Assembly: GCA_050740915.1 (NCBI GenBank) | Contig: JBOIEG010001140.1 | Span: 1-35,994 of the forward strand | From: Gammaproteobacteria bacterium | Lineage (GTDB): Bacteria; Pseudomonadota; Gammaproteobacteria; JBOHHR01 | Length of the DNA stretch: 35,994 nucleotides | Direction of reading: 5' to 3' | In this document: positions 1-35,994 of the stretch, piece after piece | How the letters are laid out: each line of letters starts with the position of its first letter | Numbering within the stretch: position 1 is the stretch's first letter | The notes under the pieces: model-generated | Told to the model about the DNA's origin: nothing | Database searches by the model: none | What the model saw: the letters and a program-made list of their open reading frames with translations, nothing else | Position numbers and translations under genes: made by a program

Positions 1-176
1 CGACCAAGCTATCGCGTTTCTCGGCGCTAACGCTCAGCGCGCACACCCCACACGCGACACCCAAACCGGACGCCTGCAACTGGGCTTAGAACCCGTTTTC
101 GGTGGGCCTTAAGTACCTAACCTATGAAGCCTTACTACTACGGTCGATCGTAATCAAACGCAAAGAGGATTGTCAG

Positions 177-422
177 ATGAAGAAAACTAGTCTAATCGTT
201 GGTACTGCAATATACGCGGCTCTCACTGCTGGCCCGGTGTTGGCGGAGGGGGTTGATTTCGGTGCCCCAAGCCAGATGTCCAATGCAGACCTTGACTCCG
301 TATACGGCGGCGGTGGCCCAGGCGTCGGCCCCGGTGGCCCGGGTGGCGGCCCCGGCGTCGGCCCCGGCGGTCCCGGCGTCGGCCCCGGCGGTCCCGGCGG
401 TCCCGGCTGCGGCGGTCACTAA
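177..422 (+). CDS. Small secreted Gly/Pro-rich precursor peptide (81 aa): Sec-type signal peptide, double-glycine-type leader, GPG-repeat core ending CGGH
   Basis: ATG 177 is preceded by AGAGGA (164-169, 7-nt spacer). MKKTSLIVGTAIYAALTAGPVLA/EG has signal-peptide n/h/c layout. MSNADLDSVYGG fits the LSxxELxxIxGG leader consensus. The rest is GPGVGPGGPG-type repeats. A GC hairpin follows the stop. The ORF-track start at 102 (GTG) has no comparable RBS. Confidence 0.6.
   Translation: MKKTSLIVGTAIYAALTAGPVLAEGVDFGAPSQMSNADLDSVYGGGGPGVGPGGPGGGPGVGPGGPGVGPGGPGGPGCGGH
321..395. repeat. Tandem 21-bp coding repeat (GVGPGGP unit); two perfect copies at 354-374 and 375-395, one degenerate copy at 321-341
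   Basis: ggcgtcggccccggcggtccc occurs twice back to back. 321-341 is ggcgtcggccccggtggcccg. Confidence 0.85.
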
Positions 423-443
423 AACAGAGACCTATTAGCAACA

Positions 444-467
444 GGGGCGGCCGCGGGCCGCCCCTTT
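444..467 (+). terminator. Probable intrinsic terminator/attenuator after the peptide gene
   Basis: Perfect 9-bp GC stem ggggcggcc (444-452) / ggccgcccc (456-464), 3-nt loop, followed by ttt (465-467). The U-tract is short. Confidence 0.5.
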
Positions 468-853
468 CCCTATCGAAGGCCCTGGAGCGAATTAGAGCGA
501 ATTCATAGCATCGTTTTCGAAAAATGGAAAAATGAATCAGGAGATATCGGATGGAGCATAAAAACGTTAGCGCGGTGACCCGTCGATTCAAACAGGCCTC
601 CTGCGAGGGGGTATTGAATGCCTTGGGCAAGGCCGTACGGTTTTGCCATCGGGCACCAGAGATCACGCCTTATCGACTGTCACTCGGCCTTATAGAGGTA
701 ATTGGCGCCACACGCGTGGAGACGATCGCCGATGCGCACCGCACCCACCGTGGCAAATATGGCCCACTTGCTGAGCGGCTTACCGCGCTAGCTGTGGTGT
801 CTATGGCGGGTTCGCGCTTGCCTCGTCTAAGGAGATGTCGCCCGACTTCATTC

Positions 854-1462
854 ATGCGCACTTGGACCCTTGTTGCCCTGCTACTCAGTGTCGCGGCCGG
901 GGCGCCCGTGCTGGCCGTTGAGAGGAGGCCCGTCAAATCGCTCCTGGAAATGCGGCACGATCGAGTGGTGGTTCAGAAGTGGGACTCAAGTTGCGGCGCT
1001 GCGGCGCTTGCCACTGTACTGAGCTACCAGCATTGCGATCCAGTTTCGGAGGGGGCGATTGCGAGTGCGCTGATCCAGCGCCAGGAATACCTTGCCAATC
1101 CTTTGCGGGTGCGGGAAGGTTTCTCTCTGCTCGACCTCAAGCGCTACGTCAATAAGCGGGGTTATTAGGGGATCGGCTACGCTCGGCTTACGCTACAGGA
1201 CCTGATCGAGCGCGCCCCGATCATAGTGCCGCTGAATTTGCACGGCTACAATCACTTTGTCGTGTTCCGTGGTAGACGCGGGGATCGAGTGCTGCTTGCG
1301 GACCCCGCCTGGGGGAACCGCACCATGTGGGCAGAGAGGTTCGAGGATGCCTGGACTGACTACCCTCGGTTCGGGAGGATAGGCTTCGTGGTAGCAGGGC
1401 GTGACGGGATCATGCCGCCTAATCGCCTTGTCCCCCACGCGAGCGATTTCTTGATTTGGTAG
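854..1462 (+). pseudogene. Stand-alone peptidase C39-like cysteine protease with its own signal peptide, interrupted by an in-frame TAG at 1166-1168
   Basis: ORFs 551..1168 and 1226..1462 are in the same frame. Read-through gives KRGY*GIGYARLTLQDLIERAPIIVPLNLHGYNHFVVFRG. Cys box DSSCGAAALATVLSYQ lies upstream of the stop; His/Asp box NHFVVFRG...VLLADPAWG lies downstream. MRTWTLVALLLSVAAGAPVLA at 854 looks like a signal peptide. No ABC transporter domain is fused. Confidence 0.75.
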
Positions 1463-1565
1463 TGAGATAAGCCACCCGTCGCAACCAGAGCGTGTTTGAA
1501 CACCTCGCGTGTGCAGGCAGAACACGGTGCGGAAGGGCGAAAAGCGGAGCTTACGAAAGGTGTAA

Positions 1566-2833
1566 ATGAGCATGGCCGTCATCCCGAGCGCAGCAGTCTT
1601 CCCAGAAAGGACACCAATGCCACCACCCAAGCCCTTGATCTGGCGAAAGCAAGCCACGGCTGTGGCCGCCTCGCTCGCTCTTGTAGGACTCGTCATGGCC
1701 GAGCCCCGGAGGGGGCAGACAGTTCCGGATCCTCACCCAACGATTGCGCAACTGCTGCGAAGGTTCGAGGAGCGCGATGCCCGCATTGTGGATCTGCAGC
1801 AGCGCGTTGCAGCGCTTGAGCAGCGAATCGCCACACCGGCCAGCCGGGTACCGCCAGCTAACGCGCCACCGCTGGCCTCATCGGCCGAGCAGGTGCCCTC
1901 GACCCCGGCCGAAGGGGCGCCAACGGTTAAGAGCGGTGCAGCACAGGCGGCGCCTGGCCAAATCGAGGCCGACGAGGAGGTGGCCGAGCGCGCTCTGGAG
2001 CGGACCCTGGTGGGACGGGCGCACTGCTTCTGCCCTTTGGGAAGGCCGAAATCCAGCCTAGCTTCGCCTATATCCGAAGCCAGCAAGATGCCCCTGCAGC
2101 GATGTTGTTCTTCGAGAGCGGGAGGCCGTTTATCGGATCCCAAGAGGTTCGTAGCAATAGCTTAAACGGCAACCTCTTTCTGCGCTTTGGTCTCCCCTTG
2201 GACTCGCAACTGGAGATCGGCATTCCTTATCGATATGTTGAGCAGGCCGTGGTCACAAAAGTCGGTTTTGACGCACGTGCCGAGACGGAGAGTCATGGCT
2301 CGGGATTCGGTGATCTCCGTTTTGGCCTAGCCAAGGGGCTACTGCGCGAGCGCAACTGGTGGCCGGATCTCATCGGTAGGGTGACATGGGATATGGACTC
2401 TGGCGCAACCTTCGATGACGGTGTTTCTCTTGGCGGCGGCTTCAATGAGCTTCAGGGATCGCTAACTACGATCAAACGCCAAGACCCGCTCGCGTTCATC
2501 GGCACCGCCTCCTACGGAACCACCTTGGAAAAGGACGACATCAATCCGGGCGACACGCTTGGCTTCTCGGTCGGGGCGCTGCTGGCCGCCAGTCCTGAGA
2601 CCTCGCTGCGCGTTATTCTCAATCAGACCTTCGTCAACGAGCTGGAGGTCGGCGATGGGGCCATCAGCGGATCCGATCAGGTGTTTGGAACGATGGACTT
2701 TGGGGTCTCCTCAATTATCGGCCGCGGGAAGTTTCTCGATCTCACGGTCGGGATGGGTTTGACCGATGAGGCCCCGGATTACTCAGTAGGGATTTCTCTA
2801 GCGGTGCGCTTCGACATTCCCACCCGCTTCTAG
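1566..2833 (+). pseudogene. Outer-membrane beta-barrel protein (signal peptide, coiled-coil/Pro-rich N-region, barrel resembling the MetA-pathway/transporter OMP family), frameshifted near 2010-2022
   Basis: ORF 1566..2165 (…EVAERALERTLVGR) continues in the frame of ORF 2102..2833 as GALLLPFGKAEIQPSFAYIRSQQDAPAAMLFFESGR. The barrel part has alternating hydrophobic strands and ends ...AVRFDIPTRF (C-terminal Phe). Alternative start ATG 1617 (AAAGGA RBS). Confidence 0.65.
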
Positions 2834-2860
2834 CATCCCTCCGTTTAGCCGCACACCTAG

Positions 2861-3096
2861 GTGGAAGACTATCCGGGAACCCTTGCTCAGTTCGAGGAAC
2901 GATTCGCCACCGATGGGGCCTGCCGAGCGTACATGGCTCGGTTGCGCTGGCGCGAGGTTACCGTTGCCGCAAATGCGGGACCATGCGCAGTTGGGTGACG
3001 AAGGAGGGCCTCATGAAGTGCGTCCAGTAGGTCCCACTACCTTCGCGCAACTCGTCACTAGGTCCGAACACAATCTGTAGGGACAGGTCCAGTTAA
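2861..3096 (+). mobile_element. Degenerate N-terminal remnant of an IS1595-family (ISXO2-like) transposase
   Basis: VEDYPGTLAQFEERFATDGACRAYMARLRWRE, then (1-nt shift at about 2956) GYRCRKCGTMRSWVTKEGLMKCVQ, then TAG 3028-3030, then VPLPSRNSSLGPNTICRDR. This matches the zinc-ribbon N-terminus typical of IS1595 transposases (…TLxEFxxRFxTEEACxxYLxxxRWPxGFxCPxCG…). The family pattern is recalled, not searched. Confidence 0.5.
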
Positions 3097-3351
3097 GTAA
3101 ATACCCCTCTGGGGTTAAATGAGGTTGGAATGGACCGAACCTGCCGCCACGCAGTGCAAGGAATCCATGACTACACTCCGAAGTTCAGCGCTTTCCACGC
3201 CACATTCACCGACCGGGTTACTGGTTATTTAAGGTGAACCCGACAATTAAATGTCAAGTTGACTTCCACTAAGAGCCTTCTTGTACGGACAATGCCCGTA
3301 CGCTATCATAGGACGGTAGCTTGGAGGAGAGATAGTTCCATAAGCACGTCT

Positions 3352-3576
3352 ATGACAACGCGAAGCGAGCGCATCGAGTTGCGAGCAACCCCCGAGGAGA
3401 AGTCGCTGCTCGCCCGAGCGGCAGCCTACGAGCGGCTCGATCTGACCTCCTTCGTGATGAGATCCGTGTTGCCAGCGGCTGAAAAGATCGTTCGCCGGGC
3501 GGAACGTATCTCCCTCAGCGAGCGTGACACGAAGCGCGTCCTTGATCTCCACCAAAGCCAACGGAGAAGCTCCTGA
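3352..3576 (+). CDS. DUF1778 (TacA/AtaR/KacA-type, RHH) antitoxin, C-terminus altered by a 1-nt frameshift
   Basis: MTTRSERIELRATPEEKSLLARAAAYERLDLTSFVMRSVLPAAEKIV is typical DUF1778. After ...RVLDL the family-typical tail PPKPTEKLLRAARARRAR* sits in another frame (3549-3605). Confidence 0.75.
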   Translation: MTTRSERIELRATPEEKSLLARAAAYERLDLTSFVMRSVLPAAEKIVRRAERISLSERDTKRVLDLHQSQRRSS

Positions 3577-3604
3577 GGGCCGCCCGAGCGCGACGCGCGC
3601 GCTG

Positions 3605-4132
3605 ATGCTGAGCCACGACTGGCGCGAGGAGCCGATCTCGCGTCAGCATGAGCGCCGAGCCTTTGACTGCGGTGTCCTCGAGCTTAACGAATACCTCCAG
3701 CGCTATGCCAGGCAGAATCACGAGAGCGGAGGAGTGAAAACCTTTGTCGCCGTTTCCCGCAGCGATCCCAAGCGGGTCCTTGGTTGTTACACACTGAGCC
3801 CAGGGGCGATCGAGTTCGCCCAAGTACCCCAAGTCGTGCGCAAGGGTCTGGGCCAGTATGAGGTGCCGGTGTTTCGGCTCGCGCGCCTCGCGGTCGATAA
3901 GTCTGCCCAAGGCCAAGGGCTGGGAAGCCAACTCTTGCTGAGCGCTGGCGAACGGTGTCTCGCCATAGCCGCCGTGGTGGGCGGGATGGCTCTGGCGATT
4001 GACGCCAAGGACGAGCGGGCTGCTCAATGGTATGAAGGATTCGGAGCACTAAAGCTATTCGATTCACCCCGACAACTGGTGTTACCCCTTGCCACTATCG
4101 CGGCCGCCCTTCAGCGGGGGCGACGCACATGA
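3605..4132 (+). CDS. GNAT-family acetyltransferase toxin (TacT/AtaT/KacT-type)
   Basis: MLSHDWREEPISRQHERRAFDCGVLELNEYLQRYARQNHESGGVKTFVAV..., acetyl-CoA motif AQGQGLGSQLL, C-terminal WYEGFGA. ATG 3605 overlaps the TGA (3603-3605) of the frame-restored antitoxin. Confidence 0.8.
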   Translation: MLSHDWREEPISRQHERRAFDCGVLELNEYLQRYARQNHESGGVKTFVAVSRSDPKRVLGCYTLSPGAIEFAQVPQVVRKGLGQYEVPVFRLARLAVDKSAQGQGLGSQLLLSAGERCLAIAAVVGGMALAIDAKDERAAQWYEGFGALKLFDSPRQLVLPLATIAAALQRGRRT

Positions 4133-4270
4133 GGGGGGTCACCAAGCAACACCCCCCAGGCAAGGCGCAGCGGCGCCGGAATAGCCCACCACTCCCTATT
4201 TCAAGCTGCTGCAACACGCCGCCTCCGCTCCCGCCGGGCAAGCCGCCGCGCCGCCATCGGTTGTTGCGGG

Positions 4271-4289
4271 TGCGACAATTTGTCGCATT
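4271..4289. promoter_or_regulatory. Candidate operator: 17-bp palindrome TGCGACAA-T-TTGTCGCA (copy 1 of a 19-bp element shared with 6655-6673)
   Basis: tgcgacaatttgtcgcatt is identical at 4271-4289 and 6655-6673. It has 8-bp perfect arms. It lies 21 bp upstream of a TATACT hexamer (4310-4315) and upstream of the aminotransferase-remnant/MbtH unit. Confidence 0.45.
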
Positions 4290-4324
4290 CCCTTTTGGGC
4301 CGTTATCTTTATACTGGACGCTCA

Positions 4325-5085
4325 ATGAACGAGTCAAAAAACGCAGCGGCGGTCCGTTCGGAAGGATGCATGCGCCGTGACGGCGATCCGCTCACTACAA
4401 GCGGTTTGGGTTGTCTGCGGGAAGATAGCGCTGACATCTTTCTCACGCGCCAATGCCGCGTTGAGTCCAACGCGCGTAGCTACCCGAGGCGGATCCCGAC
4501 CGCGTTACGTAGCGCTAAGGGAATTCTCGTCACCGATACCGAGGGCCGGACGTATATCGATTGCCTGGCCGGCGCCGGGGCACTGGCGCTCGGCCACGCG
4601 CAACCCGTCGTCGTCGAGGCCGTACAACAAGCGCTGAAAGAGTGCGTTCCCTGGCAAACCTTGGACCTCACTACTCCTATCAAGCACGAGCTCATGCAAG
4701 AGTTGCTTGCCAGCCTGCCCGGCAGCTTCGCATCGTGCGCTAAGATCCTGTTGTGCGCGCCCTCGGGCGCAGACGCGGTGGAGGCGGCATTAAAACTGGT
4801 CAAGACCGCAACCGGACGCCGGACGATGTGCGCGGCAAGGGGCTGATGGTTGGCGTTGAAATCGTGGATCGGGAGCACTGGGTATCCGGTCAGTTTGCGC
4901 CTCCGGCTAGCGCCGAGATGGCCAGGCGTATCCAGCGTCAGGCCTTGCGCTTCGGCCTCATTTTGGAGGCAGGCGGTCGATTCAACAGCGTGCTGCGCTT
5001 TTTGCCGCCGCTCATCGTGACTGCGGCGAATGTCGATGAGATCCTCGCGCGATTTACTGCCGCGGTGCGAGCCGCAGAAACCTAG
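4325..5085 (+). pseudogene. PvdH/EctB-like diaminobutyrate-2-oxoglutarate aminotransferase remnant (N-terminal ~165 aa joined out of frame to C-terminal ~88 aa; PLP-Lys region missing)
   Basis: N part: ESNARSYPRRIPTALRSAKGILVTDTEGRTYIDCLAGAGALALGH...DAVEAALKLVKTATGRR. C part (other frame): DVRGKGLMVGVEIVD...[29 protein letters not shown]. The junction at about 4812-4825 carries ccggacg twice in tandem. Alternative start ATG 4370. Confidence 0.7.
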
Positions 5086-5116
5086 ACCAAGATGCAAACA
5101 CACATGGGAGGTTCCT

Positions 5117-5350
5117 ATGTCCTGGGACGATGATGACGACACTACGATCTACCACGTCGTGGCCAACCACGAAGAGCAATACTCGATCTGGCCCGAGTAC
5201 AAGAAGATCCCGAACGGCTGGCGGGCCGTAGGCAAGACAGGGCCCAAGGCCGAGTGCTTAGCCTACATCAACGAGGTATGGACCGATATGCGTCCCCTCA
5301 GCTTGCGCAAGGCAATGGAAGCTGAGCAGGAGGCGCAAGAAAAAGGCTGA
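5117..5350 (+). CDS. MbtH-like protein
   Basis: [63 protein letters not shown] carries the conserved W..W..W/MbtH signature. GGGAGG at 5106-5111 lies 5 nt before the ATG. Confidence 0.9.
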
Positions 5351-5358
5351 TCCTGATC

Positions 5359-5869
5359 TTGCTGGCGCTTGCGCCGCGAATGCAGCGTTGGCGATATATC
5401 GTGCGGCCAACCGGGCCGCGCTTGCCCTCCTTGCGGTCCTCGTGTTGGGTGGGGCTTGCGATCGGTGTCGCGCTGCGCCTTTCTCTGCCAAAGCTGGACG
5501 GCACTATCGAGTTGCCTGGATTGTACGCCTTGAGCACCGCGCGCGGTTCCGATGGTAGCTTGAAACTCGACTAGCAGGACGGTGCTCTTTGCGATCGCCT
5601 GATTAACGCCCTAGCTGCCGGGCTGTGTGCAACGCGTGCGGCTTGCCGACGGCGCCATAGGCGCGAGCGAACGCCTGGTAGTTTCCCCGGGCCGCGAGGC
5701 AGCTGGCAGCTTGCACATCGCGGGCGGGCAATCTGGCCACCCGCTGTCGCCCTACTGTCGAGACCAGCAGACACATTGGCTGCGAGAGAATGCATCCCCG
5801 TTTCTTGCCGGCGTCGCTCGGCACCGCTTGAGACTCATGCCGAAAAATCCCCGGCTACCATCCATTTGA
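5359..5869 (+). pseudogene. Penicillin-amidase/PvdQ-like (Ntn hydrolase, S45) acylase remnant: only N-terminal and C-terminal ends remain
   Basis: N end: ...RLSLPKLDGTIELPGL (the family-typical SLPxLDGTxxLPGL after a signal anchor, itself frameshifted). C end: GASERLVVSPG...GGQSGHPLSPYCRDQQTHWLRENASPF...HRLRLMP (typical GQSGxPxSPHYxDQ tail). About 0.5 kb remains. Confidence 0.6.
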
Positions 5870-6593
5870 ACCGGCGTGTGGCGTGGATGGGTGTGGCAGC
5901 TGCTAGCGCGGCCATGTAGTTCGCTTTGACAGAGAGCGTTGTAACTCGCCACGGCTCGCCGTTGTCCCATTCCGGCTGAACGACGACATCCGCTTGCGTG
6001 CGGTACTTGAACCGGATAGAAAACGCCTTAAGAGGCAGGGAGAGTCCCAGACCACGGCCCTTGATGTAGGCCTCCTTGTGAGTCCAGAGCCGGAAAAACA
6101 GCTGCCGCCGTTGCTTAACCGGCTCGCACGCTAATAGCTCAAGCTCCGCATCGGAGAATACGTGCCGTGCGAGGGCCTGCCAATCAAGGCCGCGATCGGC
6201 GTACTCCACGTCGATCCCCACCGCCTGGGTTGAGACGGCGAATAGGCCCAATCCCCGCGAGTGGGCAAGATTGAAATGCACTGTGCCATGGGGTGCGGTG
6301 AGTCGCGGCTTTCCGTATTTATTCGTTTCGAACACCAGAGATTGGGGTGGACGATCGAGGTATATCGAGAGGATCTGGCGCATCGCCGCCCTGGCGTTGA
6401 ACCAGCGACGCCTATGGCTTGCGAAGTAAAAGCGGGACCCGCGCAGAAGCTCGGTATCGTCCAGTAATTCGCGCAACGATTCGGCACCAATGGGATCGTC
6501 GAGCGGGATCGTCCAGAGGTGAGCTTCGTTCGGCTTCAGCTGCACGCTGGCGCGCGTTTCAGGGTTGCAAAATGCCATAACATCCGAATGCAC
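5835..6593 (-). CDS. Sfp-type 4'-phosphopantetheinyl transferase
   Basis: KYGKPRL, FNLAHSRG, GIDVEY and WTHKEAYIKGRG motifs. The preferred start is GTG 6593, preceded by GGAGGG (6606-6601, 7-nt spacer). Alternatives are ATG 6578 and the ORF-track TTG 6620. Confidence 0.85.
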   Translation of the reverse strand: MHSDVMAFCNPETRASVQLKPNEAHLWTIPLDDPIGAESLRELLDDTELLRGSRFYFASHRRRWFNARAAMRQILSIYLDRPPQSLVFETNKYGKPRLTAPHGTVHFNLAHSRGLGLFAVSTQAVGIDVEYADRGLDWQALARHVFSDAELELLACEPVKQRRQLFFRLWTHKEAYIKGRGLGLSLPLKAFSIRFKYRTQADVVVQPEWDNGEPWRVTTLSVKANYMAALAAATPIHATRRFKWMVAGDFSA

Positions 6594-6654
6594 GGATCTG
6601 CCCTCCAAATCCCAGACCAAAGATTATATCCGCTAGAGCTCTGCGTGAACCGCC

Positions 6655-6679
6655 TGCGACAATTTGTCGCATTGTCGCA
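6655..6679. promoter_or_regulatory. Candidate operator: same 17-bp palindrome plus an extra direct half-site TTGTCGCA, in the divergent PPTase/NRPS1 intergenic region
   Basis: tgcgacaatttgtcgca (6655-6671) followed immediately by ttgtcgca (6672-6679). Confidence 0.45.
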
Positions 6680-6690
6680 CCGCCATGCCT

Positions 6691-6720
6691 TTGTTAACAT
6701 GGTTTAAACAACGATATAAC
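6691..6720 (+). promoter_or_regulatory. Possible sigma70-type promoter for NRPS1
   Basis: TTGTTA (6691-6696), 18-nt spacer, TATAAC (6715-6720). The ATG is at 6744. On the opposite strand a perfect TATAAT (complement of 6623-6628) faces the PPTase gene. Confidence 0.35.
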
Positions 6721-6743
6721 AACGATACTGAAAAGCTGCACCC

Positions 6744-8480
6744 ATGCCAGAGGCATTGCACTTCGTTTCCGATCTCGTCTCTCTCCTTCGCCTCCGCGCG
6801 GCACAGCAGGGCGAGCGCACGGCCTATGTATTTCTGGCCGATGGCGAGAGCGAGTCGGTCCGGCTGAGTTACGCGGCGCTCGACCAAGAGGTCCGGGCCT
6901 TGGCCGGACAGATCCAGCGCGTGGCGGCCAACGGCGCGCGGGCGCTTCTGCTATACCCGCCCGGTCTGGAATACATCAAGGCATTCTTCGCCTGCCTTTA
7001 TGCAGGTGTCGTTGCGGTGCCAGCGCACCCGCCGGCTCGCCGGCATCCTCAACGCCTTGCGCCGATAGTGAGGGATGCGGCGCCGGTGCTGGTATTGACC
7101 ACGACAGATCTCGAGGCTCGTCTTTGCGCCCACACGGCGGGAAACGGCGAGTTGGAGCAGCTTTATTGCTTGGCAACGGATGCATCGCCATCGGCAGCTC
7201 CGGCCGATTTGACGCCGCGCCCTATCGGCCAGGACCACTTGGCATTTCTACAGTACACCTCGGGATCGACGGGCGATCCGAAAGGCGTGATGGTGACGCA
7301 CGGCAATCTACTCGCCAACGAGCGAGCGATACAGCAGCGTTTCGGCCACACGCAGGATTCCATCGTGGTGGGTTGGCTTCCTCTCTACCACGACATGGGT
7401 CTGATAGGGAATGTTCTGCAACCGGTGTATTGCGGGGCAACGGCGATACTCATGCCGCCGATGGCCTTTCTGGACAGCCCTATACGCTGGCTACGCGCCA
7501 TCGCGCGATACCGGGCACATACCAGCGGTGGTCCCGATTTCGCGTATGCGCTATGTGCCCGCAAGATCACGGAGGAACAGAAGCGCGGCCTAGACCTGAG
7601 CACATGGCGGGTCGCCTTCAACGGTGCGGAGCCGGTGCGGGCGAGCACCCTGGAACGCTTCACCGAGGCTTTTTCCGAATGCGGCTTCCGTCGCACGGCG
7701 TTCTTTCCGTGCTACGGTCTGGCCGAGGCGACCTTGTTCGTCACCGGACCTTCAAACGGCGAGTCCGTGTCCGTTGGGCGATTCGACCGTACGGGCCTGA
7801 GCGAGCAACGCAAGGCGGCGCCGTGCAGCGAAGCCACCGCCTCAGTGGATCTGGTCTCCTGCGGTCAGAGCGCTGACGAACACAGGCTATCTGTGGTCAA
7901 TCCCATCACCCTCACCCCTTGTTCAGAAGGCCAAGTCGGCGAGATCTGGGTGGCAGGGCCCAGTGTTGGCGAAGGCTACTGGAACCGGCCGACGGCATCC
8001 GAACGCACCTTTCGCGCCCGGCTTTCCAATGGATCACCAGAAGCGTTTTTACGCACCGGTGACCTGGGGTTTTTGGATCGCGCTCACCTGTACATCACCG
8101 GGCGCCACAAAGACTTGATCATCCTTTGCGGAAGAAACTATCACGCCGAAGATCTGGAACGGGCGCTGGATGAGAGCGCGCAAGGCATTCGGCCCCGATC
8201 GAGTGTAGCGTTCTCGGTCCCCGGTGAGGACGAAGAGCTGCTGGTCGTGGTGGCGGAGGCGGATCGGCCATACCTAAGACAACACGGCCCTGCTCATATT
8301 TTTGCGTCGATACGGCGCGCCCTCGCGGAGGCCTGCGACGCGCCTGGCGCTGAGATAGTGCTGGTACGGCGTGGCGCCGTGCTTAAAACCTCGAGCGGCA
8401 AGATCCGGCGGCGAGCATGCCGGCAAGCCTATCTCGACGGCGCCCTTCCCGCGCTGGCGCGCACGGCGCCGCCTGAATCG
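6744..8480 (+). other. NRPS1 domain: fatty acyl-AMP ligase (FAAL) loading domain
   Basis: AMP-binding fold at the extreme N-terminus. YTSGSTGDPKG (7254-7286), GWLPLYHDMGL and TGDLGF motifs. It is followed directly by a carrier domain. Confidence 0.8.
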
Positions 8481-11400
8481 CCGGCGCAAACAGAGTGGAG
8501 GGCTGTCACCCCCGCCGATGAGCGTCTGCAGATTGGTAGGGCGTTGCGCAGGAGCTCGCCCTCGGAGCGGGCATCGGCGATACGCCGCTTAGTGATCCAC
8601 CAGATCGCGCAGCGACTTCGAATCGCGGAATCGGCTGTAGCACTCGGATTGACGATCCAGGCCACTGGCCTCGATTCGTTGCGGGTGCTGGAGCTCAAGC
8701 ACGACCTGGACGCCGAGCTGGGGATCGAGGCGCCGCTCGCCTGGTTTTTTTCCGATGCATCGATCGCAGAGACCGCCGCTCGGCTCGCGCAAGCGTTTAG
8801 CCTTAGGCCGGAAGCGGCTGATGCGCAGCGACCGGGCGCTGGCGTGCAACCGGGTGCGTTGTCGGCGACGCAAGGTTCGATGTGGGCCGTGCACCAGCTG
8901 GAGCCAGGGAGCGTCGCGTATAACCTGCATCTGGCCCTCAGGGTTCACGGAGCGGTGGACGCCGAAACGCTGCGGCAGGGTTTGGAGCACCTGTTGGACA
9001 GGCATGACATGCTACGCACCGTCTACCCCTGCGGTGGGGAAATCGTGACGCCGGCAGTGCTGGCGCGGCGTGAGTTGCCGCCGTATTTCGCGCTGGTGGA
9101 CGCCGCTACCTGGTCGTCGGCAGAACTGCAACGCGATATGAGTTCGCGGGCAAGCGAGCCTTTTGATTTGCAGCGCGGGCCGGTGGTACGCATGAGCTTG
9201 TATCGCCAAGGCGAACGCGTCCATACGCTGTTGTTGTGCGCCCATCACATCGCCGTAGACTTGTGGTCGGTATTGCTTTTCCTCGATGAGCTGCTCTCGG
9301 TCTACACGCTGCTGGGTGTCGATCGCAGCCCCGATCTGCCGCCCCCAACGGGGCATTATCGTGATTTCATTGGTTGCCAGCAGGCCTATCTCAAGTCCGC
9401 GGCTAGCGCCGCGGACTTGGCGTATTGGCGCAACCGGCTTGCAGGCGAGTTGCCGGTGCTGGCGCTACCTGCGGATTCACCTCGCTCAACAACACGCCGT
9501 TACCACGGAGGCTCTCACGCGCTTCAACTGCAACCCGGGCTGAGCTCCAAGCTCAAAGAGCTAGGCCGAAAGCAAGGCGCCACCCTGTTCATGACCTTGC
9601 TCGCGGCGTACAAGGTGCTGCTATACCGATATACCCATCAGACCGACATTATCGTTGGTGCGCCGAGCAGCGGACGCACGGATAGGCGCTATGCGCGGGT
9701 CGTCGGTAATTTTGTCAATCCGGTTGCGCTGAGGACCTATCCTTCCCCCGAGCTACCGTTCGCGACCTATCTCCAACACGTGCGAGAGGCGGTCCTGGGA
9801 GCGCTCGCCCATGAGCAATATCCGTTTTCGCTACTCGTTGAGCGCCTACAACCGAAGCGCCACGGTGATGAATGGCCCATCTATCAAACGATGTTTGTGT
9901 TGCAGCAAGCGCAATCAGGGATCGATCCAAACCTCTCGCAACTTGCCTTGGGTGAGGACGGAATAGCGTTCTCTCTAGGCGAGTGGCAGGTCCACTCCAT
10001 CGCGATCCCTGAACGGGTCGAGAACTTCGATCTCAAGCTCATGGCGGTGGAGTGTGAGCAAGGGTTGATCTTCTCCTTCCAGTATCGCCGCGAGTTGTTC
10101 CGACAAGAAACGATTGCCCAAATAGCCGCGCACTTTGATGTTCTCTTGCGGGGGATTATCGCTAACCCGAATGAACGCCTCGCCCAATTGCCGCTGCTGA
10201 CGGAGCCTGAGCGGTATCGACTGATTGTTGAGTGGAATGCTACTCAGACGGAGTATCCCAAGGATAAGTGCATTTATGAGTTGTTTGAGGCACAGGTCGA
10301 GCGCAGTCCTCAAGCCACGGCGGTGGTCTATGAAGACCAATCGCTCAGTTATCGTGAGCTCAATGCGAAGGCCAAACAGCTCGCGCATCACTTGCGTAGC
10401 TTGGGGGTGGGGCCCGACACGTTGGTGGCCATTTGTGTGGAGCGCTCCCTAGGGATGATCGTTGGTCTTTTGGGTATTCTCAAGGCGGGGGGTGCCTATG
10501 TGCCGCTTGACCCGACCTACCCCAAGGAGCGGTTGGCGTACATGCTGGAGGATGCTCGAGCTGCCGTTCTGCTCACCCAAGCGCGTCTACGAAACTCTTT
10601 GCCCGAACACCCGATGCTGCTCTGTCTAGACAGTGATTGGGTATCAATTGGGCGTCGAAGCAAGAAGAATCTTGCGAACCTTGCGTCACCGCTTAATCTT
10701 GCTTACGTCATCTACACCTCGGGCTCGACGGGAAGGCCGAAGGGGGTGGGGATTGCGCATGGCAGTTTAACGAACTTCCTGACAGGCATAACGCGCAAGC
10801 TTTCGCTATGCAGTGATGACATTGTACTGGCAGCGACGTCATCTTCTTTTGACATTTCCGTGCTTGAGCTTTTGGGTCCCGTAATCGTCGGCGGGCAGAC
10901 GCTGGTAGCGAGTCAGGAGGAAGCACAGGATCCCACCCGCCTTGGAGCCAGGATTGGTCAGTCGAGGGCGACAGTGATGCAGGCAACGCCTTCCGCGTGG
11001 CGTTGGCTATTGATGAGTGGTTGGCGAGCGGATAGTTCGCTGAGGATCCTTTGCGGGGGTGAACCATTGTTTGCTGATCTGGCTACGCAGTTGCTCAACG
11101 GCGTAACGGATTTCTGGAATCTATATGGTCCCACCGAAACGACGGTATGGTCGACGACGAAGGGGATCGCGTCCGCGCAGGACGCTCTTTTGATTGGCCG
11201 TCCGATTGCGAATACCGAGATTTATTTGTTAGATGAGTTTCTTGAGCCCGTACCGATAGGTGTATCGGGCGAGTTATACATTGCTGGTGCGGGTTTAGCG
11301 CGTGGGTATCTGAAGCGACCTGAGTTAACGGCGGAACGATTCATTCCCAGTCCATTTAGTGCAGAGCCGGGAGAGCGGTTGTACCGGACGGGGGACTTAG

Positions 11401-14400
11401 CGCGGTATCGGCCGGATGGAAACATTGAATACCTCGGGCGCATTGACCATCAGGTGAAGGTGCGAGGTTTTCGGATTGAGTTAGGGGAGATAGAGGCGCG
11501 GCTATTAGAGCACCCGCAGGTCAAGGAGGCGGTAGTGATTGCCCGCGAGGACACACCTGGGGAGAAGCGTCTTGTGGCCTATGTAGTGGGTAGCGGGGAC
11601 TGGCCAGAGAATGAGACTATCGAGCAGCTAAGGACGTATCTCGGAGAGGTCTTGCCGGACTACATGGTTCCGGCAGCATTCGTCTTCCTAGACTCACTAC
11701 CACTCACGCAGACGGGCAAACTAGATCGGAATGCATTACCGGTTCCCGATGTCACTGCCCAACTGGCTTGTCAATACCTTGCACCACGTACGCAGGTCGA
11801 AGCCGCGCTTACGCAGATCTGGGCGGACGTATTGCGGCTTGAACGGGTGGGCGTCCACGACAACTTCTTTACCCTCGGTGGTGATTCCGTGCGCAGCATC
11901 CAGATGGTCAGTCGTGCCCACGAGTCCGGCGTGCAGTTGACCCCGCGCCAAGTGTTCCAGCATCCCACCGTGGCCGAGCTCGCTCAAATCGCGGAAGCAG
12001 CTATCCCGGTGGAATCGCTTGCGATTGCACCCGTGCGTACCGTAACGAGCGATCGCACTTACTTGACGCCGGCGGATTTTCCCTTAGCGAGCCTGAGCCA
12101 ACAAGAGCTCGATGCGCTCCCGTTCGAGCCCCGCGATATCGAAGACATCTACCCGCTGGGGCCCATGCAGGAAGGCATGCTGTTCCATAGCCTCGCCCAG
12201 CCAGGGAGCGGTGTTTATGTCATGCAAGACCGCTATGCGTTAAGGGGAACGATTGATGTTCAAGCCTTTGGTGACGCTTGGCAAGCGGTAGTGGATCATC
12301 ATCCCATCCTGCGGACTTCGTTTTTTTGGCGCACCGAGCTACGGCCGCACCAGGTCGTAACGCGACGCGTTGAGCTCCCCTTCGAGTATCTCGACTGGCG
12401 CGGGTTAGAACCCGTGGAGCAAGAGGCGCGCATCGAAGCCGTGCTCGAGGCGGAGCGGCGGGCAGGTTTCGATCTTCACCGCGCGCCGCTGTTACGCCTG
12501 CGTCTGGTGCGGCTGACTGGCGATCGTTATCGCTGCATCCGCAGCTTCCACCATATCCTGCTCGACGAGTGGTGCACCTCGCCCCTGTTGCTCGACTTTC
12601 GAGCTGTTTATGGGGCCTTGGTTCGGCGCGAGCGGCCGCCTGTTCTAACTGCCCGCCCGTTTCGCGATTACATCGCGTGGCTGCAACGCCAGGACACGGA
12701 CGCGGCCGAGCGTTTCTGGCGTAATTATCTGCGCGGTTTCACCGAGCCGACCCCGCTCGCGGTGGACCGGTCAGACATCGCCTCTGGAGGCGAAGCCGGC
12801 ACGGTGGCGGACGCGATCGACGAGCTATCCGCCACCGATACGGCTGCGCTGCGCCGGCTCGCCAAGCGCGAACGGCTCACGCCCAATTCCTTTGTGCAGG
12901 CCGCTTGGGCACTGCTCTTAAGCCGCTATAGCGGGCGCGAAGAGGTGTTGTTCGGCGTGACCGTCGCGGGGCGGCCGGCGGTACTGCCGGGCAGGGAGTC
13001 TATGCTCGGACTGTTCGTCAATAGCCTGCCCTTGCGCGTTCGGTTTAAGCCCGAGCAAAGGCTGATCGGGTGGTTACGCGAGTTGCTTGTTGCTAGTGTC
13101 GAGGTCCGCGAATACGAATACGCTCCCCTGGGGCGGATCCAGTCCTGGTCTGAGGTTCCACGCGGGGAACCGTTGTTTAACCACCTCCTGGTGTTCGAGA
13201 ACATCCCGGTCGACCCGAGCCTGGGCGAGGCCAGCGACGGGTTGAGCATGGCGTATGGCGGAAGCCGTGTTCATACGAACTATCCCATCACCGCCACGGT
13301 GATCCCCGGATCGGGACTGACGTTTAAGCTCACCTATAGCCAGGATCGCTTCGAAGCCATTGCGATGCGCCGCATGCTGGGCCACTTCCGGCGCTTGCTG
13401 GAGGAGATGATCCGGCGGCCTGCGGCGCAGATCGGTGAGCTTGAGATGCTCGCAGAGGCGGAATGGCGCCAAACCGTCGACGGCTGGAATCGCACACGAC
13501 GGCACTATCCGCCGCCCGCGGATTTTGTGGCGATATTCGAAGAACAGGCGCGCCGGACGCCCGAGACCTGTGCAGTGGTTTGCGGCGGCGAAGCGTTAAC
13601 CTATCGGGCGCTCAATGCGCGCGCCAATCGTGTGGCGCTGGACCTCATCGACCGCGGGGTCGGGCCCGAGGTGATCGTTGCAGTGCTTGATGAGCGGGGT
13701 ATCGAGGTGCTGGTAGCCTTCCTCGCCATCCTCAAGGTAGGCGGAGTCTACTTGCCGCTAGACCCGCGCGATCCCGAGGCGCGTTGGCGGTTTGTGATCG
13801 AGACGGCGCAGCCGAGGTTGGTAGTGGCCGGCGCGGCGCGGGCGGATCGGGTTCGCCGCCTAGTATCACCGACCCGGTTAACACGAGTGGTGACTCTGGC
13901 GGATCTCGCCCGAGATCGATCCGATCAAAATTCGGCCCGATACACCGACCCTCGCTGTCTTGCCTACATTATCTTCACCTCGGGTTCGGCCGGCACGCCT
14001 AAGGGCGCGATGATCACCCGGCAAGGGATGTTTAACAACTTCATGACCAAAGTGCCGGCGCTCGGGCTGACGGCGAGTGATGTTGTCGCACAGACGGCGC
14101 CGCCGTGTTTCGACATCTCGGTGTGGCAGTTCCTGACGGCCTTGTTGTGCGGGGCGCGGGTCGCGATCCTCCCGGATGCGAGCGTGCAGGACCCGCAGGC
14201 GCTGCTCGGAGCCCTAAGCGCGCACGCTATCACGGTGATCGAGGTGGTCCCCTCGCTGATCCGTGCCTTGTTGGATCGCCCTCATCCAGACCACGAGCTA
14301 CCCGAGTTGCGCTGGTTACTCCCGACCGGCGAGGCCTGTCCTCCCGAGCTGTGCCGGCGCTGGCGCGAGCGATACCCCCACGTCGGCTTGCTCAATGCGT

Positions 14401-16760
14401 TTGGGCCGGCCGAGTGTGCCGACGATGTCGCTTACCACCGCATCACGAGTCAGGATGCGTCGCGTTCGAGGGTGCCGATCGGGCGGCCGGTGGACAACCT
14501 CCAGTTATACGTGCTCGACAACCGACTCGAGCCGATACCGATCGGCGTGCCCGGCGAGCTGTGCGTGGCCGGCGTTGGTGTCGGCCGTGGTTACCTCCGC
14601 CGCCCGGATGCGAGCGCCGAGCGCTTCGTGCCCAACCCCTTTGGCCCTCCCGGAAGCCGCTTGTATCGCAGCGGTGATATCGCCAGTTATCTCGCGGATG
14701 GCATTTTGGACTTCCTCGGGCGGGCGGATCATCAGGTGAAGATCCGCGGCCATCGCGTCGAGTTGGGCGAAGTGGAGGCCCAACTCGCGCGCCATCCTGC
14801 GATTGGAGCAATAGCGGTCACGATCCATGAACCCACGGCAGGGGATAGGCGCTTGGTGGCGTATTATGTGGCCCGTCACGAGGCAGAGCCACCCCGGGCG
14901 GAAGCGCTGCGGGCATATGCACGGTCGGCTTTGCCAGACTACATGATCCCTTCGGCCTTTCTGGCCGTAGAGGCGCTGCCGCTCAATCCAAACGGCAAGT
15001 TAGACCGCAAACGCCTGCCCGTGCCGACATACAGCAGCGAGCCAAAATCCGCCGCCACGGCGCGAACGCCCACCGAGGAGATCCTGAGCGGGATCTGGGC
15101 AAAGGTTTTGGGGATCCCGAGGGCAGGGGTCGATGAGAGCTTCTTTGCCCTCGGCGGCCACTCGCTGCTCGCCACGCAGATCGTCTCCCGCATCGCCACT
15201 GCCTTTGGGATCGAGTTGCCTTTGGCCGCGGTCTTCGATGCACCAACCGTCGCGCAGTTGGCTGCGCTTGTGGATGCCGCACTTGGGCATCGAGAGCGAG
15301 TTGCGGCACCGCCGCTCACGATTGCGGCGCGCGACCAACTGCTGCCGCTCTCCTATGCCCAGCGGCGGCTTTGGTTTATGAGCCAGGTTGAGCCGGGTAA
15401 TGCCTTTTATCACTTTCCTGCGGCGGTGCGCCTGGTAGGTAACCTGGATATCGAAGCAGTCGAGCGCGGCCTGCACGCCATCGTGCAGCGGCACGAAGTC
15501 TTGCGCACGATTTTCATCGAGCGCGACGGTGAACCGGAGCAGGCCGTTCTGGCGGATGCCGGCGTTACGCTCGCTTGCGAGGACTTGACAGGGCACGCCC
15601 CGGATCGACGCGAGCCCGAATTGCAACGGCGTATTCAGGCGGAGATAGCGCAGCCTTTTGATCTCGCGGCAGGACCCTTGGTGCGCATGCGGCTGTTCGT
15701 GCTCGAATGCGGTTCGGCCACGAAGACAACCGAACATGTCTTGCTCCTTATATTTCACCACATCGTGTTTGACGGCTGGTCGTTCGGTGTCTTGGCCCGT
15801 GAGCTCGGCGAGCTGTATTCGGCGGCCGTTGGCCAGCGCTGCGCCGAGTTGCCGTCATTGCCGTTCCAGTATGGCGACTATGCCCAGTGGCAACGCCGGT
15901 GGCTGCAGGGACAGGTACTAGACCGGGGACTCGCCTATTGGGTGGATCAGTTGCGAGATGCCCCCGGGTTTTTGGCCATAGCGGCCGGCCGGCATGGCGA
16001 TTCCGCCGCGCAGCCGCCCGGCGCGGAGCACGAGCTCGCCATCGAGCAGGGCTTTAGCGAAGCCTTGCGCGAGCTATCCCGCAAGCAGGGGGTCACGCTT
16101 TTCATGACCCTGCTCGCGGCCTTTGACGTCTTACTGTGTTACGCCAGCGGGCAAGAGGATCTGGTGGTAGGCACCGATGTCGCCAATCGCAACCGCACCG
16201 AAACCGAAGGGCTGATTGGATTTTTCATCAATCTGTTGGCGTTGCGTGTGCGCCTCGCCGGGGACCCGCCGTTCAACGAGCTGTTGGCGCGCGTGCGCGA
16301 CACCACGCTGGCTGCGTACGCCCATCAAGACGTTCCTTTTGACAAGGTGGTGGAGGCGATCAAACCCATACGCCGCATCGATGTTGCGCCGATCTTTCAG
16401 GTGAAGCTGGTGGTGCACAACGTACCGCTTGCCGAAGTCCGCTTGCCAGGCGTTGAGCTGCAGGCGGTGCCGATCCGGCGGCAGGTCGCCGAGCTCGATC
16501 TGGTGCTGCACGTATATGAGGAGGAAGCCTTGAGGTGTGTGTTTGAATACCGTAGCGATCGGTTTGATGCGCGCGCGGTGCGGCTTTTTGCCGAGCAGTA
16601 TCAACACATCGTTTGGCGCGCAGCGGGTTCACCCGACGTCCCGGTTAGCGTGTTCGTTGAAGAGCTTACGGCGCTGGAACAGCGTAACGCCGCAGTTGAG
16701 ACTGGACGCGTCAACAGCCTTCGAACGATCCGGCGTAAGGGCATTCGGGTTTCGCCCTGA
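6744..16760 (+). CDS. NRPS1 (3338 aa): FAAL-T-C-A(Gly)-T-C-A(Dab-like)-T-C
   Basis: Uninterrupted 10,017-nt ORF with ordered NRPS core motifs (see domain features). Confidence 0.95.
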   Translation: MPEALHFVSDLVSLLRLRAAQQGERTAYVFLADGESESVRLSYAALDQEVRALAGQIQRVAANGARALLLYPPGLEYIKAFFACLYAGVVAVPAHPPARRHPQRLAPIVRDAAPVLVLTTTDLEARLCAHTAGNGELEQLYCLATDASPSAAPADLTPRPIGQDHLAFLQYTSGSTGDPKGVMVTHGNLLANERAIQQRFGHTQDSIVVGWLPLYHDMGLIGNVLQPVYCGATAILMPPMAFLDSPIRWLRAIARYRAHTSGGPDFAYALCARKITEEQKRGLDLSTWRVAFNGAEPVRASTLERFTEAFSECGFRRTAFFPCYGLAEATLFVTGPSNGESVSVGRFDRTGLSEQRKAAPCSEATASVDLVSCGQSADEHRLSVVNPITLTPCSEGQVGEIWVAGPSVGEGYWNRPTASERTFRARLSNGSPEAFLRTGDLGFLDRAHLYITGRHKDLIILCGRNYHAEDLERALDESAQGIRPRSSVAFSVPGEDEELLVVVAEADRPYLRQHGPAHIFASIRRALAEACDAPGAEIVLVRRGAVLKTSSGKIRRRACRQAYLDGALPALARTAPPESPAQTEWRAVTPADERLQIGRALRRSSPSERASAIRRLVIHQIAQRLRIAESAVALGLTIQATGLDSLRVLELKHDLDAELGIEAPLAWFFSDASIAETAARLAQAFSLRPEAADAQRPGAGVQPGALSATQGSMWAVHQLEPGSVAYNLHLALRVHGAVDAETLRQGLEHLLDRHDMLRTVYPCGGEIVTPAVLARRELPPYFALVDAATWSSAELQRDMSSRASEPFDLQRGPVVRMSLYRQGERVHTLLLCAHHIAVDLWSVLLFLDELLSVYTLLGVDRSPDLPPPTGHYRDFIGCQQAYLKSAASAADLAYWRNRLAGELPVLALPADSPRSTTRRYHGGSHALQLQPGLSSKLKELGRKQGATLFMTLLAAYKVLLYRYTHQTDIIVGAPSSGRTDRRYARVVGNFVNPVALRTYPSPELPFATYLQHVREAVLGALAHEQYPFSLLVERLQPKRHGDEWPIYQTMFVLQQAQSGIDPNLSQLALGEDGIAFSLGEWQVHSIAIPERVENFDLKLMAVECEQGLIFSFQYRRELFRQETIAQIAAHFDVLLRGIIANPNERLAQLPLLTEPERYRLIVEWNATQTEYPKDKCIYELFEAQVERSPQATAVVYEDQSLSYRELNAKAKQLAHHLRSLGVGPDTLVAICVERSLGMIVGLLGILKAGGAYVPLDPTYPKERLAYMLEDARAAVLLTQARLRNSLPEHPMLLCLDSDWVSIGRRSKKNLANLASPLNLAYVIYTSGSTGRPKGVGIAHGSLTNFLTGITRKLSLCSDDIVLAATSSSFDISVLELLGPVIVGGQTLVASQEEAQDPTRLGARIGQSRATVMQATPSAWRWLLMSGWRADSSLRILCGGEPLFADLATQLLNGVTDFWNLYGPTETTVWSTTKGIASAQDALLIGRPIANTEIYLLDEFLEPVPIGVSGELYIAGAGLARGYLKRPELTAERFIPSPFSAEPGERLYRTGDLARYRPDGNIEYLGRIDHQVKVRGFRIELGEIEARLLEHPQVKEAVVIAREDTPGEKRLVAYVVGSGDWPENETIEQLRTYLGEVLPDYMVPAAFVFLDSLPLTQTGKLDRNALPVPDVTAQLACQYLAPRTQVEAALTQIWADVLRLERVGVHDNFFTLGGDSVRSIQMVSRAHESGVQLTPRQVFQHPTVAELAQIAEAAIPVESLAIAPVRTVTSDRTYLTPADFPLASLSQQELDALPFEPRDIEDIYPLGPMQEGMLFHSLAQPGSGVYVMQDRYALRGTIDVQAFGDAWQAVVDHHPILRTSFFWRTELRPHQVVTRRVELPFEYLDWRGLEPVEQEARIEAVLEAERRAGFDLHRAPLLRLRLVRLTGDRYRCIRSFHHILLDEWCTSPLLLDFRAVYGALVRRERPPVLTARPFRDYIAWLQRQDTDAAERFWRNYLRGFTEPTPLAVDRSDIASGGEAGTVADAIDELSATDTAALRRLAKRERLTPNSFVQAAWALLLSRYSGREEVLFGVTVAGRPAVLPGRESMLGLFVNSLPLRVRFKPEQRLIGWLRELLVASVEVREYEYAPLGRIQSWSEVPRGEPLFNHLLVFENIPVDPSLGEASDGLSMAYGGSRVHTNYPITATVIPGSGLTFKLTYSQDRFEAIAMRRMLGHFRRLLEEMIRRPAAQIGELEMLAEAEWRQTVDGWNRTRRHYPPPADFVAIFEEQARRTPETCAVVCGGEALTYRALNARANRVALDLIDRGVGPEVIVAVLDERGIEVLVAFLAILKVGGVYLPLDPRDPEARWRFVIETAQPRLVVAGAARADRVRRLVSPTRLTRVVTLADLARDRSDQNSARYTDPRCLAYIIFTSGSAGTPKGAMITRQGMFNNFMTKVPALGLTASDVVAQTAPPCFDISVWQFLTALLCGARVAILPDASVQDPQALLGALSAHAITVIEVVPSLIRALLDRPHPDHELPELRWLLPTGEACPPELCRRWRERYPHVGLLNAFGPAECADDVAYHRITSQDASRSRVPIGRPVDNLQLYVLDNRLEPIPIGVPGELCVAGVGVGRGYLRRPDASAERFVPNPFGPPGSRLYRSGDIASYLADGILDFLGRADHQVKIRGHRVELGEVEAQLARHPAIGAIAVTIHEPTAGDRRLVAYYVARHEAEPPRAEALRAYARSALPDYMIPSAFLAVEALPLNPNGKLDRKRLPVPTYSSEPKSAATARTPTEEILSGIWAKVLGIPRAGVDESFFALGGHSLLATQIVSRIATAFGIELPLAAVFDAPTVAQLAALVDAALGHRERVAAPPLTIAARDQLLPLSYAQRRLWFMSQVEPGNAFYHFPAAVRLVGNLDIEAVERGLHAIVQRHEVLRTIFIERDGEPEQAVLADAGVTLACEDLTGHAPDRREPELQRRIQAEIAQPFDLAAGPLVRMRLFVLECGSATKTTEHVLLLIFHHIVFDGWSFGVLARELGELYSAAVGQRCAELPSLPFQYGDYAQWQRRWLQGQVLDRGLAYWVDQLRDAPGFLAIAAGRHGDSAAQPPGAEHELAIEQGFSEALRELSRKQGVTLFMTLLAAFDVLLCYASGQEDLVVGTDVANRNRTETEGLIGFFINLLALRVRLAGDPPFNELLARVRDTTLAAYAHQDVPFDKVVEAIKPIRRIDVAPIFQVKLVVHNVPLAEVRLPGVELQAVPIRRQVAELDLVLHVYEEEALRCVFEYRSDRFDARAVRLFAEQYQHIVWRAAGSPDVPVSVFVEELTALEQRNAAVETGRVNSLRTIRRKGIRVSP
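8560..8800 (+). other. NRPS1 domain: carrier protein (ACP/T0)
   Basis: ATGLDSLRVLELKHDL; Ser codon 8676-8678. Confidence 0.8.
8850..10180 (+). other. NRPS1 domain: condensation C1 (lipo-initiation position)
   Basis: LSATQGSMWAVHQL. The His motif reads HHIAVDLWS (9243-9269), with Leu in place of the usual Gly. Confidence 0.8.
10220..11740 (+). other. NRPS1 domain: adenylation A1, code DILQLGLVWK (Gly-like)
   Basis: YTSGSTGRPKG (10713-10745), FDISVLE, NLYGPTETTVW, GELYIAGAGLARGY, YRTGDLARY, GKLDR (Lys codon 11718-11720). The 10-residue code was extracted by alignment to GrsA positions. It is one conservative change from the Gly code DILQLGLIWK as I recall it. Confidence 0.75.
11790..12000 (+). 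other. NRPS1 domain: T1
   Basis: FFTLGGDSVRSIQ; Ser codon 11886-11888. Confidence 0.85.
12120..13430 (+). other. NRPS1 domain: condensation C2
   Basis: IEDIYPLGPMQEGMLFH. The His motif reads HHILLDEWC (12549-12575), with Glu in place of Gly. Confidence 0.8.
13480..15020 (+). other. NRPS1 domain: adenylation A2, code DIWELTADDK (Dab-like)
   Basis: FTSGSAGTPKG (13974-14006), FDISVWQ, NAFGPAECADDV, GKLDR (Lys codon 14997-14999). The code equals what I recall for the Dab-activating domain of PvdL; this is unverified. Confidence 0.6.
15070..15280 (+). other. NRPS1 domain: T2
   Basis: FFALGGHSLLATQ; Ser codon 15162-15164. Confidence 0.85.
15330..16650 (+). other. NRPS1 domain: terminal condensation C3 (LCL-like)
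   Basis: LPLSYAQRRLWFMSQ; HHIVFDGWS (15756-15782). No A or T domain follows before the stop. Confidence 0.8.
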
Positions 16761-16772
16761 TCCGAACCTAGC

Positions 16773-17825
16773 ATGAAGCAGCCCGATAAACCCGATGCTG
16801 TTCCGCGATTAAGCGCCGTGCGGCGGCGCGCTTTGTCTGCCGCCAGCGGGTTGGTGCGATTCGGCGGCAGCTTTCCGCTGCGCATCGAGCCGACAGCACA
16901 AGGTGTTGACCTGGCTTCTTGGGCAACAGGCACACATGCCATGATCGAAAAGAAACTGGCCGAGCATGGCGCTCTTCTGTTTCGTCATTTCGATATCGAA
17001 GGCATCCAAGCCTTTGAGCGCTTCGTGAGGGCGGTGGCGGGCGGCGCGCTAGAATACCGGTTCCGGGCCTCGCCCCGCACCGAGGTAGGACACCATATAT
17101 ACACCGCGACCGACTATCCGGCCGACCAGAGCATCTTCCCTCACAACGAGCACGCCTATTCCCCGGTCTGTCCGCTGCGCCTGTTTTTTTATTGCCAGCA
17201 GCCGGCGGCTATAGGCGGGGAGACACCCATCGGTAGCGGGCGCGCGATCACACAAGCTATCGACGTCGGCGTGTGCGCCCGTTTCAAGCGCAAGCAGGTG
17301 CTGTACGTCCGTAACTACGGCGATGGATTCGGTCTGCCGTGGCAAACCGTATTTCAGACTTCGGATAAAGCGCAAGTCGAGCGCTACTGCAAGGAGGTTG
17401 GGATAGCGATCGAATGGAAGTCAGGCGATCGCCTTTGCACGCGTCAAGTGGGTCCGGCCCTAGTCCGGCACCCGCGCTTGGGCGAGCGGATCTGGTTCAA
17501 CCATGCTACTTTTTTTCATGTCACGACCTTACCGTCCCCGGTGCGCGAGGCGTTGCTCAGCGAGTTTGACGAGGCAGATCTTCCGCAGAACACCTATTAC
17601 GGCGACGGCTCGGCGATAGAAACCGAGACGCTTGAGTACCTGCGCGCGGTTTATCGAGCGGCGATGGTGAGCTTTGCTTGGCAGCCCGGCGATATCCTTC
17701 TGGTAGACAACATTTTGACCGTGCATGGACGCCGGCCGTTTAGCGGCGCACGCCGGGTGCTGGTCGCGATGGCGGACACGTTTTGTCCCCGAGATCTTGC
17801 GGTTCAGGCGGAGAAATTGGCGTGA
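16773..17825 (+). CDS. SyrP/TauD-family Fe(II)/2-oxoglutarate-dependent hydroxylase (NRPS-associated amino-acyl beta-hydroxylase type)
   Basis: GALLFRHF, FPHNEHAY (His 17142-17144, Glu 17148-17150), GGETP, ILLVDNILTVHGRRPF (His 17724-17726). It is in the same frame as NRPS1, 4 sense codons after the NRPS1 TGA. No obvious SD precedes it. Confidence 0.9.
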   Translation: MKQPDKPDAVPRLSAVRRRALSAASGLVRFGGSFPLRIEPTAQGVDLASWATGTHAMIEKKLAEHGALLFRHFDIEGIQAFERFVRAVAGGALEYRFRASPRTEVGHHIYTATDYPADQSIFPHNEHAYSPVCPLRLFFYCQQPAAIGGETPIGSGRAITQAIDVGVCARFKRKQVLYVRNYGDGFGLPWQTVFQTSDKAQVERYCKEVGIAIEWKSGDRLCTRQVGPALVRHPRLGERIWFNHATFFHVTTLPSPVREALLSEFDEADLPQNTYYGDGSAIETETLEYLRAVYRAAMVSFAWQPGDILLVDNILTVHGRRPFSGARRVLVAMADTFCPRDLAVQAEKLA

Positions 17826-20800
17826 CCCCAGCCGAGCACATCGAAGGCTACCGCCTTTCTATTCAACAGCAGCGCCTGCACCGCCTGCAGGACGCCAGTC
17901 CGTCGACGCCCTACCGGGTGCAGGGACTGATCGAAATTGAAGGGCCGCTGGATAGGGAGCGCCTGCGTGGCGCCTTAGCCCGAGTTGCCGAGCGCCACGA
18001 GATCCTGCGTACCCGCTTCCAAAGGCTGCCCGCCATGGTTCTGCCGGTGCAGGTGGTTCATCAGTTGCCGTGCGCCATTGCCAGCGAGGTGGACATCTCG
18101 TGTTTGACCGTAAGCGAGCAGACGGCACGCAAAGCGATCGTGTGGCGAGAATGCGGTGCGCAATCGATCGCCTGGACCAGGCAACTCGCTTTACACACCG
18201 TATTATTGCACCTAGGGCCTGCGCATCATGCACTTTTTGTGACCTTAACCGCACTGTGCGCAGATCCCGCCACGCTCACGCATCTGGTAACGGAGCTAGC
18301 CCGTGGCTATGGCGCTGGGCAAGGGGTTGGCGATAGCGATGTCGTACAGTATGCGGACTACGCCGAGTGGCAGCACCAGGTGCTGTCCTCGGGCGATGCC
18401 GGCGGCGCGGGCTTTTGGCGTGCCCAAGCTCATGCGGATCTAATTGAGGTTAGGCTCCCCTTCGAAAACGGCGACGTTGCCCCAAGACCGTTTCTCCCTA
18501 GCGTCGAGCAAACGTCGCTCCCTTTGTCGCTCGGCAGCGCGATCCATTCTTTTGCCCGCGCGCACGGAACCGCGGTAGAAGTGTGCCTGCTGGGTTGCTG
18601 GCTGGCGTTGCTTAGGCGTCACCGCGGCCAGGGCCCGCAGATCGTTGGGGTACTAAGCGATGGACGCAGCGAAGCGACACGGGGAGCTTTGGGTCCGTAC
18701 AGCAAGGTCCTTCCCATTCGTTTTGGCATGGACTTAAACGCGTCGTTCAAGCCCTGGCTCAGTCATCTGGCGAAATTAGTGGCCAGCGCCAAACGATGGC
18801 AGGATGGGTTCGCTTGGCAGCCTGACTCCGCCTGCTGCGCCGCGAGCTTCGCTTATGTTCCGGCACTTAAACCGGCATATGCCGGACCGGTTTGTTTCAC
18901 TCTCGCTCGCCAGCACGGCTTGATAGACCGCTTCAAACTGCAGCTCGCCATCGCGGAACAGGGTCATGCTTTAAGCGTTCAACTTCACTACGATCAGGCC
19001 TGCTTCTCGAGCGCGGCAATCGCGTGCCTGCTTAGTCAGTTTGAAACGCTGGTCGCGGGCGCGCTAAAGTGGCCTGATACCCCCCTACGAGACCTTGAGC
19101 TCGCTGGCGCGATCGAACGCAAGCGGCTGCTCACGGCGTTCAATCAGACCGAGGCCGCTGCAGCGCCTTGCCGCTTGCTGCATCAGTTGTTCGAGGCTCA
19201 GGCACAGCGAACGCCGGCGGCCATCGCCCTCATCGCTGGCGAGATGAGCCTAAGTTATGCGACCTTGGATGCCAAGGCTAACCGTTTGGCACACTATCTG
19301 CGCTCTCGTGGGATCGGCCCCGACGACCGGATCGGGATCTGTTTTGGGCGCTCCCCGGACGCGCTCGTGGCGATGTTGGGGGTGCTCAAGGCCGGGGCCG
19401 CCTATGTGCCGCTGGACCCGGACTACCCAACTGCGCGTCTCGCTTATATGCTCAAGGACACCGGCATAGCGCTGGTGCTGACGCATGCGGCGCACGCCGA
19501 CTTTCTGCGATCGCAGAATAGCGCGCACGTGTGCCTGGATCGCGAAGAGGCGCTGTTGAGATCGTTTAGCGGCCAGTCCTCCGGCGTCGCCTGCGACCCA
19601 GAGAACTTGGCGTATGTCATCTATACCTCGGGATCGACGGGCCTGCCCAAAGGGGTGGCGGTCACTCATTGCAACGTCTTGCACTCGACCACGGCGCGGC
19701 TGCAATACTATCGTGAGCCGGTCCGATGTTTTATGTTGCTGTCCTCGTTTTCCTTCGACAGCTCGGTAGCCGGCATATACTGGACATTAAGCCAAGGTGG
19801 CAGCCTGTGCCTGGCGCCCGAAGAGGCGCTACAAGAGCCGGCGGCGCTCGCGGATCTGATCGAAGAACACCGGGTTTCGCATGTGCTGGGGTTGCCCTCC
19901 TTTTATCACGCCTTCTTGGAAACTGTGGCCCCCGGCAGGCTGCGCTCCGTGAAAACGGTGATCGTGGCGGGGGAAGCCTGTAGCAAGGCAGTGGTAGCGC
20001 GGCATTGGGCGATGCTGCCCGATGTGCCTTTGTTTAACGAGTACGGGCCCACCGAATGCGCGGTCTGGTCTAGCGTCTATCCTTGCGTCCAGGCCTCGTG
20101 CGGGTCCGTTGCCATCGGCAGGCCGATCTGTGGCTGGGCGATGTATGTGCTGGATGAACGCTTAGAGCCGGCGCCCACCGGCATTGCAGGCGAAATCTGC
20201 ATAGGCGGCGCAGGCCTCGGCCGCGGCTATCTGCGCCAGCCTGCTTTCACCGCCCAGCGGTTTATTCCCAACCCATTCGGCGGTCCCGGAACGCGCCTTT
20301 ATCGGACCGGCGACCTAGGCTGCTATAGCCCCGGCGGGCACATCGAGTTTCTAGGCCGGGCGGATCAACAGGTCAAGCTCCGCGGCTACCGGGTAGAGCT
20401 GGCGGAGATCGAAGCCGCGTTGTGCCGCTTGGCAGGTGTAACAGAGGCGGCGGTGGTCGCACGCGATGGGAGTCTTCTCGCCTATGTGGCGCGTAGCAAT
20501 GAGGCCGTCGCATCGGCCGATGGGCTTAGAGATGGCTTGCGCGAGCGCCTGCCGGACTACATGGTCCCCGCTCGCTTTGTATTCCTAGAACGCTTGCCCC
20601 ATACGCCGAATGGCAAGCTCGACCGCAACGCCCTGCCGGTGCCGGAGGAGATAGCGCCTGCATCCACGCGGTACGTCCCGCCTCGCACTCCCGTCGAGGA
20701 GGCGTTGGCGCGTCTATGGGCCGAGCTGCTCAGGCTCGAAAGGGTCGGTATCCATGACAACTTCTTCGAGCTGGGTGGGGACTCGATCCTCAGCATCCAG

Positions 20801-23800
20801 ATCGTCGGCCGCGCGCGCCAGGCAGGGCTGCGATTCACCGCTAGACAGATGGTTGAGCACCAGAGCATCGCGGCGCTCGCGGGTGTCGTGCAGAGCACGG
20901 CGCAGAAAACCGAAGCCGCATCCAGCGATCCGGGTGAGGTGCCGTTGACCCCGATACAGCGTTGGTTCTTCGAGCAAGACCTACCCAGGCCGGAGCGCTG
21001 GACCCACGCTTTGCTGCTGCGCCTTACCCAACCGATCGACGGCGCCGCCCTTACCCAAGCCGTGGACCACGTGATCCGCCATCATGACGCCCTGCGTCTG
21101 CGGTTCATCAAGACCGGCGGTAAATGGCGTCAATGGTCACGGGCCTCCGAGGGGTGCAAGCGCTACGACAACGCGTGTGAACACGTCGATCTGACAGCCG
21201 CCGACGACAAGCAGTTGGCGATGGCCTTACAGCACGCAGCCCAGAAACAGATGGATATTCGGATAGCGAGCGGGCCGCTGTTCAAGCTCGTGTGGTTCGA
21301 TGCCGGGAGAACAAGGCCGGACCATCTCCTGGTCGTCACACATCACCTGGTCGCGGACGGACTGTCCTGGCGTATCCTCCTGGAGGATTTACACAGCGCC
21401 TACCGGCAGCTCACAGCAGGACAGGCGCCAATGCTCCCGCCGCAGACCACCTCTTTTCATCACTGGGCGCGGGGGCTGCAAGCGTATGCAAGGAGCGAAG
21501 CGGTCAAGGCGGAGGCCACCTACTGGCTGGATGCGCAGCGGTTCCGGATCGATCCCTTGCCAGTGGACCATCCAGAAGGCGACAACACCGAGGCCGCTAA
21601 CGCGGTGCTGCGGGTGATGCTAGCCGAAGAGGACACACAAGCGCTGCTGCAAGACGTCCCGCCAGTGTACCAGACGCGGATCGACGATGTCTTGCTCTGT
21701 GCGCTGGCCTTGACCCTGTGTCGTTGGAGCAGCGCGGGGGCCGTGCTGGTCGATCTGGATCGCCACGGCCGCGAGATAGCGATCGATGGCATGGATGTCT
21801 CACGCACGGTTGGCTGGTTCACCAGCGTATTTCCCATGCCCTTGTCTGTGAGCTTGGATGCTGGCTTGGGCGCTAACCTGAAATCGCTCAAGGAGCAGCT
21901 TCGGAGCGTTCCGCACCACGGCTCGCACTACGGCTTGTTGCGCTACGGCATGGGAGAAATAGCGCGGCGCCTTAGCGAACTGCCGGCAGCCCGGGTCATC
22001 TTCAACTACCTGGGTCAATTGGACCAAACCTTTGCCCAGACGCCGCTTTTTGCATTTTCCGAAGAGCGCGTGCTGAGCGGCCAGGATCCGGCCTGGGCGC
22101 GGTCCTACGAGTTGGCTATCGGCGTCGACGTTTATAAAGGCAGGCTACGGGTGGAATGGGATTACAGCGCCGCGCGCTATAGGCGCGAGACTATCGCCGC
22201 ACTCGCAGACGGTTATCTCGCCGCCTTGCGGCAGTTGATCGGACACTGCCTGAGCGCCGAGGTAGGGGGATATACGCCGTCTGATTTTCCGCTCGCAGGG
22301 CTTTCTCAAGACGAGCTGGACGCGCTTTTCTCCGCTCAGCCGGGCATAGAAGATGTTTATCCCGCGACCCCGGTCCAAGCGGGCATGCTGTTCCACAGCC
22401 GCTTCGCTGCGCAGGGCGGAGTCTACCTGCAACAGGTGAGCTGCAACCTGGAGGGGCCATTCGATCGAGGCGCCTTTATTCAGGCCTGGCAAGTAGTGCT
22501 GGATAAATACACGGTTCTGCGGAGCGCTTTTGTCGAAGATGGGCAACAACGCCAGCTACAGGTCGTACATCGTCGCGCCGGCCTCCCTATGCTTGAGCAC
22601 GATTGGCGAGAGATGGCGCCCGAAGCCCAAGTCGAGCGATGGGAGGCCCTCCTAACCGAGGATCGCGCGCAGGGTTTTACGGTTGCCGAGGCGCCTTTGA
22701 TGCGCTTGACCTTAGTGCGCTGTGACCAGAGCCGTCATCGCCTGCTGTGGAGCCACCACCATGCCTTACTCGATGGCTGGTGCCCTGGCATTATTTTCAA
22801 TGACGTGATCCAGACCTATGAAGGCTTGTGCTCAGGGACCCGTCCTACACTGGGCCCGAGCCGTGCCTATCGCGACTATGTCAACTGGTTGCTCAAGCAA
22901 GATCGCGAGATCGCCGATGCTTATTGGCGCAGGACGCTGGCGGGCTTTGATTCTCCCACGCCGCTAGGCATAGCGCGCACGCCCGATGTCCCAGGCCGAG
23001 GGCACGGTGAGCAGCGCATGGCGCTCACAGCCAAGCTCACCGAGGAGCTGACCTCATTTGCCAGGCATCATCGGCTTACCCTCAACACCCTGGTGCAAGG
23101 GGCATGGGCAATATTGCTCGGCCGCTATGGCGGAGCGCGCGATGTCGTTTTCGGGATCACCGTCTCCGGGAGACCGGCCGATCTGGCCGGGACAGAGTCC
23201 ATGGTAGGGCTTTTTATCAATACGTTGCCCTTGCGGATCAGGATTTCTCCGCAAACGCCAGTCCTCGAATGGTTACAAGCGCTCATGCGACAGAATGCAG
23301 AGTTACGCGAATTCGAGTACAGCGCGCCGGTAGACGTGCACGCCTGTAGCGATGTGCCGCGCGCTCAGCCGCTGTTCGAAAGCATCGTCGTTTTCGAGAA
23401 TTATCCGGTAGAAAGAGCGCTGCTCGAGGCGCGTTCGGCACTCGGCGTCAAGGATGTCAGATTCAACGAACAGACGCATTACCCGCTGACCTTGGTGGCG
23501 GTGCCCGGCAAGGCGCTGGAATTACGCATCGCCTATGAGCGGGGCCGTTTTGATGAACCTACCATGGAGCGGCTCTCGGGGAACCTCCAGACACTGTTAA
23601 CGGCGATGATCGGCGATCCCGGCGTGAGGCTGGGTGCGTTGTCGATCGTGACGGACACGGAACAAAGGCGGTTCTCCCGCTTGCGGATCGAGGCAGTGAG
23701 CGTTCCCTCGGCAGGCGAGACGCTCACGCAGCGTTTCGAGGCAAGCGTCTCGCGTAGGCCCGATGCCGTTGCCCTCGTGTGCGAAGGGCAATCGCTGACC

Positions 23801-25544
23801 TACGCCGAGCTCAACCGGCGGGCAGAGCGGCTCGCCGCTCGTTTGCGGGAGAGTGGAGCGCGTACGGAAACACGGATCGGGCTGTGCCTCTCGCGCGGCC
23901 CGGGCTTGATCGTCGCGATCATCGGCATACTCAAGGCCGGTGCCGCTTACGTACCACTGGATCCAGCCCATCCGCGGGCCCGGCTCGAGGCGATCATGAA
24001 AGACAGCGGTGCTGCCATGCTGGTCACGGAGCAAGCCCTGCTCACAAGCCTTCCGGAGTGCGCCAACTTGTGCGTGGATGGGGATATTGGCCAAGCGCAT
24101 GGGCAGCGACACACGGCTCCTCACAGTGACCAGGATAACGCCGCTTACGTGATCTACACCTCGGGAACGACCGGGTGGCCGAAGGGCGTGGTGGTCACCC
24201 ATCGCAACGTGCTGCGTTTATTCGATGCGACGGCCGGCGAGCTTGGTTTCAACGATCGCGACGTGTGGACCCTCTTTCACTCCTACGCCTTTGATTTCTC
24301 CGTCTGGGAGCTCTGGGGCGCATTGCTCTACGGCGGCCGGCTGGTGGTGGTGCCGCCGCGCGTGGCGCGCTCGCCAGAGGATCTGCACGAGCTATTGGGT
24401 GAGCAGGGCATCACAGTCCTCAATCAGACCCCTTCGAGCTTTTACCAACTTCAGGCCGTGGATTCGGAGCAGCCGGCCAGGCTGTCCTCGCTGCGGCTCG
24501 TCATCTTTGGCGGCGAGGCGCTTGACCCGCGGCGCTTGCACCCTTGGGTCCAGCGCCATGGGGACCAGAGGCCTCGACTCGTCAACATGTATGGCATCAC
24601 CGAGACGAGCGTGCATGTGACGTGGCAGCGCTTGTACGAAGAACACACCCACCGCGCGGCCAGTGTGATCGGCCGGCCTATCGCCGACATGAAGACGCTG
24701 ATCTTGGATATGGACGGACATCCAGTCCCCATCGGCGTGCCTGGTCAGCTCTATGTGGGCGGTGCAGGCCTGGCGCGCGGTTATCTTGGGCGGCCCGATC
24801 TCACGGCCCAGCGCTTCGTCCCGGACCCCTTCGGCGCAGACGGCGCGCGGCTATACTATAGCGGAGACCTCGCGCGTCTGTCCGAGGACGGCGGCATCGA
24901 GTACCTGGGGCGCATCGACCACCAGGTCCAGGTCCGGGGCTACCGTATCGAGCTAGGCGAGATCGAGGCGGGACTTCGCAGCCATCCGGATGTGAGCGAC
25001 GCCTGCGTCGTGGCGTGCGAGGACCGGGCGGATGAGAGGCGCCTGGTCGCCTATGTGGTCGCGGAGCAGGCCAAGATCGATACGGCGGTCCTGCGCCTTC
25101 ATCTGCAACAGCGGCTGCCGGACCCTATGGTGCCGACTGCCTATGTGTTTGTCCCGGTCTTGCCGCTTACGCCTAACGGTAAGCTGGATCGCAAGGCTTT
25201 GCCGCCGCCTGATGGTGATGCATCGCGGCCTTATATTGCTCCGCGAAGCCCCTTGGAAAACGAGATCGCAGCGATCTGGGCCGACGTACTTCGCGTGGAA
25301 CGGGTCGGTATTGACCAGGACTTCTTTGTGCTGGGCGGCCATTCACTGCTGGCGGCTCAGATGATCGGGCGTATCGCGAAGCGGTTCTCTATCGATCTGC
25401 CCATAGAGGCGTTGTATGAACATCCCACGGTCGAGACGCTGGCCGCTGCCGTGGAGTCGGGCTTGCTGGAGCACCTCGAGGCACTGCCCGAGCATGAGGC
25501 CCGGGATCTGCTCCCTCGGGTCCCTGAGATGATGGAGACGCAAG

Positions 25545-25555
<11 letters not shown>
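17822..25555 (+). CDS. NRPS2: C-like (interface-like) domain-A(His-like)-T-E-C-A(Thr)-T
   Basis: Uninterrupted ORF. The preferred start is GTG 17822, forming a GTGA overlap with the hydroxylase stop, with GGAG about 10 nt upstream. The ORF-track ATG 17783 is the alternative. Confidence 0.95.
17850..19110 (+). other. NRPS2 domain: full-length condensation-fold domain lacking the catalytic motif (interface-like)
   Basis: LSIQQQRLHRL (C1-like). At the HHxxxDG position the sequence is TALCADP (18248-18268) in the context LFVTLTALCADPATLTHLVTELARGY. It is about 420 aa and sits directly before an A domain. Confidence 0.65.
19150..20640 (+). other. NRPS2 domain: adenylation A1, code DSALIAEVWK (His-like)
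   Basis: YTSGSTGLPKG, FSFDSSVAGIYW, NEYGPTECAVW, GKLDR (Lys codon 20615-20617). The D-S-x-x-x-A-E-V-x-K pattern resembles His codes as I recall them; this is unverified. Confidence 0.5.
20690..20900 (+). other. NRPS2 domain: T1
   Basis: FFELGGDSILSIQ; Ser codon 20783-20785. Confidence 0.85.
20930..22250 (+). other. NRPS2 domain: epimerization E
   Basis: PLTPIQRWFFEQ; HHLVADGLSWRILLEDL (21341 onward); NYLGQ. Confidence 0.85.
22330..23640 (+). other. NRPS2 domain: condensation (DCL-like)
   Basis: IEDVYPATPVQAGMLFH; SHHHALLDGWC (22754-22786). Confidence 0.8.
23700..25200 (+). other. NRPS2 domain: adenylation A2, code DFWNIGMVHK (Thr)
   Basis: YTSGTTGWPKG, FDFSVWE, NMYGITETSVH, GKLDR (Lys codon 25181-25183). 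The code is identical to the canonical Thr code. Confidence 0.85.
25250..25460 (+). other. NRPS2 domain: T2
   Basis: FFVLGGHSLLAAQ; Ser codon 25343-25345. Confidence 0.85.
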
Positions 25556-35774
<10,219 letters not shown>

Positions 35775-35879
35775 ACCGCGCTAACGAGCCATAATCCCCT
35801 AGGAGCCTGTCGGACTTAAGGCGGAACTTTTGATGTGCAAACCGATCGGATCGGCAATGGATTCAATTAGCGAGCGTGC

Positions 35880-35994
35880 ATGAGCCACTTCCGTCAATGC
35901 GATCGTGACACACCCTACCTGCTGCCGCCGTCGGTCGATGAGTGGCTACCGAAGGACCACTTAGCGCGCTTTGTGGTGGACATTGTCGAGCAGT
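35880..35994 (+). mobile_element. 5' end of an IS5/IS1182-type transposase gene (DUF772-like N-terminus), truncated by the window edge
   Basis: ATG 35880 gives MSHFRQCDRDTPYLLPPSVDEWLPKDHLARFVVDIVEQ. The LLPPSxDxWLPxDHLARFV motif is typical of this transposase N-terminal domain (recalled). It is too short to appear in the ORF track. Confidence 0.55.

What the first reader, a model, noticed from the sequence alone, without database searches (positions are those of the whole stretch)
3541..3607. Single-C loss frameshifts the DUF1778 antitoxin just before its C-terminal tail, while the GNAT toxin looks intact
The frame in use reads …DTKRVLDLHQSQRRSS* (stop 3574-3576). Reading from 3549 in the next frame gives PPKPTEKLLRAARARRAR*. 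That matches the usual DUF1778 tail, and its TGA (3603-3605) overlaps the toxin ATG (3605-3607) in a typical TGATG coupling. Restoring one C in ctcc(c)acca would recreate it. Established: in TacAT/AtaRT/KacAT-type systems the C-terminal part of the antitoxin contacts and neutralises the acetyltransferase. The toxin retains its acetyl-CoA motif (QGQGLG) and the WYEGFG region. So this is either a homopolymer sequencing error or a case where an active tRNA-acetylating toxin is paired with a crippled antitoxin.
Basis: partly seen in the sequence, partly recalled or inferred. Interest (0 to 1): 0.6.

Follow-up and report, generated by a model that had tools for sequence, protein, structure and literature searches.

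The report
Decaying TacAT3-type toxin-antitoxin module
A toxin-antitoxin gene pair of a well-known kind is falling apart in this uncultured bacterium: the antidote gene has lost 10 bases and its start codon while the toxin gene is still open, and closely related strains have broken the toxin instead, so this is ordinary gene decay and not a sequencing error.

Summary
Sister contigs that are 98% identical read GAT CTG CTC GAG GAT CCA CCC AAG (…DLLEDPPK…). The window lacks 10 bp (TGCTCGAGGA) between 3547 and 3548.

The same lineage also changed the family's conserved start codon from ATG to ATA (3340-3342). It carries two private toxin substitutions, V121I and V128M, at near-invariant positions.

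A contig built by another assembler from one public run is identical to the window, including the deletion and the ATA codon. About 28 kb of NRPS reading frame on the same contig is unbroken. A homopolymer or assembly artefact is therefore very unlikely.

The module is TacAT3-like: the toxin matches PDB 6G96 at E 1e-60 and the antitoxin matches 7ZG5 at E 1e-21. The product keeps the RHH domain, βB and most of αC. It loses the PPxP linker and αD, the helix that sits in the acetyl-CoA site.

The toxin has no Shine-Dalgarno sequence, and its TGATG coupling is lost.

Three sister contigs keep the antitoxin but carry Q14* in the toxin.

Verdict: a real, lineage-specific pseudogenisation of a known TA type. 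The toxin is probably silent or attenuated. Interest is low to moderate.

The parts
3110..4155 (+). TA cassette: the stretch that is conserved (about 94-95% identity) in contigs with quite different flanks (VapBC upstream, IS66 downstream).
   Evidence: The blastn gives L017, L020 and L021 aligning to window 3110-4155 only.
3283..3301 (+). Near-perfect palindrome GTACGGACA/TGCCCGTAC upstream of the antitoxin. It is a candidate RHH operator (inference only).
   Evidence: Inverted repeat I2. The formal sigma-70 scan found no promoter.
3325..3331 (+). Shine-Dalgarno GGAGGAG. It lies 8 nt before the ancestral start codon and 20 nt before ATG 3352.
   Evidence: Read directly.
3340..3342 (+). ATA at the position of the family's conserved ATG start (private G>A at 3342).
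   Evidence: all eight relatives have G here. M1 is at least 90% conserved in 121 homologues.
3352..3576 (+). Antitoxin remnant ORF of 74 aa (P0002). It holds the RHH domain, βB and αC minus its last 3 residues, followed by the nonsense tail HQSQRRSS.
   Evidence: The mapping onto KacA and TacA3 comes and PMC6698736.
3547..3548 (+). Junction of the 10-bp deletion. The relatives have TGCTCGAGGA here.
   Evidence: Alignment A1 and the variant tables.
3549..3605 (+). Out-of-frame remnant of the neutralising tail (PPKP linker plus αD), PPKPTEKLLRAARARRAR*. Its TGA overlaps the toxin ATG.
   Evidence: L71, P74, P75, P77, L81, A84 and A85 are at least 90% conserved.
3605..4132 (+). GNAT toxin ORF of 175 aa (P0001), open and TacT3-like. 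Arg94 (3884-3886), QGQGLG (3908-3925) and the catalytic Tyr143 (4031-4033) are all kept.
   Evidence: PMC5959882 reports that TacT3 Y143F and R94E abolish toxicity.
3965..3967 (+). Private G>A change giving toxin V121I. This position is Val in 119 of 120 homologues.
   Evidence: The residue lies in helix 106-125 of the model.
3986..3988 (+). Private G>A change giving toxin V128M. This position is V, I or L in all 120 homologues and never Met.
   Evidence: The residue lies at the N-terminal edge of strand 129-133.

Best explanation
Window 3110-4155 carries a TacAT3-type type II toxin-antitoxin cassette. It has a DUF1778 ribbon-helix-helix antitoxin followed by a GNAT toxin of the kind that acetylates aminoacyl-tRNA.

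In this lineage the antitoxin gene has been genuinely mutated twice:
- The conserved start codon became ATA.
- A 10-bp deletion removed Leu-Glu-Asp and shifted the frame. Any product ends after most of helix αC and lacks the PPxP linker and helix αD, which in solved relatives occupies the toxin's acetyl-CoA site.

The toxin gene has no ribosome-binding site of its own. In intact relatives it starts at a TGATG overlap with the antitoxin stop. Here the upstream ribosomes start poorly and stop 28 nt early.

My inference is that the toxin is now made at very low level. It is probably also weakened by its two private substitutions, V121I and V128M. On this reading the whole module is a tolerated, decaying remnant and not an unleashed toxin.

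Shown: the lesions, that they are private and derived, the family assignment, and the parts lost.

Inferred: low toxin expression, attenuation of the toxin, and the order of events.
For: Lesion and its polarity:
- Sister contigs L014, L015 and L019 (98% identical, same flanks) are intact at both antitoxin sites. So are the outgroups L017, L018, L020 and L021.
- In the 90% cluster, 11 of the 12 other members are 87-91 aa and read …LDLLEDPPKPTEK….
- All 120 listed homologues are at least 88 aa.

Not an artefact:
- L016, a Logan contig from one run built by another assembler, is 100% identical over window 2001-3886, including ATA and the deletion.
- Three ORFs of 3338, 2590 and 3409 aa on the same contig are unbroken.
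- A 10-bp loss is not a homopolymer error.

Family:
- PF08681 scores 65 bits, against a cut-off of 21.
- The toxin matches 6G96 (TacT3) at E 1.3e-60 and the antitoxin matches 7ZG5_C at E 1.3e-21.
- The 36-aa TacA3 fragment in PDB 7AK9 (chain C), which I take from memory to be the neutralising peptide, aligns to intact residues 59-87. Only residues 59-70 of that stretch survive here.
- The role of αD in the acetyl-CoA site is described in PMC6698736 section 16 and PMC7758455.

Dispensability:
- Toxin Q14* (CAG>TAG) with an intact antitoxin occurs in L015, L025 and L026, from three runs.
- L025 also has a 6-bp deletion in the toxin.
- In L024 homology to the toxin ends near residue 82.

Toxin changes:
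- Both of the window's private toxin differences are residues never seen at columns that are at least 80% conserved.
- Only about 4.5% of nearest-neighbour differences in the family are of that kind.

Coupling:
- No GGAG, GAGG or AGGA lies in the 25 nt before ATG 3605.
- TGATG is conserved in the relatives.
Against: - The toxin ORF is fully open. It keeps Tyr143, Arg94 and the acetyl-CoA loop.
- V>I and V>M are conservative changes, and no assay shows that they weaken the enzyme.
- With only two substitutions the statistics are thin. The toxin's dN/dS between clades is already about 0.55.
- Termination and reinitiation across 28 nt, or initiation at ATG 3352, could still give some toxin and some truncated antitoxin.
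- No second DUF1778 gene was found in the genome that could neutralise in trans. If the toxin were active, nothing known would hold it.
- Reads could not be inspected. The allele's frequency in the population is therefore unknown, and L016 probably rests on the same reads as the MAG.
Confidence: 0.72

Rival explanations
1. Sequencing or assembly artefact: the organism really has an intact antitoxin.
For: The genome is a very fragmented MAG (1403 contigs, N50 5.8 kb). Reads could not be checked. The deletion junction was found in no other record of genome contigs or metagenome contigs.
Against: - The lesion is 10 bp of mixed sequence, not a homopolymer slip.
- A contig from a different assembler is identical.
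- The allele also carries nine private substitutions, including the start-codon change, so it is a distinct haplotype.
- 28 kb of NRPS frames on the same contig are unbroken.
Confidence: 0.05
2. The truncated antitoxin still works. Made from ATG 3352, it keeps the RHH domain, βB and most of αC. It would bind the toxin and repress the operon well enough without αD.
For: - In KacAT, βB and αC make extensive contacts: a parallel β-sheet with the toxin's β3 and a hydrophobic patch (PMC6698736).
- The window keeps these up to the residue equivalent to KacA 67.
- An earlier scan note (e1-031452, unchecked) reports an E. coli tacAT2 allele with the same 'tail out of frame, toxin intact' pattern. A second note, e1-1985887, reports a DUF1778 antitoxin whose frame breaks after about 27 codons beside an intact GNAT toxin. 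Such alleles therefore seem to recur.
Against: - αD is the element that occupies the acetyl-CoA site, and its residues L81, A84 and A85 plus the PPxP linker are at least 90% conserved.
- No conserved class of short-tailed antitoxins exists. Short hits have unrelated scrambled tails.
- The native start codon is gone, and ATG 3352 lies 20 nt from the SD.
Confidence: 0.1
3. An active, unneutralised toxin. The bacterium lives with low-level acetylation of aminoacyl-tRNA, which slows growth or raises tolerance. Alternatively the GNAT has been kept for another acetylation role.
For: The toxin ORF is open with all catalytic residues, while both antitoxin lesions are disruptive. The two private changes are conservative.
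Against: - Sister strains inactivate the toxin by a nonsense codon, so there is no sign of selection to keep it.
- The toxin has no SD of its own and has lost its coupling.
- Both private substitutions hit near-invariant positions.
Confidence: 0.1
4. A programmed -1 ribosomal frameshift restores the tail.
For: The tail frame is open from 3546 to 3605 and ends in the canonical TGATG.
Against: - The shift would have to occur within 3546-3576, where there is no X XXY YYZ slippery site.
- The RNA downstream folds no better than shuffled sequence (z +0.82).
- The arrangement is private to one lineage and arose by deletion. Even if read through, the product would lack Leu-Glu-Asp.
Confidence: 0.02

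Closest known systems
Salmonella TacAT3 (TacT3 PDB 6G96; TacT3 with a 36-aa TacA3 fragment, 7AK9; TacA3 chain in 7ZG5)
   Same: - It is the best structural relative of both genes: toxin E 1.3e-60 over residues 4-172, antitoxin E 1.3e-21.
- The catalytic Tyr143 and Arg94 are conserved. Y143F and R94E abolish TacT3 toxicity (PMC5959882).
- It has the same gene order, and intact relatives have the same stop/start overlap.
- TacT3 acetylates Gly-tRNAGly in vivo (PMC9177977).
   Different: - Here the antitoxin has lost its start codon and, through a 10-bp deletion, its linker and αD.
- The toxin carries I121 and M128.
- The host is an uncultured environmental Gammaproteobacteria-like MAG.
- The tRNA target is untested.
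Klebsiella KacAT (PDB 5ZGN; PMC6698736)
   Same: The antitoxin architecture is the same: RHH, βB (52-56), αC (57-70), PPAP (71-74) and αD (75-86). The intact relative P0003 aligns with an offset of +3.
   Different: The window's product stops being homologous at the equivalent of KacA residue 67. It therefore lacks I68 of αC, the linker and αD.
E. coli AtaRT (PDB 6AJM, 6GTS, 6GTQ)
   Same: The DUF1778 antitoxin's C-terminal region neutralises the GNAT toxin (PMC7758455). In the 6GTQ entry, chain C is a 46-aa DUF1778 fragment (by my recollection, AtaR) that aligns to intact residues 47-87.
   Different: It is a more distant relative (antitoxin E about 1e-13, toxin about 1e-16).
Decayed TacAT-type modules noted elsewhere in this scan (for example e1-031452, E. 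coli tacAT2 with the antitoxin tail frameshifted; e1-2746071 and e1-4000958 with the toxin broken)
   Same: One partner of a DUF1778/GNAT pair is inactivated while the other stays open.
   Different: Those are unchecked notes on other genomes. Here both routes of decay are seen among near-identical copies of one locus.

Membership tests
DUF1778/GNAT (TacAT, AtaRT, KacAT) type II toxin-antitoxin systems | Antitoxin with an N-terminal ribbon-helix-helix DUF1778 (Pfam TacA1, PF08681) domain | tested here: met
   One search gives 65.4 bits against a cut-off of 21, covering profile positions 1-60 of 80.
DUF1778/GNAT (TacAT, AtaRT, KacAT) type II toxin-antitoxin systems | Antitoxin C-terminal neutralising region (βB-αC-PPxP-αD) in frame | tested here: not met
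   The frame in use ends in HQSQRRSS after the residue equivalent to L70. The linker and αD are encoded out of frame at 3549-3605.
DUF1778/GNAT (TacAT, AtaRT, KacAT) type II toxin-antitoxin systems | GNAT toxin with an acetyl-CoA loop and a catalytic Tyr | tested here: met
   PF13508 scores 31.9 bits against a cut-off of 27. 6G96 matches at E 1.3e-60, with Tyr143, Arg94 and QGQGLG aligned. The AF2 model has pLDDT 90.9.
DUF1778/GNAT (TacAT, AtaRT, KacAT) type II toxin-antitoxin systems | Bicistronic operon with the antitoxin first and stop/start overlap (translational coupling) | tested here: not met
   The gene order is kept. In the window, however, the antitoxin frame stops at 3574-3576, 28 nt before the toxin ATG. 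The TGATG overlap holds only for the shifted frame and for intact relatives.
DUF1778/GNAT (TacAT, AtaRT, KacAT) type II toxin-antitoxin systems | The toxin arrests growth and the cognate antitoxin neutralises it | not testable with these tools
   This needs expression assays.
DUF1778/GNAT (TacAT, AtaRT, KacAT) type II toxin-antitoxin systems | The toxin acetylates aminoacyl-tRNA | not testable with these tools
   This is inferred only from similarity to TacT3 (PMC9177977).

The most novel reading that the evidence does not exclude
The antitoxin was lost first, and the lineage survived because V121I and V128M, two neighbouring core positions at the end of the helix that follows the acetyl-CoA loop, tuned the toxin down. 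That would make this a natural suppressor pair marking a previously unnoticed activity-tuning spot in TacT-type GNAT toxins. Alternatively, the αD-less antitoxin may be a tolerated and recurrent state of these modules.
Probability: 0.12. Interest if true: 0.5.

Novelty: new member of a known kind. Interest (0 to 1): 0.25.

Why it matters
This finding mostly serves as a correction and a small natural experiment. It shows that an apparent one-base 'homopolymer' frameshift can be a multi-base deletion once relatives are aligned.

Within one clade of near-identical loci it also catches the same TA module in three states: intact, toxin-null (Q14*) and antitoxin-null. Decay from the antitoxin side is the less expected route, because it should be lethal if the toxin is made. 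The locus therefore offers two concrete candidate attenuating substitutions and a test of how far toxin synthesis depends on translational coupling.

It has no bearing on the neighbouring NRPS cluster, except that it adds to the picture of widespread decay of accessory genes around that cluster.

Tried and rejected
- Orthologues in 60 related genomes: there are none. The two congeners lack the module, and the class-level hits are at most 44% identical.
- Exact-pattern scans for the deletion junction in genome contigs and metagenome contigs gave 0 hits. The intact junction was found only in one JGI contig that I already held.
- NCBIfam has no model for either protein.
- The sigma-70 promoter scan of 3050-4350 found nothing. 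The palindrome at 3283-3301 is offered only as a candidate operator.
- Programmed frameshifting: there is no slippery site in the only permissive interval, and the downstream RNA is no more stable than shuffles.
- A functional class of short-tailed antitoxins: the short hits in the 1.84-billion-protein library have unrelated scrambled tails. One that I looked up (L027) sits beside a 78-aa gene with no Pfam hit where a toxin would be expected, in a contig whose name suggests a long-read assembly. That case is uninformative.
- Trans-neutralisation by a second DUF1778 gene: the own genome has only this one match.
- dN/dS in the window's lineage: 2 non-synonymous and 0 synonymous toxin changes, which is too few to test. 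Between clades the ratio is about 0.55.

Full report
**1. The observation**

- From ATG 3352 the frame gives MTTRSER…DTKRVLDLHQSQRRSS*, with its stop at 3574-3576.
- From 3549 the neighbouring frame gives PPKPTEKLLRAARARRAR*.
- That frame's TGA (3603-3605) overlaps the ATG (3605-3607) of an open 175-aa GNAT gene.

The split is real in family terms. Pfam TacA1 (PF08681, formerly DUF1778) matches profile positions 1-60 of 80 in the frame in use (65.4 bits). When the second frame is joined on, it matches 1-78 of 80 (76.5 bits).

**2. The lesion is a 10-bp deletion, not a lost C**

A search of the 5.8-billion-protein collection found a 90%-identity cluster around this antitoxin.
- Eleven of its twelve other members are 87-91 aa and read …RVLDLLEDPPKPTEKLL[RK]AARARRAR.
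- I fetched their contigs and aligned the DNA. The relatives read GAT CTG CTC GAG GAT CCA CCC AAG, whereas the window reads GAT C-TC CAC CAA AG.
- Ten bases (TGCTCGAGGA) are missing between 3547 and 3548, with a 1-nt ambiguity in placement. This removes Leu-Glu-Asp and shifts the frame.
- No C-run is involved.

**3. The deletion is private and derived, and it is not the only lesion**

Two groups of relatives were available.
- L014, L015 and L019 are 98% identical to the window. Their homology extends into the same flanks, reaching 2767 on the left (L014) and 4265 on the right (L015, L019), so they are orthologous copies in sister strains.
- L017, L018, L020, L021 and L022 are 94-95% identical, but only over 3110-4155. 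They sit in other contexts, with VapBC upstream and IS66 downstream, so they serve as an outgroup.

Against both groups the window's lineage has these private changes:
- 3113 T>G, 3154 T>G, 3232 G>A and 3291 G>A, all upstream of the antitoxin.
- 3342 G>A.
- 3507 C>T, which is synonymous.
- The 10-bp deletion.
- 3554 C>A.
- 3965 G>A and 3986 G>A.

The 3342 change turns the start codon into ATA. That start codon is at least 90% conserved across 121 homologues.

The Shine-Dalgarno sequence GGAGGAG (3325-3331) sits 8 nt before that codon and 20 nt before the next ATG at 3352. Initiation of the remnant ORF is therefore predicted to be poor. This is an inference from the usual spacing rules.

**4. 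Artefact or real?**

Four indirect points argue for a real allele.
- A 10-bp loss of mixed sequence is not a homopolymer error.
- The exact 74-aa product is on record from a Logan contig of one public run (L016, 3424 bp). That contig was built by a different assembler and is 100% identical to the window over 2001-3886, including ATA and the deletion. It probably rests on the same reads, so it excludes an assembler quirk but not a library problem.
- The allele is a distinct haplotype with nine further private substitutions.
- The same contig carries three uninterrupted ORFs of 3338, 2590 and 3409 aa.

I put the artefact at about 5%.

**5. What the module is**

The toxin's best solved relative is Salmonella TacT3 (6G96, E 1.3e-60 over residues 4-172). 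The antitoxin's best is the TacA3 chain of 7ZG5 (E 1.3e-21). KacAT and AtaRT follow.

TacT3 toxicity is abolished by Y143F and R94E (PMC5959882). The window keeps Tyr143 (4031-4033), Arg94 (3884-3886) and the QGQGLG loop.

In vivo TacT3 acetylates Gly-tRNAGly (PMC9177977). The target of the window's toxin is untested.

**6. What the antitoxin has lost**

KacA consists of the RHH domain, βB (52-56), αC (57-70), the PPAP linker (71-74) and αD (75-86). βB and αC clamp the toxin surface, and αD lies in the acetyl-CoA-binding site (PMC6698736, section 16). The AtaR C-terminal region likewise blocks substrate and acetyl-CoA alignment (PMC7758455).

The intact relative P0003 aligns to KacA with an offset of +3. 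The window's product therefore keeps the RHH domain, βB and αC up to the equivalent of KacA 67. It loses the last αC residues, the PPKP linker and all of αD.

The 36-aa TacA3 fragment in PDB 7AK9 (chain C) corresponds to intact residues 59-87; that it is the neutralising peptide is my recollection, not a tool result. Only residues 59-70 survive here.

The lost positions L71, P74, P75, P77, L81, A84 and A85 are at least 90% conserved in 121 homologues.

**7. The toxin side**

The toxin ORF is open. However, its only two differences from the nearest intact allele (P0134 in L019) are V121I and V128M.
- Position 121 is Val in 119 of 120 homologues.
- Position 128 is V, I or L in all of them and never Met.
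- Across the family, only about 4.5% of nearest-neighbour differences are residues never otherwise seen at columns that are at least 80% conserved. Here both differences are of that kind.
- In a confident model (pLDDT 90.9), residue 121 lies near the end of helix 106-125, which follows the acetyl-CoA loop. Residue 128 lies at the start of the next strand.

This is suggestive but thin. There are only two changes and both are conservative. The toxin's dN/dS between clades is already about 0.55.

**8. Coupling**

No GGAG, GAGG or AGGA lies within 25 nt before the toxin ATG, and TGATG is conserved in all relatives. Toxin translation in the intact operon is therefore presumably coupled to the antitoxin.

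In the window, ribosomes start poorly (ATA, or a badly spaced ATG) and terminate 28 nt upstream. I infer much reduced toxin synthesis. This has not been shown.

**9. The same locus decays differently in sister strains**

- L015, L025 and L026 come from three different runs. They keep a full-length antitoxin but carry CAG>TAG at toxin codon 14, the equivalent of window 3644.
- L025 has an additional 6-bp deletion in the toxin.
- In L024, homology to the toxin ends near residue 82.

The module is therefore dispensable in this clade and is being lost by several routes. The window shows the rarer route, decay from the antitoxin side.

Around it, the class-III aminotransferase is split into profile positions 9-108 and 330-402. 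Earlier notes list more lesions in the first 6 kb (not checked further here).

**10. Rivals**

- A still-functional short antitoxin (10%) is possible because βB and αC remain. But no conserved short-tailed class exists, and the short library hits have unrelated scrambled tails.
- An active, unneutralised toxin (10%) is not excluded, and no second DUF1778 gene exists in the genome.
- Programmed frameshifting (2%) lacks a slippery site in the only permissive interval, 3546-3576. It also lacks a stable downstream structure.

**11. Verdict**

This is a real, lineage-specific pseudogenisation of a TacAT3-type module in an uncultured MAG. The MAG is Gammaproteobacteria-like, has GC 57.9% and N50 5.8 kb.

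It is a new, broken member of a known kind, of low to moderate interest.

Noticed in passing
L015:320-847, L025 and L026 (equivalent to window 3644): Sister-strain copies of the same locus, from three different runs, carry a CAG>TAG nonsense codon at toxin residue 14 while keeping a full-length antitoxin. L025 also has a 6-bp deletion in the toxin.
   Followed up: yes
L024 (equivalent to window 3483-3849): In this 518-bp contig, homology to the toxin stops near residue 82 and unrelated sequence follows. This could be an insertion or a rearrangement.
   Followed up: partly
window 4280-5085: The class-III aminotransferase is split into an N-terminal piece (Pfam positions 9-108) and a C-terminal piece (330-402). 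It is an internal-deletion pseudogene next to MbtH (5030-5350), a PPTase (5835-6620, minus strand) and three intact NRPS ORFs.
   Followed up: partly
window 2861-3080: Short ORFs here read to me like the N-terminus of an IS1595-type transposase, but Pfam gave no hit. The stretch is shared with sister contig L014 with only two substitutions, so it is an old stub.
   Followed up: no
L017:1-9019: In another context the same TA cassette lies between a VapBC (PIN/RHH) pair and IS66-family genes (TnpB_IS66, DDE_Tnp_IS66) that contain a DruA-domain gene. The cassette therefore travels with mobile DNA.
   Followed up: no
genome contig C118 (33,152 bp), around 14877: A ParA-like protein on the second-longest contig of this genome falls in a 90% cluster whose named members are 'Thermoproteota archaeon' MAG proteins. 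This suggests bin contamination or a shared mobile element.
   Followed up: no
P0125 and P0126 (cluster members; L025 and L026 carry P0125): Some otherwise near-identical antitoxin alleles carry unusual substitutions: L23P in the first RHH helix, E55K, and P74Q in the PPxP linker. P0125 pairs with the Q14* toxin, which fits relaxed constraint once the toxin is dead.
   Followed up: partly

What the first reader, a model, noticed from the sequence alone, without database searches (positions are those of the whole stretch)
4271..4289. Identical 19-bp palindromic element upstream of both transcription units of the NRPS cluster
tgcgacaatttgtcgcatt occurs at 4271-4289 (upstream of the aminotransferase-remnant/MbtH unit) and again at 6655-6673 (PPTase/NRPS1 divergent region). 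Its core is a perfect 8-1-8 palindrome, TGCGACAA-T-TTGTCGCA. A 19-nt exact repeat confined to two promoter regions of one cluster is unlikely by chance. It looks like the binding site of a dimeric cluster regulator, and no regulator gene is present in this window. It does not resemble a Fur box or the pyoverdine IS box as I remember them.
Basis: seen in the sequence. Interest (0 to 1): 0.6.

Follow-up and report, generated by a model that had tools for sequence, protein, structure and literature searches.

The report
RegA-type activator box at NRPS promoters
The repeated palindrome is real, but it is not a private switch of this gene cluster: it is the genome-wide docking site of the redox-sensing RegB/RegA two-component system, placed directly against the promoters of about 40 metal-uptake genes, so this siderophore-like peptide cluster appears to be switched on by respiratory redox state rather than by a classical iron repressor.

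Summary
Observation confirmed: TGCGACAATTTGTCGCATT is exact at 4271-4289 and 6655-6673, and its core is a perfect 8-1-8 palindrome. It is not confined to the cluster. The 17-mer occurs 15 times exactly, and 41 times with up to 2 mismatches, across the 5.8-Mb genome (expected 0.0005).

Flanks are not conserved, so it is not a REP or MITE element. The box always abuts a sigma-70 promoter: box, then the -35 hexamer, 16-17 nt, then TAnnnT. This places the box centre near -44. The geometry holds at 28 of 39 oriented sites here and at 125 sites in Nitrosomonas, Nitrosospira, Gallionella, methanotrophs, Nitrococcus and others.

Downstream genes are TonB-dependent receptors, FecI/FecR pairs, a DUF3450 gene of the kind usually found beside ExbB/ExbD/TonB genes, MbnP, SCO1, PCuAC and, here, the NRPS operon.

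The box fits the published RegA, PrrA and RegR motifs. It co-occurs with regA (odds ratio 29, P=3e-18). In 12 families it lies 1.27-1.41 kb upstream of regA; in the four loci read through, a 420-440-aa regB-sized ORF fills that gap. This genome has regB-regA plus two RegA paralogues inside box-rich loci.

Best reading (about 0.8): a RegA-family activator site.

The parts
4268..4287 (.). RegA-type box 1: GGG + TGCGACAATTTGTCGCA. The palindrome is 4271-4287, and the promoter-distal GGG is part of the extended motif.
   Evidence: Exact match. The extended consensus (G/A)GG-TGCGACAATTTGTCGCA-TT comes from 125 sites in other genomes. The box matches the published RegA, PrrA and RegR motifs.
4288..4315 (+). 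Predicted promoter P1: -35-like TTCCCT (4288-4293), 16-nt spacer, -10 TATACT (4310-4315). Predicted start is near 4322. It drives the aminotransferase remnant and mbtH.
   Evidence: Sequence read. The geometry is the same as in 28 of 39 genome sites and 125 foreign sites. The generic promoter scan does not call it because the -35 is weak.
4325..5085 (+). Class-III aminotransferase remnant, a pseudogene. The N-terminal piece is 4325-4846 and the C-terminal piece is 4753-5085, in another frame.
   Evidence: Pfam Aminotran_3 matches profile positions 9-108 and 330-402 of 403 only.
5117..5350 (+). MbtH-like protein gene.
   Evidence: Pfam MbtH, 3e-24. The ATG at 5117 follows GGGAGG.
5835..6577 (-). 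4'-phosphopantetheinyl transferase gene, divergent from NRPS1. The ORF is open to 6620; the ATG is at 6577.
   Evidence: Pfam ACPS, 2e-17. Sequence read.
6655..6679 (.). RegA-type box 2 (6655-6671) plus a directly repeated extra right half-site TTGTCGCA (6672-6679).
   Evidence: Exact match. Sequence read.
6672..6700 (+). Predicted promoter P2: -35 TTGTCG (6672-6677), 17-nt spacer, -10 TAACAT (6695-6700). Predicted start is near 6707. It drives NRPS1-TauD-NRPS2-NRPS3.
   Evidence: The -10 lies at +40..45 from the box start, as at the other sites.
6744..35774 (+). NRPS operon. NRPS1 is 6744-16760 (3 AMP-binding, 3 C). A TauD-family dioxygenase is 16773-17825. NRPS2 is 17783-25555. NRPS3 with a thioesterase is 25545-35774.
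   Evidence: ORFs. Pfam Condensation, AMP-binding, PP-binding and Thioesterase. Pfam TauD, 1.5e-42.

Best explanation
The palindrome is the binding site of a RegA/PrrA/RegR (RoxR)-family response regulator, the output of the redox-sensing kinase RegB. A RegA dimer would bind GCGAC-N5-GTCGC immediately upstream of a weak -35 hexamer, with the box centre near -44. From there it would recruit or stabilise sigma-70 RNA polymerase, in the manner of a class II activator.

In the window this places two promoters under RegA control. P1 drives the aminotransferase remnant and mbtH. P2 drives NRPS1-TauD-NRPS2-NRPS3. The divergent PPTase promoter may also be affected.

The two sites belong to a regulon of about 40 promoters in this genome. 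It covers siderophore-type TonB receptors, FecI-type sigma factors, FecR, a DUF3450 gene of the ExbB/TonB neighbourhood type, and His/Met-rich envelope proteins. The metallophore would therefore be produced together with its uptake machinery when the respiratory chain signals reducing stress or a metal shortage.

Shown here: the motif, its distribution, its fixed promoter geometry, its link to regA, and the presence of regBA and paralogues. Inferred: that RegA physically binds it, that it activates, and what the signal is.
For: 1. Motif fit. The 17-mer fits all three published family motifs, as quoted in PMC5506826: RegA SSGNVRDNHYSNCSS 12/12, PrrA YSCGGC(5)GWCRMA 11/12, RegR GNGRCRTTNNGNCGC 10/11.

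2. The regulator is present. The genome encodes regB (C1214:3290-4558, with the GGSANPF quinone motif) and regA (C1214:2727-3257). The best NCBIfam hits are the ActS/PrrB/RegB and ActR/PrrA/RegA models. RegA matches PDB 3rqi at 4e-46 and the PrrA DNA-binding domain 1umq at 4.5e-14, with the recognition helix ARRLxMHRRTLQR conserved. An intact RegA paralogue (C391) and a truncated one (C600) lie inside loci carrying 3 and 6 boxes.

3. Co-occurrence. Among 300 genomes of the class, 36 of 42 with the box have RegA, against 44 of 258 without it (odds ratio 29, P=3e-18). Of 14 named box-bearing genomes, 13 have RegA.

4. Link to the regulator's own operon. In 12 genomes of different families the box lies 1269-1411 bp upstream of the regA start. 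In the four loci read through, a 420-440-aa regB-sized ORF begins 33-63 nt after the box and regA follows about 1.3 kb on. In five others the box faces a divergent gene.

5. Fixed geometry. At 125 foreign sites the -10 lies at +40..45 (A41 90%, T45 94%). Here, 28 of 39 oriented sites have TAnnnT at +39..41, against 1 of 39 on the other side and a background of 1.9% (P=1e-39). The -35 hexamers are weak, as at activator-dependent promoters.

6. Literature. Deleting regA in Methylomonas sp. DH-1 lowers a TonB receptor gene, the tonB-exbBD operon and feo to 3-23% of wild type (PMC13274454).
Against: The RegA and RegB proteins score below NCBIfam's curated equivalog cut-offs (180 against 250 bits and 273 against 350 bits).

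Forty-four RegA-positive genomes lack a strict box, and 6 box-positive genomes lack a detected RegA. Five of those 6 have a single site and one is an incomplete congener.

This genome's own regBA has no recognisable box upstream.

In Methylomonas, ChIP detected RegA only at feo, not at the receptor or tonB promoters.

Published alphaproteobacterial RegA sites are degenerate with variable spacing, unlike this near-invariant box.

The RegA idea first came from earlier AI notes of this scan, so it was a lead that I then tested, not an independent discovery.
Confidence: 0.8

Rival explanations
1. The box is the operator of a different global metal-responsive regulator, for example one of the five Fur-family paralogues with diverged specificity. 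That regulator would act as a repressor by occluding the -35.
For: The regulon looks like an iron-starvation regulon: TonB receptors, FecI/FecR, NRPS. The genome has 5 Fur-family genes. Canonical Fur boxes are almost absent, with one site at 3 mismatches and none on box-bearing contigs at up to 5 mismatches. Odd-centred palindromes are typical of Fur-family sites (established knowledge).
Against: The box has 7-8 mismatches to the 19-bp Fur consensus. A strictly fixed position relative to the -10 in over 150 promoters suggests an activator rather than a repressor. The box tracks regA, not a near-universal gene such as fur, and lies next to regA or its operon in at least 12 families.
Confidence: 0.08
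2. The effective regulator in this genome is the orphan RegA paralogue on C391, a dedicated metal-uptake regulator that shares RegA's DNA specificity but answers to another kinase or signal. The housekeeping RegB/RegA pair would not be the main player.
For: The paralogue keeps the receiver aspartate and the same recognition helix, GNVSAAARRLGMHRRTLQRKL. It lies beside three boxes and box-driven secreted proteins. A second, truncated copy lies among six boxes on C600. The canonical regBA has no box of its own here. This genome has 30 sites with up to 1 mismatch, against 7 and 2 in its congeners.
Against: The 80 RegA-positive genomes of the class sample other than this one and G133 show one RegA copy each at this threshold, and most box-bearing genomes are among them. 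This includes G041 and G250 (6 and 21 sites), and N. europaea (16 sites) in a separate search. No paralogue is therefore needed. No partner kinase gene was seen in the 130-aa ORF listing of C391.
Confidence: 0.1
3. The box is a cluster-specific operator for a pathway regulator of this NRPS cluster, or a REP/MITE-like dispersed repeat.
For: Within the window the box occurs only at the two promoter regions.
Against: There are 41 sites on about 30 contigs, in front of unrelated genes. The same 19-mer occurs in more than 118 loci of other genera. Flanks carry no conserved repeat sequence. Sites are orientation-locked to promoters.
Confidence: 0.02

Closest known systems
RegA / PrrA / RegR (ActR) binding sites of Alphaproteobacteria (Rhodobacter capsulatus, R. 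sphaeroides, Bradyrhizobium japonicum)
   Same: Both are GCG...CGC inverted repeats with an A/T-rich centre, and the box fits all three published motifs. The regulator has the same architecture, a receiver domain plus a Fis-type HTH, with a nearly identical recognition helix. The partner kinase carries the quinone-binding GGXXNPF motif (motif as described in PMC8191878).
   Different: The alphaproteobacterial sites are degenerate, with variable half-site spacing, and ChIP-seq gave no strong motif (PMC4263372; PMC5506826). Here the 17-mer is nearly invariant, has fixed N5 spacing, and is fused to the -35 at a fixed distance. The regulon is envelope metal uptake rather than photosynthesis, CO2/N2 fixation or denitrification.
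RegB/RegA of the gammaproteobacterial methanotroph Methylomonas sp. DH-1 (PMC13274454)
   Same: RegA positively controls a TonB-dependent receptor, the tonB-exbBD operon and feo. The same functional classes follow the box here: TonB receptors, and a DUF3450 gene of the ExbB/TonB neighbourhood type.
   Different: That paper reports no cis-element. It found ChIP enrichment only at feo and reads the regulon as iron uptake. Whether those promoters carry this box could not be checked, because that genome cannot be addressed by name with these tools.
Class II activator sites overlapping the -35 (CRP at -41.5; LuxR lux box at -42.5)
   Same: A palindromic dimer site sits directly against a weak -35, at a fixed distance from the -10. 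This is a comparison of mechanism from established knowledge.
   Different: The protein family is different, the centre is near -44 rather than -41.5 or -42.5, and contact with RNA polymerase is untested.
Fur boxes in front of siderophore and fecIR genes (Pseudomonas, E. coli)
   Same: The same kinds of genes are controlled: NRPS, TonB receptors and FecI-type sigma factors.
   Different: The sequence is unrelated (7-8 of 19 mismatches). The box lies upstream of the -35 rather than over the -10 or the start. The logic is probably activation, not repression.

Membership tests
RegA/PrrA/RegR-type operator | Inverted GCG...CGC repeat matching the published consensus motifs | tested here: met
   RegA SSGNVRDNHYSNCSS 12/12, PrrA YSCGGC(5)GWCRMA 11/12, RegR GNGRCRTTNNGNCGC 10/11 (motifs quoted from PMC5506826).
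RegA/PrrA/RegR-type operator | A cognate RegA-type regulator (receiver plus Fis-type HTH, recognition helix ARRLxMHRRTLQR) is encoded in the genome | tested here: met
   C1214:2727-3257 is such a gene. Its best NCBIfam hit is NF033791 over the full length (3e-53), although at 180 bits it is below the 250-bit equivalog cut-off. It matches PDB 3rqi at 4e-46 and the PrrA domain 1umq at 4.5e-14, with the helix conserved.
RegA/PrrA/RegR-type operator | A partner RegB-type kinase with the GGXXNPF quinone site | tested here: met
   C1214:3290-4558 lies directly upstream of regA and contains GGSANPF. Its best NCBIfam hit is NF033792, ActS/PrrB/RegB (3e-81; 273 bits against a 350-bit cut-off).
RegA/PrrA/RegR-type operator | The site and the regulator gene co-occur across genomes, and the site lies at the regulator's own operon | tested here: met
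   Odds ratio 29, P=3e-18 in 300 genomes. The box lies 1269-1411 bp upstream of regA in 12 families, with a regB-sized ORF confirmed in between in four loci. Of 14 named box-bearing genomes, 13 have RegA.
RegA/PrrA/RegR-type operator | Direct binding of RegA protein to the site (EMSA or footprint) | not testable with these tools
RegA/PrrA/RegR-type operator | Degenerate half-sites with variable spacing, as described for Alphaproteobacteria | tested here: not met
   The 17-mer is near-invariant with fixed N5 spacing at more than 150 sites. This departs from the described sites. It is not a defining requirement of the family.
Fur box | Match to GATAATGATAATCATTATC (19 bp; 7-1-7 core) | tested here: not met
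   The best match in either promoter region has 7-8 mismatches of 19. No hit with up to 5 mismatches lies on the window contig.
PvdS IS box (pyoverdine promoters) | TAAAT-N16-CGT upstream of the biosynthetic genes | tested here: not met
   The window has five 1-mismatch matches against 11.7 expected by chance, and none lies in the two promoter regions.
REP / MITE-like dispersed repeat | Conserved sequence beyond the palindrome, with no fixed relation to promoters | tested here: not met
   Flanks have about zero information content apart from the GGG, the -35 and the -10. Sites are orientation-locked to a -10 at +40.

The most novel reading that the evidence does not exclude
In many Beta- and Gammaproteobacteria, including ammonia oxidisers, iron oxidisers, methanotrophs and this uncultured lineage, RegB/RegA may be the master activator of envelope metal acquisition. 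It would act through a near-invariant box fused to the -35. It would sit above FecI/FecR cell-surface-signalling cascades, TonB receptors and Cu chaperones (MbnP, SCO1, PCuAC) and, in this organism, a lipopeptide-type NRPS metallophore. Metallophore synthesis would then be governed by respiratory redox state (the metal demand of oxidases and monooxygenases) instead of, or above, Fur. The product could serve copper as much as iron.
Probability: 0.4. Interest if true: 0.7.

Novelty: new variant of a known kind. Interest (0 to 1): 0.5.

Why it matters
RegA/PrrA is a textbook global redox regulator whose DNA motif has remained frustratingly degenerate. ChIP-seq in Rhodobacter gave no strong motif, and pattern searches failed in Acidithiobacillus.

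The box described here is almost invariant and sits at a fixed promoter position. Regulons can therefore be read directly from genome sequence in Nitrosomonas, Nitrosospira, Gallionella, methanotrophs and many uncultured lineages. Those regulons point to metal uptake (TonB receptors, FecIR cascades, copper chaperones) as the main output.

For this cluster, it predicts that a siderophore-like NRPS product is induced by redox or oxidase stress without a recognisable Fur box. That would change how one would try to elicit the compound and what metal one would test it with.

The prediction is directly testable in cultured strains. N. europaea carries 16 boxes, and a regA deletion strain of Methylomonas sp. 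DH-1 already exists.

Tried and rejected
- **REP/MITE-like repeat:** rejected. Flanks are unconserved and sites are promoter-locked.
- **Fur box, PvdS IS box, sigma-54 promoter:** none is present in the two control regions.
- **Cluster-specific operator:** rejected by the genome scan.
- **Copper-only regulon:** the cross-genome tally has many Cu items (MbnP, SCO1, PCuAC, DUF1775, CtaG, NosL, HMA). In this genome, however, the receptors are siderophore-type (TIGR01783). The metal is therefore left open.
- **Phylogenetic footprinting of the two sites:** not possible. The two same-genus genomes lack this NRPS region at DNA level.
- **Literature search for the exact half-sites:** returned only unrelated primer sequences. 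Searches on Cu/MbnP/palindrome and on RoxR/RegA motifs found no description of this box.
- **Original motif papers:** PMC2698480 and PMC419920 are not held. The motifs were therefore taken as quoted in PMC5506826.
- **Generic sigma-70 scan:** does not call P1 or P2 because their -35 hexamers are weak.
It is not excluded, but it does not fit the geometry conserved at the other sites.

Full report
**1. Observation**

The 19-mer TGCGACAATTTGTCGCATT is exact at 4271-4289 and 6655-6673 (sequence read). Its core is a perfect 8-1-8 palindrome. Chance expectation in the window is 0.02 matches, and none of 100 shuffles reached the observed count. The two copies share nothing beyond the 19 nt, so they are not a local duplication.

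**2. Window context**

Reading left to right, Pfam and ORF analysis give the following:

| Coordinates | Strand | Feature |
|---|---|---|
| 3524-4132 | + | GNAT acetyltransferase |
| 4271-4287 | . | Box 1 |
| 4325-5085 | + | Class-III aminotransferase broken into an N-terminal and a C-terminal piece (profile positions 9-108 and 330-402 of 403) |
| 5117-5350 | + | MbtH |
| 5835-6577 | - | PPTase |
| 6655-6671 | . | Box 2 |
| 6744-16760 | + | NRPS1 |
| 16773-17825 | + | TauD-family dioxygenase |
| 17783-25555 | + | NRPS2 |
| 25545-35774 | + | NRPS3, ending in a thioesterase |

**3. The box is not cluster-specific**

The window is contig C1140 of a 5.8-Mb, 1403-contig assembly with 58% G+C.
- The 17-mer occurs 15 times exactly on 12 contigs, and the 19-mer 10 times on 7 contigs.
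- 41 sites have at most 2 mismatches. Four control half-sites of the same composition give 1-4. The expectation for the exact 17-mer is 0.0005.
- Flanks are not conserved, so it is not a REP or MITE element.
- Several sites are tandem, overlapping by 2 bp with a 15-bp offset, on C391, C459, C583 and C600.

**4. Fixed promoter geometry**

The central base marks a direction: it is T when read towards the promoter.
- Of 39 sites oriented this way, 28 have TAnnnT at +39..41 from the box start. Only 1 of 39 does on the other side, and the genome background is 1.9% (P=1e-39).
- The hexamer directly after the box is -35-like but weak: TTCCCT, TTCCCA, TTTACA, TGTTCA.
- The 19-mer GTGCGACAATTTGTCGCAT was found in more than 118 loci of other genomes. 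These include Nitrosomonas europaea, N. eutropha, N. aestuarii, Nitrosospira, Gallionella, Ferrigenium, Methyloglobulus and other Methylococcaceae, Porticoccaceae, Thiomicrorhabdus, Nitrococcus mobilis and several Alteromonadales.
- At 125 such sites the unselected flanks show a -10 at +40..45 (A at +41 in 90%, T at +45 in 94%). They also show a weak -35 at +17..22 and a G-run just upstream of the box.
- With the -10 at -12..-7, the box spans -52..-36 and is centred at -44.
- In the window this gives two promoters. P1 is TTCCCT (4288-4293), 16 nt, TATACT (4310-4315). P2 is TTGTCG (6672-6677), 17 nt, TAACAT (6695-6700).

A position this rigid, next to weak -35 hexamers, is what activator-dependent promoters look like. 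That step is an inference.

**5. What the box controls**

In this genome the first downstream genes are as follows:
- TonB-dependent receptors (C33, C383, C600, C1208). The complete one passes the TIGR01783 siderophore-receptor cut-off.
- Five FecI-type ECF sigma factors (C403, C627, C729, C950, C1196) and a FecR (C496).
- A DUF3450 protein (C274), a family usually found beside ExbB/ExbD/TonB genes. That association is recalled, not tested here.
- A BNR-repeat exported protein.
- A Met/His-rich periplasmic protein and a His-rich outer-membrane protein.
- A family of secreted proteins without Pfam hits.
- The NRPS operon.

Across the other genomes, 114 downstream ORFs gave this Pfam tally: Plug/TonB receptor 26, Phenol_MetA_deg-type OMP 8, MbnP 4, BNR_2 4, thioredoxin-like 3, SCO1/SenC 2, and single cases of PCuAC, DUF1775, CtaG, NosL, HMA and PepSY_TM.

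In N. europaea (16 boxes, 0 for the control pattern) the boxes precede fecI-fecR pairs, six TonB receptors and a di-haem peroxidase.

The regulon is envelope metal acquisition with a clear copper flavour in many genomes. In this genome the receptors are siderophore-type, so the metal served by the NRPS product stays open.

**6. Which regulator**

Earlier AI notes of this scan suggested RegA for similar GCGNC-N5-GNCGC boxes. I treated that as a lead and tested it five ways.

(a) *Motif fit.* The box fits the three published family motifs, as quoted in PMC5506826: RegA 12/12, PrrA 11/12, RegR 10/11 specified positions.

(b) *The regulator is present.* The genome encodes regB-regA on C1214. RegB carries the GGSANPF quinone motif. 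Both proteins have the ActS/PrrB/RegB and ActR/PrrA/RegA models as their best full-length NCBIfam hits, although both score below the curated cut-offs. RegA aligns with the PrrA DNA-binding domain (PDB 1umq, 4.5e-14), with the recognition helix ARRLxMHRRTLQR conserved. It matches the Burkholderia regulator 3rqi at 4e-46.

(c) *Paralogues in box-rich loci.* An intact paralogue (C391:5086-5679) and a truncated one (C600:2127-2561) have the same helix. They sit inside loci with three and six boxes.

(d) *Co-occurrence.* In a sample of 300 genomes of the class, drawn mostly one per family, 42 have the box with up to 1 mismatch and 80 have RegA. Thirty-six have both (odds ratio 29, P=3e-18). Of 14 named box-bearing genomes, 13 have RegA.

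(e) *Location at the regulator's own operon.* In 12 genomes of different families the box lies 1269-1411 bp upstream of the regA start. In the four loci read through, a 420-440-aa regB-sized ORF begins 33-63 nt after the box and regA follows about 1.3 kb on. In five others the box faces a divergent gene, such as an ExbB-like gene or an OMP gene. In several further genomes the box lies just downstream of regA.

A conserved site at or beside the regulator's own operon is the classical comparative-genomics criterion for pairing a motif with its factor.

Caveats:
- The genomes are not phylogenetically independent.
- Forty-four RegA-positive genomes lack a strict box.
- This genome's own regBA has no box upstream.
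- Nothing here shows binding.

**7. Rivals**

- *Fur-family variant operator.* This is the main alternative. The gene set looks like an iron-starvation regulon, the genome has five Fur-family genes, and canonical Fur boxes are nearly absent. However, the sequence is unrelated to a Fur box (7-8 of 19 mismatches), the position is fixed, and the box tracks regA.
- *Paralogue as the working regulator.* The C391 paralogue rather than canonical RegA may be the working factor here. This is a variant of the main reading and cannot be settled by sequence.
- *Other promoter types.* No PvdS IS box or sigma-54 promoter is present.

**8. Mechanism proposed**

RegB senses the quinone pool and a redox-active cysteine (literature quoted in PMC8191878). 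Under reducing stress it phosphorylates RegA. A RegA dimer binds the box at -44 and activates sigma-70 promoters.

In Methylomonas sp. DH-1, regA deletion reduces a TonB receptor gene, tonB-exbBD and feo to 3-23% of wild type (PMC13274454). This agrees with activation of this gene class. ChIP in that study detected only feo, and no motif was reported.

For this cluster the prediction is RegA-dependent co-induction of mbtH (P1) and the NRPS operon (P2), together with the receptors and FecI-type sigma factors elsewhere in the genome. The divergent PPTase gene has a perfect TATAAT on the minus strand, 2 bp further from the box than the canonical distance. Bidirectional action is possible but unsupported.

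**9. Comparison and novelty**

The site belongs to the RegA/PrrA/RegR kind. It differs from the described alphaproteobacterial sites in three ways:
- It is nearly invariant, with fixed N5 spacing.
- It is fused to the -35.
- It heads a metal-uptake regulon.

No paper found in six searches describes this box. Other agents of this scan have noted it in other genomes.

I rate it a new variant of a known kind, of moderate interest. What replaces it is a more general and testable statement.

Noticed in passing
window 6707-6728: A perfect tandem direct repeat, AACAACGATAT / AACAACGATAC (2 x 11 bp), starts at the predicted P2 transcription start, inside the NRPS1 leader. It could be the site of a second regulator (an 11-bp period suits OmpR/PhoB-type regulators) or a leader element.
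   Followed up: no
window 6672-6679: An extra copy of the right half-site, TTGTCGCA, directly follows box 2 and overlaps the -35. This gives three half-sites. Box 1 has no such extension.
   Followed up: partly
window 6623-6630 (minus strand): A perfect TATAAT faces the PPTase gene, 25 nt from box 2 instead of the canonical 23 nt. Box 2 might therefore also serve the divergent promoter.
   Followed up: no
window 4325-5085: The class-III (PvdH/EctB-like) aminotransferase behind box 1 is a remnant. Only profile positions 9-108 and 330-402 of 403 survive, in two frames. Contig C459 of the same genome has a box pair in front of another aminotransferase-like N-terminus (YIDCLTGAGALALGYSHPVV).
   Followed up: partly
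genome contigs C391:5086-5679 and C600:2127-2561: Besides the canonical regB-regA on C1214:2727-4558, there are two extra RegA-like genes with the same recognition helix. One is intact with no adjacent kinase. The other has lost its receiver N-terminus. Both are embedded in box-rich loci.
   Followed up: partly
genome contigs C391:2124-2720, 3330-4010, 4079-4732 and C600:5286-6011: A family of about 200-240-aa secreted proteins has a conserved '...P(E/N)DKV...' stretch and paired cysteines. They have no Pfam or NCBIfam hit, and each lies behind a RegA-type box.
   Followed up: no
genome contigs C600:813-1556 and C323:~2003-3104: A Met/His-rich periplasmic protein (HHLHMSM, HHTHMHMH) and a His-rich outer-membrane protein (EEGHAHAP, EEEGHHHEG) lie behind boxes. 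This composition suggests copper or another soft metal.
   Followed up: no
loci L149, L150, L153, L156 (other genomes): The box lies 33-63 nt before the start of a regB-sized ORF that is followed by regA. This implies autoregulation with very short or absent leaders. This genome's own regBA lacks such a box.
   Followed up: partly
N. europaea loci L164-L179: Nitrosomonas europaea carries 16 boxes with up to 1 mismatch (control pattern 0). They lie in front of fecI-fecR pairs, six TonB receptors, a di-haem cytochrome c peroxidase and a BNR protein. Many of these promoters have GATAAT as the -10, which might overlap Fur-like sequence.
   Followed up: partly
whole genome: The genome has five Fur-family genes but almost no canonical Fur boxes (one site at 3 mismatches). 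The NRPS region is absent at DNA level from both same-genus genomes, which are much smaller (3.2 and 2.3 Mb against 5.8 Mb).
   Followed up: partly

What the first reader, a model, noticed from the sequence alone, without database searches (positions are those of the whole stretch)
16650..19110. Split module: terminal C domain, in-frame hydroxylase behind a single TGA, then a catalytically dead interface-like C domain
Seen: NRPS1 ends with a complete C domain. Its TGA (16758-16760) is followed by four sense codons (S-E-P-S) and the hydroxylase ATG in the same frame, with no recognisable SD. The hydroxylase stop overlaps a GTG start of NRPS2 (GTGA). NRPS2 opens with a full-size condensation fold in which HHxxxDG is replaced by TALCADP. 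Established, as I recall it (Reitz et al. 2019, PNAS): some siderophore beta-hydroxylases are fused to the C-terminus of an NRPS, and a non-catalytic C-family interface domain precedes the A domain of the residue that is hydroxylated (Asp or His). Inference: this locus is the same device with the hydroxylase separated from NRPS1 by one stop codon. That could reflect recent fission, a nonsense or sequencing error, or read-through giving both forms. The target would be the His-like residue of NRPS2 module 1, which is then epimerised.
Basis: partly seen in the sequence, partly recalled or inferred. Interest (0 to 1): 0.75.

Follow-up and report, generated by a model that had tools for sequence, protein, structure and literature searches.

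The report
Stand-alone histidine hydroxylase in split NRPS module
This is an ordinary, already described arrangement for making beta-hydroxyhistidine in a peptide siderophore: a free-standing hydroxylase gene sits between a synthetase that ends in a condensation domain and one that opens with a non-catalytic "interface" domain.

Summary
NRPS1 ends in a catalytic C domain (HHIVFDG). TGA 16758-16760 is followed by four sense codons and an in-frame ATG that opens a 350-aa TauD-family dioxygenase. Its stop overlaps the GTG start of NRPS2 (GTGA). NRPS2 opens with a full-length C-like domain in which HHxxxDG is replaced by TALCADP.

The functional reading holds. That domain belongs to the interface-domain family. 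The next A domain carries the published His / beta-OH-His code DSALIAEVWK, and an E domain follows.

The proposed novelty does not hold. All 120 nearest hydroxylase homologues and all 80 nearest genome loci, including the Pseudomonas corrugata siderophore locus, have the hydroxylase as a separate gene between a terminal C domain and an I-A-T synthetase. The reading frame relative to the upstream stop varies among them; only 7 other loci are in frame. Two independent assemblies carry the same TGA. No RNA structure or recoding element lies there.

C-terminal fused forms dominate the wider family, and one fused His-type example exists (L088). Fusion and fission have therefore happened, but not recently in this lineage. 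Verdict: a new member of a known kind, of low interest.

The parts
6744..16760 (+). NRPS1 (3338 aa): acyl-AMP ligase, T, C, A, T, C, A, T, C
   Evidence: ORF list. Motif parse. Pfam on the N-terminal part. Collinear at 46.7% identity with the Methylocystis bryophila plasmid NRPS.
15336..16757 (+). Terminal catalytic C domain of NRPS1, with HHIVFDG at 15756-15776
   Evidence: It scores 531 bits against an HMM built from the terminal C domains of 58 related loci.
16758..16760 (+). TGA stop codon of NRPS1
   Evidence: The same stop is present in the independent assemblies L085 (97% identity) and L087 (100% identity).
16761..16772 (+). 12-nt intergenic spacer TCCGAACCTAGC, in frame, with no Shine-Dalgarno sequence
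   Evidence: L085 differs at 2 of these 12 positions, both non-synonymous if read as codons. No RNA structure.
16773..17825 (+). Stand-alone Fe(II)/2-oxoglutarate beta-hydroxylase (350 aa), His type; H124-x-E126, H318 and R327 are conserved
   Evidence: Pfam TauD, E = 1.5e-42. Conserved residues. 56% identity to the P. corrugata 348-aa TauD, including its N-terminus. Clade placement.
17822..17825 (+). GTGA overlap: hydroxylase stop and NRPS2 start, consistent with translational coupling
   Evidence: L085 has the identical overlap. RefSeq annotates the same 4-nt overlap in L083.
17822..19171 (+). Interface (I) domain: full-length C-like fold with TALCADP (18248-18268) in place of HHxxxDG
   Evidence: Pfam Condensation, E = 2e-40. 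PDB alignments over residues 12-444. Motif alignment with 80 loci. 430 bits against the I-domain HMM versus 137 bits against the catalytic C HMM.
19250..20626 (+). A domain of NRPS2 module 1 (motifs A1 to A10), specificity code DSALIAEVWK (His)
   Evidence: PMC12283262 gives this code as a His signature that tolerates the beta-OH modification.
20700..20910 (+). T (carrier) domain of module 1, with GGDS at 20774-20788; boundaries approximate
   Evidence: Motif parse.
20940..22260 (+). E domain (HHLVADGLSW, FNYLG; DRHGRE in place of EGHGRE); boundaries approximate
17822..25555 (+). NRPS2 (2577 aa): I, A(His), T, E, C, A, T
25545..35774 (+). NRPS3 (3409 aa): C, A, T, E, C, A, T, C, T, TE
5117..5338 (+). 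MbtH-like accessory protein gene
   Evidence: tblastn with the L083 MbtH protein, 72% identity.
5835..6620 (-). 4'-phosphopantetheinyl transferase gene
   Evidence: Pfam ACPS, E = 2.2e-17.

Best explanation
The region is the beta-hydroxyhistidine module of a lipopeptide siderophore-type NRPS operon, in its usual gene arrangement. The proposed steps are below.

1. NRPS1 builds an acyl-dipeptide and ends in a catalytic C domain.
2. The partner A-T pair for that C domain lies on the next synthetase, NRPS2, behind a non-catalytic C-like interface domain. The module is therefore split across two proteins.
3. Between the two synthetase genes sits a separate gene for an Fe(II)/2-oxoglutarate dioxygenase of the interface-associated, His-specific clade.
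4. The A domain loads His onto the T domain of NRPS2 module 1.
5. The free hydroxylase, held by the interface domain, hydroxylates the carrier-bound His at C-beta.
6. The terminal C domain of NRPS1 joins the acyl-dipeptide to it.
7. The E domain then epimerises the residue.

The three genes are co-transcribed. The hydroxylase is translated by re-initiation 12 nt after the NRPS1 stop, and NRPS2 through the GTGA overlap. The in-frame position of the TGA has no function.

Shown here: the domain identities, clade membership, A-domain code, conserved synteny and reality of the stop codon. Inferred: the docking role of the interface domain (a proposal of Reitz et al. 2019, recalled from memory because the paper is not in the library), the timing of hydroxylation, and translational coupling.
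For: - The 120 best hydroxylase homologues are all proteins of 322-371 aa.
- In the 80 nearest genome loci the in-frame stop lies at most 244 codons upstream of the hydroxylase match, so none is fused to a C domain.
- 75 of those related loci have an upstream NRPS gene, and 73 of these show an intact HHxxxD[GA] C domain at its end. Frames relative to that gene's stop are 7 in frame, 26 at +1 and 42 at +2.
- The P. corrugata genome has the same order: AMP-ligase-T-C | TauD 348 aa | C-like-A-T.
- All 80 downstream N-terminal domains lack HHxxxDG. The consensus is PALCADxxTL; the window has TALCADPATL.
- The window's domain scores 430 bits on an I-domain HMM built without it, against 137 bits on a catalytic C HMM. 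The window's own catalytic C domains behave the opposite way.
- The A-domain code is DSALIAEVWK in the window and in 75 of 78 partner A domains. This is a published His / beta-OH-His code.
- In the NJ tree the window sits in a clade of 84. It contains 81 stand-alone, His-partnered enzymes, one other stand-alone representative and one fused protein.
- The catalytic residues H124, E126, H318 and R327 are conserved in at least 98% of 121 sequences. Homologue N-termini align to window residues 1-4 in 108 of 121 sequences in that alignment.
- The TGA and the GTGA overlap are reproduced in L085 and L087.
- No promoter-like site lies at the junctions.
Against: - No biochemical evidence is available here that interface domains actually bind the hydroxylase.
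- The E domain has DRHGRE instead of EGHGRE, so epimerisation is not certain.
- The hydroxylase start has no visible Shine-Dalgarno sequence, so translation efficiency is unknown.
- Low-level UGA read-through cannot be excluded from sequence alone.
- The tree is a simple neighbour-joining tree without support values.
Confidence: 0.88

Rival explanations
1. Recent fission: the lineage of this window recently had a fused C-hydroxylase, and a nonsense mutation (TGA) split it. The in-frame, stop-free 12-nt spacer would be the scar.
For: - The spacer is in frame and only four codons long.
- A fused C-hydroxylase, P0124 (843 aa), aligns collinearly across the stop in one HSP at 38.6% identity.
- P0124 belongs to the same His-type clade and has a DSALIAEVW partner A domain.
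- Among the 150 nearest 50%-identity cluster representatives, 116 hydroxylase domains sit at the C-terminus of a longer protein.
Against: - The six nearest relatives in the tree (Methylocapsa, Methylotetracoccus, Methylocystis) and the next 12 are all stand-alone.
- Of those six, the three whose upstream NRPS gene lies within the fetched locus (L003, L004, L005) are out of frame with it. The M. bryophila plasmid locus L083 has a 26-nt gap and is also out of frame.
- The hydroxylase has its own ATG at the position where homologue N-termini start.
- NRPS1 ends within a few residues of where its M. bryophila homologue ends.
- The chance expectation for an in-frame, stop-free spacer is about 0.28.
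Confidence: 0.04
2. Programmed or leaky UGA read-through (or selenocysteine insertion) yields both free hydroxylase and an NRPS1-hydroxylase fusion.
For: The hydroxylase is in frame, with four sense codons after the TGA, and the arrangement is kept in the 97%-identical relative L085. Natural fused forms show that a fusion would be functional.
Against: - No stable RNA structure lies downstream of the TGA (z = +0.87; 160 of 200 shuffles fold at least as well).
- No Rfam match for SECIS or any recoding element.
- The frame is not conserved beyond the immediate lineage.
- The two spacer differences in L085 are both non-synonymous (E to K, S to R), as expected for non-coding DNA. This rests on only two changes.
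- From general knowledge, a U after UGA is not the leakiest context in bacteria.
Confidence: 0.03
3. The TGA is a sequencing or assembly error in a truly fused gene.
For: The window does contain one visibly broken gene, the diaminobutyrate aminotransferase at 4433-5079, so its assembly or gene integrity is not perfect.
Against: Two independent Logan assemblies from different runs carry the same TGA, spacer length and ATG. SRR27067739 is 100% identical over 1696 nt. SRR24042718 is 97% identical, with substitutions on both sides of the stop.
Confidence: 0.01
4. The N-terminal NRPS2 domain is not a hydroxylase platform. It could be a structural docking partner for the terminal C domain of NRPS1, or a degenerate relic, with the hydroxylase recognising the T domain directly.
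For: The docking role is only a published proposal. The domain sits exactly at the protein-protein junction of a split module. Sequence analysis cannot tell which partner it binds.
Against: - This domain type strictly co-occurs with this hydroxylase clade in 80 of 80 loci.
- It also follows a fused C-hydroxylase in Leptolyngbya (526 bits on the same HMM).
- Ordinary split modules in this same window (NRPS2 to NRPS3) have no such domain.
- The second, 325-aa TauD of P. corrugata lacks the N-terminal roughly 60 aa shared by the window's clade.
Confidence: 0.08

Closest known systems
Interface-associated histidyl beta-hydroxylase system (the IBH_His clade of Reitz et al. 2019 and of antiSMASH), as in the Pseudomonas corrugata / P. 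mediterranea locus that I take, from memory, to be the corrugatin lipopeptide siderophore cluster
   Same: - Same gene order: a terminal catalytic C domain, then a separate TauD gene of about 350 aa, then a synthetase starting with a C-like domain without HHxxxDG, followed by A and T.
- Hydroxylase 56% identical over 341 aa.
- Same A-domain code, DSALIAEVWK.
   Different: - The window's interface domain belongs to the PALCAD-motif subgroup shared with methanotrophs, cyanobacteria and some other Pseudomonas loci. It is not of the corrugatin-type SSHFDLASL subgroup.
- The His module is module 3, not module 1, and carries an E domain.
- The hydroxylase happens to be in frame with the upstream stop.
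- The product and organism are unknown.
Methylocystis bryophila plasmid pDSM21852-1 NRPS cluster (NZ_AP027150.1, uncharacterised)
   Same: Same synteny: diaminobutyrate aminotransferase, MbtH, NRPS, TauD, NRPS. The hydroxylase is 62% identical and NRPS1 is 46.7% identical and collinear. The TauD/NRPS 4-nt overlap is the same. RefSeq annotates the genes as separate.
   Different: The NRPS-TauD gap is 26 nt and out of frame. The aminotransferase is intact there but broken in the window.
Fused aspartyl beta-hydroxylase type (IBH_Asp): cupriachelin and potashchelin PtcB (FAAL-ACP-C-TauD followed by C-A(Asp)-PCP)
   Same: Same logic: a split module, a hydroxylase placed after the terminal C domain, and an interface-type C-like domain before the A domain of the residue to be hydroxylated (PMC7100376; Leptolyngbya example). 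The interface domains of both types score on the same HMM.
   Different: In that type the hydroxylase is covalently fused and the partner A domain is Asp (DLTKIGHIGK in Leptolyngbya). Here it is a separate gene and the partner is His.
Fused C-hydroxylase with a His partner: P0124, 843 aa, GCA_000422425.1 contig AULT01000039.1 (locus L088)
   Same: It lies in the same hydroxylase clade in the NJ tree and is collinear with the window's terminal C domain plus hydroxylase. It is followed, with a 4-nt overlap, by I-A-T with code DSALIAEVW.
   Different: It has no stop between C and hydroxylase, and the C-hydroxylase is a free-standing didomain protein. It is the only fused member among about 84 in the clade.
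X domain of glycopeptide antibiotic NRPSs (non-catalytic C-like domain that recruits P450 oxygenases; PDB 4tx2)
   Same: A degenerate C-superfamily domain used as a landing pad for a trans-acting oxygenase that modifies a carrier-bound substrate. 4tx2 is among the sequence hits of the window's domain. The functional comparison is from general knowledge.
   Different: It recruits a different oxygenase class (P450), sits in a different place (last module, before TE), and belongs to a different sequence subfamily. This is an analogy, not membership.

Membership tests
Interface-associated His beta-hydroxylase (IBH_His type) | TauD/TfdA-fold Fe(II)/2-oxoglutarate dioxygenase with an intact HxD/E...H triad and 2-oxoglutarate-binding Arg | tested here: met
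   Pfam TauD, E = 1.5e-42. H124, E126, H318 and R327 are conserved in at least 98% of 121 sequences.
Interface-associated His beta-hydroxylase (IBH_His type) | Groups phylogenetically with hydroxylases of known beta-OH-His siderophore clusters, not with Asp types | tested here: met
   In the NJ tree the window lies in an 84-member clade with the P. corrugata and P. mediterranea enzymes and 81 His-partnered enzymes. Identity is 56% to the corrugata 348-aa enzyme and 46% to the second, 325-aa TauD. The tree has no bootstrap support, and the published reference set and antiSMASH pHMM were not available.
Interface-associated His beta-hydroxylase (IBH_His type) | Partner A domain activates His | tested here: met
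   The code is DSALIAEVWK, listed as a His / beta-OH-His signature in PMC12283262. This is an in-silico prediction only.
Interface-associated His beta-hydroxylase (IBH_His type) | The product contains beta-hydroxyhistidine | not testable with these tools
   Needs isolation of the compound or in vitro assays.
Interface (I) domain of the condensation superfamily | Full-length C-superfamily domain | tested here: met
   Pfam Condensation, E = 2e-40. Aligns over residues 12-444 to Txo1 and other solved C domains.
Interface (I) domain of the condensation superfamily | Catalytic HHxxxDG motif absent | tested here: met
   TALCADP aligns to the motif column. All 80 related domains also lack both His residues or keep at most one.
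Interface (I) domain of the condensation superfamily | Sits directly before the A domain of the hydroxylated residue and next to the hydroxylase gene or domain | tested here: met
   Window layout. The same layout occurs in 80 of 80 loci.
Interface (I) domain of the condensation superfamily | Forms a sequence family distinct from catalytic C domains | tested here: met
   430 bits on the I-domain HMM (window excluded from the model) against 137 bits on the catalytic C HMM. The window's catalytic C and E domains score 48-214 against 76-531.
Interface (I) domain of the condensation superfamily | Physically positions the hydroxylase against the carrier-bound amino acid | not testable with these tools
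   This is a proposal in the literature.
Fused Asp beta-hydroxylase (IBH_Asp type) | Hydroxylase covalently fused to the C-terminus of an NRPS | tested here: not met
   A real TGA plus a 12-nt spacer separates them, confirmed in two other assemblies.
Fused Asp beta-hydroxylase (IBH_Asp type) | Partner A domain activates Asp | tested here: not met
   The window has DSALIAEVWK, against DLTKIGHIGK for the fused type in Leptolyngbya.
Stand-alone T-domain-associated Asp hydroxylase (TBH_Asp / SyrP-like) | Stand-alone enzyme whose partner NRPS module lacks an interface domain | tested here: not met
   The partner module begins with an interface domain. The window's enzyme shares the N-terminal roughly 60 aa with the interface-associated clade, which the 325-aa P. 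corrugata TauD lacks.
Programmed stop-codon read-through / selenocysteine recoding | Conserved in-frame arrangement plus a downstream stimulatory RNA element | tested here: not met
   The frame is not conserved. The RNA fold z-score is +0.87. No Rfam hit.

The most novel reading that the evidence does not exclude
In this lineage the in-frame UGA with a stop-free four-codon spacer is read through at a low level. The cell would then make both free hydroxylase and a small amount of NRPS1-hydroxylase fusion, tethering the enzyme to the assembly line as in naturally fused relatives. The locus would be a living intermediate between the separate and fused architectures. The evidence does not exclude this, but nothing positively supports it.
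Probability: 0.03. Interest if true: 0.45.

Novelty: new member of a known kind. Interest (0 to 1): 0.15.

Why it matters
The practical value is in annotation. The locus can be filed with confidence as a beta-hydroxyhistidine module of an uncharacterised lipopeptide metallophore cluster. Its closest relatives are in methanotrophic Alpha- and Gammaproteobacteria. The stop codon should not be "repaired" or flagged as a pseudogene.

The survey also shows how labile the link between the terminal C domain and the hydroxylase is. Most of the wider family is fused, the His clade is almost entirely unfused, and one fused His-type exception exists. This fits the idea that the hydroxylase works as a non-covalent or covalent part of the same split module. 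None of this changes current understanding of the system.

Tried and rejected
- **Reitz et al. 2019 (PNAS, PMC6778253):** not held in the library. Its definitions are quoted from memory and from papers that cite it.
- **Megablast of 16000-20000 against plasmids:** no match.
- **Apparent hydroxylase-NRPS fusion in Massilia frigida (L069):** an artefact of my script. An ambiguous base in the stop codon was not recognised, and the translation shows a stop.
- **Metagenome scan with P0124:** found nothing. Its genomic context was obtained instead by exact-protein look-up.
- **Position 278 of the A-domain code:** it came out as G, S or L depending on the alignment. I settled it with the usual anchor, three residues before the conserved Pro of the (L/V)P(S/T) motif, calibrated on GrsA. 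This gives L.
- **Hydroxylases with C-terminal extensions (P0167, P0173, P0200, P0263):** these carry a T domain, not an interface domain, so they are not evidence for hydroxylase-interface fusion.
- **Structure prediction of the interface domain:** considered and not run. Sequence evidence for the fold was already sufficient, and a single-chain model would not test docking.

Full report
**1. The observation**

- The long ORF 6744-16760 (3338 aa) ends in a C domain with an intact HHIVFDG motif at 15756-15776.
- Its stop is TGA 16758-16760. The next twelve bases, TCC GAA CCT AGC, contain no stop and lead in the same frame to ATG 16773.
- The ORF 16773-17825 encodes a 350-aa protein matching Pfam TauD over its whole length (E = 1.5e-42).
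- Its TGA (17823-17825) overlaps GTG 17822, which is in the frame of the next synthetase, 17822-25555.
- The first 450 residues of that synthetase match Pfam Condensation (E = 2e-40). They align from residue 12 to 444 with solved C domains such as Txo1, and among other hits with the teicopeptide X domain 4tx2.
- In a multiple alignment with catalytic C domains, TALCADP (18248-18268) falls on the HHxxxDG column.

**2. Domain layout of the window**

A motif parse plus Pfam on fragments gives the following:

- NRPS1: acyl-AMP ligase, T, C, A, T, C, A, T, C.
- NRPS2: I, A, T, E, C, A, T.
- NRPS3: C, A, T, E, C, A, T, C, T, TE.

Upstream lie a broken diaminobutyrate aminotransferase gene, an MbtH gene and, on the other strand, a phosphopantetheinyl transferase gene. 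No sigma-70-like promoter is found at the two junctions, so I infer that the three genes are co-transcribed.

**3. Is the stop codon real?**

The exact hydroxylase protein is also encoded on a Logan assembly of run SRR27067739 (L087). It is 100% identical to the window over 1696 nt, including the junction. A 97%-identical relative from run SRR24042718 (L085) has substitutions on both sides of the junction. It still has the same TGA, a 12-nt spacer (TCCAAACCTAGA), the ATG and the same GTGA overlap. A sequencing or assembly error is therefore excluded for practical purposes. The two spacer differences would both be amino-acid changes if the spacer were translated. This fits non-coding DNA, though two changes are too few to carry weight.

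**4. Is a separate hydroxylase unusual among its relatives?**

It is not.

- The 120 best database homologues (54-97% identity) are all 322-371 aa long.
- A scan of one genome per species returned 80 loci (52-63% identity). They come from Pseudomonas, methanotrophs (Methylocapsa, Methylocystis, Methylotetracoccus), many Nostocales and other cyanobacteria, and single Chloroflexia, Acidobacteriota and Nitrospirales genomes.
- In every one of them an in-frame stop lies at most 244 codons upstream of the hydroxylase match. That is too short for a fused C domain.
- Of the related loci, 75 have an NRPS gene ending just upstream, and 73 of these show an intact HHxxxD[GA] motif in its last 480 residues.
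- The frame of the hydroxylase relative to that upstream stop is 0 in 7 of them, +1 in 26 and +2 in 42. Many Pseudomonas loci are near-duplicates. Even counting distinct spacer configurations, in-frame cases are a minority.
- Among the six closest relatives in the tree, the three whose upstream NRPS gene is within the fetched locus (L003, L004, L005) are out of frame.
- The closest annotated relative, on a Methylocystis bryophila plasmid, has the order aminotransferase, MbtH, NRPS, TauD, NRPS. It has a 26-nt out-of-frame gap and the same 4-nt TauD/NRPS overlap, and RefSeq annotates the genes as separate. Its NRPS is collinear with NRPS1 to within a few residues of both C-termini.
- Homologue N-termini align to residues 1-4 of the window's protein in 108 of the 121 aligned sequences, so the ATG at 16773 is the family's normal start.
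- The Pseudomonas corrugata genome shows the same order: ligase-T-C (1135 aa), TauD (348 aa, 17 nt downstream, out of frame), then C-like-A-T (1020 aa). I identify this locus as the corrugatin cluster from memory of the compound and its producer.

**5. The N-terminal domain of NRPS2**

- In all 80 loci the synthetase downstream of the hydroxylase opens with a C-like domain that lacks HHxxxDG.
- Most share the motif (L/F)xxLPALCADxxTL. The window's FVTLTALCADPATL fits it.
- The corrugatin-type Pseudomonas loci form a second subgroup with SSHFDLASL.
- An HMM built from the 48 PALCAD-type domains, with the window left out, scores the window's domain at 430 bits. An HMM of terminal catalytic C domains gives it 137 bits.
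- The interface domains next to an Asp-type fused hydroxylase in Leptolyngbya boryana also score above 520 bits on the same model.

The domain is a member of the interface-domain family and not an ordinary catalytic C domain.

**6. The substrate**

- The specificity code of the A domain behind the interface domain is D-S-A-x-I-A-E-V-W-K in the window and in all 78 loci where it could be read.
- Position 278 shifted between alignments. With the usual anchor it is Leu in the window and in 75 of 78 partners, giving DSALIAEVWK.
- A 2025 survey of A-domain signatures lists this code among His-activating domains and notes that it accepts the beta-OH modification (PMC12283262).
- The carrier domain is followed by an E domain (HHLVADGLSW, FNYLG). 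Its EGHGRE motif reads DRHGRE.
- The next C domain carries the same HHHALLDGW motif as the C domain after the canonical E domain of NRPS3. This supports a D-configured donor.

**7. Where fused forms fit**

- In a library of 50%-identity cluster representatives, 116 of the 154 hydroxylase domains found in the 150 nearest proteins (plus two reference proteins) sit at the C-terminus of a longer protein. Of the 100 proteins with more than 400 residues upstream of the hydroxylase, 80 have an HHxxxD[GAES] motif within the preceding 560 residues.
- In neighbour-joining trees the window lies in an all-stand-alone subclade of 19. That subclade sits inside an 84-member clade holding all 81 His-partnered enzymes, one further stand-alone representative and a single fused protein, P0124. 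Fused forms dominate outside this clade.
- P0124 (843 aa) aligns in one HSP with the conceptual read-through product of the window.
- In its genome (L088), P0124 is followed, with a 4-nt overlap, by an I-A-T synthetase with a DSALIAEVW code. A truly fused His-type version therefore exists, but it is the exception.
- One Leptolyngbya boryana plasmid cluster carries both forms. A separate TauD precedes I-A(DATKVGEVGK), and a fused C-TauD precedes I-A(DLTKIGHIGK).
- The potashchelin paper documents the fused Asp arrangement FAAL-ACP-C-TauD / C-A(Asp)-PCP (PMC7100376).

Fusion and fission of the terminal C domain and the hydroxylase have thus happened repeatedly. For the window's lineage, however, the separate state is old and shared.

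**8. Read-through**

- The 91 nt around the stop fold no better than shuffled sequence (z = +0.87).
- Rfam finds nothing relevant.
- The frame is not conserved.
- The prior chance of an in-frame, stop-free 12-nt spacer is about 0.28.

I cannot exclude trace read-through of a UGA, but there is no positive evidence for it.

**9. Mechanism**

The best-supported picture has five steps:

1. The A domain loads His on the T domain of NRPS2 module 1.
2. The free dioxygenase, whose catalytic residues H124, E126, H318 and R327 are conserved, hydroxylates C-beta of the tethered His while held by the interface domain.
3. The terminal C domain of NRPS1 condenses the acyl-dipeptide onto it.
4. The E domain epimerises it.
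5. The chain continues on NRPS2 and NRPS3.

The domain identities, substrate code and synteny are shown. The docking role and the order of events are inferred from the published proposal. They also draw on the strict co-occurrence seen here: 80 of 80 loci have the interface domain, while the ordinary split junction between NRPS2 and NRPS3 has none. Translation of the hydroxylase without a Shine-Dalgarno sequence, 12 nt after a stop, and of NRPS2 from a GTGA overlap, is most simply explained by termination-reinitiation coupling. That too is inferred.

**10. Verdict**

The feature that made the finding look special, an in-frame hydroxylase behind a single TGA, is a coincidence within a well-populated, already described architecture. 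The locus is a new, uncharacterised member of the interface-dependent beta-hydroxyhistidine systems.

Noticed in passing
window 4433-5079: The diaminobutyrate-2-oxoglutarate aminotransferase gene is broken. Residues 10-153 of the Methylocystis homologue match frame 2 (4433-4864) and residues 351-447 match frame 1 (4789-5079). The middle roughly 200 aa are missing. This is either a deletion pseudogene or a mis-assembly. One A domain of NRPS1 (code DIWVLTADDK) looks Dab-like from memory, so the precursor supply may be affected.
   Followed up: partly
window 33222-35774: NRPS3 ends with C-T-TE and no A domain (Pfam Condensation 36-469, PP-binding 506-568, Thioesterase 590-831 of the fragment). 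The last carrier domain must be loaded in trans or by a neighbouring A domain.
   Followed up: no
window about 21700-21760 (NRPS2 E domain): The E domain after the His module has DRHGRE where the E domain of NRPS3 has the canonical EGHGRE. The first Glu is replaced by Asp, so the epimerase activity is not certain.
   Followed up: partly
L088 5535-11242 (GCA_000422425.1, AULT01000039.1): A free-standing didomain protein, C-hydroxylase (843 aa), falls inside the His-type clade. It is followed by I-A-T with a DSALIAEVW code and preceded by a second, 329-aa TauD. It is the only fused His-type example seen.
   Followed up: partly
L086 10303-29788 (Leptolyngbya boryana plasmid pLBX): One cluster holds both architectures. 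A separate TauD precedes I-A(DATKVGEVGK, Asn/Asp-like), and a fused C-TauD precedes I-A(DLTKIGHIGK, Asp). A separate hydroxylase 54% identical to the window's can therefore have a non-His partner.
   Followed up: partly
L011, L021-L026, L029, L043, L047, L072 and others: The triad of hydroxylase, interface domain and DSALIAEVWK A domain occurs in many Nostocales and other cyanobacteria, and in single Chloroflexia, Acidobacteriota and Nitrospirales genomes. A 2022 preprint (10.1101/2022.12.14.519525) stated that beta-OH-His pathways were limited to select Proteobacteria. The predicted range looks wider.
   Followed up: no
L001 11159-12500 and about 30 other Pseudomonas loci: The corrugatin-type interface domains form a separate subgroup (motif SSHFDLASL, one His retained). 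They score about 800 bits on their own HMM but only about 250 on the PALCAD-type HMM. The window's domain is only about 25% identical to them.
   Followed up: partly
P0121, P0122 (representative library): Proteins of 673-680 aa consist of two tandem hydroxylase domains of this family.
   Followed up: no
P0167, P0173, P0200, P0263 (representative library): Members of this hydroxylase family carry a C-terminal carrier (T) domain (DNFFxLGGxS). This is a different way of tethering enzyme and substrate.
   Followed up: no
window 2102-2833 and 3524-4132: Upstream ORFs match an outer-membrane Phenol_MetA_deg-type family (E = 2.5e-06) and a GNAT acetyltransferase (E = 2.4e-07). Their relation to the cluster is unknown. 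No TonB-dependent receptor or exporter gene lies within the window.
   Followed up: no
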